From Bradyrhizobium sp. (lineage in GTDB: Bacteria; Pseudomonadota; Alphaproteobacteria; Rhizobiales; Xanthobacteraceae): 64,000 nt of DNA. Below, piece after piece: positions 1 through 64,000 of this stretch. The position numbers and the translations under genes are program-made. Each line of letters opens with the position of its first letter. Positions within the stretch are counted from its first letter, which is position 1. The stretch spans positions 5,300 to 69,299 of the forward strand of contig DASQOU010000328.1 of NCBI GenBank assembly GCA_035644295.1. The letters run 5' to 3'. The notes beneath the pieces were generated by a model. That model had not been told where the DNA came from, searched no databases, and saw nothing but the letters and a program-made list of their open reading frames with translations.

Positions 1-218
1 ATCGCGCGTCCCATGACCCAGTCCTTGTCGCTCTCCGACAGGAACCCCAGTTCTTCGGTGAAATGGGTGACGCGCTCACGGTAGCTGGCCTTGGCGAACG
101 AATTCGTGATGTCGGTACCCCAATAGTAACGCTCAGGACCGTAGGCGTCGAACAAGCGCTGCAGATGCACCGTCATGTCGCGGAATGGATAGGGTTCGAG
201 TGAGTTGCCGGGCGCACC
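1..218 (-). pseudogene. C-terminal fragment of an amidohydrolase_2 family protein, 5'-truncated, running off the left edge of the window
   Basis: Manual translation gives GAPGNSLEPYPFRDMTVHLQRLFDAYGPERYYWGTDIT...EELGFLSESDKDWVMGRA (typical FGPER..WGTD motif). An in-frame TGA lies two codons upstream, where the sequence turns AT-rich. Confidence 0.7.
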
Positions 219-314
219 CCTTCAAAAGATTAATGAATTAGGAGCCACGCCCAGGAACCTTCGTCAGCTGACACTATTTGCTCCCTGTCCAATACTGGAC
301 GGGAGGTAGACACC

Positions 315-569
315 ATGAAGAAAGTTCTCTTAGCGACGGTCGCTATTCTCGCATTCGCTGCACCTTCATTCGCGCAAGACAAAACTGTCGGTCAAGCGCC
401 GCCATCAGGTGCGTCTTCGTTCTACCTGGCTCAAGATACGGCGACGATGAAGTGTCAAGTTGTCAATGCCCAGCCTGCCGCTGGTGGCAACATGAAGGTT
501 ATCGGTGCTGCTCATCCGACACAGGCATCAGCACAAACAGCTTTGACGGCTGATAAAACTTGCAAGTAA
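315..569 (+). CDS. Small secreted protein (84 aa) with Sec signal peptide and two Cys
   Basis: GGGAGG RBS; MKKVLLATVAILAFAAPSFA signal peptide; downstream hairpin. Confidence 0.85.
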   Translation: MKKVLLATVAILAFAAPSFAQDKTVGQAPPSGASSFYLAQDTATMKCQVVNAQPAAGGNMKVIGAAHPTQASAQTALTADKTCK

Positions 570-590
570 TGAAGTGACGGCGCGAGTACA

Positions 591-631
591 GGGGTGGGTC
601 AATTGGTTAAACAAAACTACTGACCCGCCCC
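591..631 (+). terminator. Hairpin downstream of the small secreted protein
   Basis: GGGGTGGGTCA...TGACCCGCCCC inverted repeat. Confidence 0.5.
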
Positions 632-729
632 CGCCTCTAGTCATGCTCCTTTAGCAAGGGCTTCTTTAGGGTGGGGGAATGGACAAACCCAAATCACGTT
701 GAAATACTTCATGAAATCGTGTTTTTGGC

Positions 730-1110
730 GCAGGATGACTTTTCGTCGAATCGTCATCCCGCTCCAGCACCAGACAATGACCGTCATCCTCAGGTGCGAG
801 CGAAGCGAGCCTCGAAGGATGGCAACATGCACGGACTCGAACCATCCTTCGAGGCCCGCGCAAGAGCGCGGGCACCTACGGGTGAACGCAATTGCGTTCC
901 TCCCGGGGATGACGCAGCGAGTGCGCCAATTACTTCGCCAACGCCGGATATGACCAAACCTAATCTCATCCCGCTCTAGCTGCTCCTCGGCGGTCCAACT
1001 TGCATCAACCCGAATTTGCCTGACGCTGGAGCAGGATGACTTTCTCGTTGAATCGTCGTCCCGCTCTGGCACCAGAAAATGACCGTCATCCCCGGGGTGA
1101 ACGCAATTGC
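730..1110. repeat. Cluster of REP-like palindromic repeats; 730-895 is repeated in internally deleted form at 1031-1110
   Basis: GCAGGATGACTTT..GAATCGTC.TCCCGCTC at 730 and 1031; a GTCATCCTCAGGTGCGAGCGAAGCGAGCCTCGAAGGATGG...CCATCCTTCGAGGC palindrome at about 783-885; GGGTGAACGCAATTGC at 880 and 1095. Confidence 0.8.
977..1022. repeat. 46-bp direct repeat, left copy (right copy at 7878-7923)
   Basis: TAGCTGCTCCTCGGCGGTCCAACTTGCATCAACCCGAATTTGCCTG; 42/46 identical to 7878-7923. Confidence 0.9.
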
Positions 1111-1145
1111 ATGTCCAATCAAACCATGGCCACCCGGTCGTCTAT

Positions 1146-2540
1146 TCAGGTTTCGCGGAAAGCGCGGGACAAGCTGTCGAAGACCGGCTTCATAATGTAC
1201 TCGAAAAACGTACGCTCTCCGGTCTTGATGTAAACGTCGGCGGGCATCCCGGGCGTCGGAACGAATTCAGGCATGCGCCTGAGAATATCATCTTGGTCCA
1301 GGCGCACCCGAACGACATAAAATTCCCGACGCGTGTCACTGTCGGGGCGTGTTTCGGTCTTCACCTGCACTTGCTCCGCCAAGGCGTCCGCTGACACGTA
1401 GATGACGCTCGCCCCGACCATCGGCGTGATCCGCTGGTTGAGCGCCGACAGCCGTACCAGCGCCTCCTGGCCTACGCTCACGTGCGAAATGTCCTTTGGA
1501 TTCACGTGTGCCTCGATGATGCGCTCATCGCCTATCGGCAGGAGCTCAAGAATCACGGCGCCGGGAGAGACGACGCCGCCCCGCGTATGAAAGTTGTTCT
1601 TCACCACGATGCCATGGACCGGCGAACGGACGTCGACCCGGTCGACCACATCCTGGGCGGCGCGAATCTGCTCCTCCACGTCGTCCAGCTCCGTTTCGGT
1701 CTCGCGCAGCTCCTTGACTGTATCCCGGAGCGCCGTCGAGTGGAGCTGGGCTATTCTTTCGTTCGCCTGAGCGATCCGCTCCCTCGAATCGGCGATGCGG
1801 CCGAGAAACTCCCCGAGGTCGCCCCCGAGACTCGCCTCGGAGCGTCGCAGCGCCAGCACATCCGACTTGCGGATCAATTGCTGGCCAAGAAGCGAATCCT
1901 TATCCTTCAGCTCCTCGACAAACAGGGCAAGGCGATCTTTGGTGGATTGCACTTGCGCCTGATATCCGCGAATGCTTTCCTCCAGCCCGGCGACTTGCTT
2001 CCTGAGCACGCTTTCCTCGGTCGCGAGACTGGCCCGGCGTGCCCGCAGCTCGGCACGTTGCCGCTCAAGAATCCCTTTGATTTCCGGATCGGCTACGCTC
2101 TGGCTGAATGCGGCCGGACTTTCGATTGTCTCTGAAGAGCGCATTTCGGCTTCGAGACGCGCCTTCATAGCGAGCAGTCGATACTTCTTCAGAACCAGCC
2201 GCCTCAGCTTGGCGTTGGCAGCGGTGTCGTCCATGCGAACGAGGACTTGGCTCGCCTCGACGACATCACCCTCCTTGACTGCAATCTCGCGAAGGATGCC
2301 GCCCTCGAAGTGCTGGACCTGCTTGTTCTGTCCGGTCGCCATGAACGTGCCCGGGGCGAGGACCGCACTATTCAGTGGAGCGACTCCGGCCCAAAGACCG
2401 AAACAACCGAGCCATACGACCAGGATGGCGAGGCCGGTGAAGATGGGCCATTTGGCGCTCAGCGGAACGCCGCGGTACCACTCGCCGACGCTATCCTTTT
2501 CCGCTCTCGTGCTGTCTGCTGTCGTGCTGTCCGCTCTCAT
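1146..2540 (-). CDS. HlyD/PrtE-family type I secretion membrane fusion protein
   Basis: N-terminal TM; KQVQHFEGGIL..V.EGD.V lipoyl-like motif; long coiled coil; PGMPADVYIKTGERTFFEYIMKP C-terminus. Confidence 0.95.
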   Translation of the reverse strand: MRADSTTADSTRAEKDSVGEWYRGVPLSAKWPIFTGLAILVVWLGCFGLWAGVAPLNSAVLAPGTFMATGQNKQVQHFEGGILREIAVKEGDVVEASQVLVRMDDTAANAKLRRLVLKKYRLLAMKARLEAEMRSSETIESPAAFSQSVADPEIKGILERQRAELRARRASLATEESVLRKQVAGLEESIRGYQAQVQSTKDRLALFVEELKDKDSLLGQQLIRKSDVLALRRSEASLGGDLGEFLGRIADSRERIAQANERIAQLHSTALRDTVKELRETETELDDVEEQIRAAQDVVDRVDVRSPVHGIVVKNNFHTRGGVVSPGAVILELLPIGDERIIEAHVNPKDISHVSVGQEALVRLSALNQRITPMVGASVIYVSADALAEQVQVKTETRPDSDTRREFYVVRVRLDQDDILRRMPEFVPTPGMPADVYIKTGERTFFEYIMKPVFDSLSRAFRET

Positions 2541-4375
2541 GCTGTCCTCCCGAGCTGGTCACCTCCCGGGCCCGAGGCTTCGATGCGTCGCGGCTGCTCC
2601 GACTTGTCTCCGCCGGGCGACCGAACCAGGCGGTGCAGCACGTCGCTCGGAGATCCGAATGCTTCCGCGCGTCCCCCCCGCAGGATGAGCACTTTGTCCA
2701 CATTGTTCAGCAGCGCCGGTCGCAGGGTTACAACCACTGCGGTGACCCCCCGCTTTTTGGCGCGCTGCAGCGTCTCGGTCAGAGCCTGCTCGCCCGCCGC
2801 GTCGAGATTCGAGTTGGGCTCGTCGAGCACGACAAGGGACGGATTACCGAAGAAAGCCCGCGCGAGCGCGATCCGCTGCTTCTGTCCTCCGGAGATCGGC
2901 CCGCCGCTGCGGTCGAGCACGGTTTCGTATCCTTGCGGCAGCTGACAGACCATGTCGTGGACGCCCGAGAACATCGCCGCCTCATAGATGCTCGCGTCGG
3001 GCAGGTCGTCGCGCATGCGGCAGATGTTCTGCTTGATGGTCCCGGGAAACAGCTCGACCTCTTGGGGTAGGTAGCCGGTATATTCGCCGAACTGGCGGCG
3101 ATCCCAGTTGCGTAGCTCCGTTCCGTCCAGCCTTACTTTGCCGGCGGTCGGAACCAGACAACCCACCAGAATGCGCGCGAGGGTTGACTTGCCCGATCCG
3201 GACGGTCCGACGATGGCCAGGGCCTCTCCGGGCGCGAGCTCGAGCGACACACCGTTGAGCACCGGCTCCTTCGAGCCAGGCGGCAGGTACAAGATCCGAT
3301 CCACGGTCAGGCGCCCTTCCGGTTTGGGCAGGCGCAGCTTCGGCGTCTCGCGCTGGAATGACTCGACCGCCTGCTTGACGCGCGCATAGGCCGATCGCGC
3401 CTGAACGCAGCTGCGCCATCCCTCGATCAAGCCCTCGAGCGGCTGCAGGGCGCGGCCGGCAATGATCGAAGCCGCGATCATCATGCCGCCGGTGATCTCG
3501 GTATGAAGGGCCAGATAGGCGCCCATGCCGAGAATCGTGATCTGGGCCACGAGCCGGACGAACTTCGACGCACCGCTGATCCAAAAATTCCGGTCGAGGG
3601 CCTGGCTCTGCACCGTCAGGGCCGGCGCCTGCCGGCGCCCCCAATGAAGAATGCTCTCGCTCAGCATTCCCATCGCATTGATCACCTGCGAATTTCGCGC
3701 GAGCGACTCGGCCGCCGCATCCGCCTCCCCGGCATGCAGGCCTGCCTGGCCCAGACGCTCCGAGGTCGCTTTCTGGTTGATGAGCGCGATCAGCGCCAGA
3801 GCCAAGCCCGCCACGACCGCGATGTAGCCGAGATCTCGGTGAACGAGGAATATGACTCCGAAGTAGAGTGGCGAGAGTGGGGCATCCATCAGCAGAAGCA
3901 TGACGGGGCTCGAGATGAATCCGCGCACCTGGTGAAGGCTGCGGATTGCTTGGATGGTCCCGCCCTCGCCGGCCCTGGCGTTGTTGATGCTGCTCGCCAG
4001 CACTGCACCGCCCAGCAAGGCCTCCATCTTGGTTGCAAGACGCCCCAGTACCTGCCGACGCAGAATGTCGACTATCGAGAGGATGCCGATGAACGCCAGC
4101 GCGAGAGCCGAGAGCATCAGCAGTGTCTCGAGGCTGCGGCTCGTCAGTACGCGGTCGGAGATCTGGAACAGGTAGATCGGCAGCGTGAGCATCAGCAGAT
4201 TCACGACGACCGAAAACGCCGCGACCGCGATCAGATTGGCGCGCGCGACCGAACGCCAGGCGGCCAGCGGGTTGACAGGTCCAACATGATCGCGGGGCTC
4301 GCCTTTGGGTGCGACACGAAGCTGATCCGCAGAAAGGCTGCGCGGCGGATTGCTCAGTGTCTCGACGGCCGCCAT
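2537..4375 (-). CDS. PrtD-family type I secretion ABC transporter (permease + ATPase)
   Basis: FSVVVNLLMLTLPIYLFQISDRVLTSRS TMD start; GPSGSGKS; ISGGQKQR; LDEPNSNLD; stop overlaps the MFP start. Confidence 0.95.
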   Translation of the reverse strand: MAAVETLSNPPRSLSADQLRVAPKGEPRDHVGPVNPLAAWRSVARANLIAVAAFSVVVNLLMLTLPIYLFQISDRVLTSRSLETLLMLSALALAFIGILSIVDILRRQVLGRLATKMEALLGGAVLASSINNARAGEGGTIQAIRSLHQVRGFISSPVMLLLMDAPLSPLYFGVIFLVHRDLGYIAVVAGLALALIALINQKATSERLGQAGLHAGEADAAAESLARNSQVINAMGMLSESILHWGRRQAPALTVQSQALDRNFWISGASKFVRLVAQITILGMGAYLALHTEITGGMMIAASIIAGRALQPLEGLIEGWRSCVQARSAYARVKQAVESFQRETPKLRLPKPEGRLTVDRILYLPPGSKEPVLNGVSLELAPGEALAIVGPSGSGKSTLARILVGCLVPTAGKVRLDGTELRNWDRRQFGEYTGYLPQEVELFPGTIKQNICRMRDDLPDASIYEAAMFSGVHDMVCQLPQGYETVLDRSGGPISGGQKQRIALARAFFGNPSLVVLDEPNSNLDAAGEQALTETLQRAKKRGVTAVVVTLRPALLNNVDKVLILRGGRAEAFGSPSDVLHRLVRSPGGDKSEQPRRIEASGPGGDQLGRTA

Positions 4376-4387
4376 GTTCTCCCTCCG

Positions 4388-6136
4388 CTATAAGATGGCA
4401 TGTCCAAGGTGATCGATTGGATGAGTCGTATCCACGATGTCGGGAGGCGGCGGCGCGTGTTTTTGGGCATCGGCAACCACCGGCACCAAAGTATCGTGAG
4501 CCGATGTAGTGTCGGCCGGAGACACGGCGTGCTGCGGGGGGACTCCGATGTCGCTGCTCAGCGTAACGCCGTAGTGAGTATACTGGCTTCCAGCGAACAG
4601 AGCATGTGCTGGAGGCGTTGGCGCGTCGTTCAAGGCGATCACGTCGCTTGCGATGGGGGTCGGATGGACAGTCGCCGCGGCGTTCGATGCGCCCGTCACG
4701 ACGTGGGCTGGGGCAGCCGTCGCGGAGCCAGGAACCTCGATCGGTGAGTCAGTTGAGGTGGCGAGCGCGAGAAGGGTGTCGGCTGGTCCGACGGGTTGAC
4801 CCGTGCTGATGTCCGGCACGGCCGAATGCAACAGGTCGGTCGCAGGGCTGCTGTGCGAGGCCCCGGCGCTGGCGAGGACCGGTTCGGTGGCATCAAGCAC
4901 CGGCGCCGCACTCGGAAAAGCGTTGCTAACCACATTGCTGGCGTCAGCCGGAAGTGACACGTCATGGCTCGGACTGCCGACGGTATCGGTCATAGCCGCG
5001 AGCACCGGCTGTACCGCTGCCTCGACCGGTGCAGGCGTGCCGGACACGTCATGGCTCAGGCTGCTGACAGTATCGGTCACTGCCGCGAGCACCGGCTGCA
5101 CTGCTGCCTCGACCGGCGCGAGCGTGCCGGACACGTCATGGCTCAGGCTGCTGACAGTATCGGTCACTGCCGCGAGCACCGGCTGTACCGCCGCCTCGAC
5201 CGGCGCGAGCGTGCCGGCCAGGTCATGGCTCAGCGTGCCGACGGTATCGGTCACAGCCGCGAGCACCGGCTGCACCGCTGCCTCGACTGGCGCGAGCGTG
5301 CCGGCCAGGTCATGGCCCAGCGTGCCGATGGTATCGGTCACTGCCGCGAGCACCGGCTGCACCGCCGCCTCGACCGGCGCGAGCGTGCCCGCCAGGTCAT
5401 GGCTTAGCGTGCCGACGGTATCGTTCACCGTCATGAGCACCGGCTGCACCACCGGCTCGACCGGCGCAAGCGTGCCCGCCACGTCATGGGTCAGACTGCC
5501 GACGATTCCAAGCACGGGGGCGGAGCCGATCATCGACGGGCTGAACGAACCGCCAAGCACATTGGCCTGAATGGATTCGAGCGTTGACACGCCCGCCAGT
5601 TGACCGCTTCCGAGGTGGAAATCCGCTGACAGCGAGTTGACGGAACTACCGTCGATTGAGGTGTGAGCGTCGTGACTGTGAGAATCGGCACCATCGCCAC
5701 CTCCGCCGCCCCCGCCTCCTCCCCCACCGCCGGCTGCGGCAGCAACTTCGCTGCGGGCAAGGCTGGGCCTGGGCGCGTCTTCATCCGACTGCGCAGGAAG
5801 CCCGGTCTGATCGAGCTGGGCCGCATGCGCCTCAGACGAGGCGGCGGGCCCCTTGGCCGCCTCATCCTCTGCGCTCGCTTTCGAGGAATCACTCGCCGGC
5901 GGATCGTCCGCCGCCTGCGGCGCCGCGGCAGCCTGAACGGCTTTCGCGTCATCGCTCTCGGCCGCCGCAGATTTGAACGTGGCGGCGAGAAACTCTTCGT
6001 TGGCAATCAGCGGGGCAATGAAGAACGGCCAGGTCAAGAAACTGAAAGAGCCGGTTCGCTTGTCCGCACGCTGCACCCCGGCTTCGAAGCCCTTCCGTCG
6101 TTGTTCGAGCAGTTCACGCTTTTCTACTTCGTTCAT
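4388..6136 (-). CDS. Low-complexity acidic protein with six 29-aa amphipathic repeats; candidate T1SS substrate
   Basis: ORF 4388-6193; likely start ATG 6136 after GAAGGG; poly-Gly tract; TLAPVEAAVQPVLAAVTDTVGTLSHDLAG x6; ends 12 bp before the ABC gene. Confidence 0.85.
   Translation of the reverse strand: MNEVEKRELLEQRRKGFEAGVQRADKRTGSFSFLTWPFFIAPLIANEEFLAATFKSAAAESDDAKAVQAAAAPQAADDPPASDSSKASAEDEAAKGPAASSEAHAAQLDQTGLPAQSDEDAPRPSLARSEVAAAAGGGGGGGGGGGGDGADSHSHDAHTSIDGSSVNSLSADFHLGSGQLAGVSTLESIQANVLGGSFSPSMIGSAPVLGIVGSLTHDVAGTLAPVEPVVQPVLMTVNDTVGTLSHDLAGTLAPVEAAVQPVLAAVTDTIGTLGHDLAGTLAPVEAAVQPVLAAVTDTVGTLSHDLAGTLAPVEAAVQPVLAAVTDTVSSLSHDVSGTLAPVEAAVQPVLAAVTDTVSSLSHDVSGTPAPVEAAVQPVLAAMTDTVGSPSHDVSLPADASNVVSNAFPSAAPVLDATEPVLASAGASHSSPATDLLHSAVPDISTGQPVGPADTLLALATSTDSPIEVPGSATAAPAHVVTGASNAAATVHPTPIASDVIALNDAPTPPAHALFAGSQYTHYGVTLSSDIGVPPQHAVSPADTTSAHDTLVPVVADAQKHAPPPPDIVDTTHPIDHLGHAIL
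4957..5503 (-). repeat. 87-bp coding tandem repeat, about 6 copies
   Basis: GTCATGG recurs at 4961, 5048, 5135, 5222, 5309, 5396 and 5483. Confidence 0.95.
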
Positions 6137-6217
6137 GATTGCCGCCCTTCTTTTCGTTCTACTCAAAAACAACTCTCGCCCGGCAGCATTCATTGCCGGG
6201 CGAGTCTTTTCTGCGGA

Positions 6218-6913
6218 TCAGGCGTGATGCGCGATATCATGATGCGACGTGTCCGCCGGAATGTCGAAATGCCCTGCGTCGAAGTGATCCGCTGAGCCCA
6301 TCTGGCCGATAGCGTAGTCGAGCGCATGGCCGGACGACATCGAAGCGAGTGCGCCGTGCATGTCCGAATGATCCGGAGCGTTCGAGCTGAGATCACTATG
6401 GGAGAAGTCGAACTTGGCCAGCGCTTCACCCGGCCCCTTGCCGCAATCGTCGACCGGCTTGGTGTCGCAATGGTCCTTCTGCGGCTGGCAGTAGTCCTTG
6501 TGCGGCTGGCAGTCGTCATTCTTGGCGTGCTTGTCGTGATCGTTCCTGTGGTCGTCGTTCCTGGCCTGCTTGTCGTGATCGTCCCTGTGGTCGTCGTTCC
6601 TGGCCTGCTTGTCGTGATCGTCCCTATGGTCGTCGTTCTTGGCCTGCTTGTCGTGGTCGTCCCTATGGTCGTCGTTCTTGACCTGCTTCTCGCAATCGTC
6701 CCTATGGTCGTCGTTCTTGGCCTGTTTCTCGCGATCGTCCCTGTGATCGTCGTTCTTGGCCTGCTTCTCGTGATCATCGTTCTTTGATTCCTCGCGACCC
6801 TTGTGCTTTTCGTCGCCGCGGTCGTCGCACTTGGTTGGCTTGCATTCCTCGCTTGGGATCCCGAGATTCTTTATCGGCTCGAGAACGTTTGTAACGCTGC
6901 TCAGGATAGACAT
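6218..6913 (-). CDS. His/Asp-rich 13-aa repeat protein (231 aa); candidate secreted metal-binding protein
   Basis: GAGGAG RBS; NDDHRDDHDKQA(K/R) x6 plus a partial copy; Cys-containing flanks; His-rich C-terminus; no signal peptide. Confidence 0.85.
   Translation of the reverse strand: MSILSSVTNVLEPIKNLGIPSEECKPTKCDDRGDEKHKGREESKNDDHEKQAKNDDHRDDREKQAKNDDHRDDCEKQVKNDDHRDDHDKQAKNDDHRDDHDKQARNDDHRDDHDKQARNDDHRNDHDKHAKNDDCQPHKDYCQPQKDHCDTKPVDDCGKGPGEALAKFDFSHSDLSSNAPDHSDMHGALASMSSGHALDYAIGQMGSADHFDAGHFDIPADTSHHDIAHHA
6512..6784 (-). repeat. 39-bp coding tandem repeat, 6-7 copies
   Basis: TCGTC(G/A)TTC(C/T)TG recurs every 39 bp from about 6512 to 6746. Confidence 0.95.
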
Positions 6914-6988
6914 GGTTGCGCTCCTCGCTTGGGGTTTGCGACGGTCGCGGGCGCATGCCTCGTCCGGATCACCACGCCGTCATCCCTA

Positions 6989-7015
6989 TTGTCGCCGACG
7001 CACGCCGATGGATGC
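6989..7015 (-). promoter_or_regulatory. Candidate SigK/ECF18-type promoter for the repeat-protein/T1SS operon
   Basis: GCATCC-N15-CGACAA on the minus strand between the sigma gene and 6913; resembles the recalled SigK-type consensus (CATCC...CG). Confidence 0.4.
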
Positions 7016-7032
7016 AGCGGCAAAAAATAAAT

Positions 7033-7656
7033 TCACGCCTCATCGAGCTGCCGGCGCATGGCCACCAGCTCTCTCCTGATCCATGCCTTGACCGTTCCGA
7101 CCGGGACCTGGAGGTATTCGGCGATCTCCTCGTGAGTGCGCCCGTCGATGATCGCCAGCAGCAGGCTCGCGCGGCGCTTTGGCTCGAGGTGATCGAGCAT
7201 GGTCCGCAGCACCATACTGTCGGGGATGCAGGATGCAGGGTTCGGGATGGTCTGTGTCCGCTCGCAGATGGCGTTCAGCGTATCGTCGTCGAGCACGAGT
7301 TCGCGCGCGGCGTTCTCCTGCATCTTGAGCGCCGTGTTACGGACGATCGCGTAGATCCAGCCCCGGGCGCATCCCCGTGCAGGATCGAAGTTTTTGGCAT
7401 CCCGGAGAATCTGCGCAAATGCATCGTGGATGACATCCTCCGCACGTGAGACGTCGTGGACGATCCGTTGCGCCACCGCGCGCAACTGGTCCTTCTCCCG
7501 GACGTAGATCTTGCCGACGGCCGACCGCGATCCGGAGGCGCACTCGATCAGTGCTGTTTCGTAATTGAGAGCCGTTTCGCAACTGAGGCGTTTCTCAGCC
7601 CCCGCGGTGGTGCGGTGAGACTCTGCCTTTGTGAAGCCGGCTCGTTGGCGGGGCAT
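7033..7656 (-). CDS. ECF sigma-70 factor (SigK-like), no adjacent anti-sigma gene
   Basis: AEDVIHDAF, FDPARG.ARGWIYAIVRN (region 2); THEEIAEYLQVPVGTVKAWIRR (region 4). Confidence 0.92.
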   Translation of the reverse strand: MPRQRAGFTKAESHRTTAGAEKRLSCETALNYETALIECASGSRSAVGKIYVREKDQLRAVAQRIVHDVSRAEDVIHDAFAQILRDAKNFDPARGCARGWIYAIVRNTALKMQENAARELVLDDDTLNAICERTQTIPNPASCIPDSMVLRTMLDHLEPKRRASLLLAIIDGRTHEEIAEYLQVPVGTVKAWIRRELVAMRRQLDEA

Positions 7657-7686
7657 GTCAACGTCACCTGTCGCAAAACAGACGCG

Positions 7687-7772
7687 ACTATTCCCATGAA
7701 GGGAATAGTGACTTGCATTCCACTTGCATTCCAGTCGCGAACCACTTGCACTCTAATTGCCACTTGCATTCC
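7687..7772. promoter_or_regulatory. Inverted repeat plus four ACTTGCA(T/C)TC(C/T) direct repeats upstream of the ECF gene
   Basis: ACTATTCCC-atgaa-GGGAATAGT at 7687-7709; ACTTGCATTCC at 7711, 7722 and 7762; ACTTGCACTCT at 7744. Confidence 0.6.
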
Positions 7773-7877
7773 AATTGCGAATCAGCTGCTGACGAGCTCA
7801 ATCCAGCGGCATCTACTTTGTTCCCGAAAAATTTTCGGATCGCTACGACGCCGAAAGCGGAAGTAAATTCAGAGCGT

Positions 7878-7923
7878 TAGCTGCTCCTCCGCGGCCCAAC
7901 TTGCATCAATCCAAATTTGCCTG
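7878..7923. repeat. 46-bp direct repeat, right copy
   Basis: TAGCTGCTCCTCCGCGGCCCAACTTGCATCAATCCAAATTTGCCTG; matches 977-1022. Confidence 0.9.
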
Positions 7924-7942
7924 GTGCCAATGGGTCCGCGCT

Positions 7943-9175
7943 TTAGTTTCCTGGCCGATGCAGCTGTGGACGATGCCGGGTAAAGGACGCGCGGCCGCGC
8001 TTGATGCCCCACAGCGGTTGCGCCAACGTCGCGATCGCGTCCGTGGGGTTGCTTGCATCCAGACACACCAGGTCGGCCGGTCCTCCGACGGCGATGCCGT
8101 AATCGTCCAGCCGCATCAGCCGTGCCGCGGAGCCGGTGATCATGTCGAGGCATCCGGCGAGATCGGCCGGGCGCGACACGTGGCAGACATTCGCATAAAG
8201 GTTTGCCATCCGGATCAATGAGCCGTCGCCATACGGCGTGAACGGGTTCAGGACATTGTTGGTCGAGATCGAGCAGGTCACGCCCGCCTTGCGCAGAGGC
8301 TCTGCCGGCACGACACCGCGCGGCACCGCATGGTCGTGACTGCGGCCCATCAAGTGGAGATCGGTCGACGGCAATATCGTTACGGCGACGCCGGCATTGG
8401 CGAGCCGCGCCGCGATTTCGTTGAAGCGCTCCGGTGGCAGCAGCGACATCTGGGTGACATGGCCGACGGCCACCCGGCCGCCCCAGCCGAATTCCTCGGT
8501 CTTGCGGCAGACATATTCGACCTGCATGCCCTGCGTGGTCTCGGCGAGATCAAGGTGCATATCGATTTCGGCATCGAAATCGCGGGCGATGGCAAAAATT
8601 CGATCGATCTGGGCGCGGGGGTCGGTGTCGAAATACGGCGCCGCACCGATCGCCCGCGCACCGCGGCGCAGGCCCTCGATCAACAACTCTTCCGTGCCGG
8701 GGTAGTTGGTGAGTCCCTCCTGCGGGAATACGCATAGTTCGACATCGATCGCCCAGGCATAGTCACGTGCGAGCTGCTCGACCGCCTCAAAGCCGATCAT
8801 TCCTATTCCCGGATCAAGCTCGACATGGGTGCGCATCCGCATGGTGCCCTGCGTGATGCAGCGTTCCAGCGTCTGCCTGCCGCGCCCATAAACGTCCTCG
8901 ACGGTGAAGCCGCGCTTCGCGGCGGCGGTTTGCCGCACAGCCTCGGCGACGGTGCCCTCTTCGATGCGGCAGCGGTCGAGAATGCAGGTCTTGTCGAGAT
9001 GGATGTGCGTCTCGATCATGCCTGGGACGACGAGGCAGCCCGTGGCTTTCAGTTCGGGTCCATCGGCCTGAAGCGCCGAAGCGATCGCCGCGATCGTTTG
9101 GTCTTGAATGGCGATATCGGCGCTGACGAGCTCGCCCTCGCGCAGAATGCGAGCGTCACGAATGATCAGGTCCAT
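7943..9175 (-). CDS. Cytosine/creatinine deaminase-like amidohydrolase with non-canonical active site
   Basis: HIHLDK, FPQEG, HLD, VAVGH, NPFTPYG motifs. Confidence 0.88.
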   Translation of the reverse strand: MDLIIRDARILREGELVSADIAIQDQTIAAIASALQADGPELKATGCLVVPGMIETHIHLDKTCILDRCRIEEGTVAEAVRQTAAAKRGFTVEDVYGRGRQTLERCITQGTMRMRTHVELDPGIGMIGFEAVEQLARDYAWAIDVELCVFPQEGLTNYPGTEELLIEGLRRGARAIGAAPYFDTDPRAQIDRIFAIARDFDAEIDMHLDLAETTQGMQVEYVCRKTEEFGWGGRVAVGHVTQMSLLPPERFNEIAARLANAGVAVTILPSTDLHLMGRSHDHAVPRGVVPAEPLRKAGVTCSISTNNVLNPFTPYGDGSLIRMANLYANVCHVSRPADLAGCLDMITGSAARLMRLDDYGIAVGGPADLVCLDASNPTDAIATLAQPLWGIKRGRASFTRHRPQLHRPGN

Positions 9176-11610
9176 CAGTTCACCACCGCCGGAACGGCAC
9201 CAAGATACGCATCGTCAAGCATCGCACCGCGCAACTCCGCGGCCTTGCCTTGCGCCACCACACGCCCACCCCCGAGCACATAGCCGCGGTCAGCAATGGC
9301 CAAGGCGTAGTCTGCCATCTGATCCACGATCAGCAAGGTCATGCCCTCATCCCGCAGCCTGGTAAATTGTTCGAACAGTTCAGCCACTACCGTCGGCGCC
9401 AGACCCAGCGAGGGTTCGTCCAAAAGCAGAACTTCGGGCCGCGCCAACAGACCACGGGCGACGGCAAGCATCTGTTGCTCGCCACCTGAGAGCAAGGCCG
9501 CCGCGGTGTGCAGGCGCGGGCGCAGCCGCGGAAAGCGCTCGAGCATCGTCTCGATCTCCGCCGGGTCGAGATCGCCGCGGCGGGTCGCGCCGAGACGAAG
9601 ATTTTCGGCGACGGTCAATTGCGGAAACACCTGCCGTCCCTCGGGCACAAGGATCAAGCCGGCGCGCGCGACGCGATGAGCCGGAAGAGATGCGAGATCA
9701 CGGTTGCCAAGCTGGATAGTGCCCTTCACCGGACGGATCAACCCGCTGAGGGCTTTCATAAGGGTTGATTTACCCGCACCGTTCGGACCGAACAGGGCGA
9801 TCACCTCCCCGCGGCCCACGTTCAGGCCGACTTGATCGAGCACGGCAAGGGCCCCATAGCCGGCGCTCAGCAAGCCTACTTCGAGCAAAGGCGCGCCGGC
9901 CGTCCGCGCCGCGGCCGATCCCGCTGGCATCGTGGTTCCGAGATAAGCCGCCCTGACGGCGGGATCGTTGCGTACGGCCGCCGGCGGTCCTGCCGCAATG
10001 CGACGTCCGGCGTCGAGCACGATGATCTCGTCCGAGATCGACATCACAAGCGCCATATCATGCTCGACCAGCACGACGGCGAGACCCGAGCGCGCCAGGC
10101 GCTGCAGCAGGCCGCCCAACTTGACCGTGTCGGTGTCACTGAGCCCGGCGGCGGGCTCATCCAAAAGAAGCACGGCGGGCGCAGTGCCAAGCGCGCGGGC
10201 GATCTCGACAAGCCGGCGATCCACATGCGGCAGCGTCGCGGCAAGTCTGGTTTCCGATCCGGAATAGCCGACGAGCGAGAGCAGCGCACGCGCGAGCGCA
10301 GCCGGGGCCTCGCCGCGCCAGCCGCCGCGCAACAGGCCAAGGCGGACATTGTCCAGTACGCTCAATCCGCCAAAGGGCTGCGCGGTTTGAAAGGTGCGGG
10401 CAAGGCCCGCGCGCGCGACTTCGTGGGCAGGTTGGCCTGTGATTTCGCGGCCGCCAACGCGCACGGTCCCGGAATCCGGACGCTGGAATCCGCTGACGAG
10501 ATTGAGCAGCGTCGTTTTGCCGGCGCCGTTGGGACCGATCACACTGGTGACGCGGCCGGGCGGCGCGGTCATGTCAACGCCCGCCACGGCAATGACGCCG
10601 CCGAACGCGACACGCACGCCTTCAGCGGTGAGGCTGCCGCGCGAGCCGGCGATATGGGCAAGCGCGAGATCGAGGTCAGGCTTCGTGTCTGGCGTGGCTT
10701 CCTCCGGCATCACCAGACGGGCGACCGCACCCGCAATCCCACCTGGGGCAGTCCAAAGCACGATCAGCAAACCTGCGCCGAAAACCAGAAGCCGGTATTC
10801 CGCGAGCCCCGCAAGCACCTCCGGCAGGAACACAACAACCGCCGACCCGACCAGCGGCCCCAGGGTGCGGCCCGCGCCGCCGACGACCGCCACCAGCAGA
10901 AACAGGATCGACTGCGAGAACGGAAACGAGCTGGGCGCAATGAAGCCCGTCAGCGCCGCCTGCAAACCACCGGCGAGACCGGCCGCCACGGCGGCCAACA
11001 CAAAGGCGGCGGTGCGTACCGGCAGCGCGCTTATCCCGACGCCGCGCGCCGCCGCAGGCGCCGATGCAATGGCCTGCATCGCCAGACCAAGCGGACTTCG
11101 CGCGAAATAATGGAACGAGACGAGAGCAACTACGCACAAGCCGCAGGCCAATAGCGCCGTGCCACCGGTGCCGAAGGGTGCTGGAATTCCGGTAAGGCCG
11201 CTGGAACCGCCGGTGAGATCGCGCCACTCGATCGAGACGGACTCGACGATGAAGCCGAAGGCGATGGTCACCATGGCGAGATAAGGACCCGTAACCCGAA
11301 GGGCGGGGATCGAGAGAGCGGCCGATATGGCGGCGACCAGCAGGACGGCGAGCGGCAACGCCTCCCAAAAATTCAAGCCGGCCTTGGTGGTGAGAATTCC
11401 GACCCCATAGGCGCCCAACGCCAGGAATCCGCCCTGGCCGAGAGATACTTCACCGGCGAGGCCGAGCAACACATTCAACCCAACGCCGACGAGTGCGGTG
11501 GTCGCGAGCATTCCAACAAGGTAAGCATAATAGCCGGGCGCAAGCAGGCAGATCGCGACTGTAGCGGCGCCGACCAGCACCGCGGCGACCACGGCAATGA
11601 TGGTCTTCAT
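9175..11610 (-). CDS. Fused branched-chain-type ABC permease plus two ATPase domains (LivM-LivG-LivF)
   Basis: TM N-terminal half; two GPNGAGK Walker A motifs; LDEPAAG and LSGGEQQ/LDEPSLG. Confidence 0.93.
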   Translation of the reverse strand: MKTIIAVVAAVLVGAATVAICLLAPGYYAYLVGMLATTALVGVGLNVLLGLAGEVSLGQGGFLALGAYGVGILTTKAGLNFWEALPLAVLLVAAISAALSIPALRVTGPYLAMVTIAFGFIVESVSIEWRDLTGGSSGLTGIPAPFGTGGTALLACGLCVVALVSFHYFARSPLGLAMQAIASAPAAARGVGISALPVRTAAFVLAAVAAGLAGGLQAALTGFIAPSSFPFSQSILFLLVAVVGGAGRTLGPLVGSAVVVFLPEVLAGLAEYRLLVFGAGLLIVLWTAPGGIAGAVARLVMPEEATPDTKPDLDLALAHIAGSRGSLTAEGVRVAFGGVIAVAGVDMTAPPGRVTSVIGPNGAGKTTLLNLVSGFQRPDSGTVRVGGREITGQPAHEVARAGLARTFQTAQPFGGLSVLDNVRLGLLRGGWRGEAPAALARALLSLVGYSGSETRLAATLPHVDRRLVEIARALGTAPAVLLLDEPAAGLSDTDTVKLGGLLQRLARSGLAVVLVEHDMALVMSISDEIIVLDAGRRIAAGPPAAVRNDPAVRAAYLGTTMPAGSAAARTAGAPLLEVGLLSAGYGALAVLDQVGLNVGRGEVIALFGPNGAGKSTLMKALSGLIRPVKGTIQLGNRDLASLPAHRVARAGLILVPEGRQVFPQLTVAENLRLGATRRGDLDPAEIETMLERFPRLRPRLHTAAALLSGGEQQMLAVARGLLARPEVLLLDEPSLGLAPTVVAELFEQFTRLRDEGMTLLIVDQMADYALAIADRGYVLGGGRVVAQGKAAELRGAMLDDAYLGAVPAVVN

Positions 11611-12476
11611 ACACGCACCTTGGTCCGGCCACCGAACAACCCGGATGGCGCGAGCACGAGTGCCGCGATGACGGCCGTGAAGGTGACGATCTGGGTGCTG
11701 CTTGAGCCAAGCCAGGTCGTGGCGCAGGCTTCCACCAGACCATAGGCCAGGCCGGCGATCACGACACCCCAGGGATTGGTGAGACCACCAAGGATCGCCA
11801 CGGCGAATGCCTTGATGCCGAACAAAGTCCCCATGTCATAGGCGACGTTATACACCGGCGCGATCAGTATGCCGCCGATCCCCGCCAGGAGCGCGGCGGC
11901 TGCATAGGTGAGCGCGATCAGCAAGGTCACGTCGATGCTCATGAGCCGCGCGGCATCCGGATTCTCGACCGCTGCCCGCAGCTTTAAGCCGAGTCCTGTC
12001 CGGTGCATTCCAAGATGAACCAGCAGCGCCAGCCCCAGTCCCACCAAGGGAACCAGAACCTGCAACGGAAAGATGCCGACATTGCCGATGACCCAGGGAT
12101 CGTCCGCAAGCGACGATGGAAGCGCGCGCGGCTCCTTGCCGAACAGCACCATCACCACATTGTCGAGCACGATTCCAAGCGCCACCGTCGCCATCAGCCA
12201 GGAATTCGTGCCGCGAGCGACGAACGGCCGGACCGCGATGCGTTCAACGATCAGGCCCCAGATCGCGCAAGCCAGCAGCGCCGCAGGGACCGCGGCCAGC
12301 ATCGGCCAGCGCAGCCCGACCGCGAGCGCGTGGCAGATCACCGCCCCCAGCATCACCGACGACCCCTGCGCGAAATTCACCGTGCCGGAGACGGCAAACG
12401 TCAACGTGAAGCCAAGCGCAATGAGGCCGTAGATGCTGCCGAGACTGAGCCCCGAGACAAGTGCGGTCGCGAGCAT
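11607..12476 (-). CDS. LivH-type ABC permease
   Basis: GSIYGLIALG..VNFAQG motif; hydrophobic throughout. Confidence 0.93.
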   Translation of the reverse strand: MLATALVSGLSLGSIYGLIALGFTLTFAVSGTVNFAQGSSVMLGAVICHALAVGLRWPMLAAVPAALLACAIWGLIVERIAVRPFVARGTNSWLMATVALGIVLDNVVMVLFGKEPRALPSSLADDPWVIGNVGIFPLQVLVPLVGLGLALLVHLGMHRTGLGLKLRAAVENPDAARLMSIDVTLLIALTYAAAALLAGIGGILIAPVYNVAYDMGTLFGIKAFAVAILGGLTNPWGVVIAGLAYGLVEACATTWLGSSSTQIVTFTAVIAALVLAPSGLFGGRTKVRV

Positions 12477-12479
12477 CGC

Positions 12480-13664
12480 TCAGCCCGTGACGGGCTCGAT
12501 CTGATCTCCGTTGTAACGGACCATGACGTAGTCATTCTCAGTCAAAGCGTCGTGGTTCTCGTCCGTGAAGGGCTTCGTGTAATTCTTGATCAAACCCTGA
12601 TAGTTCTCGATTGCCAGGAATCCCTCGCGCAGTTTCGGGCCCTCGGTCGAGCCTGCCTTGGCAAGCGCAAGCGCGGTCAGCTGCATCGCGTCATAGGCGT
12701 TGGCAACACCGACCGGCGGGGTGACATCGCCGGGTCCCTTGATATCGGGATATTTCGCCATCAGCGCCGCGAGCACACGCTTGCCGACGTCGTTTTGCGG
12801 CCCGAAGAAACTGTAGGTCTGGACGAAGTGCACTTTCCCCGCCCAGGATCCCGCCAGCTCTGGGAAGCGTCCGCCCGAGATACCCCAATGCGAGACCACC
12901 GGCACGGTCCAGGCGGACCGCTGCAATGATTTGATGACCTGCGCGCCCGGCGCTGCGTTGCCCACCAGGATGATCGTGTCCGCGCCGGCCTCACGCAAAC
13001 GCTGCAGCTGGGGCGTCATATCGGGATCCTTGTCGTCGAATTTTTCCGCGCCAGCGAGCTTGATGCCGGCGGCTTCCGCGGCCGCCGTCAGGCCGTTGAG
13101 ATTGGACTCGCCCCAACCATTGTTGACCAACATCAGTCCCGGCTTCTTCGCGCCGAATTTTGTCGTGGCGTATTTGATCAACGCGCGGTCGACCAGGACG
13201 TCCACCGCAGAGACCCGGAAGACGAAGTTTGGATTGGCGCCGTTGCGCGTGATATTCGTCGCGGCCGCCCATACCCCCATGAAGGGCACCTTCGCCGAAT
13301 TCACCAGCGGCACGATCGCCTGTGACACGGGGCTATCGATGCCCCCATAGAGAATGGCGACCCCTTCCTTGTCGATCAACTCCCGTGCGGCGGTCTGACC
13401 CTTGGCCGGGTTCGACTCGTCATCGCGGCGGACGAGTTCAAGCATCCGGCCACCGAGCACACCGCCCTTGGCGTTGATCTCATCGATCGCGATGGTGAGG
13501 CCGCGGGTGATCCCCTCGCCTGACTTGGCGGACGGTCCGGAAAGCGCCGCGACCAGCCCTATCTTGACCGGCTCCGCCGCGATCGCGGGGCGGCCGACAA
13601 GGCTTCCCACTGCGACCCCGGCTGGAAGAACAAGAGCTTGGCGACGCGTCAGATTGATCGGCAT
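12480..13664 (-). CDS. ABC substrate-binding protein (LivJ fold) with Tat-like signal
   Basis: LTRRQAL; KIGLVAALSG; INAKGGVLGG..DDES; AYDA. Confidence 0.93.
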   Translation of the reverse strand: MPINLTRRQALVLPAGVAVGSLVGRPAIAAEPVKIGLVAALSGPSAKSGEGITRGLTIAIDEINAKGGVLGGRMLELVRRDDESNPAKGQTAARELIDKEGVAILYGGIDSPVSQAIVPLVNSAKVPFMGVWAAATNITRNGANPNFVFRVSAVDVLVDRALIKYATTKFGAKKPGLMLVNNGWGESNLNGLTAAAEAAGIKLAGAEKFDDKDPDMTPQLQRLREAGADTIILVGNAAPGAQVIKSLQRSAWTVPVVSHWGISGGRFPELAGSWAGKVHFVQTYSFFGPQNDVGKRVLAALMAKYPDIKGPGDVTPPVGVANAYDAMQLTALALAKAGSTEGPKLREGFLAIENYQGLIKNYTKPFTDENHDALTENDYVMVRYNGDQIEPVTG

Positions 13665-13779
13665 TTGAAAAACTCCCCTTGAAATTTCATTTCGTAGGAC
13701 TGTCCTGCTGGCTCACGCCAGTTGCGTTGCGTATGCCAAGAGCTCCCGTGCTCTCTACGCCCAAGTCCCGTTCAACATC

Positions 13780-13796
13780 AAGCAAACGGTATGCCA
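13780..13796 (-). promoter_or_regulatory. sigma54 (-24/-12) promoter
   Basis: TGGCATACCGTTTGCTT, about 115 bp upstream of the SBP gene. Confidence 0.75.
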
Positions 13797-13961
13797 CAAC
13801 CGCAGAAATCACAACGGCACGCTGGATTGTGATTGAATATCTGCCCGTTGAGCGGCGTCGCATCCGGCAAGCCCTTTGGCGTCAGCTCTTGTCCGGCCGC
13901 CCGAAGCTCTTCGTAGCGCCGCCGATTGGCCTCGAAAATCTCCTGCCTGGTCCGTGGGTCG

Positions 13962-14582
13962 TCATGCCGCCGCACCGAGTTTGGAGATCGAGAAATGCGC
14001 CTCGACCGGTTTTCCCGCCTTGCCATTGATAGGCAGGATGTCCTGCGGACAGGCGGAGAATGCAATCACCAGATCCATCTCGGCGCGCAGGCGAACGTAG
14101 CCTCCGGGCACCGGCCGCGGCGGCGCGGCGAAGCCAAGCGTGCCATCGGGATCCCACGGAATATTCATGAACAAGTTAAGCGGGCTTGGTACCTCCGGCG
14201 GCACAAGCCCCAACTCTTTCATCCCGACAAAAAGATTATCCGTGCAATTGTCGTGATAGTCCTGCACCCCGAGAAAGGCGTAGCGGTAGCGATCGCAGGC
14301 TGCGATCAGGGTATCGTGAATTCCGCCAGACGTGTCTTCGGTCAAGGTCAGGATCGGCCGGCGTTTGTTCGTGCGTAGAACATCGCCGGGCCTGGGAACA
14401 AGGTGCAGGCTGTGCGCGCGCGTATGCTCATTCGACATAAACTCGCCCAGGTCGGCACGGTTGAATGCCCAGGTATCGACGACCTGCTCGCCATGGGTAT
14501 TGACGACGGTGATCACTTGGCCAGCCGCAACAAAGGCAGCCTTGCCACGCCTTGCAGGAATTTCGATGAGCGGATCACCCAT
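13962..14582 (-). CDS. DUF1989 urea carboxylase-associated family protein (CgdA/B-related)
   Basis: IPARRG, GEQVVDTWAFN, HDTLIAAC, HDNCTDNL, PLNLFMNIP, FSACPQD. Confidence 0.92.
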   Translation of the reverse strand: MGDPLIEIPARRGKAAFVAAGQVITVVNTHGEQVVDTWAFNRADLGEFMSNEHTRAHSLHLVPRPGDVLRTNKRRPILTLTEDTSGGIHDTLIAACDRYRYAFLGVQDYHDNCTDNLFVGMKELGLVPPEVPSPLNLFMNIPWDPDGTLGFAAPPRPVPGGYVRLRAEMDLVIAFSACPQDILPINGKAGKPVEAHFSISKLGAAA

Positions 14583-14591
14583 GCCAGCGCC

Positions 14592-14984
14592 TCAGGGCCT
14601 TATGGCAATCATGTCGATCTCAATGATACCGCCGCGGGCGAGCCCCGTGACACCGACGGTGGTTCGGGCAGGACGCTTGTCGGCGGCGAAATAGGTCGCG
14701 TAGATCTCGTTCATCTTCGCGTAGTCGGCGTTGAAGTCGGTCAGGAAAATGCGCACGCAAGCCACGTTGGCAAGCGAAAGCCCACAACCCCCGAGCACGC
14801 GGATCAGATTGTCCATCACCTTGTGCGTCTGGGCCTCGATGCCGGGCGGGATCGCTAAGGAATCGTCACCCGGATCGGTCGCAAGTTGCCCCGTCACGAA
14901 AACAAATCCTCCGGCCTCGACCGCATGGCTGTATGGCGCGACCGGCTTCGGCGCATCGGGCAAAAGGTGAAAGATCGGGTGCAT
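14592..14984 (-). CDS. RidA/YjgF family protein
   Basis: PVAPYSHAV, VFVTGQL, PARTTVGV, IEID. Confidence 0.93.
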   Translation of the reverse strand: MHPIFHLLPDAPKPVAPYSHAVEAGGFVFVTGQLATDPGDDSLAIPPGIEAQTHKVMDNLIRVLGGCGLSLANVACVRIFLTDFNADYAKMNEIYATYFAADKRPARTTVGVTGLARGGIIEIDMIAIRP

Positions 14985-15011
14985 GGCGGGATTCCTCCTG
15001 GCAGGTTATTG

Positions 15012-15797
15012 TCAGCGTCTGCTGCTGGCGACGTCACCGGCGTAGCGCTGAAGAAACTGGCGCGCGCGGTCGGTCTCGGGATTTGAGAAAAATTTATCCG
15101 GCGACCCGGTTTCGACGGCTCGCCCGCGATCAAGAAACAGCACCCGCGTTGCCGCATCCCGCGCGAAAGCCATTTCGTGAGTGACGATCACCATCGTCAT
15201 TCCTTCGCGAGCGAGATCCCGCATCACGACCAGCACCTCTCCGACAAGTTCCGGATCGAGCGCGCTGGTCGGCTCGTCGAACAGCAGAAGGTCCGGCCGC
15301 ATCGCCAATGCGCGTGCGATGCCGACACGCTGCTTCTGTCCGCCCGACAGTTTCGCCGGAAATGCGTCGCGCTTGTCGCTGAGTCCCACTTTCGAGAGCA
15401 GCGCCACCGCCTCATCGAGAACCTCGGCCTTCGGCCGCTTCTGCACCTGGACCGGCGCTTCCATGAGGTTTTGCAGCACCGTGAGGTGAGGCCACAGCGC
15501 AAAGTGCTGGAATACCATGCCAATGCGCGTTCTGATCTTCGACAGATCGCGATCGCCCATGACGATGCCGGCGTTGTTGATGCCGACTCGCTCCCCATTC
15601 AAATAGATTTGTCCTGCGTCCGGCCGCTCGAGCCAGTTGATGCAGCGTAGCAAGGTCGATTTGCCCGAGCCCGACGGCCCGAGCACGCAGATGGTCTCGC
15701 CCTTGTCGACGCGGAAGCTGACGTCGGAGAGGACTTCTACATTGCCAAACCGTTTCGAGACCCCGGCTACATCGAGAACCTTGTTGGAATCGGCCAC
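15012..15797 (-). CDS. Polar amino acid ABC transporter ATPase
   Basis: GPSGSGKS, LSGGQKQR, FDEPTSALDPE. Confidence 0.95.
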   Translation of the reverse strand: MADSNKVLDVAGVSKRFGNVEVLSDVSFRVDKGETICVLGPSGSGKSTLLRCINWLERPDAGQIYLNGERVGINNAGIVMGDRDLSKIRTRIGMVFQHFALWPHLTVLQNLMEAPVQVQKRPKAEVLDEAVALLSKVGLSDKRDAFPAKLSGGQKQRVGIARALAMRPDLLLFDEPTSALDPELVGEVLVVMRDLAREGMTMVIVTHEMAFARDAATRVLFLDRGRAVETGSPDKFFSNPETDRARQFLQRYAGDVASSRR

Positions 15798-15807
15798 CGG
15801 CGCCCTC

Positions 15808-16464
15808 CTATCGACGCGCTTCGGCGACGCGGCCGATCGAACTCACCCCAGCCTCGATGATGAGGCAGAGTCCCCAGTACAAAAACACCGCGGTGATGAA
15901 GGCCGCGAACGGTACGTAGTGCCGCGACTGGATCGAGCTCGCGGCATGCGTGAGTTCCGGCAGCGCGATGATGCTAAGGAAGGCGCTGTCCTTGATGATC
16001 TGGATCATCTGATTGCCGATCACGGGACCCGCCGACAACAGCAGCGGCGGAAGAATGATGCGGCGAAACAGCCGGATTTCAGAGAAGCCGAACGCGACCC
16101 CCGCCTCGATCGGCTCCCGCGGCTGCACCACCCATGCACCTCGCAGGATCTCAGCCATGTAAGCAGCATTGTAAATCGTCAGCGCCGCCAGCCCCGAGGT
16201 CCAGTTGTCCAGCCTGACGCCGAATGACGGAAAGCCATAATAGACGATATAGGCAAACAGCAGAAACGGCACGCATCGCATGCCGTCGACGAACAGGCGT
16301 GCCAGCCCGGACACAGCCGGCCGTTTCGACATCAGCGCCGGAGTGACCATAAAGCCCAACAGCAGCGCGGCGACGGCGGACAGCGTCGACAGGATCGCCG
16401 TATTGGCAAGCCCGCTCAGAAGCAGCGAATGTTCGCTCCAGACGATGCCGAAGTCGCGGATCAT
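15808..16464 (-). CDS. Polar amino acid ABC permease
   Basis: AYMAEILRG / EAG..FG EAA loop; KDSA motif. Confidence 0.92.
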   Translation of the reverse strand: MIRDFGIVWSEHSLLLSGLANTAILSTLSAVAALLLGFMVTPALMSKRPAVSGLARLFVDGMRCVPFLLFAYIVYYGFPSFGVRLDNWTSGLAALTIYNAAYMAEILRGAWVVQPREPIEAGVAFGFSEIRLFRRIILPPLLLSAGPVIGNQMIQIIKDSAFLSIIALPELTHAASSIQSRHYVPFAAFITAVFLYWGLCLIIEAGVSSIGRVAEARR

Positions 16465-17108
16465 GCCGCGGCCTCGGCTGCGAACTGACGGCGTTCGATC
16501 CAGCGCTGCAGTGAAACGAGCGCAAAGACGATCGGTACGTATAGCGCCACCGCCACCAGAAAGGGCGGCAGAGGTTCGTAGGTCTGCGCGCCAATTCTTA
16601 CCGCCGCGCGGGTGATATCGACGACCCCCACCACCGCAAGCACCGGCGTGACCTTGATGAGCAGCGACATTTCATTGACGAGGCCGGGAAGGCTTACCCG
16701 CACGATCTGCGGCAAAACGATCCTGCGAAAGCGCTGTTCGGCGCGCATGCCAACGGACTGCGCTGCCTCGTATTGATCCCTCGGAAAATTCATCAGCGCC
16801 GCCCGCCAAACCTCGCAGTTGAAGGCCGAGGTGTTCATGACCAGAGCAAGGATCGCCGCCGATATCGGATTGATCGGCACGCCGATATTCGGAAGAGCGA
16901 AGAACAGCAGCAATAGAAGGGTAACCAGGGGAGTTGCGCGCAAAATGCTGACGTAGAGCGTTACGATCCTCGCTGCGACCGGAACATCGGCCCAGCGCAG
17001 CAACGCGAGGCCGAGGCCGATCGGCAACCCGATCAGGATGCCGACGAATGACAGCGATACTGTCACGACGGCCCCCTGAAAGATGGCTGCGATGTCGCTG
17101 CCGTTCAT
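16461..17108 (-). CDS. Polar amino acid ABC permease
   Basis: RATPL, QYEAAQSVG EAA motif. Confidence 0.92.
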   Translation of the reverse strand: MNGSDIAAIFQGAVVTVSLSFVGILIGLPIGLGLALLRWADVPVAARIVTLYVSILRATPLVTLLLLLFFALPNIGVPINPISAAILALVMNTSAFNCEVWRAALMNFPRDQYEAAQSVGMRAEQRFRRIVLPQIVRVSLPGLVNEMSLLIKVTPVLAVVGVVDITRAAVRIGAQTYEPLPPFLVAVALYVPIVFALVSLQRWIERRQFAAEAAA

Positions 17109-17133
17109 GTCGGACGTTCTGCCAGGTCAGCCC

Positions 17134-17988
17134 TTAAAATTCCGGCTCAAACGCGACCGGCAGGTCGGGGAATGCCTGGCCAAACCACTTCTTCTGAAGC
17201 TCGGCGAACCTGCCGCTGGCTTTTTCCTTGGCGAGAAATTCGTTCAGGAAGGCGAGCAGTTCCTTGTTGTCCTTGGCGACGGCCCACGCCGGGAAGGACT
17301 TTCCTGAAACCGCCTGGCCGATCTCGAATATCGGCTTTTCAGCCACCAGCGTCTGCAGATTGATGATGGTGTTGACCACGTAATCTACCCGGCCCAGGGC
17401 CAGGTCCTGGTAGGCTTCAGGATAGGAGGTGTATTCGACCACCTTTCCGAGCTTGCCGCCGGTCTTCTCCAGCATCGTGCCAAGTTCGGGAAGACGCCCA
17501 AGCAGCGCGCTGCCGGCTTGAACGCCGACGGTCTTCCCATTCAGATCCTTGATCGAGGAAATGGATTTGTCGTCTTTCCGCTTCACATAGTAATGCGTCG
17601 CGTCAGCGATCGGGCTCGTAAAATCAAGCGATTTCTTGCGTTCCTTGGTGATGATCACGGCCGTAATGGCGACATCATACTTGCCGGTGCTGACGCCAGC
17701 CAGGATGCCGGTCCAGGGTAGGATTTCCTGCTTGATCTCGAATGGCGCGGACTTGCGCAGATCTTCAATCAGCTCGTTGTCGAAGCCGGTCGGCTTGCCA
17801 TCTTTCACGAACTCGAAGGGGCGGAAATCGTCCTCCGTCGCCGCGATGAGACCACGCTTCTTGATCTCCTCCATGCTCGCAGCTTTCGCATCGCCGATCA
17901 CCATCGGCATGGCGAACAGCGCGGCCATCGAGCCGAGCATCAGGCGGCGCGTCAAGGAATTGGGATAGGCGATTGAGCATGTTTTCAT
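17134..17988 (-). CDS. Polar amino acid (family 3) substrate-binding protein
   Basis: LTRR signal; PFEF..DGKPTGFD; ITKERKKSLDFT. Confidence 0.93.
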   Translation of the reverse strand: MKTCSIAYPNSLTRRLMLGSMAALFAMPMVIGDAKAASMEEIKKRGLIAATEDDFRPFEFVKDGKPTGFDNELIEDLRKSAPFEIKQEILPWTGILAGVSTGKYDVAITAVIITKERKKSLDFTSPIADATHYYVKRKDDKSISSIKDLNGKTVGVQAGSALLGRLPELGTMLEKTGGKLGKVVEYTSYPEAYQDLALGRVDYVVNTIINLQTLVAEKPIFEIGQAVSGKSFPAWAVAKDNKELLAFLNEFLAKEKASGRFAELQKKWFGQAFPDLPVAFEPEF

Positions 17989-18068
17989 GGCGAGTCTTTC
18001 CTCTGTTTGCGTGATGGCCAGTCGCAGTCTTCAAAACAATACGCGCGGGGTCGCGGTCGGTGATCCCC

Positions 18069-18902
18069 TCAGTCGAAGCTGAAACCGTGTGAACGCAGAT
18101 AAGGCGGAAACGCCGCGCCCTCCGCCTTGGCGGCCTGTCGCGCCTTGTCTTCCGACCAGCCGTAAAAGGTCGCCTCGCCAAATTCCGCGTTGGACCGTTG
18201 CTGCTCGCGCGGAATAGCGTGCAGGGAATCCCGCCGGCGGTCGTAATCATCGATGGCGCCAGCAAGCTCGCTGTCATCGTAGCGGTCGCGGTGGGTCGTG
18301 ACGCGGCGCGGCAGGCGCAGGCTGACGTAACCCTCCCCTTGCGGATAGCCGAGGCAAAGTCCTGCGACCGGAAAAACCAGATCGGGCAAACCGAGAATCG
18401 CGGCAACCTTGTCGATCTCGTTGCGAATGACGGAGATGGGACAGACGCCGAGCCCGACGGATTCAGCGCACAGGATCATGGTCTGCATCGCAAGCGCAGC
18501 ATCCACGCTGGCGTTGAAGAAACCCTCCAGCGTTCCGTTCTTGACCGGTTTTCCACGCAATTCGCCGATGCGCTGCAGTCGTCTGGCATCGCCAAGAAAT
18601 ACGAAAAATGCCGGCGATAGTCCGATCCATGGCATGCTTGGGAAGAGCTTGCCGATCTCAGCACGCTGCGCGGGGTCGCTGACCCGCAGGATGGATGCCT
18701 GCTGGAAATCCGACTTGGCCGAAGTGCTCAAGGCCGCGGCGACAAGCAGATCAAGCAAGCTATCGCTGGGGATGACATCGCTGTAGCGGCGAACGGTTTT
18801 TCGGGAGAGAACGCGATTGATGAACTCATTCTCGGCGACTCCTTCGCCAGATGGACCGCCGTCGCCGAAGCGGCGTTCGATCGCGTCCGCGCCGGCCGAC
18901 AT
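18069..18902 (-). CDS. Nitroreductase / NADPH-flavin oxidoreductase (NfsA-like)
   Basis: RKTVRRY FMN motif, AESVGLGVCPIS.IRN, GLCLGYP, RLP. Confidence 0.9.
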   Translation of the reverse strand: MSAGADAIERRFGDGGPSGEGVAENEFINRVLSRKTVRRYSDVIPSDSLLDLLVAAALSTSAKSDFQQASILRVSDPAQRAEIGKLFPSMPWIGLSPAFFVFLGDARRLQRIGELRGKPVKNGTLEGFFNASVDAALAMQTMILCAESVGLGVCPISVIRNEIDKVAAILGLPDLVFPVAGLCLGYPQGEGYVSLRLPRRVTTHRDRYDDSELAGAIDDYDRRRDSLHAIPREQQRSNAEFGEATFYGWSEDKARQAAKAEGAAFPPYLRSHGFSFD

Positions 18903-19028
18903 CAGTTCGAATCCCGATCGGCCACGCGGTGCAGGCGGGCAGCCGCTGGCCAGTCTTCGACAAACATGGCCGGTTCTGGAAAAGTTGAGACGTCCATCGC
19001 CAACTCCACTGAAAGGTTCACGAACCCT

Positions 19029-19061
19029 GGAATTGGCATGGACCTGAGAGATGCCAATTCC
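19029..19061 (-). promoter_or_regulatory. 11-bp hairpin, likely riboswitch expression platform
   Basis: GGAATTGGCAT-N11-ATGCCAATTCC starting 13 nt after the aptamer; no U-tract. Confidence 0.6.
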
Positions 19062-19074
19062 TGGCCACTGAGGT

Positions 19075-19173
19075 CTCCGGGGATTTTATCCCGCCGTGCC
19101 CTGAGCAGATTTCTCCTGCGCAGGCGGCAGCCCTTGGACCAGCCATCGAATCCGATGCGGAACCCCAGCCACC
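19075..19173 (-). ncRNA. ykkC-yxkD (guanidine-I-like) riboswitch aptamer, variant
   Basis: Minus strand: GGTGGCTGGGGTTCCGC-ATCGGATTCGAT-GGCTGGTCCAAGGGCTGCC-GCCTGCGCAGgagaaatCTGCTCAGGGC-ACGGCGGGATAAAATCCCCGGAG. It matches the recalled consensus blocks UAGGGUUCCG / CUGGUCCGAGAG / ACACGGNGGGANAAAAGCCCGGGAG in order and spacing. Confidence 0.85.
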
Positions 19174-19192
19174 ACTCAATGCCAAGACGTGG

Positions 19193-19208
19193 AGCAAGGG
19201 ACATGCCA
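19193..19208 (-). promoter_or_regulatory. sigma54 promoter driving the riboswitch-nitroreductase operon
   Basis: TGGCATGTCCCTTGCT; predicted +1 near 19182, just before the aptamer. Confidence 0.8.
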
Positions 19209-19468
19209 GACGCGATGACCGACGCACCAGATGGCCCTGTCCGGACCCTCCTGGCTGCTGCTCAATCGCAATCGCTTGGCGCAGTGCCTAGGGATTGCGG
19301 GAGAAAATCCCTCCCCGCACCGCAACCAGCAGTCGCAAAATGCGAAGAGTGCTTCGTATTGCGGGGCGAGCCCGCGGTCTGCGCCCGCGTCGGTTTTCCG
19401 GCCTTGCCGCTTTTGAGGCACGGTGCACAGATTGTAAGCGCAGGATCGATGCCCCGCGGACCGCGCCT

Positions 19469-19954
19469 TCAAGGAGCCGGCGTCGTCGCCTTCTCGGCGG
19501 CGGAACTGGCAGCCACGAGGCGCTGCATCATCGCGATGAATCGCTTTTGCTCCGCTTTGCTCAGGTCCGCCACGGTGTCGCGGTGCGCGGCGCGCGCCGA
19601 CGCCTCCATCCGGCGCAGCAGGCTTGCGCCTGCTCTGGTCAGCCGGCAAATCTGCGCCCGGCGATCCCGGCGGTGAACGGTGCGCTCGATAAACTTGCGC
19701 GATTGCAGGCGCTTAAGCGCGCCGGTGGTCGTGGTGCGATCGAGGGCCACGTCAGCCGCAAGTGTGGTTTGATCGGCGGTTCCACGCCGGGCCAAAGCAG
19801 AAAGCAGACTATACTGCAGCGGGGTGACCTCGAAGGCTGCGCATTTCTTCTGGAAGAGCGCGACATGGATTTGATGCAGCCGCCGGATCAGAAATCCCGG
19901 CCTTTGCCCCAGCGGCCAGGAATTGTTGCTCTTGTGCACCGCGTTCTTGGCCAT
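19469..19954 (-). CDS. MarR family transcriptional regulator
   Basis: RPGFLIRRLHQI, TPLQY, DRTT..G..KRL, DRRA. Confidence 0.92.
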   Translation of the reverse strand: MAKNAVHKSNNSWPLGQRPGFLIRRLHQIHVALFQKKCAAFEVTPLQYSLLSALARRGTADQTTLAADVALDRTTTTGALKRLQSRKFIERTVHRRDRRAQICRLTRAGASLLRRMEASARAAHRDTVADLSKAEQKRFIAMMQRLVAASSAAEKATTPAP

Positions 19955-19979
19955 CTAACCACTCTTTCCTTGCCTAGGC

Positions 19980-20044
19980 TGCACGAATTTGGTGCAATCT
20001 ATGGCATGATAGTTGTTGTATGAAAATACGAAGCATACTTCGTA
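19980..20044. promoter_or_regulatory. NtrC-like box, imperfect sigma54 site and candidate MarR operator in the divergent intergenic region
   Basis: TGCACGAATTTGGTGCA (19980-19996); TGGCATGATAGTTGTT (20002-20017); TACGAAG-cata-CTTCGTA (20027-20044). Confidence 0.55.
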
Positions 20045-20084
20045 ATTCGCCGGCAAGCGCCGGCACCAAGATAGGAGAGCGGCC

Positions 20085-21362
20085 ATGTCCGTGAGCACCA
20101 CATTTGATCTGCTGCTGCGTGGGGGACGCGTTATCGATCCGGCCTCAGGCATCGATGGCTTGAAGGATGTCGCGATCCGCAATGGCAAAATTGCCGCCGT
20201 TCAATCCGATATTTTGCCGACAAGTGCGAGAGAGATTGTCGATGTGACGGACAAAATCGTACTGCCCGGACTGATCGATACCCATGCGCATGTTTATCAA
20301 TATGTGACCGGCCGCTTCGGCGTGAACGCCGATATGGTAGGTGTCCAATCCGGCGTCACGACGCTGGTCGATCAGGGCGGTCCGTCCTGCATGACGCTGC
20401 CGGGCTTCCGGCACTTCATCGCAGAGAAGGCCAAGTCGCGGACTTACGCCTTTCTCTCGGCCTATCTGGTGGGAGGCCTGGAAGGACACTACTATCCCAA
20501 TCTTTACAGCCCCGACGGCGTCGACATCGACGCCACCGTGAAGGCGGCGAAAGCCAACCGCGACATCGTTCGCGGCATCAAGGCCCATGCCGAGATCGGT
20601 GGTTTTGCGCGCTGGGGCATCCGCGTCATCCAGATGGCGGCCGAGATCGGGCGTCGCGCCGAGCTTCCGGTCTATGTGCATTTCGGACAACTGTGGGGTC
20701 TGCCAGAAAGCGGCACCAACGGTGAAGATGTCGATACGATTCTGGAGCGGGTAATCCCGGTGCTCCGCGCCGGCGATGTCCTGGCGCATCCGTTCACGCG
20801 CCATCCCGGCGGATTCGTTAATCGCGAGGGCGAAGTTCATCCCGTCATTCAGGCGGCGCTCGATAAGGGACTGAAGGTGGACGTCGGCCACGGCAGTCAC
20901 TTCTCCTACCGCCTTGCCCGCAAGGCGCTGGCCGCCGGCATCGTTCCGACGACGCTCGGAGCCGATATCCACGGCTACAACACCCATGTGCCGGCGCCAG
21001 CCGGGACCCCCGACCAGCATGCCGACGACGAGAACCATCCTTTCGCGAGCCAAGCCAAATTCAGCCTGGTGCAAGCGATGAGCTCGATGATGGCGCTGGG
21101 CCTGACGCTTGAGCAGGTGGTGCCCATGGTAACGTCGCACCCGGCTGAAATGCTCGGGCTTTCGGATGTCATTGGCGCGTTGCGGCCTGGCATGGATGCC
21201 GACGTCACGGTGCTGACGCAGATGCGCGGTCGCTACATTTTACGCGACAATGAGAAGACGGAAGTGGTTGCAGATAGTCTGTTGCAGCCCGCGTTCTGCT
21301 TGCGCGCAGGCGAGCGCCATGATGCTATTGCTCCGATCTTGCCGCGCGCGGTAGCCGCATAG
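20085..21362 (+). CDS. Amidohydrolase/deacetylase family (dihydroorotase-like)
   Basis: PGLIDTHAH, GVTTLVDQG, IKAH, DVGHG, GADIH. Confidence 0.9.
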   Translation: MSVSTTFDLLLRGGRVIDPASGIDGLKDVAIRNGKIAAVQSDILPTSAREIVDVTDKIVLPGLIDTHAHVYQYVTGRFGVNADMVGVQSGVTTLVDQGGPSCMTLPGFRHFIAEKAKSRTYAFLSAYLVGGLEGHYYPNLYSPDGVDIDATVKAAKANRDIVRGIKAHAEIGGFARWGIRVIQMAAEIGRRAELPVYVHFGQLWGLPESGTNGEDVDTILERVIPVLRAGDVLAHPFTRHPGGFVNREGEVHPVIQAALDKGLKVDVGHGSHFSYRLARKALAAGIVPTTLGADIHGYNTHVPAPAGTPDQHADDENHPFASQAKFSLVQAMSSMMALGLTLEQVVPMVTSHPAEMLGLSDVIGALRPGMDADVTVLTQMRGRYILRDNEKTEVVADSLLQPAFCLRAGERHDAIAPILPRAVAA

Positions 21363-21397
21363 CCGCCCATGGCGGGTGCGAGTGGAGACGGCAATTC

Positions 21398-23785
21398 ATG
21401 TCTCAGGTTGAAAGCCATCTCCCCCCGGACGGAGCCGCCGGCACCGCACAGGGGGTGGGCGCGCGTCTAAGGCGCAAGGAAGACGATCGCTTCATGCGCG
21501 GGCGCGGCCAATACGTGGCCGACATCCGGATCGCAGGCCTGCAGGATGTAGCCTTCGTTCGCAGCCCTTTGGCGCACGCCCGGATAAGGGACATCCATGT
21601 ACCGGAACGTTATCGCGATGTCGTCTTTACGGCCGCGGATTTGACGGGCATCAAACCGATCCGCGCCGTATCCGGCCTGCCCGGCTTCAAAATCTCGGAG
21701 CAACCTGTTCTTGCGACCGACAAAGTGCGCCACGTTGGAGAACTCGTCGCGATGTGCGTGGCGTCTACTCGGGCGGAGGCCGAGGATATCGCGGCCTCAG
21801 TGACGCTCGACCTCGAAGAGCTTCCGGCGGTCTACGATATGCTCGGAGCGCGCGACGCTGCAACGGCGCTGGTCCACGAGCACTGGGGCGACAACGTCTT
21901 CCTCGAAAGCGCGTTCGAGGTCGATATCACCCGTGCATTCGATGCGCCGATCAAGGTAATGCGCGAAATATCGACCGCGCGCCAATGCATGTCGCCATTG
22001 GAAGGGCGTGGTGTGGTCGCGACCTTCGACCATCGCCTCGACCAGCTCACGCTTTATGCCGGCGCGCAGATGCCGCACATTGTTCGCAATGGCCTGTCCG
22101 ATTGCCTTGGTATCGAGCAGGGCCGGATCCGAATCGTGTCGCCTGATATCGGCGGGGGATTTGGCCACAAGGGAATTCTGCTGCCCGAAGAGGTTTGCCT
22201 TGCCTGGTTGACGATGCGCAAAGGCTGCGCCGTCCGCTGGATCGAGGACCGCCGCGAGCATTTGACGGCGAGCGCCAATTGCCGCGAACACCACTACAAG
22301 ATCACGGTCTATGCCGATCGCGACGGCCGCCTGTGCGGGATCGACTGCGAAGCGACCGTCGATTCCGGGGCGTATTCATCTTATCCCTTTTCCGCCTGTC
22401 TCGAGGCGGCGCAAGTTGCAAGCATTCTGCCGGGCCCCTACCGAATGCCCGCCTATCGTTGCCGGACCTTCTCGGTCGCGACCAATAAATGTCCGATCCT
22501 GCCCTATCGCGGCGTTGCCCGCACCGGCGTCTGCTTTGCACTGGAGATCATGCTGGATGCCGTCGCAGCGGCGGCGGGGATCGAACCAGGCGAGGTGCGC
22601 TTACGCAACCTGGTGAGCCCGGACGAAATGCCGTTCGACAACATCACCAAGAAACATTTCGACAGCGGCGACTACCCGCAAGCCATGCGGCGCGCCCTTG
22701 CCGCAATCGATATCGCCTCTGTGAGGGCACGTCAGCGAACCAAAGAGGCCGATGGGCGGCTGATCGGCGTGGGTCTATCGATCTATTGCGAGCAGGCCGC
22801 ACACGGCACCTCGGTCTATGCCGGCTGGGGCATTCCGATGGTGCCCGGACACGAGCAGGCCAATGCGCGCATGACGCCCGACGGCGGGCTCGAAATCCGG
22901 GTGGGTGTGCATTCGCATGGTCAGGGCCTCGAGACCACGCTCGCGCAGATCGCCCATGAAATCCTCGGCATTGAGACCAGGAATGTGTGGGTCGTCCACG
23001 GCGATACTGCGCTCACGCCGTACTCGACGGGAACCTGGGGTTCGCGCTCGATGGTGATGGCCGGTGGCGCGGTTGCGACCGCCTGCACCGAGATCGGCGA
23101 ACGCGCCAAGCGAATTGGCGCCAAGCTGCTTCAGCTTGATCCGGCGATGGTGACGCTGCGGGACGGCCGGGTGTGCGGACCCAACAGCAGCATCGGGCTT
23201 TCCGAAATTGCGCATACCTGGTACCGCCGCCCGCAGGACTTGCCGCCCGATGTCGATCCCGGCGGGCTGGAATCGACCAGCGGTTACAAGCCGCGGCGCG
23301 ACAGCGGCACGTTCAGCTATGCAGCCCACGCGGTGACCGTTGCGGTCGACCCGGATTTGGGCGAGGTCGAGATCCTCGACTATGTCATCGTCGAGGATGG
23401 TGGCGTGCTGGTCAATCCGATGATCGTCGACGGCCAGATTTATGGCGGCCTTGCGCAGGGCATCGGCACCGCCCTCTACGAGGAAATGCCGTTCGACACC
23501 GCCGGCCAACCGCTCGCGACCACGCTAGCCGATTACTTGCTTCCGGGACCAGCCGAGGTTCCGGAGCCGCGCCTCGATCATATGGAAACGCCTTCGCCTT
23601 ATACGATGTTCGGCGTCAAGGGCATTGGCGAAGGTGGCGCGATCGCCCCGCCAGCCGCTATCGCCAACGCTGTGAACGACGCGCTGCGCCCGCTTGGGGC
23701 TGAGCTGTTGCACTCGCCGATTTCGCCGCGCCGAATTGTCGAGGCCATCCTGGCGGCGCGCGACGCGGAAAGACCGGCCGCATGA
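21398..23785 (+). CDS. Xanthine dehydrogenase-family molybdopterin subunit (CoxL-like, not CO dehydrogenase)
   Basis: RKEDDRFMRGRG, GGGFGHK, PYRGVAR loop, HGQGLET, GVKGIGEGG. Confidence 0.93.
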   Translation: MSQVESHLPPDGAAGTAQGVGARLRRKEDDRFMRGRGQYVADIRIAGLQDVAFVRSPLAHARIRDIHVPERYRDVVFTAADLTGIKPIRAVSGLPGFKISEQPVLATDKVRHVGELVAMCVASTRAEAEDIAASVTLDLEELPAVYDMLGARDAATALVHEHWGDNVFLESAFEVDITRAFDAPIKVMREISTARQCMSPLEGRGVVATFDHRLDQLTLYAGAQMPHIVRNGLSDCLGIEQGRIRIVSPDIGGGFGHKGILLPEEVCLAWLTMRKGCAVRWIEDRREHLTASANCREHHYKITVYADRDGRLCGIDCEATVDSGAYSSYPFSACLEAAQVASILPGPYRMPAYRCRTFSVATNKCPILPYRGVARTGVCFALEIMLDAVAAAAGIEPGEVRLRNLVSPDEMPFDNITKKHFDSGDYPQAMRRALAAIDIASVRARQRTKEADGRLIGVGLSIYCEQAAHGTSVYAGWGIPMVPGHEQANARMTPDGGLEIRVGVHSHGQGLETTLAQIAHEILGIETRNVWVVHGDTALTPYSTGTWGSRSMVMAGGAVATACTEIGERAKRIGAKLLQLDPAMVTLRDGRVCGPNSSIGLSEIAHTWYRRPQDLPPDVDPGGLESTSGYKPRRDSGTFSYAAHAVTVAVDPDLGEVEILDYVIVEDGGVLVNPMIVDGQIYGGLAQGIGTALYEEMPFDTAGQPLATTLADYLLPGPAEVPEPRLDHMETPSPYTMFGVKGIGEGGAIAPPAAIANAVNDALRPLGAELLHSPISPRRIVEAILAARDAERPAA

Positions 23786-24621
23786 AGGCGGCAGCGTTCG
23801 CCTACGAACGTCCCACCGATTTGAGCGCCGCGCTCGCCCTGGTGGCCAGGGCGGACGGTACCGCCAAAATCATTGCGGGCGGACAGTCGCTGGGGCCGAT
23901 GCTCAACCTGCGGCTGGTTGAACCGGACCTCGTCATCGACATATCCGGGCTTTCGGAACTGAAATTTGCCGAACGCCGGGGTAACGAGCTCGTCATTGGC
24001 GCCTGCGTCACGCATGGCGACATCGAGGATGGCCGAATACCCGATGTGACGCGCGGCGCCATGCAGCGGGTTGCCAGCGCCATCGCCTACCGGGCCGTCC
24101 GCAACCGTGGCACGATCGGAGGATCCCTCAGTCACGCAGATCCCGCCGCGGACTGGATATCCGCCCTTTCGGCGTTGGGCGCAAAGGTCAGCTTGCGTAG
24201 CGTTGCCGGAGCCCGCGACCTGCTCATCGAGGAGTTCATTACCGGCGCACTTGAATCCGCGCTGCACCCCGGCGAAATCCTCGAAGCGGTCCGCGTGCCT
24301 GTCATGACGCCGTCGGCGCGGTGGGGCTACGTCAAGGCCTGCCGCAAGAGTGGTGAGTTCGCCCACGCCATGGCGGCGGTCCTGATCGATCCGGAACAGG
24401 CGACCGCTCGCGCGGTCATCGGCGCCCTCGACGCCGCTCCAATCGTTCTCCGTGATGCGGCGGAACTATTCGGCGGGCGGATAACGGGGGACTTCAAGCA
24501 ACAATTCGATGCGCGGGTGGCCGACGCCATCCTGACCAAAGCAGGCGTGGCGAACGCTGCCGATCGGCACATGCATGTTACGGTGTTGCGCCGTGCGATC
24601 ACCGAGGCGGCGTCTGCATGA
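23782..24621 (+). CDS. FAD-binding subunit (CoxM-like)
   Basis: IAGGQSL.PMLNLRL, RNRGTIGGSLSHADPAAD. Confidence 0.93.
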   Translation: MKAAAFAYERPTDLSAALALVARADGTAKIIAGGQSLGPMLNLRLVEPDLVIDISGLSELKFAERRGNELVIGACVTHGDIEDGRIPDVTRGAMQRVASAIAYRAVRNRGTIGGSLSHADPAADWISALSALGAKVSLRSVAGARDLLIEEFITGALESALHPGEILEAVRVPVMTPSARWGYVKACRKSGEFAHAMAAVLIDPEQATARAVIGALDAAPIVLRDAAELFGGRITGDFKQQFDARVADAILTKAGVANAADRHMHVTVLRRAITEAASA

Positions 24622-25811
24622 CCACGATCGGACTCACCGTCAACGCACGTTCCGTCAAGGCTTCGGTGGAGCCCCGCACCCATTTGGCCGACTTCCTGCG
24701 GGACAATCTCGATCTGACGGGAACCCATCTTGGCTGCGAGCATGGTGTGTGCGGGGCCTGCACGCTATTGATCGACGACATGCCGGCGCGTTCCTGCATC
24801 ACCTATGCCGTCGCCTGCGACGGCGCACGCGTGACCACGATCGAAGGGCTCGATGACGATGAAATTGCCATCGAGCTTCGCGCGGCCTTTGCCCGCGAAC
24901 ATGCCCTGCAATGCGGCTACTGTACGCCGGGCATGCTGATATCGGCGCGTGACCTCGTGCTTCGCTTGGCGGAACCCGACGAGCGCAACGTCCGCGCCGG
25001 ACTGAGCGGAAATCTATGCCGCTGCACCGGATATGTCGGTATTGTGCGCGCGGTACGCGGGGTGATCGACCAAAGGCGCAAGCGCGGCGTGGCGCCGATC
25101 GCCGGTGGAGGTCGTCAGGGGCTCGGTCCCGCGGGGTCCGGCAACGCCACAAACGTTGCCACCGCCAACTTTGCGGGGCCAGTGACAAAGGCCAAAACAC
25201 CCGAAGAGGTCAGCGGCGCGAACGCCATCCCGGACTTTACCCCCGCAAAGCTTTTCAGCGACCATTTTATCGTGCCTTATCCGCCCAATCAGGTCTTCGA
25301 GATGCTGGGCAATGTCAGGCAGGTTGCGGCCTGCCTTCCCGGCGCATCGCTGACCGCCGAGCCGACACCCGAGCGCGTGGAGGGCACGATCCGCATCAAA
25401 CTCGGGCCGATTTCGGCCGACTTCCGCGGTGCAGCACGCATCGAGCGCGATCTTGAAAAATTATCCGGCCGGATCGTCGGAATGGGCCGTGACCAACGCA
25501 GCCGGTCTTCCACCCAGGGCGAAATCCGCTATCATCTCGTCGCGGTCGAACAGCGCGCGGCGACCCGGGTCGAGCTTTCGATCGGCTACAGCCTCAAGGG
25601 GATGCTGGCTCAGATCGCCCGTGACGGACTGGTGCGCGATCTTGCAGCCCGCCTGACGGCCGACTTTGCGCGTAACCTCGATCGGCATCTTTCGGGTCAT
25701 CGGCCGACTAGGGCTCAGGCGGGACAGGAAGACTTAGACGGTGTTTCGCTGCTGACCGGACTCTTGCGCCAGCGGGTGATGAAGGCCATTCGGCGACTGT
25801 TGGGGCGGTAA
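24618..25811 (+). CDS. 2Fe-2S subunit (CoxS-like) fused to a CoxG/SRPBCC domain
   Basis: GCEHGVCGACT, QCGYCTPG, NLCRC; C-terminal VAACLPGA..IKLGPI.A.F.G. Confidence 0.9.
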   Translation: MTTIGLTVNARSVKASVEPRTHLADFLRDNLDLTGTHLGCEHGVCGACTLLIDDMPARSCITYAVACDGARVTTIEGLDDDEIAIELRAAFAREHALQCGYCTPGMLISARDLVLRLAEPDERNVRAGLSGNLCRCTGYVGIVRAVRGVIDQRRKRGVAPIAGGGRQGLGPAGSGNATNVATANFAGPVTKAKTPEEVSGANAIPDFTPAKLFSDHFIVPYPPNQVFEMLGNVRQVAACLPGASLTAEPTPERVEGTIRIKLGPISADFRGAARIERDLEKLSGRIVGMGRDQRSRSSTQGEIRYHLVAVEQRAATRVELSIGYSLKGMLAQIARDGLVRDLAARLTADFARNLDRHLSGHRPTRAQAGQEDLDGVSLLTGLLRQRVMKAIRRLLGR

Positions 25812-25824
25812 AATCACGCCCGTT

Positions 25825-25840
25825 TGGTACGATTCTTGCT
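25825..25840 (+). promoter_or_regulatory. sigma54 promoter
   Basis: TGGTACGATTCTTGCT, 40 bp upstream of the NCS1 ATG. Confidence 0.75.
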
Positions 25841-25879
25841 CAATGCAAATGGGGAGTTTTCTTGGAAAGGGAGGGCGTC

Positions 25880-27298
25880 ATGACCAATTCCGAACTTCGA
25901 TCAGACATTCACAGTATCGAACCGATCCCTGATGCTGACCGTGACTCCACTGGTCTGCAGCAAATGTGGATCTGGGCCGGAGCGAACATCGCACCGGTCA
26001 ACTGGGCACTGGGCGCCCTCGGCATCATCCTCAAGCTCGGCCTGTGGGAGACCATCGCCGTCATCGTGATCGGCAACGTCTTCGGCTGCGCCATCTTCGC
26101 CGCGTTCACGGTGATGGGCCACAAGACCGGGGTCAATCAGATGGTGCTTAGCCGCTCCGCCTTCGGCCGCAGGGGCGCGTATCTGCCGAGCCTGCTGATG
26201 TTTCTGATGACGCTGGGCTGGATCGGGGTGAACACCTATTTCCCGGTCAAGATCTCGATGGCCATTCTCAGCCAGTTTGGAGTAGCGGAATCCCTGCTGA
26301 CGATCTTCACCGTCATCACGCTCGTGATGGTAGTGCAGGTCGTCATCGGAATCTACGGCTTCTATGCGATCCGCACGTTTGAGAAGTACACCGTGCCGGT
26401 GACGGTCGTCATCATGGTGCTGATGAGTGTTCTCGCCTGGAGTCAGCCGGGGGTCGTCAATTGGAATCTTACCAGCACCCTTCCGCCTAGCGCTCATGTG
26501 GCGATGCTGACGCTACTGATGTCCGCGATCGGGGTCGGCTGGGGAATTTCCTGGGTGACGTGGGCCTCGGACTATTCACGCTTCGTGCCGCGCAGCGTCT
26601 CTTCGACCTCGGTGTTCTGGTATAGCTATATCGGAATGTTCGTACCTTCGGTCTGGCTTGCTATCCTCGGCGCAACGATCTCCAGCGTTACGCTGGACAC
26701 CGATCCGGCCAAAATGGTCAGCGCGGTGTTCGGGGGTGTAGCAAGTATCCTGGTGCTGCTGATGGTGCTGCACGGACCGATCGCGACCAACATCCTCAAC
26801 GTCTATTCGGCGGCCCTGGCCGCGCTCAGCATGGGAGTCCGCCTGTCACGGACGGCGCTGGCGCTCATGGCCGGTGTCGTCGGCTACCTCGTCACCATCT
26901 ACTTCATCTTCGCGCCTTCGTTCGCCAAAGCGTTCGACAATTGGATGATCAGTCTATTGCTCTGGATGAGCCCGTGGGCAGGCGTAGTGCTGGCCGACTT
27001 CTTCATCAAGCGGAAGGGCCAGATCGATGTCGCCGAACTCTACAGTTCGCCGGAAACAAGCGCCTATGGCGACGTCAATTGGGGCGGCATCATCGCGTTT
27101 CTAGCGGGACTGGTCGCCGGCTGGTCGGTGCAGGACGGACTCGTTCCCGCGCTGCAGGGGCCGATCTCCGGACTTCTAGGTGGGGCTGACTTCAGCTGGT
27201 TGTTCGGGATCGTCGTTTCCGGCGTTGTGTATCTGGCTATTAGCGGGCGAACCGCGGCCGCCCCCTCGTTGGCCGCAACCGGAGCCGCAGGAAAATGA
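25880..27298 (+). CDS. NCS1 purine/cytosine permease
   Basis: IEPIP..R, WAGAN, SRSAFG, DYSRF; about 12 TM segments. Confidence 0.92.
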   Translation: MTNSELRSDIHSIEPIPDADRDSTGLQQMWIWAGANIAPVNWALGALGIILKLGLWETIAVIVIGNVFGCAIFAAFTVMGHKTGVNQMVLSRSAFGRRGAYLPSLLMFLMTLGWIGVNTYFPVKISMAILSQFGVAESLLTIFTVITLVMVVQVVIGIYGFYAIRTFEKYTVPVTVVIMVLMSVLAWSQPGVVNWNLTSTLPPSAHVAMLTLLMSAIGVGWGISWVTWASDYSRFVPRSVSSTSVFWYSYIGMFVPSVWLAILGATISSVTLDTDPAKMVSAVFGGVASILVLLMVLHGPIATNILNVYSAALAALSMGVRLSRTALALMAGVVGYLVTIYFIFAPSFAKAFDNWMISLLLWMSPWAGVVLADFFIKRKGQIDVAELYSSPETSAYGDVNWGGIIAFLAGLVAGWSVQDGLVPALQGPISGLLGGADFSWLFGIVVSGVVYLAISGRTAAAPSLAATGAAGK

Positions 27299-27304
27299 CG
27301 CGCG

Positions 27305-27342
27305 AGAATTCCCTTCGAAAGCTTCGCGCCCAGGGAATTTTC
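27305..27342 (+). terminator. Hairpin after the NCS1 gene
   Basis: GAGAATTCCCT...AGGGAATTTTC. Confidence 0.4.
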
Positions 27343-27450
27343 GGCTTATAGCAGGGGTTTCACGAACGAATGGCAGGCTTGTCGAATAACCGCGACAAGT
27401 CTGCCATCGTCATGGCCGCGCGCGAATTGCACAACCCAACAGAGGACGTG

Positions 27451-28611
27451 ATGTCTTATATATTGAAGGTCTCGATCATTGGCGCGACGGCGATCTGCGT
27501 GTCTTTGGCCTCCACTCATGAATTGAAGGCGGAGGTCGCAAGCTGTCCCTCGCCGATACCGCTGGGTCTGACGACGGCGCTCACCGGCAACCTGGCGCTG
27601 CTCGGTACGCAAGCCCGCAACGGCGTCGAATTTGCAGTCGACGAAATCAACGCCGGCGGAGGCATCGGCGGCAAGAAGCTGGCGCTGACAACGGAAGATA
27701 CCGGCGCTTCCAGCACCGACGCGCTCAACACGATGAATCGTATTCTCGAGGGCAAGCCCCTAATTATCTTCGGCTCGATGATCAGCCCGCACGTCTTTGC
27801 CCAGACGGAGGTCGTCACCAAATCGGAGACACCCTTCCTGGTCGGCGCAACCAATGCAAAGGTGACCGCGCAGGGCAGCAAATGGTTGTTCCGCACCCAC
27901 GTCCACGACGGACAGCTTGCCGATTTGATCCCCGAATATCTGGTGAAATCGCTTGGCAAGACCAAGCCCGGCATCATGGCCGTGGCGGACGACTACGGTC
28001 TCGGCGCTTCCAAGGGGATTCAGGCCTCGCTCGCCAAACTCAAGGTAGCGCCCGTGGCGGTGACGTCCTATGCGCCGTCCGACAAGGACATGAGTGCGCA
28101 GTTGCTCGAAATCAAGGATAAGGACGCTGACAGCCTGATCCTGTTCGGCCGTCCTGCCGATGTCACGCTGGTCATCAAGCAAATGAGCGATCTCGGGATC
28201 AAACTCACCACGATCGGCAACGCCAGTATCGTGGCGCAAACCACCCTCAACAACCTGTCGGCCGCGGAGGCCGACGGCGCCTACGCCATCGGCGGGATGA
28301 TCCCGCAAACCTCGACGGATGCGAAAATCCTGGATTGGTCAAAGCGTGTTCAGGACAAATACAAAGTGCCGGCCGACAATTTCACCGTGTCGTATTACGA
28401 CACAGTTTATATGCTGAAATCGATCATCGAGAAAGTCGGCTGCGACAAACCGGCAATCCGCGATGCACTGGCCGCCACCAAGGACTGGAAAGGCATGCTG
28501 ATTTCCTATCAGGCCGACGCGCAAGGCGATCTGGCGCACACGCTTGGTATCTATCGCAACAAGGGCAAAACGCCAGAGTTAGCCGGCCCAATCAAAGAAA
28601 GCGGATACTGA
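27451..28611 (+). CDS. ABC substrate-binding protein (LivJ fold)
   Basis: GAGG RBS before ATG 27451; signal peptide; INAGGGIGGKK; DDYG. Confidence 0.9.
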   Translation: MSYILKVSIIGATAICVSLASTHELKAEVASCPSPIPLGLTTALTGNLALLGTQARNGVEFAVDEINAGGGIGGKKLALTTEDTGASSTDALNTMNRILEGKPLIIFGSMISPHVFAQTEVVTKSETPFLVGATNAKVTAQGSKWLFRTHVHDGQLADLIPEYLVKSLGKTKPGIMAVADDYGLGASKGIQASLAKLKVAPVAVTSYAPSDKDMSAQLLEIKDKDADSLILFGRPADVTLVIKQMSDLGIKLTTIGNASIVAQTTLNNLSAAEADGAYAIGGMIPQTSTDAKILDWSKRVQDKYKVPADNFTVSYYDTVYMLKSIIEKVGCDKPAIRDALAATKDWKGMLISYQADAQGDLAHTLGIYRNKGKTPELAGPIKESGY

Positions 28612-28618
28612 TCCCTTC

Positions 28619-29485
28619 ATGGGCCAACTCGTCGTCAATGGCCTGGCGCTCGGGAGCATTTACGCTCTCGTCGCGCTGGGCCTACTGCTGATCTTCAACA
28701 CGGTGCAGATCGTCAACTTCGCGCAAGGCCAGCTGCTGATGCTCGGGGCTTTCGTCGGCATCAGTTGCGCGGTGACGCATGAGCTGCCGGTGGCCGCCGC
28801 GTGGGCCATCACCGTGGTGGCCATGGCGCTGGTCGGCATCGTGTTCATGGTGCTGGTCTATTTTCCGCTGCGCGGGCGTCCGGCATTTCTGGTCATTCTC
28901 ACGACGATCGCGATGGGCATCGTGCTTGAAAACCTGGCGCTGATCATTTGGGGCCCGCTGCCGGTGTCGCTGCCCTCCCCGATCCAAGGTCCACCGCTGC
29001 GTTTCGCCGGCATCGTCATTTCGATGCATCAGCTCTTCATCTTCGCCACGCTGGCCGTGATCCTGTTCCTGCAATTCTTCTTCCTGACCAAGACCCGGTT
29101 CGGAATCCTGATGCAGGCGACCGCGCAGGACCTGCACACCGCGCGCCTGGTCGGCATTCCGGTGAACCGCACCATTGCGGTTGCTTTCGCCTTCGGCGCC
29201 GTCCTGTCGGGTATCGCGGGACTGTTGGTCGCGCCGATTTTCCTCGCCGAACCGACCATGGGAGGAAGTCTCGGCCTGAAAGGATTCGTCGTCAGCGTCA
29301 TCGGCGGCTTCGGCAATCTGCCGGGCGCGGTGATCGGCGGTTTGTTTCTTGGCCTCGTCGAAACCTTCGGTGCCCGCTACATCTCGTCCAACTTTCGCGA
29401 CGCCTACGCCTTCATTGTCATGATCACCGTCCTTATCGCGTGGCCCCGCGGCCTGTTCGGCGAGAAGAGCAGCGAAAAGGTCTGA
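28619..29485 (+). CDS. LivH-type permease
   Basis: NGLALGSIYALVALG, VNFAQG. Confidence 0.93.
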   Translation: MGQLVVNGLALGSIYALVALGLLLIFNTVQIVNFAQGQLLMLGAFVGISCAVTHELPVAAAWAITVVAMALVGIVFMVLVYFPLRGRPAFLVILTTIAMGIVLENLALIIWGPLPVSLPSPIQGPPLRFAGIVISMHQLFIFATLAVILFLQFFFLTKTRFGILMQATAQDLHTARLVGIPVNRTIAVAFAFGAVLSGIAGLLVAPIFLAEPTMGGSLGLKGFVVSVIGGFGNLPGAVIGGLFLGLVETFGARYISSNFRDAYAFIVMITVLIAWPRGLFGEKSSEKV

Positions 29486-29486
29486 G

Positions 29487-30437
29487 ATGAAAACCTCCGG
29501 GATCAAGAGCTGGCCCATTCTCGCGGCGGGCGTCGCCGCAGCCTTTGCGGTTCCAGCCATCGCCCAGGATGGTTACATCATCCAACTGCTCAACATCGCC
29601 ATTCTCAATGCGATTGTCGTGCTCGGACTGAATTTTGTGACGGGCTGGGCCGGCCAGATCAACTTCGGACAAGCCGCGTTTTATGGACTGGGGGCATATA
29701 CCACCGCGATCGCAACCAAGTCCGGCATGCCATGGATCGCGACGCCCTTTCTGTCGGTCATTGTCGTGATCGCGGCGAGCCTGATGCTCGGCCTGCCAAC
29801 CATGCGCCTGCGCACGTATTATCTGGCGATGACCACCATCGGCTTTGGCGAAATCATCCGGCTGATCATCGTGCATTGGGAGCCGGTGACCGGCGGCACC
29901 TCCGGTTTACGGGCCATTCCAGGCATCAGCATTTTCGGGTTCGGACCCCAGGGACAGGTGCAACATTACTATCTCCTGATCGCCACGCTGGTGCTGGCGG
30001 TCGCGATCGCCGCACGTGTTCGCAATTCGGTTTTTGGCCGCGCGATGATCGCGACCCGGGACAGCGAAATCGCGGCCGAGCAAAGCGGCGTCGATACCAC
30101 GCGGACCAAGCTGCTCGCCTTCATGATCGGCGCGGTCTATGCGGGACTTGCGGGGTGCCTCTACGCGTCTTCGATCCGCTTCATAAGCCCCGACAGCTTT
30201 TCCGGAACGCAAGCGATCCTGCTGATGACCATGCTTATTGTCGGCGGCATGGGTTCGATCGCCGGCTGCGTCATCGGCGCGGTGGCCCTGACGATACTGC
30301 CCGAGGCGCTACGGTTTCTCGGTCAGTGGTATCTCGTGCTCTATGGCCTCGGCGTCATCGCCGTCATCGCGCTGGCACCGGGAGGCCTGGCATCTCTCGC
30401 ATCGCAACTGCAACTGCGGCGGGCGGGAGCGCGATGA
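29487..30437 (+). CDS. LivM-type permease
   Basis: GQINFGQAAFYGLGAY, YLAMTTIGFGE. Confidence 0.93.
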   Translation: MKTSGIKSWPILAAGVAAAFAVPAIAQDGYIIQLLNIAILNAIVVLGLNFVTGWAGQINFGQAAFYGLGAYTTAIATKSGMPWIATPFLSVIVVIAASLMLGLPTMRLRTYYLAMTTIGFGEIIRLIIVHWEPVTGGTSGLRAIPGISIFGFGPQGQVQHYYLLIATLVLAVAIAARVRNSVFGRAMIATRDSEIAAEQSGVDTTRTKLLAFMIGAVYAGLAGCLYASSIRFISPDSFSGTQAILLMTMLIVGGMGSIAGCVIGAVALTILPEALRFLGQWYLVLYGLGVIAVIALAPGGLASLASQLQLRRAGAR

Positions 30438-31213
30438 CTCCCGAACCGATCATTTCCGCCCGCGGCGTGACGCGGCGGTTTGGCGGGCTCGTCGCCCTCG
30501 ATAGCATCGACCTCGACGTGCCCAAAGGCATCGTGCAGGCCATCATCGGCCCAAATGGTTCAGGCAAGACCACGTTGCTTAACGCGCTGAGCGGGGCTTC
30601 GCATGCCGACATCGGCTCGATTCGCGTCAGTGGCCATGAGATTTTCCGTCTCAAGCCACACCGGATTGCGCGGCTCGGTCTGGCACGAACATTCCAGAAC
30701 ATCCGAATCTTCGATAATTTGAGCGTGATCGAAAACGTGAAGGTTGCCGCGGCCTGCAACAGCCAGCTGTCGCTTTTCGATGTCCTGACATCGAGCGCCC
30801 GGCACAAACATAGCGAGGTGGAAATCGATCGTGACGCGCGCGAAGCGCTTCAAACCGTCGGCCTTGCCAACCGCGCCGATGATCGTGCCACGCAATTGCC
30901 GTACGCGCAGCAGCGTCTCCTGGAGATTGCAAGGGCGTTGGCCTCAAAGCCAAGAGTTCTATTGCTCGATGAACCCGCCGCGGGCATGAACATGACCGAA
31001 AGCATGACGCTCCTGGACACCATCGCCAGGCTGAAGAGCCGCGGCATCACCATCCTGCTGGTTGAGCACAATGTGCGGCTGGTGATGGGCATCAGCGACC
31101 GCGTCGCGGTGCTTGATTTCGGCAAGAAAATCGCGGAGGGCGCGCCCTCCGAAGTACAGCGTAATCCATTGGTGATCGAGGCCTATCTCGGCAGGCGGCA
31201 CCGCCATGCTTAG
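30434..31213 (+). CDS. LivG-type ATPase
   Basis: ATGA overlap start at 30434; GPNGSGKTT, ARTFQN, LDEPAAG. Confidence 0.93.
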   Translation: MTPEPIISARGVTRRFGGLVALDSIDLDVPKGIVQAIIGPNGSGKTTLLNALSGASHADIGSIRVSGHEIFRLKPHRIARLGLARTFQNIRIFDNLSVIENVKVAAACNSQLSLFDVLTSSARHKHSEVEIDRDAREALQTVGLANRADDRATQLPYAQQRLLEIARALASKPRVLLLDEPAAGMNMTESMTLLDTIARLKSRGITILLVEHNVRLVMGISDRVAVLDFGKKIAEGAPSEVQRNPLVIEAYLGRRHRHA

Positions 31214-31916
31214 GATCGATCACCTGAGAGTGTCCTACGGCCACATCGAGGTGTTGAAGGGCATTTCATTCAGCGTCGAGATGGGCGAAATCGTCGCCCT
31301 GATCGGCGGCAACGGCGCCGGCAAGACCACGACGCTCAGCACGATCTCTGGGCTGGTTCGCCCTTCCTCCGGCACCATCTCCTGGAAGGGCGAGAACATC
31401 CACAATGCCGCGGTCGAAGCCATTGTCGGGTCGGGCCTCGCCCACTGCCCCGAGGGCCGGCGCATTTTTCCTGGTCTGACGGTGCGGGAGAATCTCATCA
31501 CCGGCACGGCGGCGCGTTCCCGAAACAAGCGCGAAGTCGATGAAGATCTCGCGCTGGTGTTTGATCTGTTCCCCCGCCTCAAGGAGCGGCTGAAGCAAGG
31601 CGGCTGGTCATTGTCCGGCGGCGAGCAGCAGATGCTGGCGATCGGCCGGGCCCTGATGGGCCGTCCGAGCCTGTTGATGCTGGATGAACCGTCGCTCGGG
31701 CTTGCTCCGATCGTGATCGAGCAGGTGTTCGACCGCATCCTCGAACTCAACAAGCGCACCGGTCTCGGCGTACTGCTGGTCGAGCAGAATTCGGCCATGG
31801 CGCTGGAAATCGCGAACCGCGCCTTCGTGCTTGAAACCGGCGTTATTACCCTGTCCGGACCTTCGGCCGTCCTCGCCGATGATCCGCGCATCCGCGAAGC
31901 CTATCTTGGCGGCTGA
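31206..31916 (+). CDS. LivF-type ATPase
   Basis: GGNGAGKTT, PEGRRIF, LSGGEQQML. Confidence 0.94.
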   Translation: MLRIDHLRVSYGHIEVLKGISFSVEMGEIVALIGGNGAGKTTTLSTISGLVRPSSGTISWKGENIHNAAVEAIVGSGLAHCPEGRRIFPGLTVRENLITGTAARSRNKREVDEDLALVFDLFPRLKERLKQGGWSLSGGEQQMLAIGRALMGRPSLLMLDEPSLGLAPIVIEQVFDRILELNKRTGLGVLLVEQNSAMALEIANRAFVLETGVITLSGPSAVLADDPRIREAYLGG

Positions 31917-32083
31917 GCGGGCAGCCAAAGTATCGTCCAGTCCGGGCCAGCACCGACCGGCGGAACGGCCGTGACAGGCTGCGACACAAATGTCATCTTT
32001 GATTTTCGATCAGCAAACTTGCATGCTGGGAAAAAACAGAATTAGCTGCGGCACCGCAGGTTTGTTGGGGGATCGAATTGCAC

Positions 32084-33592
32084 ATGAGCGACAAAATGGG
32101 ACGACGGGACTTTTTGGGTACGGCCGCACTCGCCGTGGCGGCGGCAGGGCGCACCTCGCTGATCGGCACGGCCCAAGCCGCATCGGAGACGAGCGGGGAC
32201 ATCACTTCGAAATCGGCCAGTGAGCTTGCCAGCGCCATCCGCTCCAAGCAGCTGAGCTCCAGGGCCGTTGTCGACGCGCACCTCGAGCAGATCGCGAAGG
32301 TCAATCCGAAACTCAATGCCATCGTCCAGCTCACGGCCGACTCGGCGCGGAAAGAGGCAGACGCGGCCGATGCGGCGTTGGCGCGCGGCGAAATCATGGG
32401 TCCGCTGCACGGCGTCCCCATTACGATCAAGGATACGCTAGAAACGATCGGAGTCATCTGTACCGGTGGCACCAAGGGCCGCGCGAATTTCATTCCCAAG
32501 GCCGACGCGACCGCAGTCGCCCGGCTTCGCGCCGCGGGCGGCGTCATCCTTGGCAAGACCAATGTGCCGGAACTCGCCGGCGCGATCGAGACCGACAATC
32601 TCGTCTACGGACGCACCAACAACCCCTATGATCTCGCACGGACACCCGGCGGCAGCACCGGCGGCGAGTCCGCGATTGTCGCAGCCTGCGGTTCGCCGCT
32701 TGGCCTCGGCACCGACGCCGGCGGCAGCATTCGGATCCCGGCACATTTTTGCGGCCTCGCGGCGATCAAACCGACTTCCGGCCGCGTGCCGCGCACCGGC
32801 CAATTCCCGATGCCGATGGGTGCACGCAACGCGGTGTTTCACGTCAGCCTGATCGCGCGCAAAGTTGACGACCTCGCGCTGGCCTTGCCCATCATCGCGG
32901 GCCCTGACTTCCGCGACCATTCGATCGTCGGAATGCCTTTGCTGGATTCAAAGGCCGTGACGTTGAACGGGTTGAAACTGGCGTATTACGAAGACGACGG
33001 TGCCGCAACTCCGACCAAGGAAATTGCCGCCGCGGTGCGTGATTCCGCTAAGGCCTTCATGGACGCCGGCGTGAAGGTCGAGGAAAACCGTCCAGTCGAT
33101 GTTGGCAAGGCAGCCACGGTGTATTTCGACATGAGCCGCGGTGACGGCGGCGCCGGTACCCGCGCCTTCCTGAAGAGCATCGGTAGCGATCCAATCTCCC
33201 CGCTGTTCGAGAAGGCCTTGACCAATTCGGTTGCGCCCGCGATGGCCACTACGACCGAGGCACTGGCCGCATTCGTGCGATGGGACGCCTTTCGCAATTC
33301 GATGCTGCGCTTCATCGAGAATTACGACGCCGTGCTTTCAGCGGTCGCGCCGTATCCGGCACTGCCTCACGGCACGAGCTTTGAGGAAGAAAACCGCCGC
33401 GGATTTGGTTACACGCAGGCGTACAATCTGACGGGATGGCCGACGGCGACCGTTCGAGTCGGCACCTCGCCTGAAGGACTTCCGCTGGGTGTTCAGGTCG
33501 CCGCAAGGCCTTGGCGCGAAGACGTCGCGCTGGCGCTTGTTCGACACCTCGAACAGACATTTGGCGGATGGAAGAAACCAATGGCGGTCTGA
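32084..33592 (+). CDS. Amidase signature family enzyme with Tat signal
   Basis: GRRDFL; GVPITIKD; PGGSTGG; GTDAGGSIRIPA. Confidence 0.93.
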   Translation: MSDKMGRRDFLGTAALAVAAAGRTSLIGTAQAASETSGDITSKSASELASAIRSKQLSSRAVVDAHLEQIAKVNPKLNAIVQLTADSARKEADAADAALARGEIMGPLHGVPITIKDTLETIGVICTGGTKGRANFIPKADATAVARLRAAGGVILGKTNVPELAGAIETDNLVYGRTNNPYDLARTPGGSTGGESAIVAACGSPLGLGTDAGGSIRIPAHFCGLAAIKPTSGRVPRTGQFPMPMGARNAVFHVSLIARKVDDLALALPIIAGPDFRDHSIVGMPLLDSKAVTLNGLKLAYYEDDGAATPTKEIAAAVRDSAKAFMDAGVKVEENRPVDVGKAATVYFDMSRGDGGAGTRAFLKSIGSDPISPLFEKALTNSVAPAMATTTEALAAFVRWDAFRNSMLRFIENYDAVLSAVAPYPALPHGTSFEEENRRGFGYTQAYNLTGWPTATVRVGTSPEGLPLGVQVAARPWREDVALALVRHLEQTFGGWKKPMAV

Positions 33593-33684
33593 TTGGCAAG
33601 GCGCGCCATCTGGACGTCGCACCGGGGCGAATGGCAAGCTCGATTTTCCTGATTGCGGTCCGCCGTCCGACGCATGCCGGAAAT

Positions 33685-33876
33685 TCATTTCCGCGGCCGG
33701 CCCCGCTTTGCAAAGACGACGCCTTGTGAATCCGCCTCACAACGAAGCTGGCTTGCGAGCTTGAGCGCCTCGTTGCGCTCAGGCCCCGGAGGCAACAAGC
33801 GGGCCTGCTCCAGCGCGTCCGCCGCGCGAATTTCCCAGTCGATCCGGTCGGACCCGTATTGTGATTCTTTGTTCAT
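33685..33876 (-). CDS. Small hypothetical protein
   Basis: 63 aa with an ARLLPPGPERNEALK motif resembling small rhizobial hypothetical proteins. Confidence 0.5.
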   Translation of the reverse strand: MNKESQYGSDRIDWEIRAADALEQARLLPPGPERNEALKLASQLRCEADSQGVVFAKRGRPRK

Positions 33877-34159
33877 GATGGCTTGTTGCGATTACCAAAC
33901 CGGGGGAAAGCCGAGCAAATGACTCACCTCCCATAGACTCGAACGGAGACAGCGGTATTCCCGGCATCTGATGCTATTATGACGTGAATATGGTGATGCC
34001 GGTCTCACTCACTGGAGACGGAAGGCATCGAGGCATCATTACCTCCTCACGCGAAATTTACTGCGTCCCAAGCCCCCGAGTCGCGTGGCGACGACGGCCG
34101 AATCAGGAGAAAAAATACGCGCGCGAGGAACCCTCGACCGTCACGAATCAGGGGATGAT

Positions 34160-35728
34160 TCAATTCGTCAACGTTCCCCATTGCGAGGCCATACGCTCGG
34201 CGCCGCGCTGCGACAGCGCAAAGATTGTAAACGTGGGATTTGAAGCGCCCTCGGTAGGAAAGATGCCGGGTCCCGCAACCCAAAGGTTCGGGATTTCGTG
34301 GCTTTGGCCGTAGCTGTCGACAACCGAATTGGTGGCACTCGTTCCCATGATGGTCCCACCCAGAAGATGGCTGGTCGGCATCGTTCCACGCGCGGACCAT
34401 GCTTCTTTGGCACCGCTGGCCTTGGCGATCCTCAGCCCCTCTTCGAGATTGGCATTCCATAGTGCCACCGCGTCAGAATCGAAGCTGTGGGTCAGCCTTC
34501 CCAGCGGCATGCCGAATGCGTCCTTTTCGCTCGCCAACTCGACCCGATTTTCCATGTTCGGCTGTTCTTCGCCGAACGCCTTGATGCCCGCCAGATTGCG
34601 CGCCGCCCGCTTCATGTAATCGGCGAGCTCCGGCCCATACAGATCGGCACGCGAATTCGCGAGATCGGCCGTCTTCACCGCAAATCCCGCGGTGATGAAG
34701 GAGCTTCCAAACACGCCGTCGTGGCTCTTCTTGGGATAGCGCTCGTAAGACATGTACTGCACGGCGACCGTGCCCTTGTGGTTCTGGACATCCTCGTCGA
34801 ACATCGCCCAAGTGTTAGCCACATGGTGCGACATCATGAAGTGGCCGACGAGGCCGCTCGCATTGCCAAGACCCTTGGGGTGCTTGTCGGTCGCGGAATT
34901 CAACAACAGCCGCGGATTCTGCGCCGACCACGCGGCCAGCACCACCACGCTTGCTTCCTGGGTCTGCTTCTGATGCTTGTCGTCGTAATATTCGACGCCG
35001 GTGACCCGCGTACCCGCTTGATTGGTAAGAACGCGCGTCACCGTCGACCAGGCGCGAACTTCCGCACCGGCCTTGCGTGCCTCGCCCAGATAGGTGACCT
35101 GCGGATTGGCGAGCGCCCCGATCGGACAGCCGACGTGACACCATCCGTCATAGAGGCACGCAGGCCGCCCCTTGAATTCCACCGAGTTCATGCCGACCGG
35201 CGCCGGCACCATGGGGATGCCCGACGCTTCAAAGCCCTTCATCCAGATGTCGCCGTTGCGGAACGTCTTCATCGGCGGCATCGGATAGGCTTCTCCGGCC
35301 GGCCGCCATTTTTCCTCGGCCTTGGCATCACCGGACACGCCGATCTCGCGCGCGACCTTGTCATAGAACGGCGCGACGTCTTGATAAGAGATCGGCCAAT
35401 CGTGTCCGCGGCCGTGCTCGCTCTTCATCCTGAAATCGGTCGGCAGCAGCCGTGGAAAATTGGCGAAGTAGTGCAGTGCCGCGCCACCGACGCCCCATCC
35501 GCCCTGCGCGGCGTAGGCCATCGGGTTCTTGCCTTCAAGAAGGATCGGCGCGCCTGCGGGTTTAACCCGGCGGCCCCAGATCTCGGAGCTGATGAGATCG
35601 GAAAGCTCCCAATCCGGCCCGGAGTCCAGCAAGAGCACCTTCTTGCCGGCCTTGGCCAGCACTGACGCATAGACCGAGCCGGACGCGCCCGCCCCAACGA
35701 TGACGACGTCTACTTTTTCGTAAGCCAT
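34160..35728 (-). CDS. GMC family oxidoreductase (gluconate 2-dehydrogenase flavoprotein-like)
   Basis: Start MAYEKVD after GAGG; GAGASG Rossmann motif; C...G.C..GCP; HLLGGT; SNPTFT. Confidence 0.92.
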   Translation of the reverse strand: MAYEKVDVVIVGAGASGSVYASVLAKAGKKVLLLDSGPDWELSDLISSEIWGRRVKPAGAPILLEGKNPMAYAAQGGWGVGGAALHYFANFPRLLPTDFRMKSEHGRGHDWPISYQDVAPFYDKVAREIGVSGDAKAEEKWRPAGEAYPMPPMKTFRNGDIWMKGFEASGIPMVPAPVGMNSVEFKGRPACLYDGWCHVGCPIGALANPQVTYLGEARKAGAEVRAWSTVTRVLTNQAGTRVTGVEYYDDKHQKQTQEASVVVLAAWSAQNPRLLLNSATDKHPKGLGNASGLVGHFMMSHHVANTWAMFDEDVQNHKGTVAVQYMSYERYPKKSHDGVFGSSFITAGFAVKTADLANSRADLYGPELADYMKRAARNLAGIKAFGEEQPNMENRVELASEKDAFGMPLGRLTHSFDSDAVALWNANLEEGLRIAKASGAKEAWSARGTMPTSHLLGGTIMGTSATNSVVDSYGQSHEIPNLWVAGPGIFPTEGASNPTFTIFALSQRGAERMASQWGTLTN

Positions 35729-35729
35729 C

Positions 35730-36290
35730 TCACCACCTCTTTTCCGGTGGAATATGCGCCATGTAGGGAATGCCCAGCGCCTCGTAGCCTTCCATCGTCC
35801 CGTAGACGACGTCCACGGCATCCGCGCGCAGCACGCCATAGACAGCGGCACCCGGCCTGCCGGTCCAGCCTTCAATCTTGTTTTGCCGCATGCGGCCGAC
35901 AAATTCTCGCTGATCGGTGGCCGACAACTGGGCGAAATCCCGTCCAAACATCCTGCGGCTGCTTTCGTCAACCGAGATGATGGCGGTTCGGTAGAAATCG
36001 GCGAACGGCGGACGGACGTTGAAGATACGGGCCTGAAGCAGAGCTTCGTGCGGCGGTACCGAGAGCTGCTGATCGATGTAGTGGGCGATCCCGGCCTCAC
36101 GCGCCTGCGGCACCAGTGTCTCGCCGAGAGACTCAAGGGTTTCGGCCTGATGGGCATCGAGAAGACGGAACGGCACATTGCGCGCCCTCGCTTCTCCGGG
36201 CGCCATGATGACTTCAACTCCGCCTACGGTAAAAGCCAGCACACCCAGGGTCGCGCCTTTGACGAAGCCGCGTCGACCAATGTTCGCCAT
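35730..36290 (-). CDS. Gluconate 2-dehydrogenase subunit 3 family, Tat signal
   Basis: GRRGFVK; AREAGIAHYID; YGTMEGY..LG. Confidence 0.85.
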   Translation of the reverse strand: MANIGRRGFVKGATLGVLAFTVGGVEVIMAPGEARARNVPFRLLDAHQAETLESLGETLVPQAREAGIAHYIDQQLSVPPHEALLQARIFNVRPPFADFYRTAIISVDESSRRMFGRDFAQLSATDQREFVGRMRQNKIEGWTGRPGAAVYGVLRADAVDVVYGTMEGYEALGIPYMAHIPPEKRW

Positions 36291-36407
36291 GGCCTTCTCC
36301 TCCCCGATTTATTCTTGTTCTGCTTTCGCAAGGCGTCGCAAAAGATTTTCGGCATTACTGGGCAGCTCTGACTTTTAGTCAAGGGGATGTGCCCAGGAAA
36401 CTGCGCG

Positions 36408-37181
36408 CTAGCGCTCCGCGAATGCCTTTTCGACGACGAACTGGGCGGCTTCGCCGTGATTGCCTTCAACGAATCCCCTGCCCGACAATAATGCGCGGGT
36501 GTCATGCACCAGCGCCGGGCTGCCGCAGATCATCACGCGGTCATGTTCGGGCACGAGCAAGGCCAGTCCGATATCGCCGAACAGCTTGCCCGAATTGATC
36601 AGATCCGTGATCCGGCCGCGATTGCGGAATGGATCTCGCGTCACCGTCGGATAATAGATCAACTGATCGCGCACCATTTCACCGATCAATTCGTCGTTCG
36701 GCAATTCCTTCGTGATCATCTCGCCATAGGCAAGCTCGCTGACGCGGCGGCAGCCGTGCAGCAACACAACCTTCTCGAAACGCGCATAGGTTTCGGGATC
36801 CTTGATCACGCTCAGGAACGGCGCAAGCCCCGTGCCGGTACCGATCAGATAGAGATTGCGGCCGTCTTCCAAATTGTCGATCACCAGCGTGCCGGTCGCT
36901 TTGCGGCTGACGATGATCTCGTCACCTTCTTTCAGGTGCTGGAGACGCGAGGTCAGCGGCCCGTCCTGCACCTTGATCGAAAAGAATTCGAGCCGGTCTT
37001 CGTAATTGGCGCAGGCAACGCTGTAGGCGCGCAGCAGCGGTTTTTCCCCGACCTTCAATCCGATCATCGTGAATTCACCGTGCCGGAATCGGAACGAGGG
37101 GTCGCGGGTCGTGGTGAAGCTGAACAAATTATCGGTCCAGTGACGGACGCTAAGAACGCTTTCGCTGTTGAAATTGCTCAT
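36408..37181 (-). CDS. fpr: Ferredoxin(flavodoxin)-NADP+ reductase
   Basis: HWTDNLFSF, RAYS, GPLTSRL, TGTGLAPF, MICG, EKAF. Confidence 0.95.
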   Translation of the reverse strand: MSNFNSESVLSVRHWTDNLFSFTTTRDPSFRFRHGEFTMIGLKVGEKPLLRAYSVACANYEDRLEFFSIKVQDGPLTSRLQHLKEGDEIIVSRKATGTLVIDNLEDGRNLYLIGTGTGLAPFLSVIKDPETYARFEKVVLLHGCRRVSELAYGEMITKELPNDELIGEMVRDQLIYYPTVTRDPFRNRGRITDLINSGKLFGDIGLALLVPEHDRVMICGSPALVHDTRALLSGRGFVEGNHGEAAQFVVEKAFAER

Positions 37182-37236
37182 CTTACCGCCTCCGCTCATG
37201 CGGGCTAAGCCGGGCCCGCGAAATTCATTCGTGCAC

Positions 37237-37258
37237 ATTCATTTGTATACAAATGAAT
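37237..37258. promoter_or_regulatory. Perfect 22-bp palindrome, candidate NicR-type operator
   Basis: ATTCATTTGTATACAAATGAAT between divergent fpr and ena. Confidence 0.75.
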
Positions 37259-37343
37259 AATCCAGCTTGATCCCGCCGTCAAGGCGCGCGCAAGATGCTC
37301 GTCCTGTGGCCTTGCGAAGGCATTGAACAAAAAGGGAAAACCG

Positions 37344-38540
37344 ATGGCCCAAGACGAGCCCCAGGCAGCCGGGCCGACCAAACTCGTGATCCGTAATATC
37401 GGGCTGATGCTCTCTGGAGCACTCGAGAAGCCGATTCTGGACGCCGACACGATTCTGGCCGTCAACGGCAGGATCACTGCGATCGGCCGCGCCAAGGACG
37501 TCGATACCGAAGGTGCCACCACCATCGTCGACGCCAATGGCACGACGGTGGCGCCCGGCCTGATCGACAGCCATGTTCATCCCGTCGCCGGCGACTGGAC
37601 GCCGCGGCAAAACCAGATCGGATGGATCGACAGTTTCCTGCACGGTGGCGTCACCACCATGATCTCGGCCGGCGAGGTTCACATGCCCGGCCGGCCGCGC
37701 GACGTCGTCGGCTTGAAGGCGATGGCGATCTTTGCGCAGCGTGCGTTCTGGACGCTACGTCCCGGCGGCGTGAAGGTTCACGCCGGCGCGCCGGTGATCG
37801 AATGCGAAATGGTCGAGGACGACTTCAAGGAATTGGCCGCGGCCGGCGTCAAGCTGCTCGGCGAAGTCGGACTTGGCGGCGTCAAGGACGGTCCGACCGC
37901 GCGCAAGATGGTGGGATGGGCGCGCAAATATGGCATCCAGAGTACGATCCATACCGGCGGACCTTCAATTCCCGGTTCCGGCCTGATCGACAAGGACGTG
38001 GTGCTGGAAGCCGACACCGACGTGATCGGTCACATCAACGGCGGTCACACGGCGCTGCCCGACGATCAGATCCGATGCATCTGCGAGGGCTGCAAGCGCG
38101 GCCTGGAGCTGGTCCACAACGGCAACGAACGCTCGGCGCTCTACACCCTGCGGATCGCGCGCGAGATGGGCGACCTCAACCGCGTCATCCTCGGCACCGA
38201 TGCGCCCGCCGGCTCCGGCGTGCAGCCGCTCGGAATCTTACGCATGGTGTCGCTGTTGTCGTCGCTCGGCGACGTGCCAGCGGAAATCGCGTTCTGCTTT
38301 GCCACCGGCAACACCGCCCGCATGCGCGCGCTGGATTGCGGCTTGATCGAGGTCGGGCGTTCGGCCGACTTTGTCATCATGGACAAGGCGCAACATTCCG
38401 CCGGCAAAAACATCCTGCACAGCGTGCAGCTCGGCGATCTCCCCGGCGTCGGCATGACCATCATCGACGGCATCGTGCGCACCCAGCGCAGCCGCAACAC
38501 GCCGCCGGCGACGAAGGTGCCGCAGATTGTCGGGCATTGA
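37344..38540 (+). CDS. ena: Enamidase (nicotinate catabolism amidohydrolase)
   Basis: DSHVHP..GDWTPRQ, HGGVTTMISAGEVH.PGRP, HTGGPSIPGS, HINGG, RSRNTPP. Confidence 0.88.
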   Translation: MAQDEPQAAGPTKLVIRNIGLMLSGALEKPILDADTILAVNGRITAIGRAKDVDTEGATTIVDANGTTVAPGLIDSHVHPVAGDWTPRQNQIGWIDSFLHGGVTTMISAGEVHMPGRPRDVVGLKAMAIFAQRAFWTLRPGGVKVHAGAPVIECEMVEDDFKELAAAGVKLLGEVGLGGVKDGPTARKMVGWARKYGIQSTIHTGGPSIPGSGLIDKDVVLEADTDVIGHINGGHTALPDDQIRCICEGCKRGLELVHNGNERSALYTLRIAREMGDLNRVILGTDAPAGSGVQPLGILRMVSLLSSLGDVPAEIAFCFATGNTARMRALDCGLIEVGRSADFVIMDKAQHSAGKNILHSVQLGDLPGVGMTIIDGIVRTQRSRNTPPATKVPQIVGH

Positions 38541-38566
38541 TTTGTTCAGCATTTGACGCCTCTCCC

Positions 38567-38667
38567 GTCATACCCCGCGCATGCGGGGTATCCAGTATTC
38601 CACCGGTGTCAGCGCTAGAGCCGAGAGGCCTCGGCGTACTGGATCATCCGCATACGCGGATGATGAC
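38567..38667. repeat. REP-like palindromic element
   Basis: GTCATACCCCGCGCATGCGGGGTATCCAGTA...TACTGGATCATCCGCATACGCGGATGATGAC. Confidence 0.8.
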
Positions 38668-38871
38668 AGCTGGTGTGGGCGAGAAATTTCGGCGCCATGG
38701 CGGCCTGATTGCGACCGGCCCCAGAGCTTTTCCAATTTTCGTCTCAATTTTGCCCGCCGACTCAATTCACCCTCAGCGAAGATAAAGGCGAATCGGGAAG
38801 CTTTGGTGTTCGCGTACGTTAGCAACGTCCGCCCTTCCCCAGCCATCCGAAAGGAATGCGAGTCGATCCTC

Positions 38872-39561
38872 ATGAAGGCAATTGCGCGGCCGACACGTCA
38901 ACTGGTTCGCATGCGAGGGCGGTCTTACGTTGCGTTCGTATTTTGCCCAGTGGTTCCGATCGTTGCCTGGCTTGAAGAAATAGACGCAACACTCGGCCAC
39001 TCGCCCGACTTCTTCATCGGCAAGCCGGTGGTGCTTGATCTTTCCGCCGTGGACCTTAGCCAACCGGCCATCGTGCACCTCGTCACAAGCCTCGAACAAC
39101 GGAATATCCGCGTGCTTGGCATCGAGGGCGTGGACGGTGCTCGCCTCACTTCGAGTATGCCACCTTTGCTCACGGGCGGACGCCATTGTGTACTTACGCA
39201 AAACGAGCCGAAGAAGCCTGAAACCAAAGCTAAATCAATATCCCTGCTGCTCGAAAGCCCGGTGCGTTCGGGCCAGTCGGTTTTTACCGAAGGCGACGTG
39301 ACGATCCTGGGTTCGGTCAGTTCGGGCGCCGAAATTGTCGCGGGCGGCTCTATCCATATCTACGGAACGCTTCGCGGTCGTGCGATGGCGGGTGCCAATG
39401 GCAACTCGGCCGCTCGCATTTACTGTCAGAAAATCGAGGCAGAGCTGCTGGCGATCGACGGTCATTATCAAACTGCTGAAGAAATTGACGCCACCTTGTG
39501 CAATCAACCAGCTCAGGTGCGGCTCGAAGGCAACATCATGAAAATTACACCGCTGAATTAA
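38872..39561 (+). CDS. minC: Septum site-determining protein MinC
   Basis: FF.GKPVVLDL; VRSGQ; GAEIVAGGSIHIYGTLRGRAMAG. Confidence 0.93.
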   Translation: MKAIARPTRQLVRMRGRSYVAFVFCPVVPIVAWLEEIDATLGHSPDFFIGKPVVLDLSAVDLSQPAIVHLVTSLEQRNIRVLGIEGVDGARLTSSMPPLLTGGRHCVLTQNEPKKPETKAKSISLLLESPVRSGQSVFTEGDVTILGSVSSGAEIVAGGSIHIYGTLRGRAMAGANGNSAARIYCQKIEAELLAIDGHYQTAEEIDATLCNQPAQVRLEGNIMKITPLN

Positions 39562-39580
39562 TGGGCTTGAGGAGAAAAGA

Positions 39581-40396
39581 ATGACCAAAGTCTTGGTCGT
39601 GACGTCTGGCAAAGGCGGCGTCGGCAAAACAACTTCTACGGCTGCGCTCGGTGCGGCACTCGCCCAAATGGGGGAAAAAGTAGTGGTTGTCGACTTCGAC
39701 GTCGGTTTGCGCAACCTCGATCTTGTTCTGGGCGCGGAACGGCGGGTTGTGTTTGACCTCATCAATGTGGTGCAGGGCGTTGCAAAACTCTCGCAAGCTC
39801 TCATTCGAGACAAGCGCCTCGAGAATTTGTGGTTGCTTCCCGCATCCCAAACCAGGGACAAGGATGCCCTGACGGAGGAGGGTGTCAGCAGCGTAATCGC
39901 GGACCTGCGAACCAGATTTGACTGGATTCTCTGCGACAGTCCTGCGGGCATCGAGCGGGGCGCGACGCTTGCGATGCGTTATGCGGACGAGGCGGTCATC
40001 GTCACCAATCCCGAGGTCTCTTCGGTGCGTGATTCTGACCGCATCATCGGAATGCTCGATTCAAAAACCGTGAAGGCCGAAAAGGGCGAGCGGGTGGAGA
40101 AGCATGTGCTCATAACCCGCTATGACACGGCGCGCGCAGCGCGGGGAGAAATGCTCAGTATCGAGGATATTCTTGAAATTCTCGCCACGCCGCTGCTTGG
40201 AATCATTCCTGAGAGCCAAGACGTTTTGCGTGCGTCGAACGTTGGATCTCCCGTTACCCTGAACGACGCCAACAGCGCGCCGGCGCGCGCGTACATCGAT
40301 GCAGCGCGTCGTCTGATGGGCGAAACTGTCACCATGATGGTGCCGACCGAACGAAAAGGCTTGATGGACCGATTGTTGGGACGGAGGGCCGCATGA
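39581..40396 (+). CDS. minD: Septum site-determining ATPase MinD
   Basis: SGKGGVGKTT, DFDVGLRNLD, C-terminal amphipathic helix. Confidence 0.97.
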   Translation: MTKVLVVTSGKGGVGKTTSTAALGAALAQMGEKVVVVDFDVGLRNLDLVLGAERRVVFDLINVVQGVAKLSQALIRDKRLENLWLLPASQTRDKDALTEEGVSSVIADLRTRFDWILCDSPAGIERGATLAMRYADEAVIVTNPEVSSVRDSDRIIGMLDSKTVKAEKGERVEKHVLITRYDTARAARGEMLSIEDILEILATPLLGIIPESQDVLRASNVGSPVTLNDANSAPARAYIDAARRLMGETVTMMVPTERKGLMDRLLGRRAA

Positions 40397-40656
40397 TGAA
40401 TCTGCCGCGGCTCTTCAGTGGCCGCACTGCTTCCGCGCCTGTTGCACGGGAGCGGTTGCAGATTCTCCTGGCGCACGAACGCGGTTCGCGCGGCCAACCT
40501 GATTTGCTGGAGCTACTGCGGGCGGAGATCCTCGCTACAGTTTCTCGGCACGTCGTCCTCGATCCGGAAAAAGTCATCGTCAGGATGGACCGCGGCAATC
40601 ATGTATCGACGCTTGAAGTCGATATTGAAGTGCCCATGATGGCTCAAACGCAATAG
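40393..40656 (+). CDS. minE: Cell division topological specificity factor MinE
   Basis: SAPVARERLQILLAHER. Confidence 0.95.
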   Translation: MMNLPRLFSGRTASAPVARERLQILLAHERGSRGQPDLLELLRAEILATVSRHVVLDPEKVIVRMDRGNHVSTLEVDIEVPMMAQTQ

Positions 40657-40735
40657 TAATGCTGCACTTGATCTGAAAATATAGTGAGCGAAGAACACTC
40701 CGCGCTCTTTATGCGCGTCGCGCATTTTTCGAAGG

Positions 40736-41911
40736 CTATTGCACCATGACCCAGGTCGGTTGAAGCAACGGGTACGCGATCAAACCCACGACCGCAGTCG
40801 CGGCAATTAACAGGGGATTGCTGACTTTCCAGCGGAACAGGATGGCAAGCGAGATCAGCGCGATCGCGGCAGTTAGCCAATCGCCGATCGCGATGCGCCC
40901 GAGCAGGATGCACGCGCCCAGGATCGTTCCGATCGCCGCTGCGTAGGCACCCTTGACAAATCCCTGCACGTTGGGATTGCCGCGATGGCGCGCGAGAAGC
41001 GGCGCGGCGATCAGCACCAGAAGGAAAGACGGAAGGAAGATGCCGATCGTCGAGACGACCGAGCCCCAGAATCCGGCAACAAGGTAACCGACAAAGGTCG
41101 CGGTGATGACAACCGGCCCCGGGCTGATCATGCCGATGGCAACCGCGATCAGGAACTGGCGCTGGTCCAGCCATCCGAACTGTTGCACAAGCCCCTGCTC
41201 AAGAAACGGAACGATGACGAGGCCGCTCCCGAATGTCAGCGAGCCCGCCTTGATGAAGAACAGAAAGAGCTTGCCCAGGATCGAGCCGGAGGCAGTGGGC
41301 GCGAGCTGCGCCAAAACAGGCGCTACCGTTACTGAGAGCGCCGGCGGTGTTTTCTTGAACAGGCTCCCGTAATACAAAATGCCGACAATCCCTGCGCCGA
41401 TGAAGAGCAGCGCGACCTCGGCCTGAAGAATGACGGTGACGACGAGGCAGACCGCCGCGATCGCCCATTGCAACCAGTCTTCCATGCCGAGCTTGGCTAG
41501 CCGGTAGCAGGAATGAAGGATCAGCGCGATGACGGCTGGGCTTACGCCATAGAAGATGGCGGTTACCGGTTGGAGGTCTCCGAGATGGACATAGAGAGCG
41601 CCGAGCGCGGCCACGATGGCAAAGTTCGGAAGGATGAAGGCCCATCCACCGGCCCAGGCGCCCCAAAAACCGCAGCGGAGATAGGCGACGTAGATGCCGA
41701 CCTGGATCGCCAGGGGTCCGGGAAGCGACTGGCAGATCGCGATGGCCTCGCGCATCTGCTCTTTCGTGAGCCATTGGCGTTCGACGACCAGTTCGCGCTC
41801 CATCTGGCCGACCAGCGCCACCGGGCCGCCGAAGCCGAGAAAGCCGAGCCTGAGGAAATAGCGTACCAGTTCACCGATATTTCCGTGTGGAATGGTCGTC
41901 GATGTCGTCAT
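40736..41911 (-). CDS. chrA: Chromate efflux transporter
   Basis: FLRLG..GFGGP, LPGPLA, TFGSG, SPGPV (two CHR domains). Confidence 0.94.
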   Translation of the reverse strand: MTTSTTIPHGNIGELVRYFLRLGFLGFGGPVALVGQMERELVVERQWLTKEQMREAIAICQSLPGPLAIQVGIYVAYLRCGFWGAWAGGWAFILPNFAIVAALGALYVHLGDLQPVTAIFYGVSPAVIALILHSCYRLAKLGMEDWLQWAIAAVCLVVTVILQAEVALLFIGAGIVGILYYGSLFKKTPPALSVTVAPVLAQLAPTASGSILGKLFLFFIKAGSLTFGSGLVIVPFLEQGLVQQFGWLDQRQFLIAVAIGMISPGPVVITATFVGYLVAGFWGSVVSTIGIFLPSFLLVLIAAPLLARHRGNPNVQGFVKGAYAAAIGTILGACILLGRIAIGDWLTAAIALISLAILFRWKVSNPLLIAATAVVGLIAYPLLQPTWVMVQ

Positions 41912-42039
41912 GTCGTGCCTCGCAAACTGAAATACCTGAAAATGTCCTTTTCCAACCTCCCTGAGGAGTCGCAGACGAACTCAACATCGGCGCAGTACTT
42001 TGGCCGAGGGCAGTTCACCACCCCCAGGGCCATCAAGAT

Positions 42040-43269
42040 TTACCTGGCACCCACGGACTTGACTACGGTCCCTGCTGCCGGCGCGCTCTTGGCGGCTACG
42101 ACGACTGCGGCGTTCTCGGACAACCCTTCGATGACTTCAGCCCGTCCGTTGTCGCGGACCCCGACCTTTACTGCTTTTCGCTCGATGCGATCGTCCTTTA
42201 CCGTGAAAACAAAGGTTCCTTGGGGGTCCGAACCTATCGCCGTAACCGGGACCGCAAGCACATCGTGGCGCCGATCCAGTTCAAGAGAGACTTGGGCATA
42301 CAGGCCCGGATAGAGTCGCTCGTCGGCGTTCGGCAGATCGATCTCGGTTCGCATGTTGCGGGTTTCGGGATCGAGACGATAGGCGAAACGCGTGATTGCG
42401 CCGATGACCGGCTCGCCGTTCAAACCGAATACCTTAACGGTCGCCCGGTCTCCGACCCGTATGTGCAAGGCATCATTCTCTGGGACGTCGCAAAACACCC
42501 TGATGGTGTCGATCCTCTGGAGCTTGAAAAGCGGCGTCGTCCGCGTGGAGGTTGCAGCCTGAACCAGATCGCCGCGGTTCACCTGGCGTCTCGCGACTAC
42601 GCCATCGAATGGCGCCACGATCTGCGTATAGGTGAGCAGGGTCTTGATCTTCTCCACGGTCGCTGCGGCGACATCGATCTGATTGGCAGCTAGGTCGACG
42701 TTCGCTTCCGCAACACCGAGATCCGCCTTGGCGATATCCGCATTGGCGCGCACCTGATCGAGTGTACGGTCGCTGATGAACTGCCGTCCCTGGCCGAGCT
42801 GCTCCCTGTCTTTCGCCAAGCCGATCTGAAGCGCTACGTCAGCCTTGTGGTGGTCCAGTTGGCGGCGCGCAGCCTCCAGCGAGCTTTTCCTGGATTCGAG
42901 CTGGGCCTTTGCTTCGGCAAGCTCCTGCTTCAATTCGGGAACGTCGATGACCGCGAGCACTTGACCTGCCTTCACGTGATCGCCGATATCGACGCGAACA
43001 TCGGACAGGTATCCGGAGACCTTGGCGAAAAGATCGGCGTCCTCGAAGGCTTCGAGCGTCGCATTGCTTTGCACACGTTGGACCAAGGTCTCGCGGCCCG
43101 GCTTGACGACATCAACACTTACCTGGCTCTCGGGCGCAGCAGTCATCGCCTTCGATGGTGGCGATGCCTGGAAGTAAAGGAGCGTGCCAGCAACCCCAGC
43201 GATGAGTACCGCCGCCGTGGCCAACACCTTCATTGATTTCAACCCAATCATCATTTCACCTGATTTCAT
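42040..43269 (-). CDS. RND efflux periplasmic adaptor
   Basis: AKVSGY..V.VDIGD.VKAGQ, APFDGVV, LYPG.YA. Confidence 0.92.
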
Positions 43270-46200
43270 TCGGCCGCCAGCTCGTCGGCCCGTAAATGTC
43301 CGCTAGTTCGGTCGACCGCACCTCGAACCGCTCGCCGCGATCGCCCATCGAAATACGAACTCTCGGGATCGTCGGGATCGAGCGAGGCGGAAAGACGAGC
43401 ATGCCGCGATTGCAGCGAGGCGAAAATTGCCGGTAGCACAACGAGCGTCGCGCAGGTTGCGCCGATGAGGCCCCCGATGACCGCCCGCCCGAGCGGCGCG
43501 GTTTGTTCGCCGCCCTCGCCTAGTCCGAGCGCCATCGGGATCATTCCGGCAATCATCGCAAAGCTGGTCATCAGGATCGGCCGCAGACGGCTGCTCGCGC
43601 CTTCGATCGCCGCCTCCCATGGCTCGCGGCCCTCAGCCCGACTGCGTTCGGCGAAGGTAACGAGCAGGATGGCATTTGCCACCGCGACGCCGATGGCCAT
43701 GATCGCGCCCATGAAGGATTGAATGTTGAGCGTCGTCCGCGTGAGCCAGAGCGCGATCGCGACGCCGGCGATGACAGCTGGGATCGTCAGCCCAACCGCA
43801 AGCGACAACCGCAACGATTGGAAATTTGCCGCAAGCAGCAAAAGGATAACGCCGACCGCAATCAAAAGTCCCAACCGCAGGCCCCCGAACATTTCCAACA
43901 TCGGCTGAACTTGACCTCGCACGGTCACGTTGACACGCTCGGGCGGCTTGCCGGCATCCTTGATCGCCTGTTGTACACGAACGGCCGCACGTCCCAGATC
44001 CTCGCCCGAGATGTTTGCACTCAACGTCAGCATGCGCTGCTGATTATAGCGATCATATTCGCCAAGCGCCGTGCCGTCGGTGACGCTGGCCACGTTGCGC
44101 AGGGCGATCTGCTGACCCGCCCGGCGCGCGATGGGAAGGTTCTTCACCTCCTCAAGAGAATTCATCTGCTGCTCAGGAATAGCGACCTGCACCTGATAGC
44201 CAATCCCGCTTCTGGGGTCGGCCCAATAATTCGCGGACGTGTAGCGGCTCGACGACGTACCTGCGACGACCGATTTCGCTATGTCGTCGGTGGTGACGCC
44301 CAGAACGCCGGCTCGTTCGCGGTCCACGGTGACCTTCACGGTCGGATAATCGAGTTCTTGCTCGAACGCGAGGTCACGCAGGGTCGGCACCTCGGCCAAT
44401 TTTTCGCGCAGCTTTTCCGCGAACTGGCGACTATCGGCGAGGTTCTGTCCGGTCACTGCTACCTCAATCGGGGTCGGCGCGCCGAAGCTCATGACCCGGC
44501 TAACGATGTCGCTTGGTTCAAATGAGAAACGCACGCCGGCCAGTTCCTGAGGTAGTTTCTGGCGCAGTCGTTCTTTCAAATCTTCGATACGGATGCCGGT
44601 GCCTGGCTTGAGCTGAACCTGCATCACCGCTTCCTCGGAGCCGGAACTCCAGAGGTAGATGCTGTTGATGGGATAATTGGGCGGCTGGGTGCCGACGAAG
44701 CCCAGGCTGATTTCCACGTTGTCGGGACCGACCTCGCGCTTGATCGCTTCGAGCGTTTGCAACGCGATCTGCTCGGTGCGTTCGATGCGCGTTCCCGCCG
44801 GCGCCCGCAGATGCAACTGGAATTGCCCGGTATCGACCACGGGAAAGATTTCGTTACCAAGCGTGCCGCCGATTACGAGAATGATGGCGCTGCTGATGAC
44901 AAGATAGGAAAGCACCACTATCCGTCGTCGGTTCATGACGCGGTGCGCGAACCGGTCATACCTGCTGCGCATCCGATCAAAGAACGTCTGTTGCGGCTGG
45001 TCATGCATGTCGGTGCCGCGCAGCATCCAGACCGACAAAATGGGCACGAAGGTGCTGGAGAGCAGATATGACGCCACCATCGCGAAGCCGACAGCAGAGG
45101 CCAGCGGCACGAACAGATTATGCGCGGCGCCTTTCATAAAGTAGGTCGGGATGAACACTGCCAAGATGCAAAGCATGGCTACGAACCGCGGCAGTGTCGT
45201 CTCGGCTGTCGCCAAGCTCGCGGCGCGAGCAAGGCTAAGTCCCTCGGCGAGGCGGGTGTGAATGTTTTCGATCGTGACCGTCGCCTCGTCGACGAGGATG
45301 CCAACGGCCAAGGCCAGCCCGCCCAAGGTCATGATGTTGATGGTCTGGCCCGACATCCATAGCGCCGTCACCGATGCAAGGATCGCAAGCGGAATGTTCA
45401 ACACCACGATGAGGGCGCTACGCCAATCCCGCAGAAAGAGTAGGATCATGAGCCCCGTGAGCACCACCCCGAGTGTACCTTCGAAAAACAGTCCATCAAT
45501 CGCGCGGGTCACGTAAGGGGATTGGTCGAACTGGTAGCTCACCGAAATATCGTCCGGCAGCACGGACTGGAATCGGGGCAAGTTATCCTTGACGGCCCGG
45601 ACCACGGCGAGGGTCGAGGCGTCCGCCCTTTTGGTGACGGGGATGTAAACCGTGCGGCGCCCGTCGACCAGCGCGTAACCGGTCTGAATGTCGGCGCTGT
45701 CTTCGACCGTCCCGATGTCGCGAATGAAGACCGTCTGCGTGCCCTGCGAGCGGATCGGAATGTCATTGAGGCCTTTGATGTCCCCGACGACCGAATTGAC
45801 CGGCACCATCGGCAAGAGGTCGCCGATACGGACGTTGCCCGACGGGCTGATGGTATTGCCGGCGCTTAGCGCCCGCACCACCTCGTCGGGTGACATGTTG
45901 TAGGCGCGCAGTTTGGTGGAATCCGCGCGGATCACGATGGTGCGCTGGCTCGAGCCGAACGGCGGAGGTGCCGAAACACCCGGGAGGGTTGCGAATAATG
46001 GGCGAACCTTGAAGAGCGCGGCATCCTGGAGCTCGGCGACGGTTTTGGTCTTGCTGGAGAAGACGAGATTGCCGACAGGCACACTGCCACCATCGAATCG
46101 CATTACGAAAGGCGGTACGGTTCCCGTGGGCATGAAGGCGCGGGCACGATCGACATAGGAGACCGTCTCCGCCACCGCCTGCGCCATGTTGGTGCCGGGA

Positions 46201-46487
46201 TGGAATTGTAGCTTTACAAGCCCCATGCCTTGGATCGATTTGCTTTCGACATGCTCGATCCCCGTGACGAAGAGAAAGTGGAATTCATAATAGTTGACAA
46301 TAAACCCTTCCATCTGCGCCGGGTCCATGCCGCCGTACGGTTGTGCAACGTAAATTATCGGGACGCCCAAATCAGGAAAGATGTCCCTCGCCATCCGATC
46401 GAGTGCGAAAAACCCGACCAACGCCGACGCAAGGACCAGCACCAGCAGCGAGATCGGACGCCGCAGGGCGAAAGACACCAAGTTCAT
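43266..46487 (-). CDS. RND efflux permease (AcrB/CusA family)
   Basis: [27 protein letters not shown]; about 1070 aa. Confidence 0.95.
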
Positions 46488-46603
46488 CGGGTTGCTTTCG
46501 CCCACGTGGCGCAGCTGGCGTTACAAGGGCCACAAAGCATCGGCCACGGGTTGGCAACGAGTCTCATGCAAGATGTCCCTTCAATGTCGAGAGTGAAAAA
46601 GCT

Positions 46604-46690
46604 CTAGCTCTTCGTGCTCGCCGTCTTCTCGAGCGCGGCGCGCAATCCCTTGGCCAACTTCAACGCGTCGTCGTTCGCCCAAAATGCAAA
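46604..46690 (-). pseudogene. C-terminal remnant of a DUF1259-like protein
   Basis: FWANDDALKLAKGLRAALEKTASTKS* with no upstream body; resembles the recalled DUF1259 HFWANDD..KLA.GLRAAL end. Confidence 0.55.
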
Positions 46691-46722
46691 CCCAACCAGC
46701 GGCAAACCCAACCTCGGCAACG

Positions 46723-47448
46723 CTAGCCTTCCCGGCTATACTGATCGTACAGCTTCGCGGCGTTGTCCCAGCGGATTGCCTCCATATAGATGTCGACATA
46801 GCGCGCGGCCGCCGCACCATAGTCCATGTGATAGGCGTGCTCGTACATGTCGAGCACCAGCACCGGCCGGCCGCCGGCCAGCGTCGTGGTGTGGTCCGCC
46901 GCCCACTGATTGACGAGCCGTTTGTCACGGGGTGAATAGGCAAGGATAACCCAGCCCGAACCGCCGCCTTCTGCCTTGCCCATGGCGGCAAATTCCGTGC
47001 GCCAGCGTTCGAGGCTGCCGAAATCGCGCGCGATGGCCTCCGCCAGCGCGCCGCTCGCGCCCGCGCCGCCACCGAGCCCGTCGAAATATATCTCGTGCAG
47101 GATCATCGAGTTCGCCGCGATCAATTCTTCACGCTTCAAGCCGTTGATCACAAAATTCGGCGCTTTCGCGAAATCGAGATCGGCCAGTTGCGCGCCGATC
47201 GCGTTGAGGCGCTTCACGGCGCCAATGTAGTTATTCTCATAATGGCTCACGAGAACCTTTTCTGAGATGCCCTTGATCGACTTCGGGTCGAGCGACAGGG
47301 GTTTGGGTTGATATGGCATTGCCTTGCCTCCGCTCGGTGGACTGCCTTGGGCGAATGCGGAGCTCCCCGCGAGCGTTACCGTTGATGCGGCGGCAGCAAC
47401 CAGTCCCGCTCCCTGAATGAAGCTTCGACGTTCAGTTTTGATGGTCAT
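46723..47448 (-). CDS. chrC: Fe/Mn superoxide dismutase, ChrC-type, Tat signal
   Basis: RRSFIQ; HYENNY; NSMILHEIYF; LDMYEHAYHMDY; chr context. Confidence 0.8.
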   Translation of the reverse strand: MTIKTERRSFIQGAGLVAAAASTVTLAGSSAFAQGSPPSGGKAMPYQPKPLSLDPKSIKGISEKVLVSHYENNYIGAVKRLNAIGAQLADLDFAKAPNFVINGLKREELIAANSMILHEIYFDGLGGGAGASGALAEAIARDFGSLERWRTEFAAMGKAEGGGSGWVILAYSPRDKRLVNQWAADHTTTLAGGRPVLVLDMYEHAYHMDYGAAAARYVDIYMEAIRWDNAAKLYDQYSREG

Positions 47449-47710
47449 TTTCGAATCTCCTTGTGCTGATAGCCCCGAACGGTGAACACGGTAGGTGAGG
47501 GATTCGCGATTTCGATTTGGTCGAATCGGGTGATGCTGTCGCCTTTGGTCCGGAATGCGATGCGGCCTGGCTGGGATAGGGTTTTTTCAAAGCCGGTAAA
47601 TACCCACGTCCCGTCGCGCGCGGCGGCAATCGTTGCCGACGGCCCGATGCGCGGCGCACCGATCAGGCGCGCAGGCTTCTCGCTGGAAATGGGTATGATT
47701 GCCGACAGGA
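47445..47710 (-). pseudogene. Chimeric remnant: ChrB-like N-terminus joined to the C-terminus of another protein
   Basis: (L)SAIIPISSEKPARLIGAP resembles a ChrB start; FEKTLSQPGRIAFRTKGDSITRFDQIEI resembles the G..G.WTKADS.T.FD end of a beta-sandwich protein. Confidence 0.5.
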
Positions 47711-47909
47711 CGCGTCCATCCAGGATTTCGGGACGCGATTCTTCGGCTGTCGCCTCATGGGGAGATCGCAATCCCCACATCGAATAAACTAACCGGCCGA
47801 GGTAGGCTGTCAAGCATAGGGCCGTCGCTATCGGGCGCCATTAGACAACAACGCCCCAATTGCCGTTCCAGAGCAGATCACACATGCGTTACTCGGGTCT
47901 GTTCCCTCG

Positions 47910-48365
47910 TCACCGCAGCTTGCTCAGCAACGCGACCAGCGTCTCGCGTTCCCGCGCATCGAGCGGCGCCAGCGTCTCCCGGGTGATCGCAACCGCATTT
48001 GGAGCTACTTTCTCGGCGAGCTGCTGGCCTGTGCGCGTCAGGCTGACCAGCAGGCGGCGGCCGTCCTCGGGATCGGCGCTGGTCTCAGTCAGGCCGCGGG
48101 CGGTGAGCCGGTCGATCACGCCCTTGATGGTGGCGACATCCATCGCCGTCAGCCGGCCAAGATGGTTCTGCGAGCACGGCCCGGTCTCGGTGAGTTTTGC
48201 CAGCGCCGCCCATTGCGTCGGCGTGAGATTGATCCCAATTTCCCTGGCGAAGATGGTGGCGTGGCGCTGCCACACCTGGCGCAGGATGAAGCCGATCTGC
48301 TCTTCGAGGACGTAAGCCGGCCGCGACGGTTTTATGTTCCGTTTCGGCGAAACAGTCCTGGTCAT
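47910..48365 (-). CDS. nicR: MarR family regulator, NicR-like
   Basis: YVLEEQIGFILRQ..QRH..IF, SQNHLGR.TAMD.ATIKGV.DRL, DGRR; nic cluster context. Confidence 0.8.
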   Translation of the reverse strand: MTRTVSPKRNIKPSRPAYVLEEQIGFILRQVWQRHATIFAREIGINLTPTQWAALAKLTETGPCSQNHLGRLTAMDVATIKGVIDRLTARGLTETSADPEDGRRLLVSLTRTGQQLAEKVAPNAVAITRETLAPLDARERETLVALLSKLR

Positions 48366-48400
48366 GTACGTCCCCACCCCTGTTTTATGCCCGACGCTGG

Positions 48401-49105
48401 TCACAACGCCAGATGCGCGTCGCGAATGTCCGGACGCGCATCAAGCTCGCTCATGGTACCGGAAAAGCAGATGCGGCCGCGCTCGATGATGTAGGCGCGG
48501 TCCGATATCAGCCTTGCGAAATGCAGGTTCTGCTCGGAGAGCAGAATGCTGACGCCCTCCTTCTTCATGGTCAGGATGGCGTCGACCATCTGCTCCACGA
48601 TCTTTGGCGACAACCCTTCCGACGGTTCGTCGAGCAGGACCAGCGAGGGATTGCCCATCAGGGTCCGCGCGATCGTCAGCATTTGTTGCTCTCCGCCGCT
48701 CATGCGCCCGCCCAATCGGCCGCGCATCTCGGCAAGGTTCGGAAACAGCGCGAACAGCCTCTCCCTGGTCCAGCGCGGCGCGTTCGGCCGCGCCGGCTGG
48801 CGGCCGACTTCCAGATTTTCCTCCACCGTGAGGTCCGTGAAGATGCGCCGCTCCTCCGGCACATAACCTAGCCCGCCGCGCACGATCGCATGGGTCGGCT
48901 GATCGGAGACATCGTTGCCCTCGAACAGGATACGACCGGTGCGCTGCGCGACCAGGCCGACGATGGAGCGGAAGGTTGTGGACTTTCCGGCGCCATTGCG
49001 GCCGAGCAGCGCGACCACCTCGCCCTCGCCGACCTCGAGCGCGATGTCGAACAGGATGTGCGCGGGGCCGTAGTGGCTGTTGAGATCATGGACGGAAAGC
49101 TTCAC
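48401..49105 (-). CDS. LivF-type ATPase
   Basis: GRNGAGKST, MSGGEQQML. Confidence 0.94.
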   Translation of the reverse strand: MKLSVHDLNSHYGPAHILFDIALEVGEGEVVALLGRNGAGKSTTFRSIVGLVAQRTGRILFEGNDVSDQPTHAIVRGGLGYVPEERRIFTDLTVEENLEVGRQPARPNAPRWTRERLFALFPNLAEMRGRLGGRMSGGEQQMLTIARTLMGNPSLVLLDEPSEGLSPKIVEQMVDAILTMKKEGVSILLSEQNLHFARLISDRAYIIERGRICFSGTMSELDARPDIRDAHLAL

Positions 49106-49893
49106 GACGGCGCTCCCTCGCGATGACGCGCATCGTAGACGAGGCCCTCGCCGAGATAGATGGCGCGGACCTGCGGATTGCGCCGGACTTCTTCCGGCGA
49201 GCCCTCGGCGATCAAGGTACCGCGATTAAGCACCAGAATGCGGTTGGCGTGTTCGAACACCACGTCCATGTCGTGCTCGGTGAAGAGAACGCCGATGCCC
49301 TGCTCGCGGGCAATTGTAGCCGTGAGCCGCATCAGTTCGATGCGTTCGCGCGGCGCCATGCCGGCGGTCGGCTCATCCATCAGCAGCAGTTTTGGTTGAT
49401 TGGCAAGCGCGATGGCAAGCTCCAGCCGCTTGAGATCGCCATAGGCGAGTTCGCCGCAAGGGCGCTCCGCATAGCCGCTCATGCCAACCAGTTCGAGCAG
49501 GCGGCCGGCTTCCCCGCGCGCGTATCGCGGCGTCGAGGCCCAGAGATCGAACAATTTTCGACCAAACGAGACCAGCGCGACCTGGACGTTCTCGCGCACC
49601 GTCATAGTCGGGAATGTCGCCGTGATCTGGAACGTGCGGCCGATGCCGAGCCGCCAGATCTCCCGCGGTCTTTTTCCCGCGGTATCCTGGCCGAGCAGAT
49701 TGATCCGGCCGGAATCGGGAGTGGTCTGGCCGTTGAGCATGTCGAAACAGGTGCTTTTTCCCGCGCCGTTGGGACCGATCAGCGCCAGGATTTCACCGGC
49801 GTTGAGCGCAAACGACACGCGGCGCACGGCGTGAACGCCGCCATAGGACTTGCTCAGGCCTTCGACCAACAACAATGTTTGGACGACGCTCAT
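49102..49893 (-). CDS. LivG-type ATPase
   Basis: GPNGAGKS, GRTFQ, DEPTAG. Confidence 0.94.
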   Translation of the reverse strand: MSVVQTLLLVEGLSKSYGGVHAVRRVSFALNAGEILALIGPNGAGKSTCFDMLNGQTTPDSGRINLLGQDTAGKRPREIWRLGIGRTFQITATFPTMTVRENVQVALVSFGRKLFDLWASTPRYARGEAGRLLELVGMSGYAERPCGELAYGDLKRLELAIALANQPKLLLMDEPTAGMAPRERIELMRLTATIAREQGIGVLFTEHDMDVVFEHANRILVLNRGTLIAEGSPEEVRRNPQVRAIYLGEGLVYDARHREGAPS

Positions 49894-51776
49894 TCGGCGG
49901 TCTCGATTCCTGACGCGAGCAACGCGGGCTTGCGCGACGCCGAACGGCGGCGATGCCGGATCGTTTCCAGCATCCCGACAATTCCCTTCGGAAACGCCAC
50001 CACGATCAAGACAATGACGCCGCCAAGCACAAGCTTGGACAAATCGGTCTGGCTGACCAGCCAGATGCTGAGGGCCTTGTAGACGATGGCGCCCAGAATC
50101 GCGCCGGAGACGGTTTCGACGCCACCCAGGAGCACCATGACCAGCGCATCGACTGAGAGCGAAATGCCAAGGCTATCGGGAAAGACGCTGCCCTTCAGAT
50201 ACGCAAACAACGCGCCGGCGACGCTGGCGACCGTGCCCGCGATCACAAAAGCGGTCCACTGCACGCGCTTGCCGTCGATACCGATCGCCTCGCCGCGCAA
50301 CGGCGAGTCGCGCGTTGCCCGCAGCGCGAAGCCAAACGGCGAGAACACCATGATCCGAAGGGAAGCGACCGCGAGCGCGGCCACGCCGAGCGAAAGCCAG
50401 TAAAAATGTGCCGGGCTCGCCGCCCAGCTTTCGGGCCAGACGCCGAGGATGCCGTTGTCACCACCGGTCACCGCGACCCACTGGAACGCAATCGACCAGA
50501 CGATCTGTGCGAACGCCAGCGTCAGCATCGCGAAATACACGCCGGACAATTGAACGGCGAAGAACCCGAACACGGCTGCGCCGGCCAGGCCGAGCAGCGG
50601 GCCGAGTAAAAGTGATAAGATCATCGGCAGGCCGGCGAGCTTGGCGAGGAATGCGACGCCATAGCTGCCGAGCCCGAAATACGCCGCGTGGCCGAACGAG
50701 GCGAGCCCGCCGACCGACATCAGGAAATGCAGGCTGGCGGCGAAGATCACGAAGATCGCAATCTCCGAGCCGACGGTGAGCGCGTAATTGCCGCCGATCA
50801 GCGGCAGCGCTGCGGCCAGCACCAGCACCGCGGCTGCGGCGATGCGTTCGTTCGACGTCAGCGGCCGCCACGGGTTGACGGTCAGCCCCGGCGTACGGCG
50901 CGCGGCTGCCTCCTGCTTTCCGAACAGGCCCCAGGGCCGCACGATCAGCACCGCCGCCATCACCAGAAACACCAGGATGATGGATATTTTTGGAAAGATC
51001 AGGATGCCGAACGCGTTCAACTCCGAAACCAGCACCGCCGCCACGAAGGCGCCGATGATGCTGCCGAGGCCGCCGATCACCACGACGACGAAGACATCGA
51101 CAATGATGCGCAGGTCGAGAGCGTGATGCACAGCATCACGCGGAAGCTGCAGCGCGCCGCCGAGCGCCGCGAGAAACACCCCGACCGCGAACACGCTGGT
51201 GAACAGCCATTTCTGATTGACGCCAAGGGCCGCCACCATGTCGCGGTCCTGCGTCGCGGCACGGACCAGAACGCCCCAGCGCGTTCGCTGGAACAACAAC
51301 CACAATATTCCGAGCACCAGCGGACCAAGCACGATCAGAAACAGGTCGTAGGAGGGAATATTCTGGCCGAAGAAATCAACCGCGCCCTTGAAGCCCGGGG
51401 CACGGCGGCCCAGAAGATCGCTTGGTCCCCAGATCAGGACCACCAGATCCTCGACCATCAGAGTGAGGCCGAAGGTTGCGAGCAGCTGGAACAGTTCCGG
51501 CGCATGATAGATTCGCCGCAGCAACACCATCTCAACCAGCACACCGATCACCGCGACGATCAGCGCCGCCACGACAATGCCGCCCCAAAATCCGATTGCC
51601 CCCGAAAACCGCTCGGTCAGCGTGAACGCCACATAAGCGCCGAGCATATAGAATGCGCCATGGGCGAAATTGACGATCCGCGTCACGCCAAAAATGATCG
51701 ACAGCCCCGACGCCACCAGAAACAGCGAAGCGGCGCTGGCAAGTCCGGTCAGGAACTGGACGAAGTAGAAGGCCAT
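49890..51776 (-). CDS. Fused LivH-LivM permease
   Basis: VNFAHG and SFGHAAYFG motifs in one 628-aa ORF. Confidence 0.92.
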   Translation of the reverse strand: MAFYFVQFLTGLASAASLFLVASGLSIIFGVTRIVNFAHGAFYMLGAYVAFTLTERFSGAIGFWGGIVVAALIVAVIGVLVEMVLLRRIYHAPELFQLLATFGLTLMVEDLVVLIWGPSDLLGRRAPGFKGAVDFFGQNIPSYDLFLIVLGPLVLGILWLLFQRTRWGVLVRAATQDRDMVAALGVNQKWLFTSVFAVGVFLAALGGALQLPRDAVHHALDLRIIVDVFVVVVIGGLGSIIGAFVAAVLVSELNAFGILIFPKISIILVFLVMAAVLIVRPWGLFGKQEAAARRTPGLTVNPWRPLTSNERIAAAAVLVLAAALPLIGGNYALTVGSEIAIFVIFAASLHFLMSVGGLASFGHAAYFGLGSYGVAFLAKLAGLPMILSLLLGPLLGLAGAAVFGFFAVQLSGVYFAMLTLAFAQIVWSIAFQWVAVTGGDNGILGVWPESWAASPAHFYWLSLGVAALAVASLRIMVFSPFGFALRATRDSPLRGEAIGIDGKRVQWTAFVIAGTVASVAGALFAYLKGSVFPDSLGISLSVDALVMVLLGGVETVSGAILGAIVYKALSIWLVSQTDLSKLVLGGVIVLIVVAFPKGIVGMLETIRHRRRSASRKPALLASGIETAE

Positions 51777-51815
51777 GTGTGGTCCGCGGTAGAGGCGTGA
51801 TCCGTCCATTTTTTA

Positions 51816-51949
51816 CCTCGCCCCGCTTGCGGGGAGAGGTCGAAATTCGCGGTCGCGAATTTCGGGTGAGGGGGACTCACCGCGCATTCGGTATTCGCGG
51901 AGGCAGCCCCTCACCCCAACCCTCTCCCCGTGAAGAACGGGGAGAGGGA
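51816..51949. repeat. REP-like double-hairpin element
   Basis: CCTCGCCCCGCTTGCGGGGAGAGG...GGGTGAGGGG...CCCCTCACCCCAACCCTCTCCCCG..CGGGGAGAGGG. Confidence 0.8.
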
Positions 51950-51954
51950 GAACC

Positions 51955-53175
51955 TCACTCCTTCGGGCGCATTTTGGCGACTTCGGCATCATCAGGAAGA
52001 TAGTCGGAACCCTTGCGATAGACCGATTCGACCATCACGCCCTTGCCATCCTTCAGCGCGGTCTTGCCGACGAACGCACCGAACGTCGACTGATGATCGA
52101 TCTTGCGGAAGACGATCTCGCCGAACGGTGACGGCACCGACAATCCCTCGGCCGCCGCAATCAGTTTCTCCGGATCGGTCGAGTTGGCTTTGGCGAGGAT
52201 CGCGGCCGCCGACTTGATGGTTTGATAGCCGACGACCGAACCGAGCCTCGGATAGTCGTTGTACTTGGCCTGATACGCCTTCAGGAAAGCATCATGCTCC
52301 GCCGTCTTGATGCTGTACCAGGGATAGCCGGTGACGATCCACCCCTCCGGCGTTTCATCCTTCAGCGGATCGAGATATTCCGGCTCGCCGGTCAAAAAAC
52401 TCACGACCGAACGATCCTTGAAAAGGCCGCGGGTGTTGCCTTCGCGCACGAGTTTTACGAGATCGGCGCCGAAGGTGACGTTGAGGATCGCTTCGGGATT
52501 TGCGGCGGCAACAGCCTGCACCACGGGACCCGCGTCGATCTTGCCTTGCGGCGGCCACTGCTCCTCGACCCACTGGATATCGGGGCGTTTCTCAGACATC
52601 AGTTTCTTGAACACCGCCACCGCGGACTGGCCGTATTCGTAATTCGGTGCAATCGTCGCCCAGCGCTTGGCGGGCAGTTTTGCTGCCGCCTCCACCAGCA
52701 TGGCCGCCTGCATGTAGTTGGAAGGACGCAAGCGGAAGGTGTAGCGATTGCCCTTGGCCCAGGTGATGGCGTCGGTCAAAGGTTCGGCGGCCAGGAAAAA
52801 CACCTTCTTCTGGTTGGCGAAGTCGCTGACGGCCAGACCGATGTTCGACAGGAACGTTCCCGCAAGCATCGCGACGTTTTCGCTCGAAACCAATTCGTTG
52901 GCGGCGGTCTGTGCATCCGCCGGCTTGCCGCCGTCATCCTTGGAAACGATAACGAGCTTCTTGCCGTTGATGCCGCCGGCAGCGTTGATCTGTTCGACGG
53001 CGAGCTGCCAGCCCTTGCGATAGGGCTCGGTGAACGCGGGCAGCAGCGAATAGCTGTTGATTTCGCCGATCTTGATCTCGCCGGTCTTTGTTTCACTCTC
53101 TGCCATGGCAGTCTGCGCCAGGCCACTGAACGTGATGGCCAGTGCCGCCCCCAACAGACGTTTGCTTTGTTGCAT
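51955..53175 (-). CDS. ABC substrate-binding protein (probable nicotinate-related importer)
   Basis: Signal peptide; KIGEINSY; INAAGGING; nic context. Confidence 0.9.
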   Translation of the reverse strand: MQQSKRLLGAALAITFSGLAQTAMAESETKTGEIKIGEINSYSLLPAFTEPYRKGWQLAVEQINAAGGINGKKLVIVSKDDGGKPADAQTAANELVSSENVAMLAGTFLSNIGLAVSDFANQKKVFFLAAEPLTDAITWAKGNRYTFRLRPSNYMQAAMLVEAAAKLPAKRWATIAPNYEYGQSAVAVFKKLMSEKRPDIQWVEEQWPPQGKIDAGPVVQAVAAANPEAILNVTFGADLVKLVREGNTRGLFKDRSVVSFLTGEPEYLDPLKDETPEGWIVTGYPWYSIKTAEHDAFLKAYQAKYNDYPRLGSVVGYQTIKSAAAILAKANSTDPEKLIAAAEGLSVPSPFGEIVFRKIDHQSTFGAFVGKTALKDGKGVMVESVYRKGSDYLPDDAEVAKMRPKE

Positions 53176-53205
53176 CCGAAAACCTCCAATGTTGAAAAAC
53201 CCTGG

Positions 53206-53790
53206 CTATCGCAGACCGTCTTCGCCCTTAATTTCGGAAAGTTTCAAACCGCCGACCCGCGGCAGCGGCCTGCCGCTGTCGGTGACGGCGACCGCGACCA
53301 TGATTTCGTTGGCGCGCGGGGCGTCGTTGATCTGCACTTCCATGCCGTCGAAATGACTTCGCACGAACGCCGCGTCCTTGTGGCCGAGCGGAATATCCAG
53401 CGTCGTGCCCGGCCCGCTACGCTTCTTCGACGAGGGGATCAGCGCCGCACCCTTGCCCAACACCTGGCGCACCGGCGCGCCCATCTTCGGATGCAGGATG
53501 GCGGCGGCGTGTTCGAGCTCGCCGTTTTCGCCGACCGCTGCGGCCTTGCCGTAACTGTGCGCCTTCGAGCCTTCGATTCCGAGCGCCGCCACCGCCCGTT
53601 TGGCGAGCAATTCGCCCAGTTCCTCGCCGATCGTAATCAGCGGCGTCAGGTCTTCCACATATCGGCCGGCGAACGGGTTTTCGATGACGGCAATGGCCGC
53701 CGCTCGCCGGGTCGGCGGATTGACCCGCTGACCCATCTCCATCGATGTCTCTTCGACGACGGTAACGATCTTGCGAATGACCGCGCTCAT
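53206..53790 (-). CDS. DUF1185 'amino acid synthesis' family protein
   Basis: AVIENPFAGRY, YGKAA.VG.NGELEH, RSHFD, DAPRANE. Confidence 0.9.
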   Translation of the reverse strand: MSAVIRKIVTVVEETSMEMGQRVNPPTRRAAAIAVIENPFAGRYVEDLTPLITIGEELGELLAKRAVAALGIEGSKAHSYGKAAAVGENGELEHAAAILHPKMGAPVRQVLGKGAALIPSSKKRSGPGTTLDIPLGHKDAAFVRSHFDGMEVQINDAPRANEIMVAVAVTDSGRPLPRVGGLKLSEIKGEDGLR

Positions 53791-53832
53791 GGCTGCCCGC
53801 CCTGTTCTCGAATGACGCTCGACAAATTCACC

Positions 53833-54741
53833 TTATGCACAGATCGCACTTTCGATTTGTTGCGGGACCGCCGCATGACGCCCACTCGCACCGAACCCCT
53901 TCAGGGCGACGACGCGCGTTTCGCCTTGCAAATGCAGCGCCGCGCCGTCGATCAATCCCCAGGTGAGCAGCGCGCGGGCCTTGTCTGATCCGGCTTCCAG
54001 GGCCGCGACGATCTCGAAACCCTCCAAGTGCCCGACGTCCCGCGTCACCAGTCGCGCGCCGAGATCGCTGTCGGGCTGCAGCTCTTCGGCCGGACAGCGG
54101 ACAATAGCGGGATGCCCGGGCAAATCCACCGCATTGGCAATGATGGTGGCGGCAGCATCGGCCTGCGAAGCTGTCCGCGCCAGCACGGTCACCGCATCGG
54201 CAATGCCGAGCGAGAAGCTGCGCCCATGACGTCCGCTGGTCGCAATGCCTCGGCTCGGATCGCTGGCGCCGATGATCATCGTTCGCAGCAGACCGAATTG
54301 ATCCGGCCGATCGATCAGGCCTACGCTGAACTGCTCTCCGCCGCCAAGATGCAGCGCGATGTCGCCGCCATTGTTGACATAAGCGCGATCGAGCGAGGCC
54401 TCCCCCACCATCGCGCCCAGAATTTCCTCCGCCACGCTGCCGGCGACTGCGGCCATCGGGGTGATGAAATGATCGGCGGCGAATGGCGCTACCGCGGTAT
54501 GCATGCGGCGCGCGACCGGGCCTTGCAGCAAGCACTGCGCCGGATCGGCCGCCTCGCGCAACGCCGGCAGCTCGTCACAGAGTTCGTCGAGCAGGCCGGT
54601 GAACCGGCGAACCGCGGCGTGATAGGCCCCGCGCAAATTCGCCTCGCTGCCGTGCGCCTCCACGATCAGGTCGATCGGGCCATCCTGCAGATGAAGTCGC
54701 CTGCCGTCCGAAAGCCATCCGATCTGCGGCTGCCTCTTCAT
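53833..54741 (-). CDS. UPF0280 (ApbE-like) protein
   Basis: GPIDL, TPMAAVAGSVA, NNGGDIA, ATSG..GRSFSLGIAD. Confidence 0.9.
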   Translation of the reverse strand: MKRQPQIGWLSDGRRLHLQDGPIDLIVEAHGSEANLRGAYHAAVRRFTGLLDELCDELPALREAADPAQCLLQGPVARRMHTAVAPFAADHFITPMAAVAGSVAEEILGAMVGEASLDRAYVNNGGDIALHLGGGEQFSVGLIDRPDQFGLLRTMIIGASDPSRGIATSGRHGRSFSLGIADAVTVLARTASQADAAATIIANAVDLPGHPAIVRCPAEELQPDSDLGARLVTRDVGHLEGFEIVAALEAGSDKARALLTWGLIDGAALHLQGETRVVALKGFGASGRHAAVPQQIESAICA

Positions 54742-56189
54742 AGGCGCGATCCCGATGGAGGCGGCGCCATTTGGCGGGTTTCAGGGTTAGCCTTCAACGA
54801 CGCCAGCGGACGAACATGATCCATATGGCCGCCCAATGCGGCATAGTCCGATAGCCGCAGCGTGAACTCGATTGGCGCGACCAGCGCGGGCGTCGGGACG
54901 TAGCCGAAGGCACCGGCCGGCAACCGCGTGACGTCGACCATGAAGGTGATGCCGCCGCCGGGCCAGACATAGACCGGCGCGCCGCCGCTGGTGACGCGCG
55001 TCAGCGCGTCCTTTACCGAGCGCGTCAGGCGCACCGGGTTATCGGTGACGCCGGCCCGCAACGAACCGCCCGCCCCTCCCATGAACAGCACGGTGCAAAG
55101 CGCGGGCTCGCAATTCTCCTGGATCCGCTCGACCGACAATTTGAGATCGGCCGGCAGGGTCTTCTCGATTGGCTTGAGCGCCGCGTCGAGTTCATAATAG
55201 GCGGCGTGTTCGCCGGTCGTAGACACCATCAGCATGGTCATGCCGGGACGAGCGACCTTCGGGTCGAATGGGCCCAGCACCGTCAGCGGATCGGAAATTT
55301 TCGTACCGCCCCAGCCGGTACCGGGCTCGGCGACCTGGAAATAGCGGCCGGGCGTCGAGCGCCGTCCCTTCATCTTGATCCCGGTATCGGCAACGTCGAG
55401 CAATTTGCCGGCCTGGTGTTCGCTGAGCACGCCGGTGATGTGGTCATCGACGACAACGACTTCATCGACCTTGCCGTGCCATTGCTTGGCGAACATGCCG
55501 ATGGTGGCCGAACCGCACCCAACCCGCATCCGCTCCTCGGCGACGCCGTTGACGATCGGCGGATAGCCGGCCTGCACGACCACGCTGGCGCCGCCGTCGA
55601 TCACAAGCTCGACCGGCTTGCAATTGCTCAAATCCATCAGCGCGTCGCAGGTGACGCGGCCTTCTTTCTTCGAACCGCCGGTGAGGTGATGAACGCCGCC
55701 CAGTGAGAGCATCTGCGAGCCGTACTCGCTGGTGGTGACGTGACCGACGGCCTCGCCCTGCACCCGGACCGTCGCCGTCTCCGGGCCGAGATATCGATCG
55801 GTGTCGATCTTCACCTTGACGCCGCAATAACTGAAGATGCCCTCGGTCACCACGGTCACCATATCGACGCCGTCGATCTGCGAGGACACAATGAAGGGTG
55901 CGGGCTTGTAATCTGGATAGGTGGTGCCGGCGCCAATCGCGGTGACGAAAACGTCCGGCTCGTGGACAATCTTGCCGTCCCAGTCGCCGCCGGCCTGGAA
56001 CGGCACCAGCCGTCCGCCGTGAGACTTGGTTCGCTCCAGCACGATATGGGGATCGACGCGCACCAACTGGCCGTCGTGATTGGCATAACGGTCGCACGCG
56101 CCTGCCGCGCCCGGCTTGATGTAGCACATCACCGGGCACGCATCGCAACGGATCTTGTCGGTGGCAGAAGTGGTCGCATCAGTCTGCAT
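54738..56189 (-). CDS. hnr: 6-hydroxynicotinate reductase
   Basis: CDACPVMC..GACDRY, GAGTTYPDYKPAP, MRVGCGSA, VDDHITG, PGGGIT. Confidence 0.85.
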   Translation of the reverse strand: MQTDATTSATDKIRCDACPVMCYIKPGAAGACDRYANHDGQLVRVDPHIVLERTKSHGGRLVPFQAGGDWDGKIVHEPDVFVTAIGAGTTYPDYKPAPFIVSSQIDGVDMVTVVTEGIFSYCGVKVKIDTDRYLGPETATVRVQGEAVGHVTTSEYGSQMLSLGGVHHLTGGSKKEGRVTCDALMDLSNCKPVELVIDGGASVVVQAGYPPIVNGVAEERMRVGCGSATIGMFAKQWHGKVDEVVVVDDHITGVLSEHQAGKLLDVADTGIKMKGRRSTPGRYFQVAEPGTGWGGTKISDPLTVLGPFDPKVARPGMTMLMVSTTGEHAAYYELDAALKPIEKTLPADLKLSVERIQENCEPALCTVLFMGGAGGSLRAGVTDNPVRLTRSVKDALTRVTSGGAPVYVWPGGGITFMVDVTRLPAGAFGYVPTPALVAPIEFTLRLSDYAALGGHMDHVRPLASLKANPETRQMAPPPSGSRL

Positions 56190-56293
56190 GAACAAGCTCG
56201 TCAAGCCAGCGTCAAACTGTCGAACGTTGCAACGTAGCGATGCCTTGCGGCAGCGGCGCCGAGACTATCGCGTCATTCGCCGCCGGGCATTTT

Positions 56294-56307
56294 GTTCGTA
56301 TACGAAC
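56294..56307. promoter_or_regulatory. Palindrome, candidate NicR-type operator for hnr
   Basis: GTTCGTATACGAAC. Confidence 0.7.
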
Positions 56308-56444
56308 GATCTTGCGCGCGCGGCTAAAACCTGTCAAGCGCCCTTCAAGGCGAAAAGTGCCTTTGCCCGATAAAACCTCAGTTGTCCCGTATTCCTGTCC
56401 ATAAACCGGGCAACAGGTTTGGTGCTGGGAAGGGCAGGCTTGCA

Positions 56445-56460
56445 CGTTTGTATACAAACG
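56445..56460. promoter_or_regulatory. Palindrome, candidate NicR-type operator for nicAB
   Basis: CGTTTGTATACAAACG. Confidence 0.75.
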
Positions 56461-56523
56461 GTATCCTCGACCGCGTTTAAGCGATGTTTGCGAGCCGCAA
56501 TCATCTTGCCGGAACCCACGAGC

Positions 56524-57006
56524 ATGACGCAGTCCACGATCCGCCTGACTGTCAACGGCAGGGTCCATGAGGTCGGCGCCGCCCCGGATACCGCGCTGCT
56601 TTACGTGTTGCGCAACGATCTCGAATTGAACGGACCGAAATACGGCTGCGGGCTTGGCGAATGCGGCACCTGTGCGGTGTTGATCGACGGCCTCGCCGCC
56701 CGTTCCTGCGTGATCCCGATCAGCGGCTGCGTCAATCGCGAAATTCTCACGCTCGAGGGCCTCGGCTCGCGCGATGATCCCGATCCCGTGCAGGAGGCCT
56801 TCATCGGGGAACAGGCCGCGCAATGCGGCTACTGCCTCAACGGCATGATCATGACGACGAAAGCCTTGTTGATGCGCAACCCAAAACCCTCCGAGGCTGA
56901 AGCCCTTGAGGCGCTGCGCTACAATCTTTGTAGATGTGGGGCACATATCGAGATCCTCCGCGCCGTGATGCGCGCGGCGGGCCACGCCGCCGAGGCTCGT
57001 GACTGA
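56524..57006 (+). CDS. nicA: Nicotinate dehydrogenase 2Fe-2S subunit
   Basis: GPKYGCGLGECGTC, QCGYCLNG, NLCRCG. Confidence 0.88.
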   Translation: MTQSTIRLTVNGRVHEVGAAPDTALLYVLRNDLELNGPKYGCGLGECGTCAVLIDGLAARSCVIPISGCVNREILTLEGLGSRDDPDPVQEAFIGEQAAQCGYCLNGMIMTTKALLMRNPKPSEAEALEALRYNLCRCGAHIEILRAVMRAAGHAAEARD

Positions 57007-60000
57007 TGGCAGCATCAGGCGTTCCAGAAAACCTTAAAGCTCGGCCCGGATCCTTGTCTGTCGTGCGACGGGCCACATCCGGTGGAGAAACCGCATTCGA
57101 GACCTTCGTCAATATCTCGGCCGATGGTTCGGTCACGGCCTTCAACGGCCATGTCGATCTCGGCACGGGCGTCCAGACGGCACTCGGACAGATCGTCGCC
57201 GAAGAACTCGACGTGTCCTTTGCCCGCGTCGTCGTCGTGCTCGGCGATACCTCGCGCGTTCCCAATCAGGGCGCGACCATCGCCAGCGAGACGATTCAGA
57301 TATCGGCCGTGCCGCTTCGCAACGCCGCCGCCCAGGCACGGCAATTCCTGCTCGCGCGCGCGACGGAAAAGCTTGAGCTTGCCGTCGCAGACCTCACCGT
57401 CGAAGACGGCCTGATCCGTGGACATAACCGCAGCGTCAGCTATGGCGAACTGATTGGCGACGAGAGCATCCGCCTTGAGCTGGCCAACGAAGTGCAGGTC
57501 AAAGCCACGGAGGCCTACGGCATCGTCGGGCAGTCGGTGCCGCGCACAGACCTTCCAGCCAAGGCCACCGGCGAGCTTGTATATGTTCACGACATGCGCC
57601 TGCACGGCATGCTTCATGGCCGAGTCGTGCGTCCGCCCTATGCCGGCGTCGACGCCGGCGCGTTTGTCGGCACCAGCCTGATTGCGGTCGATGAATCCTC
57701 CGTCCACGATATTCCGGGGCTCGTCGCCGTCGTCACGATCGGTGATTTTGTCGGCGTCATCGCCGAGCGCGAGGAAAACGCGATCAAGGCGGCCGCGCAA
57801 CTCAAGCTGACCTGGAAGCCGGTGCCGACGCTTCCCGATCTAGGGGACGTCGAGACGGCGCTGCGCGCCAATCCTTCGACACCGCGGACCCTGATCGACA
57901 AGGGCGACGTCGAGGCGGCGCTGGCCGGTGCGGCAAAGCCGATGCAGCGGACTTATGTCTGGCCGTATCAGATGCACGCCTCGATCGGCCCGTCCTGCGC
58001 GGTCGCGGATTTTAACGACGGTCAGGTCCGGGTGTGGTCCGGCACGCAAAATCCGCACGTCCTGCGCGCCGATCTCGCGTTGCTCTTGCGGCGACCTGAA
58101 GCCGACATCGACGTGATCCGGCTGGAGGCGGCCGGTTGCTACGGCCGTAACTGCGCCGACGATGTCACCGCCGATGCGGTTCTTCTGTCGCGCGCGGTTG
58201 GCCGTCCGGTCCGTGTGCAATTGACCCGGGAACAGGAGCATGTCTGGGAGCCAAAGGGCACCGCGCAACTGATGGACGTCAAGGGCGGGCTCAACGCCGA
58301 TGGCAGCGCTGCGGCTTACGATTTCGCAACCCGCTATCCCTCCAACAGCGCGCCTACTTTGGCGCTGCTATTGATGGGCACTATTGGGCCGACCCCCGTC
58401 GTGTCCGAGATGGGCGACCGCACCGCGATCCCGCCTTACGACTATGACCATTTGCGCGTGGTCGCGCACGACATGCCGCCGATCGTGCGGGCATCCTGGC
58501 TTCGCGGCGTGTCGGCGCTGCCGAACACTTTCGCCCACGAATCCTACATCGACGAACTCGCGACCGAAGCCGGCGTCGATCCGATCGAATATCGCTTGCG
58601 CTATCTCAAAGACCAGCGCGCCGTCGACCTTGTGAACGCGGTGGCGGAGCGCGCCGGTTGGAAGCCGCGTCCGGTCCGGCAGGAGCCGGTCGCCGAAGGA
58701 GACATCGTGCGCGGCCGCGGCTTTGCCTATGCGCTGTATGTCCACAGCAAATTTCCGGGCTATGGCGCAGCGTGGTCGGCCTGGATCGCCGACGTCGCCG
58801 TGAATAAGGCGACCGGTGACGTCAGCGTGACGCGCGTGGTCGCCGGACAGGATTCCGGGTTGATGATCAATCCGGACGGCGTTCGCCACCAGATCCAGGG
58901 CAACGTCATCCAGTCGACCAGCCGCGCGCTGATGGAAGAGGTGTCGTTCGACCGCGGCTCGGTAGCGAGCCGCGAATGGGGCGCCTACCCCATCATCAAA
59001 TTTCCGGACATTCCAAAGATCGATGTCTTGATGCTGCCGCGGCAGGATCAGCCGCCGCTCGGCGTCGGCGAATCTGCTTCCGTCCCAAGTGCGGCCGCGA
59101 TTGCCAATGCCATCTTCGACGCGACCGGCGTGCGTTTCCGCGAGTTGCCACTTACGCCGGAGCGCATCCTTGCGGGATTGCGGGGCGAGCAGCCTTCCGT
59201 CCGGGGCGTGTTACCCGCAACGCCGTCCCATCCGCCGGCCTCAGCCGACAGATGGCGAAATCCGTTTGTCGAACGCCGCGGTGGCCTTGCGACCATCGCC
59301 GCGCTCGTCGCCGCTGGCATCGGCATCGCCTCAGCCACGCTGCCGTGGCGATCGATCGCTCCGATCGCGCGGCCGGATGCGTCGGTGTTTTCAGGAGCCA
59401 CCATCGAGCGCGGCCGGCAATTGGCGGCGCTTGGCAATTGTGCGGTCTGCCACACGGTGACCGACGGCATCGTCAATGCCGGTGGCCGGGCGATCGAGAC
59501 GCCGTTCGGCATCATCTACGGCACCAACATCACGCCCGATTTCGAGACCGGGATCGGCGCGTGGTCCTATCCCGCCTTCGAGCGCGCGATGCGCGAAGGC
59601 ATCCATCGCGACGGCCGGCGGCTCTATCCGGCGTTTCCCTATACGCATTTCGCCAAAACGACCGATGCCGATCTGCAGGCGCTCTACGCTTATCTGATGG
59701 CGCAAGAGCCCGTCCGCACCCAAAACCGCGAACCGGCCCTCGTCTTTCCATTCAATTGGCGTCCGCTGATGGCGGGATGGAATGCAATGTTCCACCGCCC
59801 TGAAGTGTTCGCGCCCGATGCGGCCAAATCGGCCATCTGGAATCGTGGCGCCTATCTCGTGGAAGGCCTCGGCCATTGCGGCGCCTGCCATTCGCCGCGC
59901 AATGCGTTTGGCGCGGAGAAGGCCAACGCCTATCTGGCGGGCGGCTTTGCGGAGGGCTGGGAAGCCCCGCCGCTGACGTCATTGTCGCACGCGCCGATTC

Positions 60001-60566
60001 CCTGGACCGAGGATGAACTGTTCGCCTATTTGCGGTCAGGGGAATCCAAATTCCATGGTGTCGCCGCGGGCCCGATGGCGCCGGTGGTGAAAGATCTCGC
60101 TGCCCTACCCGACCAGGATATTCGCGCCATGGCGGTCTATCTCAGCTCCTTCAACGAAGCCGCGCTCAGCAAGCCCGACCTGGAGGCGCGGGCCACCAGG
60201 CTTGAAAGCCTGACCCTGACAAGAGCCGCTTCCGCCTCCCCTGTTGGCGCGCGGCTCTATGAGGGCGCCTGCGCCGTCTGCCATCAGGTCGGCGGCCCGC
60301 CTTTGCTCGGCAGCCGGCCATCGTTGGCGCTGAACAGCAATTTGCACGCCACCGTGCCGGACAATTTGATCCAGGTGATCCTGCACGGCATCGCCTCGCC
60401 GGTGTCGAGCGATCTCGGCTATATGCCTGCCTTCAAGGACAGCATGACCGACGGTCAGCTCGCCGAGCTTGTCTCTTACCTCCGCCAGCAATTCGCCCCC
60501 GAAAAACCCGCATGGACCGGCGTCCAGGCGGCGATTAACCGTATCCGGCAAGGGATATTGCGCTGA
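57006..60566 (+). CDS. nicB: Nicotinate dehydrogenase Moco subunit with a triheme cytochrome c domain
   Basis: GHVDLGTG, GCYGRN, SWLRGVSALPN, GVGES; CAVCH, CGACH, CAVCH. Confidence 0.9.
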   Translation: MAASGVPENLKARPGSLSVVRRATSGGETAFETFVNISADGSVTAFNGHVDLGTGVQTALGQIVAEELDVSFARVVVVLGDTSRVPNQGATIASETIQISAVPLRNAAAQARQFLLARATEKLELAVADLTVEDGLIRGHNRSVSYGELIGDESIRLELANEVQVKATEAYGIVGQSVPRTDLPAKATGELVYVHDMRLHGMLHGRVVRPPYAGVDAGAFVGTSLIAVDESSVHDIPGLVAVVTIGDFVGVIAEREENAIKAAAQLKLTWKPVPTLPDLGDVETALRANPSTPRTLIDKGDVEAALAGAAKPMQRTYVWPYQMHASIGPSCAVADFNDGQVRVWSGTQNPHVLRADLALLLRRPEADIDVIRLEAAGCYGRNCADDVTADAVLLSRAVGRPVRVQLTREQEHVWEPKGTAQLMDVKGGLNADGSAAAYDFATRYPSNSAPTLALLLMGTIGPTPVVSEMGDRTAIPPYDYDHLRVVAHDMPPIVRASWLRGVSALPNTFAHESYIDELATEAGVDPIEYRLRYLKDQRAVDLVNAVAERAGWKPRPVRQEPVAEGDIVRGRGFAYALYVHSKFPGYGAAWSAWIADVAVNKATGDVSVTRVVAGQDSGLMINPDGVRHQIQGNVIQSTSRALMEEVSFDRGSVASREWGAYPIIKFPDIPKIDVLMLPRQDQPPLGVGESASVPSAAAIANAIFDATGVRFRELPLTPERILAGLRGEQPSVRGVLPATPSHPPASADRWRNPFVERRGGLATIAALVAAGIGIASATLPWRSIAPIARPDASVFSGATIERGRQLAALGNCAVCHTVTDGIVNAGGRAIETPFGIIYGTNITPDFETGIGAWSYPAFERAMREGIHRDGRRLYPAFPYTHFAKTTDADLQALYAYLMAQEPVRTQNREPALVFPFNWRPLMAGWNAMFHRPEVFAPDAAKSAIWNRGAYLVEGLGHCGACHSPRNAFGAEKANAYLAGGFAEGWEAPPLTSLSHAPIPWTEDELFAYLRSGESKFHGVAAGPMAPVVKDLAALPDQDIRAMAVYLSSFNEAALSKPDLEARATRLESLTLTRAASASPVGARLYEGACAVCHQVGGPPLLGSRPSLALNSNLHATVPDNLIQVILHGIASPVSSDLGYMPAFKDSMTDGQLAELVSYLRQQFAPEKPAWTGVQAAINRIRQGILR

Positions 60567-60628
60567 TCAGCTATGCCGGGGGCCGAAACCCACTGGTTGG
60601 GTGGCCTCGGGCGAGATAGAATTCCCAT

Positions 60629-61933
60629 ATGGCAGTCACAGATATCGCAAGCAGAACCTATAATCACGGCTGGCGGCTCGATCCGATCGTGCGCAGCCTG
60701 CTCGACACCGATTTTTACAAGCTGCTGATGCTGCAGATGATCCGGGAATTTTATCCGGACCAGCGCGTGACGTTTTCGGTCATCAACCGGAGCAAGCACG
60801 TTCGCCTCGCCGAAGTGATCGACGAAAGCGAGCTTCGCGCCCAACTCGATCATGCCCGCTCGATCCGCTTTTCCAAAAAAGAATTGATTTGGCTCGCCGG
60901 TAACACGTTCTACGGCAAGACCCAGATGTTTTCGCCTGACTTCATCAACTGGCTCTCGACCTTCCGCCTTCCCGAATATGAGCTCAAAAAGGTCGACGGC
61001 CAGTATGAACTGAATTTCTACGGTCCGTGGACCCACACCACGATGTGGGAGATTCCGGCGCTAGCCATTCTCAATGAATTGCGCTCGCGCGCGGTGACGA
61101 AGGGGCAAGGCCGATTTGCCCTCGACGTCCTCTATGCCCGCGGCAAGGCCAAGCTGTGGGCCAAGGTCGAGCGGCTGCGGAAACTGGAGGGCTTGCGTCT
61201 TTCCGATTTCGGGACGCGCCGCCGTCATGGCTTCCTGTGGCAGCGCTGGTGCGTCGAGGCGGTCAAGGAAGGACTGGGGCCGTCCTTCACCGGCACCTCG
61301 AATGTGCTGCTGGCGATGGACAACGACCTGGAAGCGATCGGCACCAATGCCCATGAGTTGCCGATGGTGGCAGCGGCGCTGGCAAATGACGATACCGAAC
61401 TGCGCTGGGCGCCCTACCGGATCCTCGATCAGTGGCGCCACACCTATGCGGGCAATCTTTTGATCGCCCTTCCCGATGCGTTCGGCACCAAATCATTCCT
61501 GCGGGACGCACCGGAATGGGTCGCGGACTGGACCGGCTTTCGGCCCGACAGCGCGCCGCCGATAGCGGCGGGCGAGGAAATCATCAAATGGTGGAAGCAA
61601 AAGGGCCGCGATCCCCGGGAGAAGCTCTTGGTGTTTTCCGACGGCATGGATGTCGGATCGATCGAGGAGACCTACCGCCATTTCGCCGGCCGTGTCCGCA
61701 TCAGTTTCGGCTGGGGCACCAACCTGACCAATGATTTCGTGGGATGCGCGCCGGACGGTTCGGTCGATCTCGACCCGATCTCGATCGTCTGCAAGGTGAC
61801 GTCGGTCGATGGCCGGCCTGCGGTAAAACTCTCGGACAACCCGGAAAAAGCGACCGGCAGCCCGCCCGAGCTTGACCGCTATCTTCGCGTCTTCGGCGAT
61901 GCCGGCCGCGTTCGCAGCGCGGTGCATGTGTGA
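60629..61933 (+). CDS. pncB: Nicotinate phosphoribosyltransferase
   Basis: [35 protein letters not shown]. Confidence 0.96.
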
Positions 61934-62222
61934 AGCGCCGATGCCGGTCTGAACCCACGAAGTGGAATCTGTCGGGAGGTTCTGGTTGGACACTTGGGTC
62001 ACGTCCGAACCAAGACCCGGCAAAACCGGAATACTGGCCTTTGCGAGATTACCGCTAGCCGGACATGTCATGGACATGTCAAAATCGAAGCGAATGACCC
62101 GCAACGGACATCTTCACATCACTGCTGGATGAGAACCGGGACTCGGGGTAAATGAGTCAGAGAGCTGTTGATGGACCCCATAGCCCCAGTGGACGAATGG
62201 ACCGTTTGAGAAAGGATGGGGA

Positions 62223-62915
62223 ATGTCACGATCTGAACGGTTGCTCGATCTGATCCAGATGCTGCGGCGACATCGCCGTCCGGTGAGCGGGAGTCAACTT
62301 GCCGCAGAATACGCCGTTTCGCTCCGCACCATCTATCGCGACATCCAGACTTTAGTCGCCCAAGGTGCGCCGATCGAAGGCGAAGCCGGAATCGGTTATA
62401 TACTCCAGCCTGGATTTACCGTGCCGCCACTGATGTTCTCCAGCGATGAAATCGAGGCACTCCTGCTTGGCTCGGGCATGGTGGCGCGTGCAGCCGACCC
62501 GGCGCTTGCGAAGGCTGCGCAGAATGCATTGGCAAAGATTACGGCCGTGTTGCCGGCAAACCGTGGCAATGAGATCGAGGTGTCAGGACTGCTCGTAGGC
62601 CCGATAAAACCGGCCGTGGTCGATCGCGTCAACCTGGCACCCCTTCGAAGTGCCATCCGAGCCGAGCAAAAGATCTGGATCGCCTACCACGACCAGGACG
62701 GCGTCGCCACTGAGCGGCGGATATGGCCAATTACAATCACGTACTGCGCCCGCGTCCGATTACTTGCCGCGTGGTGTGAACTTCGCGAAAGCTATCGTCA
62801 TTTCCGGACCGACCGGATCGCGGAACTCAGCGAGGTCAGGGAACGATATCCACGACGACGCCGAACCTTGATCAAGGAATGGCGCGAACTGGAGGGTTTG
62901 CCTCAGCCTGGTTGA
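62223..62915 (+). CDS. YafY-family HTH-WYL transcriptional regulator
   Basis: VSLRTIYRDI, GEAG.GY, AWCELR..YRHFRTDRI. Confidence 0.93.
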   Translation: MSRSERLLDLIQMLRRHRRPVSGSQLAAEYAVSLRTIYRDIQTLVAQGAPIEGEAGIGYILQPGFTVPPLMFSSDEIEALLLGSGMVARAADPALAKAAQNALAKITAVLPANRGNEIEVSGLLVGPIKPAVVDRVNLAPLRSAIRAEQKIWIAYHDQDGVATERRIWPITITYCARVRLLAAWCELRESYRHFRTDRIAELSEVRERYPRRRRTLIKEWRELEGLPQPG

Positions 62916-62924
62916 TGTCGCTAC

Positions 62925-62939
62925 TGACGAAATCTGTCA
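62925..62939. promoter_or_regulatory. Candidate YafY-type operator
   Basis: TGACgaaatctGTCA between the WYL gene and the SnoaL gene. Confidence 0.5.
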
Positions 62940-63000
62940 CGTGAATATCGCAAGCTCAAGCTTGTCACGCGGCCATTCCGGTCGCTCTCAGGAGCCCGAA

Positions 63001-63420
63001 ATGCCGGCAAATCAAGCTATTGGACGACTCACGTTTGAGGACGCTGAAGTCGTGCTTGAGCGCGCTCAACGGCTGCTAAACGCTGGCGACGTTTCGGAAG
63101 TCATGAAAACCTTCACTTCTGATATCGTGGTCCGATTTGCCGACTTTCCCGAAACCTACGGCAGACCGTCGCTCGAAGCATTTCTGCGAGCACGGTTCGC
63201 GCGGCAAAAGAATTACCGATTGCAGAAACAGCTACGCGCCGTGTCGGGCAACGTCATCGTTTGTTATTGGGACGCCGAATGGGAGGACGGGAACGATGGA
63301 CGCCAAATGGAAGGTCGCGGGATCGAACTCCTGACCATGCGAGGCAACGAGATCGCCAAATGGGAGGCGACTTTCAACGTCTGGAGCAAGGGTGATGGGC
63401 CATCCCTGCCGATCGTTTAA
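63001..63420 (+). CDS. SnoaL-like / NTF2-fold protein
   Basis: AGGAG RBS; FTSD.VVRF, GRG.ELLTMRG.EIAKWE. Confidence 0.8.
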   Translation: MPANQAIGRLTFEDAEVVLERAQRLLNAGDVSEVMKTFTSDIVVRFADFPETYGRPSLEAFLRARFARQKNYRLQKQLRAVSGNVIVCYWDAEWEDGNDGRQMEGRGIELLTMRGNEIAKWEATFNVWSKGDGPSLPIV

Positions 63421-63493
63421 TCTTACTCGCAGTTGGGTGCTGGGAGACTGAGGGCTAGCCTTCATCCGCTTCGCAGCCAGTTGCCATGAACCC

Positions 63494-63635
63494 GCGCTCG
63501 ATGAGGTGATCAAATAATTGGGCATGTCCGTTTTTGGCACTTTTCGGACCTCGCTGGATGTCCGACCTGAGTCCGGAATGCGCACCAAAACGGACGTCCG
63601 CCGACCACTCTGAATTTTCTGGGCTCACGTCCTGA
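63494..63635. repeat. MITE-like intergenic repeat element
   Basis: ATGTCCGTTTTTGG...CCAAAACGGACGT inverted repeat (63524-63597) with internal CGGAC..GTCCG hairpins. Confidence 0.65.
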
Positions 63636-63664
63636 TTTCATCGTGCTCCAGCAAGCCGACCGCC

Positions 63665-64000
63665 CTACGGCGCCGACCCCTGCCGCACCGACGGCTTGCG
63701 CTCGATCGGATGGATCTCGACGGCCCGCAGCCGGCCCATCCGCAGCACATCCATTTCGACGGTGCGGTCGATCCGGTCGCGATCGAGCGCTCTGATCAGA
63801 TCGTCAACGCCGTTGATGGCGACGCCGTCGAGCTTGATCACGACATCGCCGGCCAATAATCCGGCCCGCGCCGCCGGTCCGTCCGGCTCGATTTGCGCCA
63901 GAAGTGCGCCCATCTTGTTTTCGACACCGGCGACCACCGCGTGCCTTCGCGGGACAGGCGCGGTCTGGCCCGACACACCAATATAGGCGCGCCTGACATA
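63665..64000 (-). CDS. 3' end (PDZ domain) of an S1C/HtrA-like serine protease; start lies outside the window
   Basis: RRAYIGVSGQT, GPAARAGL..GDVV.KLDG. Confidence 0.85.
   Translation of the reverse strand, partial: YVRRAYIGVSGQTAPVPRRHAVVAGVENKMGALLAQIEPDGPAARAGLLAGDVVIKLDGVAINGVDDLIRALDRDRIDRTVEMDVLRMGRLRAVEIHPIERKPSVRQGSAP

Follow-up and report, generated by a model that had tools for sequence, protein, structure and literature searches.

A unit of five genes in the genome of a soil Bradyrhizobium is probably a dedicated type I secretion operon, switched by an ECF sigma factor and serving one or both of two novel proteins without RTX repeats; this reading is drawn from sequence comparison. 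The unit lies within a stretch of 64,000 nucleotides that was analysed as a whole (the window). All five open reading frames are present on the minus strand and co-oriented, in the order that an earlier note on this DNA had read: ECF sigma factor, His/Asp-rich protein (cargo candidate 1), protein of 29-residue repeats (cargo candidate 2, Rep29), ABC transporter and adaptor (MFP).

We propose that the PrtD-type ABC transporter and the HlyD adaptor would pair with a TolC-family outer-membrane channel encoded elsewhere, and that the 582-aa and/or the 231-aa protein would be exported unfolded, C-terminus first. The family-conserved tails of both acidic proteins would serve as non-cleaved secretion signals. 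The ECF would act as a Bradyrhizobium-specific transcriptional switch of the operon without an anti-sigma partner, probably regulated through the transcription of its own gene, via repeated GGAATGCAAG boxes and a palindrome 5' of that gene. A hairpin between the cargo genes would make transcripts of the ECF and His/Asp genes more plentiful than those that read through into cargo 2 and the pump genes.

The export pump and the conserved unit

The ABC permease/ATPase (4375-2537, 612 aa) scores 666 bits against the PrtD profile TIGR01842 (cut-off 510) and has no C39 or C39-like N-terminal domain. Its best solved relative is PrtD of Aquifex aeolicus (5L22; E 9.5e-130, residues 35-586). The HlyD-family periplasmic adaptor (2540-1146, 464 aa) reaches 383 bits against TIGR01843 (cut-off 209). 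Judged by these matches, the pump is a genuine type I system of the PrtD/HlyD kind; the earlier note had read it as a type I secretion system. Packing is tight, with 12 nt between the Rep29 and ABC genes, and the ABC stop and MFP start share 4 nt. Profile searches matched no TolC-family gene on the contig of the unit and two over the cut-off in other parts of the genome, and no anti-sigma domain was found in the unit with Pfam and NCBIfam, in line with both absences remarked on in the note. Contigs from two soil RNA libraries touch parts of all five genes and join the His/Asp gene to Rep29 and Rep29 to the ABC gene, with contaminating DNA a possible source.

The pump resembles PrtD/PrtE/PrtF and HasD/HasE/HasF: the ABC transporter passes the TIGR01842 threshold and can be aligned with 5L22 over its full length, the adaptor belongs to TIGR01843, the operon places the cargo genes immediately 5' of the pump genes, and the gene for the outer-membrane partner is located apart from it, an arrangement shared with several known systems. 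The unit differs from these systems in that its candidates carry no RTX nonapeptides and match no described family, two unrelated cargo candidates accompany one pump, and an ECF gene heads the operon.

A search for syntenic homologues, which the note had suggested, found the unit in 18 Bradyrhizobium genomes, with gene order kept in every locus that is long enough, and in about 80 contigs from soil metagenomes. Where flank suffices among these 80 metagenome loci, the neighbours are the His/Asp gene in 66 of 67, the ECF gene in 35 of 36, the ABC gene in 17 of 17 and the MFP gene in 13 of 13. Because the order recurs in so many genome and metagenome loci, the five-gene arrangement is far beyond chance. 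The unit is patchy in the genus, being present in 26 of 400 sampled species. Carriers available in culture include B. canariense BTA-1, B. vignae LMG 28791 and B. shewense ERR11. Within Bradyrhizobium the ABC transporter is 88-92% and the MFP 81-89% identical, whereas both repeat proteins change rapidly and differ in how many repeats they have.

A further genus, from the same taxonomic order (the second genus), has the gene order cargo 1, cargo 2, ABC and MFP, with a LuxR/GerE regulator and no ECF; its ABC transporter is 68-72% identical. Its cargo 1 retains the tail FDxGHxDxxxDTxHH; its cargo 2 retains the N-terminal RGxxSFLTWxFF ('FLTWPFF') together with a tail of the form DDL...GL(F/L)G. 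Outside these motifs both proteins are different. Motifs kept while the rest changes is the pattern expected of a targeting signal matched to its transporter. The cargo pair accompanies the pump and retains its tail motifs across two bacterial families, which fits dedicated cargo.

In this genome the unit has moved as a block, from the ECF promoter region through the MFP stop, between two 46-nt direct repeats (family D5; 977-1022 and 7878-7923) that are 91% identical and spaced 6901 nt apart. The right copy adjoins a deaminase gene, which together with a gene for a small secreted protein neighbours the unit in the window. The nearest relative (G071) has one copy of the repeat, beside the deaminase gene at a contig end; in G151 the deaminase is on one contig and the secretion unit on another. 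In most Bradyrhizobium relatives the unit is adjoined by a C39-peptidase bacteriocin-type exporter, with a double-glycine-leader peptide, an HlyD adaptor and a C39 ABC exporter lying back to back with it in every one of the 16 genome loci that extend far enough upstream and in 9 of the 13 metagenome loci that have 5 kb or more of upstream flank. The window copy and the remaining 4 of the 13 metagenome loci lack this neighbour. The unit is therefore not always isolated. The self-contained module proposed in the note is supported, as a conserved unit that has moved as a block, with two qualifications: in most relatives it has the C39 neighbour, and the ECF is not part of its conserved core.

The two candidate cargo proteins

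Cargo candidate 1 (6218-6913, 231 aa) has a computed pI of 5.27. A 39-nt unit repeated 6.8 times with 91% matches (tandem-repeat search) encodes its 13-residue NDDHRDDHDKQAK repeats at 6512-6775. The N-terminus MSILSSVT is conserved, a Cys-spaced segment is present, and a conserved C-terminal region of about 70 aa ends in FDxGHFDxPADTSHH, the tail motif that recurs in cargo 1 of the second genus. The AlphaFold2 model (mean pLDDT 51) is disordered except for two short helices at 185-204.

The open reading frame of Rep29 spans 6193-4388. Its real start is M20 at position 6136, as set by the family alignment and also backed by a AAGAAGGG ribosome-binding site, giving a protein of 582 aa (4388-6136). 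The protein is acidic (pI 4.36) and has no Cys. An 87-nt unit repeated 6.3 times with 90% matches encodes helical repeats of 29 residues at 4958-5504. Besides a poly-Gly run, the protein has an N-terminal conserved helix with the aromatic motif GSFSFLTWPFFIAPLIA, the motif DVIALND..LFxGxQYTxYGVTLSSD and the tail PDIVDTTHxIDHLGHAIL; the three motifs are retained in distant relatives. In the AlphaFold2 model (mean pLDDT 38) each repeat forms one helix, and the N-terminal 45 residues are both best conserved and best predicted (pLDDT 70-74).

Neither protein belongs to a family in Pfam or NCBIfam, and family, similarity and literature searches turned up neither a described system nor a protein family to which they could be assigned, in line with the note, whose author had not recognised one. 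The predictions describe both as disordered or as built of helical repeats, so no fold backs any function, including metal-binding, matrix or S-layer roles. The acidity of both candidates and their lack of signal peptide and RTX nonapeptides, read from the sequence earlier, are borne out: the N-terminal stretches are not hydrophobic enough to be a Sec signal or a clear membrane helix, neither protein has a Sec or Tat signal, and the motif scan found no RTX nonapeptide array, the lone GGxGxD falling inside the poly-Gly run. The His/Asp-rich tails DTSHHDIAHHA and DTTHPIDHLGHAIL had also been quoted correctly, as the translations confirm.

Low pI, tandem repeats, the absence of Sec and Tat signals, a Rep29 free of Cys and the predicted disorder are traits that suit type I substrates. 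Other properties speak against export. Neither protein has RTX repeats, the most common mark of a PrtD-type substrate. A tail-composition criterion of Delepelaire 2004, in the form in which PMC3417381 quotes it, gives a divided picture. In the last 50 residues of both candidates the LDAVTSIF fraction is 60-62% (52.5 ± 8 in window ORFs), and the KHPMWC fraction is 26-32% (16 ± 6 in controls); the high content of His and Pro is contrary to the 'KHPMWC-poor' rule. The seven Cys of cargo 1 are unusual among type I substrates, the resemblance of its tail to that of the second genus extends over just 18 columns (hhalign E 0.017), and conservation of Rep29 peaks at the N-terminus and not at the C-terminus.

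The nearest precedent for such cargo is found in Ehrlichia chaffeensis, whose TRP47, TRP120 and TRP32 are acidic tandem-repeat type I substrates with a non-cleaved C-terminal signal (PMC3417381). Like them, the candidates are acidic, repeat-rich and alphaproteobacterial and lack classical RTX arrays; they differ in showing no sequence similarity to the TRPs, whose genes are unlinked to their pump or to a sigma factor, and the export of the candidates is a prediction.

The sigma factor and proposed control of the operon

The ECF gene (7656-7033, 207 aa) matches Sigma70_r2 and Sigma70_r4_2 in Pfam, and TIGR02937 with 66.6 bits (cut-off 42.9). Across the 18 genome loci the protein is 71-81% identical and its gene comes first in the unit in every one. 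The region 5' of it (7657-7877, minus strand, read from the sequence and from direct repeats D4) contains an A/T tract followed by GGGAAC at 7825-7820, three to four copies of (T)GGAATGCAAGTG at 7773-7711, and a perfect 9-bp palindrome, ACTATTCCC-N5-GGGAATAGT, at 7709-7687. In a large share of 17 related loci, though not in every one (alignment A4), the sequence 5' of the ECF gene again shows the GGGAAC block, the palindrome and the GGAAATGCAAG repeats, all of which may have a control role. The non-coding spacer between the ECF gene and cargo 1 (6914-7032, minus strand) ends in a GAGGAG ribosome-binding site, and its mean column identity of 76% in 12 loci exceeds that of the cargo coding regions. 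Covariation supports no RNA structure in it and Rfam gave no match; it is possibly a promoter or operator. Against an ECF-driven operon, no ECF-type promoter could be defined, the two candidate regions having no common -35/-10 word. Since the second genus has a LuxR-type regulator in place of the ECF, the latter is, on this comparison, outside the conserved core, which consists of cargo pair and pump, and is a lineage-specific regulator. The sigma gene that the note assigned to the unit is accordingly a feature of the Bradyrhizobium loci and is absent from the locus of the second genus.

A terminator-like hairpin on the minus strand (6175-6204) lies after the cargo 1 stop codon and before the true start of cargo 2. 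Its stem of 11-12 bp, with 9 G-C pairs, is followed by a U-rich tract (MFE -28.7 kcal/mol, z -4.2). It is kept in L005, L013 and L021, which were folded and where base changes preserve pairing, and, judged by eye in alignment A6, in L009, L011 and L014-L016; it is missing from L004, L007, L008 and L018 (folded) and from L010 and L012 (by eye). An RNA-library contig (6107-6320), for which contaminating DNA is a possible source, runs across it. In E. coli hlyCABD the cargo gene is separated by a terminator from the genes for the pump. The hairpin here is likewise 3' of a cargo gene and 5' of the transporter genes and would yield more cargo than pump message; it differs in standing between two cargo genes, in being absent from some relatives and in having no known antitermination factor.

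The same region suggests another reading, possible though unlikely, in which Rep29 alone is cargo and the His/Asp protein remains cytoplasmic as a regulatory or metal-sensing partner, such as a soluble anti-sigma of an unconventional kind or a modulator that adjusts the ECF in response to metal. Its gene is directly 3' of the ECF gene in all loci, the usual anti-sigma position, and is parted from the downstream genes by the hairpin; its richness in His, Asp and Cys suits a metal sensor. Two conserved parts of the protein, the N-terminal MSILSSVT and the PGEALAKFDFSH segment with its spaced Cys, are Bradyrhizobium-specific and co-occur with the ECF, and neither is detectable in the ECF-less second genus, where hhalign matched the tail only. 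In 14 loci the neighbouring C39 ABC exporter carries an in-frame, homologous His/Asp-like C-terminal segment (dN/dS mostly 0.3-0.8, a few pairs >1). By general ABC architecture the C-terminus after the ATPase domain is cytoplasmic, and the fused segment hints at an intracellular role, against export. On the other side, no anti-sigma domain was found with Pfam and NCBIfam, and the protein is predicted to be disordered (AlphaFold2). Its last ~50 residues resemble cargo 1 of the ECF-less genus, which rules the tail out as an element that binds the ECF. It is, moreover, common for ECFs to have no anti-sigma partner, and 16 groups lack any known regulator (PMC7826278).

Other readings, known systems and significance

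The C39 neighbour also brings to mind an interbacterial weapon, a reading of low probability: the repeat protein would be a large toxin, bacteriocin-like or active on membranes, that leaves through the type I pump and inserts into the membrane by its conserved aromatic N-terminal segment, and the unit would form one competition locus with the C39 bacteriocin exporter of the relatives. The back-to-back C39 clusters, fast-diverging cargo proteins with variable repeat number, patchy occurrence and amphipathic helical repeats (AlphaFold2 model) agree with it. Against it, the unit holds no candidate immunity gene, the C39 neighbour is absent from the window copy and some metagenome loci, and family and similarity searches found no likeness of the candidates to known toxin families.

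In the FlgM/sigma-28 pair, a disordered anti-sigma factor is exported through the flagellar apparatus. By analogy, the His/Asp protein (or the Rep29 N-terminus) might hold the ECF until type I export frees it, which we consider very unlikely. The ingredients are alike: the gene for a small protein predicted to be disordered adjoins that of a sigma factor, the operon also contains an exporter, and Pfam and NCBIfam searches found no conventional anti-sigma. Against this argument from analogy, the exporter is of another type, and the related module of the second genus has no ECF.

A charged helix followed by a hydrophobic stretch, as at the well-conserved and best-predicted N-terminus of Rep29, resembles short class II anti-sigma domains, and Rep29 as a membrane-anchored anti-sigma, its charged helix binding the ECF and its hydrophobic segment spanning the membrane, is disfavoured as highly improbable, given that this stretch reaches at most 1.09 (19-residue Kyte-Doolittle) against 2.1-2.5 for the ABC/MFP membrane helices and that the N-terminal motif is kept in a genus with no ECF at the locus.

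The preferred reading, a dedicated type I operon, finds a parallel in the Has haemophore system of Serratia and Pseudomonas, which comprises the ECF HasI, the anti-sigma HasS, the receptor HasR, the non-RTX substrate HasA and the HasDE pump. Both loci unite an ECF sigma factor, a PrtD-type pump and a non-RTX secreted protein, here a candidate; the present one differs in having no anti-sigma, TonB-dependent receptor or HasA-like protein in Pfam and NCBIfam searches.

The machine is a well-known secretion system and not a new kind; what is new is the two candidate cargo proteins of no known family. If exported, they would act outside the cell, where the amphipathic repeats could possibly form a surface or matrix coat and the Asp/His/Cys-rich protein could possibly bind cations.

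Gene content and products of the putative secretion unit

The five co-oriented genes described in the earlier note at 1146-7772 of the window are borne out as a set, including their predicted products; the strand, which is minus for all five, and the start codon of the third gene needed correcting. The first gene (7656-7033) codes for an ECF sigma factor of 207 amino acids, which scores over the TIGR02937 cut-off and consists of sigma-2 and sigma-4 regions only (Sigma70_r2, residues 51-113; Sigma70_r4_2, residues 149-197). The second gene (6913-6218) encodes the first cargo candidate, a His/Asp protein of 231 amino acids composed mostly of 13-residue NDDHRDDHDKQAK units, and its 39-nt DNA unit is present in 6.8 copies with 91% matches. 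The third open reading frame (6193-4388) codes for the second candidate, Rep29, with 29-residue repeats (87-nt DNA unit, 6.3 copies, 90% matches). Family alignments place its true start at M20 of the frame, position 6136 (MNEVEKRELL), preceded by a conserved AAGAAGG ribosome-binding site. The genes for an ABC exporter (4375-2537) and a membrane-fusion protein (MFP) of the HlyD adaptor type (2540-1146) complete the unit and overlap by 4 nt.

The ABC exporter is assigned to TIGR01842, the PrtD subfamily (666.2 bits, cut-off 510.15), it aligns end to end with the structure of Aquifex PrtD (5L22; residues 35-586, E 9.5e-130) and it scores far under the cut-offs of TIGR01193 and TIGR03796. The MFP matches TIGR01843 with 382.7 bits (cut-off 208.65). 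A TolC-family gene is missing from the unit, as previously stated, and from its whole contig; two TIGR01844 matches over cut-off come from contigs C324 and C258 of this metagenome-assembled genome (MAG), which is 73% complete. The window genome has what is typical of type I secretion systems: an ABC subfamily match, a HlyD adaptor and a TolC-like channel encoded elsewhere. The Has haemophore system differs in its components, HasA, the TonB-dependent receptor HasR and the anti-sigma factor HasS, none of which has a Pfam or NCBIfam match in the window unit, and the unit is flanked by genes for a deaminase and a small secreted protein.

No Pfam or NCBIfam family matches either cargo candidate above threshold; weak sub-threshold Pfam matches (Baculo_PEP_C, DUF948, DUF2959 and apolipoprotein-type repeats) are consistent with amphipathic helical repeats. 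AlphaFold2, run with family alignments, yields a fold for neither protein: the model of the His/Asp protein (mean pLDDT 51) contains just two short helices at 185-204, and that of Rep29 (mean pLDDT 38) an N-terminal helix with pLDDT 70-74, one helix of ~22 residues per 29-residue repeat and a disordered C-terminal third. A search of the ESM Atlas returned noise alone (scores <=0.77). Both proteins are acidic, as had been noted (pI 5.3 for the His/Asp protein and 4.4 for Rep29), both lack a signal peptide, and their His/Asp-rich tails had been quoted correctly. Their description as non-RTX proteins also holds: in contrast to RTX exoproteins with arrays of GGxGxDxUx nonapeptides, they have no such array and no RTX/HemolysinCabind Pfam match, the lone GGxGxD match lying inside a poly-Gly run. 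Kyte-Doolittle analysis with a 19-residue window reveals no clear membrane helix in them; the hydrophobic stretch of Rep29 peaks at 1.09, compared with 2.1-2.5 in real helices of the pump. Two other localisation signals were considered and rejected. The RR of "EQRRKGF" in Rep29 is not conserved (ERK or QQK in relatives) and no hydrophobic region follows it, which argues against a Tat signal, and the N-terminus of the His/Asp protein does not match, by eye, the double-glycine leader consensus.

Type I systems carry proteins that are acidic, rich in repeats and disordered and that have no Sec signal. Among non-RTX cargo of this sort, the closest precedent is the Ehrlichia tandem-repeat proteins (PMC3417381), and the composition criteria of that paper were applied to the last 50 residues. 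LDAVTSIF residues make up 60-62% of the window cargo tails, compared with 52.5 +/- 8 in window ORFs, and KHPMWC residues 26-32%, compared with 16 +/- 6 in controls; the tails are thus not KHPMWC-poor, because of their His and Pro. Tails of distant Rep29 relatives, described below, are both LDAVTSIF-rich and KHPMWC-poor. Length variants occur in soil DNA: sequencing runs hold a 9-nt insertion in the poly-Gly run of Rep29 (window 5694), and one soil contig skips ~313 nt of the His/Asp repeat array (window 6433-6747), so that repeat number appears to be polymorphic in natural populations.

Distribution and conserved core of the unit

A search for syntenic homologues, as proposed in the earlier note, shows that the same gene order recurs in Bradyrhizobium genomes and soil metagenome loci. 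A scan by sequence pattern, covering one genome per species, detected Rep29 in 18 loci, all from Bradyrhizobium isolates or MAGs and including B. hereditatis, B. vignae, B. canariense, B. valentinum, B. retamae and B. shewense; every sufficiently long locus has the order ECF, His/Asp protein, Rep29, ABC, MFP. Among the carriers that are in culture are B. canariense BTA-1, B. vignae LMG 28791, B. shewense ERR11 and Bradyrhizobium sp. LMG 9283. Identity to the window proteins in these genome loci is 88-92% for the ABC exporter, 81-89% for the MFP, 71-81% for the ECF, 38-69% for Rep29 and 35-65% for the His/Asp protein, and the length of Rep29 ranges from ~600 to ~1550 amino acids through change in repeat number. 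Of 400 Bradyrhizobium species sampled, 26 have the Rep29 family by profile search, a tally that includes one unpublished genome (G016). Among 80 soil metagenome loci, wherever the flank permitted, the neighbours of Rep29 were the His/Asp protein (66/67), ECF (35/36), ABC (17/17) and MFP (13/13). A class-level genome sample yielded no further carriers. The unit had not been recognised as a described system, and literature searches found no description of it.

More distant relatives exist. A profile of the N-terminal 70 residues of Rep29 gave 65 matches among 1.84 billion representative proteins, and ~25 of these are distant proteins of 400-900 amino acids with 22-27% identity, belonging to no Pfam family. 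They share three segments with the window protein: the N-terminal ERRRGxFSFLTWPFFLAQ, the C-proximal SGGxIAF...DLFxxGxYTxYGxAL and the extreme tail DDIxxxxxDxLL. Within an order-level sample, two genomes of a genus from another family (g87) contain a module of cargo 1, cargo 2, ABC and MFP, in which the ABC exporter is 68-72% and the MFP 53-56% identical to those of the window; a LuxR/GerE regulator is encoded at its flank and no ECF is present. The second cargo of g87 retains the FLTW motif and has the tail VDDLTSNLHHGLFG. Its first cargo, otherwise unlike the His/Asp protein, ends with ...DMSDVGALL...LDLDHLTSTVDLFDLGHVDTAMDTTHHS, where the Bradyrhizobium protein has ...DMHGALAS...LDYAIGQMGSADHFDAGHFDIPADTSHH. 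This match is short (18 aligned columns, hhalign E 0.017) and carries weight only because it falls at the same place, the C-terminal end of the module's first protein. The g87 modules (L050:4378-12048 and L051:7389-14871) code for two repeat proteins each, both with V/D/T-rich helical repeats and, close to the N-terminus, an odd NNYYY(T/S)xDSH motif.

As judged from these comparisons, the cargo pair and the pump form a core wider than the genus, and the ECF sigma factor stands outside it. The pump is a machine of known kind; the cargo families, their set of motifs and the coupling to an ECF or LuxR regulator are a new variation on it. The last ~50 residues of both cargos track the pump across families, whereas protein bodies and regulator vary; C-terminal targeting signals that fit a given transporter would be expected to behave in this way. 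It is mainly because the tails stay with the pump that we read both proteins as its substrates. The best-supported reading is a dedicated exporter that serves the protein pair and has its own sigma factor, and we consider it probable. Export, dependence on the ECF and any extracellular function of the unit are inferred; the roles of the cargo pair as metal chelator, matrix or S-layer components that the earlier note put forward are conjectural.

Genomic neighbourhood and mobility

A bacteriocin-type cluster stands back to back with the unit in each of the 16 genome loci whose upstream flank suffices, and in nine of the 13 metagenome loci with >=5 kb of such flank. The cluster comprises a HlyD adaptor, a C39-peptidase ABC exporter and a peptide whose leader is of the double-glycine type (...LSDEELDLVAAG / TGDCGCHDGG...). 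In the related locus L021, a small ORF on the minus strand (7590-7943) encodes a classical leader of this type (LSDEELDLVAAG) and then a Cys/Gly-rich peptide; the adaptor gene (6186-7436) adjoins both this ORF and the gene for the C39 exporter with its tail (3801-6182, minus strand), which occupies the equivalent place in L004-L019. The L021 cluster is probably a bacteriocin or microcin locus.

In the 14 loci examined, the C39 exporter bears an in-frame C-terminal tail of 85-145 residues. The tail shows homology to the His/Asp protein in the Cys-spaced middle part of the latter (CQPQKDYCDPKPSDDCGKG..NPGEALAKFDFSH), and its ends are variable and lineage-specific. Its dN/dS values are mostly 0.3-0.8, with few pairs >1, compared with ~0.1 in the ABC core, which fits a weakly constrained disordered tail. 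The tail is also the best argument for an intracellular role of such sequence, and keeps in play a reading in which the His/Asp protein is a cytoplasmic regulator and Rep29 alone is exported. We regard this reading as unlikely. On one soil contig (L052:1-3156), the 3' end of a C39 ABC gene lies directly upstream of a Rep29 gene in the same orientation, a His/Asp-like segment follows and no ECF is found in between; this arrangement suggests recombination between two His/Asp-like sequences.

Proximity to the bacteriocin-type cluster could also mean that the unit is itself a bacteriocin-like weapon, which we hold to be improbable. C39 bacteriocin exporters combine an N-terminal peptidase with a substrate carrying a double-glycine leader, whereas no C39 or C39-like N-terminal domain was found in the window ABC, where ~45 residues precede the membrane domain. 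The window does not contain the leader-peptide locus, and neither this locus nor a C39 exporter was found in the 73%-complete genome to which the window belongs.

The window unit, from the upstream control region to the MFP stop codon, is situated between the deaminase gene and the small secreted-protein gene, and 46-nt direct repeats (977-1022 and 7878-7923, 91% identical) bracket the whole of it. The nearest relative, G071, has the repeat in single copy, next to its deaminase gene and at the end of a contig, and in the related genome G151 the deaminase locus and the secretion unit are on separate contigs. For these reasons the unit seems to have been inserted here as a relocated block of 6.9 kb. 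Together with the lack of any integrase or transposase gene within the unit, such relocation supports its earlier characterisation as self-contained. Repeated palindromic intergenic elements are present 3' of the MFP gene (window 740-1110), namely direct repeat D3 (740-794/1042-1096) and inverted repeats 805-859 and 888-914/1084-1110; they resemble REP-type repeats, which are frequent in Bradyrhizobium genomes.

Control of expression and significance

ECF sigma factors are typically, if not universally, co-encoded with an anti-sigma factor. None accompanies the window ECF, in agreement with the earlier note: Pfam and NCBIfam detect no anti-sigma domain in either downstream protein, and the spacer between the ECF and first cargo genes (~120-150 nt) contains no gene. 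ECF groups without anti-sigma factors exist and are often under transcriptional control (PMC7826278). Three features recur 5' of the ECF gene in many related loci: GGGAAC, preceded by an A/T tract and lying ~170 nt from the start codon; a (G)GAAATGCAAG(T/C) box in two to four copies; and a palindrome CTATTCCC-N5-GGGAATAG immediately 5' of the ribosome-binding site. A search for an ECF promoter shared by the ECF upstream region and the spacer revealed no -35/-10 word (5-mer/N15-19/4-mer) present in both, and GGGAAC-N17-TTGAG is no more than a candidate. The spacer itself (119 nt, window 6914-7032) is better conserved than the cargo genes, with 76% column identity over 12 loci and many invariant columns. 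An RNA element was considered and rejected, as the RNAalifold structure (-14 kcal/mol) has essentially no covariation and Rfam has no match in window 900-8000; the spacer is probably a DNA control element.

A strong terminator-like hairpin on the minus strand (6204-6175; 11-12 bp in the stem, with a U-rich tract after it; z -4.2, assessed by single-sequence folds) is located between the stop codon of the first cargo and the true start of the second, covering the spurious ATG at 6193. It is kept with pairing-preserving changes in one Bradyrhizobium clade and lost in other clades. By analogy with hlyCABD, it may ensure a high ratio of first-cargo message to pump message. With few mismatches, assembled contigs of two soil metatranscriptome libraries match parts of each of the five genes, one spanning the hairpin (6107-6320) and another the junction of second cargo and ABC genes (4353-4503); because such libraries can contain DNA, this is weak support for expression and read-through.

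The disordered His/Asp protein and the solitary ECF are the elements of a further alternative, a FlgM-like secretion checkpoint. Here the protein would have been co-opted in Bradyrhizobium as an exported inhibitor of the ECF, the type I pump, by secreting it, would turn on the operon to which the pump itself belongs, and the checkpoint would possibly be tuned by metal binding to the His/Asp/Cys repeats. We know of no precedent for this in a type I system and give it very little credence. Rep29 as a membrane-anchored anti-sigma factor is the most doubtful proposal, since the hydropathy of its N-terminus is too low for an anchor and its N-terminal motif persists in a genus without the ECF.

Type I export of RTX proteins is well understood; there is no good catalogue of non-RTX substrates or of their signals, and our literature searches found no experimentally defined type I substrate in Bradyrhizobium. 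The unit defines two uncharacterised protein families with clear motifs: RGxFSFLTWPFF at the N-terminus, GGxIAF...LFxxGxYTxYG and the tail DDIxxxxxDxLL in the second cargo, and the tail FDxGHxDxxxDTxHH in the first. In two families of the order these motifs accompany a specific PrtD/HlyD pair, and they occur widely in soil metagenomes. The operon-specific ECF without anti-sigma factor and the His/Asp-like tail on the neighbouring ABC exporter present further regulatory puzzles. If the motifs are secretion signals, they would provide a compact, testable recognition code for a PrtD-type pump and a handle on the surface and exoprotein biology of an agriculturally important genus.

Follow-up and report, generated by a model that had tools for sequence, protein, structure and literature searches.

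The window analysed here, a 64,000-nucleotide stretch of Bradyrhizobium sp. DNA, contains seven closely packed minus-strand genes, separated by intergenic gaps of −4 to 80 nt and arranged in the order nitroreductase, binding protein, permease 1, permease 2, ATPase, RidA and DUF1989 (Table 1). These genes and their order of transcription had been named in an earlier note made from the sequence alone, and profile matches place each of them there. The nitroreductase scores 121.8 bits against the NfsA model NF008033, under the equivalog cut-off of 223, and its nearest solved structures are NADPH flavin/nitro reductases of the NfrA/NfsA/Frp type. The importer has the make-up of the PAAT family, comprising an SBP_bac_3 protein, two permeases of the 3-TM type and an ATPase. 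Terminator-like sites between the genes of the operon are no more frequent than expected by chance.

Table 1. Features of the operon, its control region and its downstream boundary (positions in the window).
Feature	Position	Strand	Evidence or remark
Sigma-54 type promoter motif TGGCAT-N5-TTGCT	19193–19208	−	directly upstream of the riboswitch
Guanidine-I (ykkC subtype 1) riboswitch aptamer	19073–19179	−	RF00442, 67.8 bits, cut-off 63, E 6.8e-10
Expression-platform hairpin (GGAATTGGCAT ... ATGCCAATTCC)	19029–19061	−	predicted fold −45.6 kcal/mol, z −2.64
31-codon leader ORF	18902–18997	−	GGAG Shine-Dalgarno at 19004–19007, read from sequence
NfsA-like FMN nitroreductase-family protein, 277 aa	18069–18902	−	PF00881, 57.7 bits
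SBP_bac_3 periplasmic binding protein	17134–17988	−	
ABC permease 1, BPD_transp_1, HEQRo 3-TM type	16461–17108	−	
ABC permease 2, BPD_transp_1	15808–16464	−	
ABC ATPase, polar amino acid type	15012–15797	−	
RidA-family imine/enamine deaminase	14592–14984	−	TIGR00004, 109.6 bits, cut-off 106.25
DUF1989 protein X, 206 aa	13962–14582	−	PF09347, 169.1 bits vs 27
cgdA 5′ remnant, residues about 6–41	13844–13951	−	out of frame with ancestral ATG at 13965–13963
Junction of 1.39 kb deletion	13833–13845	−	corresponds to L009 10752–12139
Second sigma-54 motif	13781–13796	−	opens the next unit, outside the conserved operon

The control region combines a promoter motif, a riboswitch and a short leader ORF. 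Two sigma-54 motifs occur in the window against 0.10 expected. The motif ahead of the operon recurs at the equivalent position in nearly all operon loci, including those that lack the riboswitch (e.g. L029), and likewise lies ahead of two further guanidine-I riboswitches, one elsewhere in this genome (L002) and one in the relative G001 (L093). The aptamer match spans model positions 1–107 of RF00442 and lies 171 nt upstream of the first gene. Orthologous riboswitches of relatives score about 80 bits, and the aligned helices are well maintained: 96.4% of cells are paired, 13 pairs show compensatory changes, and none of 500 shuffles did as well. The window copy carries three private substitutions, one of which falls at the position equivalent to A38 of the Dickeya (D.) dadantii aptamer; this position is G in the window copy alone and A in 28 of 28 other sequences, while the G67-equivalent G is kept (ACGG). 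In the D. dadantii aptamer, A38G reduces affinity about 10-fold (PMC5340920). The leader's Shine-Dalgarno and start codon offer an alternative partner to the 3′ arm of the modelled hairpin, and this pairing may be regulatory. The leader ORF stop overlaps the nitroreductase start (TGATG), and L029 has a leader ORF at the equivalent position with the same overlap.

Synteny of the operon holds across 49 species-level genomes from several families, most of them Bradyrhizobium, and its gene order is not a product of chance. The gene-neighbourhood check proposed in the earlier note thus came out in its favour, and its view of the genes as one conserved, riboswitch-preceded unit is upheld by this synteny together with the aptamer upstream. 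A generic amino-acid importer and general stress enzymes (nitroreductase and RidA) brought behind a riboswitch by coincidence, with the DUF1989 gene as a passenger and no single pathway, is a very improbable account: every family involved is common and widely distributed, but the tight spacing has been kept across these families, internal terminator-like sites are not in excess, the pairing of X with an ABC system occurs in distant taxa as well, and the binding site of the importer is atypical. Gene loss is the other point in that account's favour. The nitroreductase is present in every locus with enough upstream flank except L067, and RidA is absent from L023, L024 and L034, where the rest of the operon persists; since the remaining operon stays in place when either is missing, both look non-obligatory, although "accessory" may understate their part, as both are conserved in most loci. 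The riboswitch itself is present in 25 of the 49 loci. Where an operon locus is without Guanidine-I, none of the other guanidine riboswitch classes was found in its place. Because about half of the loci lack it, guanidine control appears to be a feature of certain lineages rather than a defining one.

Divergent to the operon, MarR-linked amidohydrolase and Mo-hydroxylase genes occupy 20085–25811. Elsewhere in the window, a 1186-aa ORF at 57006–60566 encodes a Mo-hydroxylase/cytochrome c fusion. On the other side of the operon, the next unit comprises a Liv-type ABC importer (13664–9175) and an amidohydrolase (9175–7943); among the closest loci, just nine have it after the operon.

Turning to the DUF1989 protein, X was compared with CgdA and CgdB, which were assigned by the NCBIfam equivalog cut-offs (TIGR03425/TIGR03424). 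It falls below both, scoring 62.8 bits against the UAAP1 model (cut-off 205.95) and 105 bits against UAAP2 (cut-off 284.7). In the phylogeny that the earlier note had called for, X forms its own DUF1989 clade outside those of CgdA and CgdB (support 96/83). Alignment points to a putative Zn-type site consisting of C96, C113 and C178 plus H110 and D181. The three cysteines align with C263, C279 and C343 of the demethylase Tdm, and all five Tdm metal-site residues are kept in X and missing from CgdA (Tdm residues from PMC12560246). The X clade is a separate, uncharacterised one, and its Tdm-type set of metal-site residues is complete. Outside the operon, the neighbours of X are mixed, the commonest being luciferase-like monooxygenases. 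Agmatinase-family neighbours occur in 12 loci, and X together with a polar-ABC module is also found in Azospirillum and Aurantimonas.

In relatives, two further DUF1989 genes lie directly downstream of X. Their products score 250.7 bits against UAAP1 and 303.3 bits against UAAP2, above the cut-off in each case, and in the tree they group inside the clades formed by carboxylase-linked CgdA and CgdB. Operon-bearing relatives have few or no DUF1989 genes besides these two and X. No second DUF1989 gene was found in the window or in the whole 72.8%-complete assembly. The earlier description of a single DUF1989 copy therefore holds for the window and assembly but not for the design of the system, which in relatives comprises X and a genuine CgdA/CgdB pair. 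Comparison by blastn with L009, L011, L067 and L010 shows that a deletion took out the whole of cgdB and the greater part of cgdA, with microhomology of at most 4 nt at the junction, as read from an assembled contig of this 400-contig MAG. The single-DUF1989 form is thus a derived state, produced by a clean deletion that left a frameshifted cgdA stub. The cgdAB genes are also missing in L033 and L051, and cgdA is disrupted in L021. The loss of cgdAB and the three private aptamer substitutions suggest that the module in the window is truncated and possibly decaying, with only its X-dependent part able to run; decay is unproven, given that none of the seven ORFs still present is shortened.

The earlier note had also seen no carboxylase in the window. 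This was confirmed, and the absence extends further: no full-length urea/guanidine carboxylase (TIGR02712) was found in the 72.8%-complete MAG or in four operon-bearing relatives, which gave biotin-carboxylase-domain matches only. None of five complete same-genus genomes encodes a guanidine carboxylase, and 39 of 201 genomes of the family do. Here, then, X is one gene in an assembly without a detected carboxylase and not part of a heteromeric pair beside one. For allophanate hydrolase (TIGR02713), the best match in the incomplete MAG reaches 217.8 bits against a cut-off of 511 and contains an internal TGA; all four relatives encode the enzyme outside the operon. We know of no source of carboxyguanidine for CgdAB in the absence of the carboxylase.

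One reading would account for carboxylase-less CgdAB through a larger N-heterocycle regulon, in which the divergent amidohydrolase and Mo-hydroxylase oxidise and open a guanidine-containing ring to yield an acyl- or carboxy-guanidine, which CgdAB and X then deiminate. These two genes adjoin the operon in most Bradyrhizobium loci, and homologues with 59–67% identity lie beside X or CgdAB in the rearranged loci L050, L053, L055 and L070. We consider this rather unlikely: those four loci are the only ones in which the linkage goes beyond inherited synteny, the two units are oppositely oriented with their own promoters, the amidohydrolase has no more specific match than a generic family (PRK09237), and a ring substrate is hardly what one would expect of an importer whose ligand is a carboxylate.

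In the binding protein, the carboxylate-binding Arg is kept (TKER) and the α-ammonium Asp is replaced by Thr (VVNT), both in the window and in 50 of 50 orthologues. Its four best PDB matches have Asp at this position; the roles of the two residues are ones that we take from the LAO, HisJ and GlnBP structures. Because Thr replaces the α-ammonium Asp, an ordinary amino acid is an unlikely ligand, and the earlier proposal of a binder for something other than an ordinary α-amino acid gains support from this conserved substitution. We found no experiments or papers linking any protein of the operon to a substrate.

Two candidate substrates can be weighed against this site. The first is guanidine itself, imported by the operon's ABC system and deiminated by X (with CgdAB in relatives), directly or after a flavin step, in a third, carboxylase-independent route. 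The operon is headed by a guanidine-specific riboswitch class, no carboxylase was found in the operon-bearing genomes searched, and other DUF1989 genes are few or absent in relatives; even so, we judge this route improbable, as guanidine already has an NMT1-type importer of its own under riboswitch control in this genome, the binding protein retains its carboxylate-binding Arg, and half of the operons have no riboswitch. The second is canavanine, either imported as such or represented by hydroxyguanidine from canavanine γ-lyase, with the NfsA-like flavoenzyme cleaving or reducing the N–O bond to give guanidine, which would induce the riboswitch, and with RidA and DUF1989 handling the products. 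Nitroreductase-family enzymes act on N–O bonds, canavanine-producing legumes are partners of Bradyrhizobium, and the importer belongs to the arginine/polar amino acid type. Moreover, bacterial splitting of canavanine into homoserine and guanidine or hydroxyguanidine is on record, with the genes partly known (PMC9533460). Such a reductive route is nonetheless rather doubtful: the binding protein lacks the α-ammonium Asp that canavanine, an arginine analogue, should need, L067 has lost the nitroreductase and kept the remaining operon, and the operon contains no PLP lyase.

We therefore favour, with a probability of roughly 0.55, a nitrogen-scavenging operon of guanidine metabolism under dual control, of which the window holds a truncated derivative; the guanidine context proposed in the earlier note is retained. 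Transcription would begin at the sigma-54 promoter, presumably activated by nitrogen limitation, and the guanidine-I riboswitch would let expression proceed only if free guanidine is present. The riboswitch probably frees the Shine-Dalgarno of the leader ORF, whose presumed role, as read from the sequence, is translational coupling to the first gene. The importer would bring in a carboxylate-bearing compound other than a standard α-amino acid, most likely an ω-guanidino acid or another substituted guanidine; guanidine itself is served in this genome by the NMT1-type importer. The DUF1989 metalloenzymes would release nitrogen, X acting as a self-contained Zn-site enzyme followed, in relatives, by the CgdA/CgdB carboxyguanidine-deiminase pair. 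The NfsA-like flavoenzyme may provide an accessory redox step, and RidA may remove a reactive imine, also as an accessory. The earlier note's succession of flavin-dependent redox activation, deimination by DUF1989 and imine hydrolysis by RidA is hypothetical and is not supported in that form.

A bolder version, which we regard as possible but doubtful, is that nitrogen is freed from guanidine, or from N–O- or N-substituted guanidines, by a third route requiring neither carboxylase nor ureohydrolase. The clade-X zinc enzyme would be key, a reduction or oxidation would fall to the NfsA-like flavoenzyme, such as the reductive conversion of canavanine or hydroxyguanidine into guanidine, and the X-only form of the window, L033 and L051 would be a functional minimal version. 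Guanidine is now seen as a widespread natural nitrogen compound, and to our knowledge two routes for its degradation are known: the carboxylase with CgdAB, and a Ni-dependent hydrolase. The favoured reading describes an operon that senses guanidine, is driven by nitrogen starvation and has neither route. It is conserved in a genus that matters to agriculture, and it unites carboxylase-less CgdAB with a DUF1989 zinc enzyme of an uncharacterised clade, a flavoenzyme, RidA and an importer of atypical kind. Once its substrate is identified, a large DUF1989 clade would have a function assigned, and it could become clear which guanidino compounds are scavenged by soil- and legume-associated bacteria. 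Naturally occurring deletions offer ready genetic contrasts for cgdAB (window, L033, L051), cgdA (L021), the nitroreductase (L067) and RidA (three lineages).

Among known systems, the classical guanidine carboxylase operon comprises a Guanidine-I riboswitch, an NMT1/NitT-TauT-type ABC importer, guanidine/urea carboxylase, CgdA/CgdB and allophanate hydrolase. The present operon shares its riboswitch class and its purpose of nitrogen assimilation, and the CgdA/CgdB of relatives are orthologous to the carboxylase-linked pairs. It differs in that this genome and the relatives searched yielded no carboxylase, the relatives' allophanate hydrolase lies outside the operon, the importer is of the polar-amino-acid type, and RidA, a nitroreductase and a DUF1989 protein from a third clade are encoded in addition, with CgdAB also lost in the window. 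The Rut pyrimidine pathway offers an analogy only: it too is sigma-54-controlled and nitrogen-releasing and uses RidA-family (RutC) and nitroreductase-family (RutE) proteins, but the RidA here scores 71.7 bits against the RutC cut-off of 169, the nitroreductase is NfsA-like and not RutE-like, and RutA, RutB, RutD and RutF are absent. For X itself, the closest solved relatives are the likewise uncharacterised structural-genomics DUF1989 proteins of PDB entries 3ORU and 3SIY (204.7 bits, E 1e-59), which have the three-Cys zinc site in common with it (PMC12560246). The TMAO demethylase Tdm, which joins DUF1989 and GcvT domains, shares with X all five proposed metal-site residues; unlike Tdm, X has neither the GcvT domain nor the N-terminal DUF1989-like domain, scores 85.9 bits against an NCBIfam cut-off of 1100, and belongs to a separate clade. 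Vreelandella boliviensis has an expanded guanidine operon that is likewise headed by a class I riboswitch specific for guanidine and carries added enzymes, there the dioxygenase MgdH and the lyase MgdL for methylguanidine, whose product guanidine is the signal (PMC12508155). Those added enzymes are of other families, and the carboxylase core is missing here; we nevertheless count this operon as a precedent for a guanidine riboswitch governing substituted-guanidine degradation (PMC12508155), which supports the favoured reading of the operon as a guanidine-responsive nitrogen-scavenging system.

Seven co-oriented open reading frames, identified by ORF calling and by Pfam and NCBIfam profile searches, occupy 13962-18902 on the minus strand (see table), with intergenic gaps of -4 to 80 nt. 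Together with an Rfam aptamer match, these identities confirm the gene set, order and riboswitch described in the earlier note. Terminator-like sites showed no excess over shuffled sequence, and none fell in the gaps between operon genes.

Features of the operon, its leader and adjacent regions (window coordinates)
Feature	Position	Strand	Basis
Sigma-54 motif TGGCAT-N5-TTGCT	19193-19208		
Guanidine-I aptamer, full length	19179-19073		Rfam
Hairpin	19061-19029		
Leader ORF, 31 codons	18997-18902	-	
Nitroreductase-family protein, closest to NfsA/NfrA/Frp	18902-18069	-	Pfam, NCBIfam
SBP_bac_3 binding protein	17988-17134	-	Pfam, NCBIfam
Polar-amino-acid-type permease 1	17108-16461	-	Pfam, NCBIfam
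Polar-amino-acid-type permease 2	16464-15808	-	Pfam, NCBIfam
ABC ATPase	15797-15012	-	Pfam, NCBIfam
RidA	14984-14592	-	above TIGR00004 cut-off
DUF1989 protein (X), one copy	14582-13962	-	Pfam, NCBIfam
Second sigma-54 motif	13781-13796	-	
Liv-type importer unit	13664-7943		
MarR gene	19469-19954	-	
Amidohydrolase (PRK09237 type) and three-subunit Mo-hydroxylase	20085-25811	+	
chrB-a cis-regulatory RNA motif (78.1 bits; cut-off 43.9)	47706-47781	-	

A scan of species-representative genomes yielded 80 loci with a DUF1989 protein 70-94 % identical to the one in the window (X). The same importer and enzyme genes recur in the same order in 49 of these, mostly in Bradyrhizobium and also in Candidatus Raskinella and unclassified Alphaproteobacteria, so that the neighbourhood is indeed conserved. 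Almost all of the 49 carry two further DUF1989 genes directly downstream of the X gene; their products, at 250.7 and 303.3 bits, exceed the equivalog cut-offs of the NCBIfam models UAAP1 and UAAP2, the carboxyguanidine deiminase pair CgdA and CgdB. In a maximum-likelihood tree, with reference clades defined by genes that adjoin guanidine carboxylase elsewhere in the family, these extra genes nest within the CgdA and CgdB clades. X falls below both Cgd cut-offs and forms a well-supported clade of its own. The phylogeny thus answers the earlier note's comparison with CgdA/CgdB in two parts, the window's protein lying outside both and the relatives' additional genes inside them.

Alignment with the four closest relatives matches on both flanks and is interrupted by a clean gap of 1388 nt in the window (window 13845 pairs with position 10751, and window 13833 with position 12140, of the close relative L009), with at most 4 nt of microhomology at the junction. 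A remnant of cgdA, codons about 6-41, persists but is no longer in the reading frame of the ancestral ATG. Because the relatives carry cgdAB opposite this gap, the single DUF1989 gene, which the earlier note had pointed out, is on the alignment evidence a lineage-specific deletion and not system architecture: the window holds a truncated, degraded copy of the operon. Assembly collapse between DUF1989 paralogues is an unlikely cause of the gap, since the paralogous proteins are no more than 25-32 % identical and the sequence at the junction is unique.

Other lineages show further losses. The cgdAB pair is absent from loci L033 and L051, and in L021 a 401-aa ORF (10844-12049) stands in place of cgdA with cgdB kept, an independent disruption of the pair. 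The nitroreductase gene is deleted entirely from the close relative L067 (6395-6596), where 77 nt separate the riboswitch from the binding-protein gene downstream, and RidA is absent from L023, L024 and L034; these natural losses argue that neither nitroreductase nor RidA is strictly required. A route that starts with reduction of the N-O bond of canavanine or hydroxyguanidine is a less likely alternative, and the specific sequence of redox activation, deimination and imine hydrolysis put forward in the earlier note is speculation. An ATPase-RidA fusion was dropped as a Rosetta-stone clue, being present in L029 only and missing from its sister strains.

Turning to the source of a CgdAB substrate, the urea/guanidine carboxylase model gave only biotin-carboxylase-domain matches in the 72.8 %-complete source MAG and in four relatives that carry the operon (complete chromosomes in two cases), and no carboxylase was found in five complete genomes of the same genus. 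Across the family the enzyme occurs in 39 of 201 genomes, each time with adjacent DUF1989 genes. In the relatives, few or no DUF1989 genes exist beyond the operon's three, and allophanate hydrolase is encoded away from the operon. To our knowledge, a CgdAB pair without a substrate-generating carboxylase has no current explanation. Relocation of the carboxylase to the genome's other riboswitch locus was considered and rejected: contig C198 ends after the importer, and the homologous locus in the relative G001 holds importer genes only, in a genome without carboxylase. The lone DUF1989 gene of the same-genus genome G202 lies in an unrelated context, where none of the operon genes has a homologue.

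The closest solved relatives of X are the function-unknown structures 3ORU and 3SIY, and NCBIfam holds no model specific to it. In alignment, X retains three zinc-binding cysteines as well as the His and Asp that have been proposed to hold the second metal of TMAO demethylase (PMC12560246). Most of these residues are missing from CgdA, and the Asp from CgdB. With its metal-site residues complete, X would appear to be a self-sufficient metalloenzyme. Its gene occurs alone outside the operon. In loci of Azospirillum and Aurantimonas it repeatedly adjoins ABC importers of the polar-amino-acid type; genes for agmatinase-family ureohydrolases and for a fused hydantoinase A/B also occur within a few kilobases of it, a loose link to guanidino/ureido metabolism. 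No common partner emerged outside Bradyrhizobium, the neighbours there being heterogeneous: luciferase-like monooxygenases (7 of 64), followed by ABC, amidohydrolase and arginase-family genes. Among the Acetobacteraceae-type loci L059-L082 (for example L059 9339-17552), the X gene in nine (including L059, L064 and L080) adjoins a conserved divergent pair encoding a 548-aa protein that matches no family and a hydantoinase A/B (caprolactamase/oxoprolinase-like) fusion of 1270-1290 aa, with an agmatinase-family gene nearby.

At most of the Bradyrhizobium loci, the operon is bordered by the MarR gene and by the divergent amidohydrolase and Mo-hydroxylase genes. Functional coupling to them is a less likely alternative; four rearranged loci also have homologues next to X or CgdAB. 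On the 3' side, in the closest relatives only, lies a Liv-type ABC importer unit (binding protein, LivH and an 811-aa fused LivM-LivG-LivF) with an amidohydrolase, headed in the window by the second sigma-54 motif.

As for regulation, the sigma-54 motif lies just 5' of the aptamer, and the whole window contains two matches against 0.10 expected. Its position is identical in nearly all related loci, including riboswitch-less ones such as B. oligotrophicum S58, and it also precedes the genome's second guanidine-I riboswitch and one in a relative. The aptamer (67.8 bits; cut-off 63) is conserved in 25 related loci, with 96.4 % of cells paired, 13 compensatory pairs and 0 of 500 shuffles equally good; a Rfam scan of seven riboswitch-less operon loci found no other guanidine riboswitch class at threshold. 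The window's aptamer carries three substitutions absent from all 28 other sequences, one at the equivalent of D. dadantii A38, where A38G lowers guanidine affinity about ten-fold (PMC5340920), and another at the tolerant C69-G83 position. Downstream, the hairpin can pair instead with the Shine-Dalgarno sequence and start of the leader ORF, which has its own Shine-Dalgarno and whose stop overlaps the nitroreductase start (TGATG); this arrangement suggests translational control. The leader ORF is conserved in position, not sequence, and occurs also in a riboswitch-less relative (L029 5563-5653).

Elsewhere in the genome are two more strong Guanidine-I riboswitches. One (G000:C198:7597-7727; L002 1473-1603), behind a sigma-54 motif, heads an NMT1-type ABC importer; the other (G000:C258:52947-53057) heads an OprB-type porin, then RND efflux genes. 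A ykkC-like match below the Guanidine-I cut-off of 63 (G000:C352:17871-17980; 52.8 bits) precedes a gene for an EamA transporter, an association that is a hallmark of the still-orphan ykkC subtype 2d (PMC7266159).

NMT1-type importers are the kind normally tied to guanidine uptake. That a separate one under guanidine-I control exists argues that the operon's polar-amino-acid-type importer handles something other than guanidine. A direct third pathway for guanidine itself is a less likely alternative. In this binding-protein family an Arg binds the ligand carboxylate and an Asp the alpha-ammonium group. The operon's protein keeps the Arg and has Thr at the Asp position of its four best PDB matches, as do 50 of 50 orthologues, which would fit a ligand that has a carboxylate but no free alpha-amino group, for example an omega-guanidino acid.

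The best-supported reading is thus a scavenging operon for a guanidine-related compound, gated by nitrogen limitation (sigma-54) and guanidine (riboswitch), whose chemistry would centre on the DUF1989 enzymes independently of a carboxylase. Our literature search found no paper describing this operon or the X clade, nor any linking a guanidine riboswitch with nitroreductase, DUF1989 or Bradyrhizobium, and a guanidine review (PMC12623156) mentions none of its genes. Although the window's copy is degraded, the operon as such is of real interest for guanidine research. It belongs to a known kind, the guanidine-riboswitch nitrogen operons, to which it adds the deletion and other natural gene-loss variants, the X clade and its metal-site analysis, the importer binding-site anomaly, the sigma-54/riboswitch pairing and the genus-level absence of carboxylase. 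A precedent for the proposed pairing of riboswitch and substrate exists in Vreelandella boliviensis, where a guanidine-specific class I riboswitch heads an operon for a substituted guanidine (PMC12508155).

Follow-up and report, generated by a model that had tools for sequence, protein, structure and literature searches.

The subtype 2 RNAs of the ykkC scaffold respond to ppGpp (2a), PRPP (2b) and nucleoside diphosphates (2c), and subtype 2d is an orphan. Guanidine-I riboswitches (ykkC subtype 1; RF00442) are represented by the structures of the D. dadantii, S. acidophilus and Burkholderia sp. TJI49 RNAs, and in the usual descriptions they act through a terminator and precede genes for SMR exporters or guanidine carboxylase. 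In the D. dadantii structure, G67 serves as the stacking floor of the ligand, which is also contacted by the phosphate of G68 and by the Hoogsteen edge of G85 (PMC5340920). The subtype 2 RNAs differ from guanidine-I at the pocket itself, where the equivalents of A38 and G67 are pyrimidines and the conserved G84 and G85 have been lost (PMC5340920, PMC8457001). Two further classes, guanidine-II and guanidine-III, are translational switches in which the ribosome-binding site is released in a ligand-dependent manner.

The window, by which is meant the whole 64,000-nucleotide stretch of Bradyrhizobium sp. DNA that was analyzed, contains an element that shares with guanidine-I the three-helix fold, the loop L1, the A-rich P3 loop and the ligand contacts, and by analogy it should act as an ON switch whose P3 3′ tail is shared with the expression platform. 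It differs from guanidine-I in carrying G8, A35, G38, U79 and C83, of which only G8, G38 and C83 are lineage-private; in a predicted translational control, by an anti-Shine-Dalgarno (anti-SD) hairpin and a coupled upstream ORF (uORF), in place of the terminator; and in the genes controlled, which begin with an NfsA-like nitroreductase followed by an ABC importer, RidA and DUF1989, and not with an SMR exporter or a guanidine carboxylase. With guanidine-II and guanidine-III it would share the ligand-dependent release of the ribosome-binding site, whereas their aptamer folds are unrelated, and in the window the Shine-Dalgarno (SD) sequence would be controlled through an intermediate anti-anti-SD/anti-SD hairpin. 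The best explanation of the locus, to which we assign a probability of roughly 60%, is a guanidine-I riboswitch, not a new subtype, which is transcribed from a sigma-54 start, operates as a three-strand translational switch and in the window allele is still guanidine-responsive. The features of the locus are collected in Table 1.

Table 1. Features of the riboswitch locus, with positions in the window; nucleotide numbers in the aptamer follow D. dadantii.
Feature	Position	Strand	Basis or distribution
Conserved palindrome, consensus AATGCGAAG-N4-CTTCGCATT	19341..19360	(-)	Alignment of 9 orthologous upstream regions
Sigma-54 promoter TGGCAT-N5-TTGCT (GG-N10-GC)	19193..19208	(-)	Exact consensus match
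Guanidine-I (ykkC subtype 1) aptamer: P1/L1, P2, P3 with A-rich loop	19073..19179	(-)	RF00442, full length
A8G (UAGGG>UGGGG)	19166	(-)	A in 27/27 orthologues and in the sister lineage; private to the window lineage
G35A, partner of A8	19135	(-)	A in 20/27 orthologues, G in 7/27
A38G, pocket wall	19132	(-)	A in 27/27 orthologues; private within the orthologue group
G79U	19083	(-)	U in 27/27 orthologues
G83C	19079	(-)	G in 27/27 orthologues; position 83 deleted in the sister lineage; private
Ligand contacts	G37 19133; G67 19095; G68 19094; G85 19077	(-)	Alignment and PMC5340920
Long-range pairs	C64-G84 19098/19078; C66-G87 19096/19075	(-)	Alignment and PMC5340920
Linker GACCU, first base aptamer G87	19071..19075	(-)	Complementary to loop AGGUC 19041-19045; RNAalifold consensus
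Hairpin, 11 bp (19061-19051 with 19039-19029), 11-nt loop	19029..19061	(-)	Conserved in orthologues
Hairpin arms: 5′ arm GGAAUUGGCAU (anti-anti-SD), 3′ arm AUGCCAAUUCC (anti-SD)	19029..19061	(-)	Complementarity
Shine-Dalgarno region GGAGUUGGCG and uORF AUG	18995..19007	(-)	Nearly invariant in orthologues
uORF, 31 codons; stop overlaps nitroreductase start (UGAUG, 18904-18900)	18902..18997	(-)	Position conserved, peptide not
NfsA/NfrA-type NADPH nitro/flavin reductase, first operon enzyme (predicted)	18069..18902	(-)	Pfam PF00881; NCBIfam NF008033 below cut-off
Remaining operon: polar-amino-acid-type ABC importer (binding protein, two permeases, ATPase), RidA, DUF1989a	13962..17988	(-)	
Junction of 1,364-bp lineage-specific deletion	13849..13850	(-)	blastn against sister locus L181 (L181:6600-7963)
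Second perfect sigma-54 box TGGCATACCGTTTGCT	13781-13796	(-)	Conserved in L167

Identity of the aptamer and its ligand-contacting nucleotides

A cmscan search identified an RF00442 (Guanidine-I) match at 19073-19179 (-), with 67.8 bits (E 6.8e-10) over model positions 1-107; the gathering score of the family is 63 bits, so that the margin is a narrow 4.8 bits. None of the other Rfam families competed for the aptamer stretch, and a similarity to RAGATH-16 (19.8 bits, E 0.3) was taken as chance. The sequence-only reading had described a full ykkC-type aptamer with P1, P2 and P3 and had named a covariance-model search with RF00442 as a check; the description is borne out by the full length of the match, and the check by its significance. 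All of the aptamer helices pair in the RF00442 alignment, with two mismatched pairs flagged, both in P2, and the four adenines of the A-rich P3 loop are present, as is the conserved L1 loop (CUAGGGUUCC / GGUCCGAGAG), from which the window departs at positions 8, 35 and 38. The orthologous aptamers score 69–83 bits against RF00442, the window allele having the lowest score in the group, and the same genome contains two canonical guanidine-I copies besides the window aptamer, at 86–87 bits. On the evidence of the covariance model and the alignment, the element is a genuine guanidine-I (ykkC subtype 1) riboswitch. Elsewhere in the window, Rfam also reports a chrB-a RNA match at 47706-47781 (-), with 78.1 bits against a cut-off of 43.9.

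The structural roles of individual nucleotides were taken from the D. dadantii RNA (PMC5340920) and mapped through the cmscan alignment. The nucleotides that contact guanidinium are all kept in the window, namely G37, G67, the phosphate of G68, the pair C64-G84, G85, A86 and the pair C66-G87. The deviations listed in the sequence-only reading (UAGGG>UGGGG, CCGAGAG>CCAAGGG and AAAAGCCCGGGAG>AAAAUCCCCGGAG) are all present in the window alignment; the proposal built on them, that an altered pocket marks a new subtype, is not supported by the alignment, in which G84, G85 and G87 are intact and the two changes on the 3′ side hit G79 and G83. The underlying premise, that the altered guanosines of the 3′ tail form the guanidinium pocket, fails at the same place, since the guanosines that changed are not those of the pocket. 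G79 is described as a “floppy” flipped-out loop nucleotide, C69-G83 as a weak and less conserved pair, and A8 as normally engaged in a Hoogsteen/sugar-edge pair with G35 within L1 (PMC5340920); A8G swaps out the Hoogsteen-edge partner of this non-canonical pair.

The window RNA also lacks the marks of subtype 2. Position 38 (A55 in Burkholderia), where every subtype 2 RNA has a pyrimidine, is G in the window, a purine although not A, and G38, G67, G84 and G85 are all present. A copy that resembles subtype 2d was found in the same genome (G000:C352:17871-17980; L004:1501-1610, -), with 52.8 bits, below the Guanidine-I cut-off; its position 38 is C (GAGCG), its CACGG block is altered, and the gene immediately after it encodes an EamA (former DUF6) transporter, features that fit the orphan ykkC subtype 2d.

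Distribution of the deviating nucleotides

The source genome is a metagenome-assembled genome (MAG) of 400 contigs that is 72.8% complete, and in an assembly so fragmented the deviant bases might be assembly or sequencing errors. The probability of this is negligible. The 226-nt leader is 100% identical in three further assemblies (ENA ERZ27253149, ENA ERZ27253148 and JGI 3300012929), and the JGI contig Ga0137408_1373641 is identical over the overlapping part of the leader. Logan contigs from two studies likewise carry the leader, the likely source run at a word depth of 14–18 and a run from a different study with the exact 100-nt stretch spanning A8G and A38G. Assembly error is ruled out by these independent assemblies and contigs.

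Twenty-seven orthologous leaders were collected from 400 genomes of the same genus. The 20 of 27 orthologues with A at position 35 show that this position is variable. Whether the G>U and G>C changes of the tail are conserved in homologous leaders, a check named in the sequence-only reading, received a divided answer, as G79U occurs in 27/27 leaders whereas G83C occurs in 0/27 and is lineage-private. That reading had also counted substitutions unique to this genome against a new subtype, and A8G, A38G and G83C were found in 0/27 orthologues and in 0/3 sister-lineage contigs. The sister lineage (L181-L183), whose nitroreductase is 97% identical, has A8, G35 and A38, lacks position 83 and has kept the complete operon; it bears private aptamer changes of its own at otherwise invariant columns (CUGG>AUGG before GGUCC, and the loss of G83). 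The window leader has a fourth private change, the loss of one U just 5′ of P1, which brings its private changes at columns otherwise invariant in the 27 orthologues to four, compared with 0–2 in each of its close relatives. The small clade of the window and sister lineages as a whole shows, in this alignment, unusual turnover in the aptamer core. Sorted by their distribution, G35A and G79U are family traits at tolerant positions and G38 is a common natural variation, the remainder being lineage-private.

The occurrence of G38 in other species was surveyed with a guanidine-I core pattern requiring a non-A base (B) at position 38, in one genome per species for 185,579 species. G occupies position 38 in at least 122 of at least 124 matches listed (at least 119 loci) and far outnumbers C and T among the non-A variants; the exact CCAAGGG, which combines G35A with A38G, is found in many of the G38 matches listed. 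Paenibacillus and Cohnella are the main sources of these matches, the others including gamma- and alphaproteobacterial MAGs, Binatia and one cyanobacterium. The first gene 3′ of the G38 aptamers listed encodes an SMR exporter in at least 63 cases, an NMT1-type binding protein in at least 18 and an arginase-family protein in at least 9, the others including one guanidine/urea carboxylase. Judged from these neighbours, the G38-associated genes are the classical guanidine regulon, and CCAAGGG is, on the same comparison, ordinary natural variation in guanidine-I aptamers. Within Paenibacillus and Cohnella, G38 (GGUCC[G/A]AGGG; L027-L145) seems to be clade-typical and stands mostly before SMR exporters; no mention of this state was found in the literature consulted.

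A8G is almost unique in nature: the G8 pattern was recovered from 241 million metagenome records only in the window lineage and in one unrelated G8/C38 variant. The latter is a rare ykkC variant (GGCUGGGGUUCC ... GGUCCGAGCG; L041, L180:1832-1909) that retains guanidine-I-like CACGG and GGGAG and is known from one Pseudomonadota MAG and one metagenome contig. Because the G38 and position-83 changes are tolerated elsewhere in nature, the window allele has most likely remained responsive to guanidine, its affinity being unchanged or weaker. It is probably fully functional, and possibly it responds to hydroxyguanidine as well.

An improbable alternative is that a single soil lineage re-tuned its guanidine-I aptamer within a short time (dS about 0.08), through A8G, A38G and G83C, which would have arisen alongside the loss of two of the DUF1989 genes, the pocket-proximal changes altering affinity or selectivity toward a guanidine derivative as the pathway was remodelled. 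Of the five changes that the window lineage has derived, three are located in L1 or the P3 base, adjoining the binding site, while the other parts of the aptamer and the platform remain conserved; A8/A35 lie two layers above the G37-G38 bulge, G38 forms the pocket wall and C83 is stacked on the G68-G85 layer. A few pocket mutations change the ligand in ykkC-fold RNAs (PMC6031431, PMC8457001), for which subtype 2, whose overall scaffold the window RNA shares, is the precedent, and a guanidine-I riboswitch responds to hydroxyguanidine in vivo (PMC10018355). Re-tuning is nevertheless without comparative support, as the changes are confined to one lineage; none of the nucleotides in direct contact with the ligand has changed; G38 by itself accompanies ordinary guanidine genes; and the argument from clustering is post hoc and concerns three sites. 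If re-tuning were true, the switch would respond over another range of affinity or to a derivative of guanidine, for example hydroxyguanidine, and the locus would offer a natural snapshot of a riboswitch specificity change in progress.

Transcription start and expression platform

The sigma-54 site that the sequence-only reading had placed ahead of the aptamer is an exact match and one of the two perfect TGGCAY-N5-TTGCW boxes in the 64 kb window; it is invariant in 28/28 orthologous leaders. The genome encodes rpoN, and no sigma-70-like site was found near the promoter or in the leader. With GC at -12, the predicted transcription start falls near 19182 and precedes P1 by about 9 nt. Sigma-54-type boxes also precede the CUAGGG motif of many other guanidine-I aptamers at a fixed distance of 31–41 nt, in loci from Alphaproteobacteria, Gammaproteobacteria and Binatia (L001, L013-L021, L037, L052, L059, L086, L092, L093, L105, L106, L137, L141 and L142), other loci of the genus among them; L001 is a canonical guanidine-I copy of the same genome, with its box at the same fixed distance. 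In several of these loci, transcription is predicted to begin exactly with P1, at its first base. By this survey, the arrangement is common among proteobacterial guanidine-I switches; no mention of the combination was found in the literature searched.

Transcription from a sigma-54 promoter requires an enhancer-binding activator, and an AND gate of activator signal and ligand is the natural and a well supported reading of the arrangement. The sequence-only reading had specified the gate as nitrogen starvation plus ligand. Its two-input part agrees with the invariant box, whereas nitrogen starvation was an assumption, no NtrC consensus having been seen upstream of the window promoter. The spacing from the -24/-12 box to P1 and the two-input logic are shared with the tandems of other Proteobacteria, from which the window differs in controlling a nitroreductase operon and in possessing a conserved palindrome about 150 nt upstream, with no NtrC-type site recognised. 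This palindrome, about 140–150 nt upstream of the -24 element, may be bound by the sigma-54 activator or by the neighbouring MarR protein, a conserved MarR gene lying directly upstream. More conserved upstream blocks occur near 19400-19425 and 19285-19310. The second perfect box of the window precedes genes for a Peripla_BP_6/Liv-type ABC transporter and an amidohydrolase at 7943-9175, and a CGAAG..CTTCG palindrome upstream of it, located inside the DUF1989b coding remnant, is probably coincidental.

Downstream of the aptamer, the hairpin pairs in 95% of cells across 20 orthologues and contains three pairs with compensatory changes on both sides. The sequence-only reading had claimed that the hairpin loop can alternatively pair with the tail of the aptamer, and this pairing proved to be conserved, with GACCU:AGGUC paired in 97% of cells across 20 orthologues and zero compensatory changes. 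The SD region (18995-19007) can pair with the anti-SD arm (19029-19038) in 98.5% of cells, and the structure made of both helices is 98% paired overall and nearly invariant; no covariation was detected for these OFF helices (anti-SD:SD and linker:loop) in the 20 orthologues. In its minimum-free-energy state, the window RNA has the SD paired with the anti-SD. When the aptamer tail was blocked, minimum-free-energy folding gave no consistent ON/OFF separation across orthologues, and the direction of the switch therefore rests on analogy. No intrinsic terminator was found on the leader RNA strand. A further helix may form between GAGAC of the tail and GUCUC just after the AUG: a YCUC motif recurs at variable distance, but the helix was not chosen by RNAalifold.

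The 100-aa ORF that covers the leader (18902-19204) had been dismissed as spurious, which is correct over the aptamer, whereas its last 31 codons are a positionally conserved uORF with its own SD and ATG. The uORFs of the orthologues have 10–32 codons, and the UGAUG overlap is present in the window and in four of the five orthologues translated, the uORF of L007 stopping earlier. A pseudogene or frameshift of the nitroreductase as the source of the 31-codon ORF was rejected, a short uORF with conserved position being present in orthologues too; the nitroreductase gene calls of 313–314 aa in some assemblies represent the nitroreductase frame extended upstream to a non-ATG (L) start, not the uORF frame. 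At L009 (G055:C17), the hairpin, SD and uORF after the aptamer are replaced by unrelated DNA, and the locus appears rearranged or truncated.

From these complementarities, the expression platform appears to be a three-strand translational switch. In the OFF state, the 3′ arm of the hairpin would pair with the SD region at the uORF ribosome-binding site, while the 5′ arm and the loop would be held by the linker GACCU..GCC, which begins with G87. Bound ligand would lock G84-G87 into the base of P3, and this capture would weaken the linker helix, allow the hairpin to form and free the SD. In the resulting ON state, the two hairpin arms would be paired with each other and the SD region accessible; the uORF would be translated and, by coupling at UGAUG, so would the NfsA-like nitroreductase, with the importer, RidA and DUF1989 downstream. 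That the ligand favours the ON conformer is inferred by analogy with known guanidine-I switches.

The operon, its deletion and its bearing on guanidine biology

The first regulated gene encodes a nitroreductase, as the sequence-only reading had stated, on the basis of the PF00881 match and of NfrA/NfsA/Frp as the best PDB relatives. The accompanying remark that a nitroreductase is not a usual guanidine-I target also stands, as no paper linking guanidine riboswitches to nitroreductases was found in the literature searched. The gene order of the operon is conserved in all orthologous loci fetched. A possible association with guanidine export, uptake or degradation lies in the DUF1989 genes (the CgdAB family), but the first gene is a nitroreductase and the importer is of the polar-amino-acid type. 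In the orthologous operons, three DUF1989 paralogues follow one another (L181, L184 and L185); the window lineage has lost most of DUF1989b and almost the whole of DUF1989c to the 1,364-bp deletion, and a separate ENA assembly of the lineage shows the same layout from DUF1989a to the binding protein.

The genes that remain are under purifying selection. The nitroreductase has a dN/dS of 0.06–0.12 against 17 orthologues, and against the sister lineage the nine remaining operon genes have values of 0.04–0.14, with 0.12 for the nitroreductase, by which operon-wide decay is excluded. On the long terminal branch (dS 0.29–0.39), the aptamer has acquired five unique changes where about 30–40 would be expected under neutrality, and by this count it is clearly constrained over the long term. 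Compared with the sister lineage (mean dS about 0.17), 8/107 aptamer positions differ, which is about 0.45 of the synonymous rate, and 1/75 platform positions, about 0.08 of dS; these counts are small and suggest, as a hint, a recently relaxed or shifted constraint on the aptamer core in the clade.

The same figures can be read as a recent impairment of the aptamer in the window lineage, in which sensing went unselected after or with the loss of DUF1989b and DUF1989c and the core is drifting while the platform and the genes are maintained. We regard this as unlikely, though less so than re-tuning. It draws on the excess of private changes at invariant columns, on the aptamer diverging so much faster than the platform, on the deletion of two operon genes in the same lineage, on the lowest Rfam score of the orthologue group and on the approximately 10-fold weaker guanidine binding that A38G causes in the D. 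dadantii RNA (PMC5340920). Set against these points, the ligand-contacting nucleotides, the helices and the A-rich loop are all intact, the G38 and position-83 changes occur in evidently functional relatives, and the counts are small. A switch locked OFF should moreover relax selection on the nitroreductase, yet its dN/dS is 0.12.

A new ykkC subtype would have been notable; the evidence is that of an ordinary guanidine-I riboswitch, and the main value of the result is a correction. The alleles of the window and sister lineages (G8, G38, C83 and the deletion of position 83) constitute a natural mutant series for the tolerance of the pocket surroundings. For the family, the wide occurrence of G38 at classical guanidine genes means that position 38, used as a discriminator, should sort ykkC subtypes by purine versus pyrimidine. 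For the genus, a conserved guanidine-controlled operon in soil bacteria, composed of an NfsA-like nitroreductase, a polar-amino-acid-type importer, RidA and three DUF1989 paralogues, points to an undescribed pathway for guanidino compounds.
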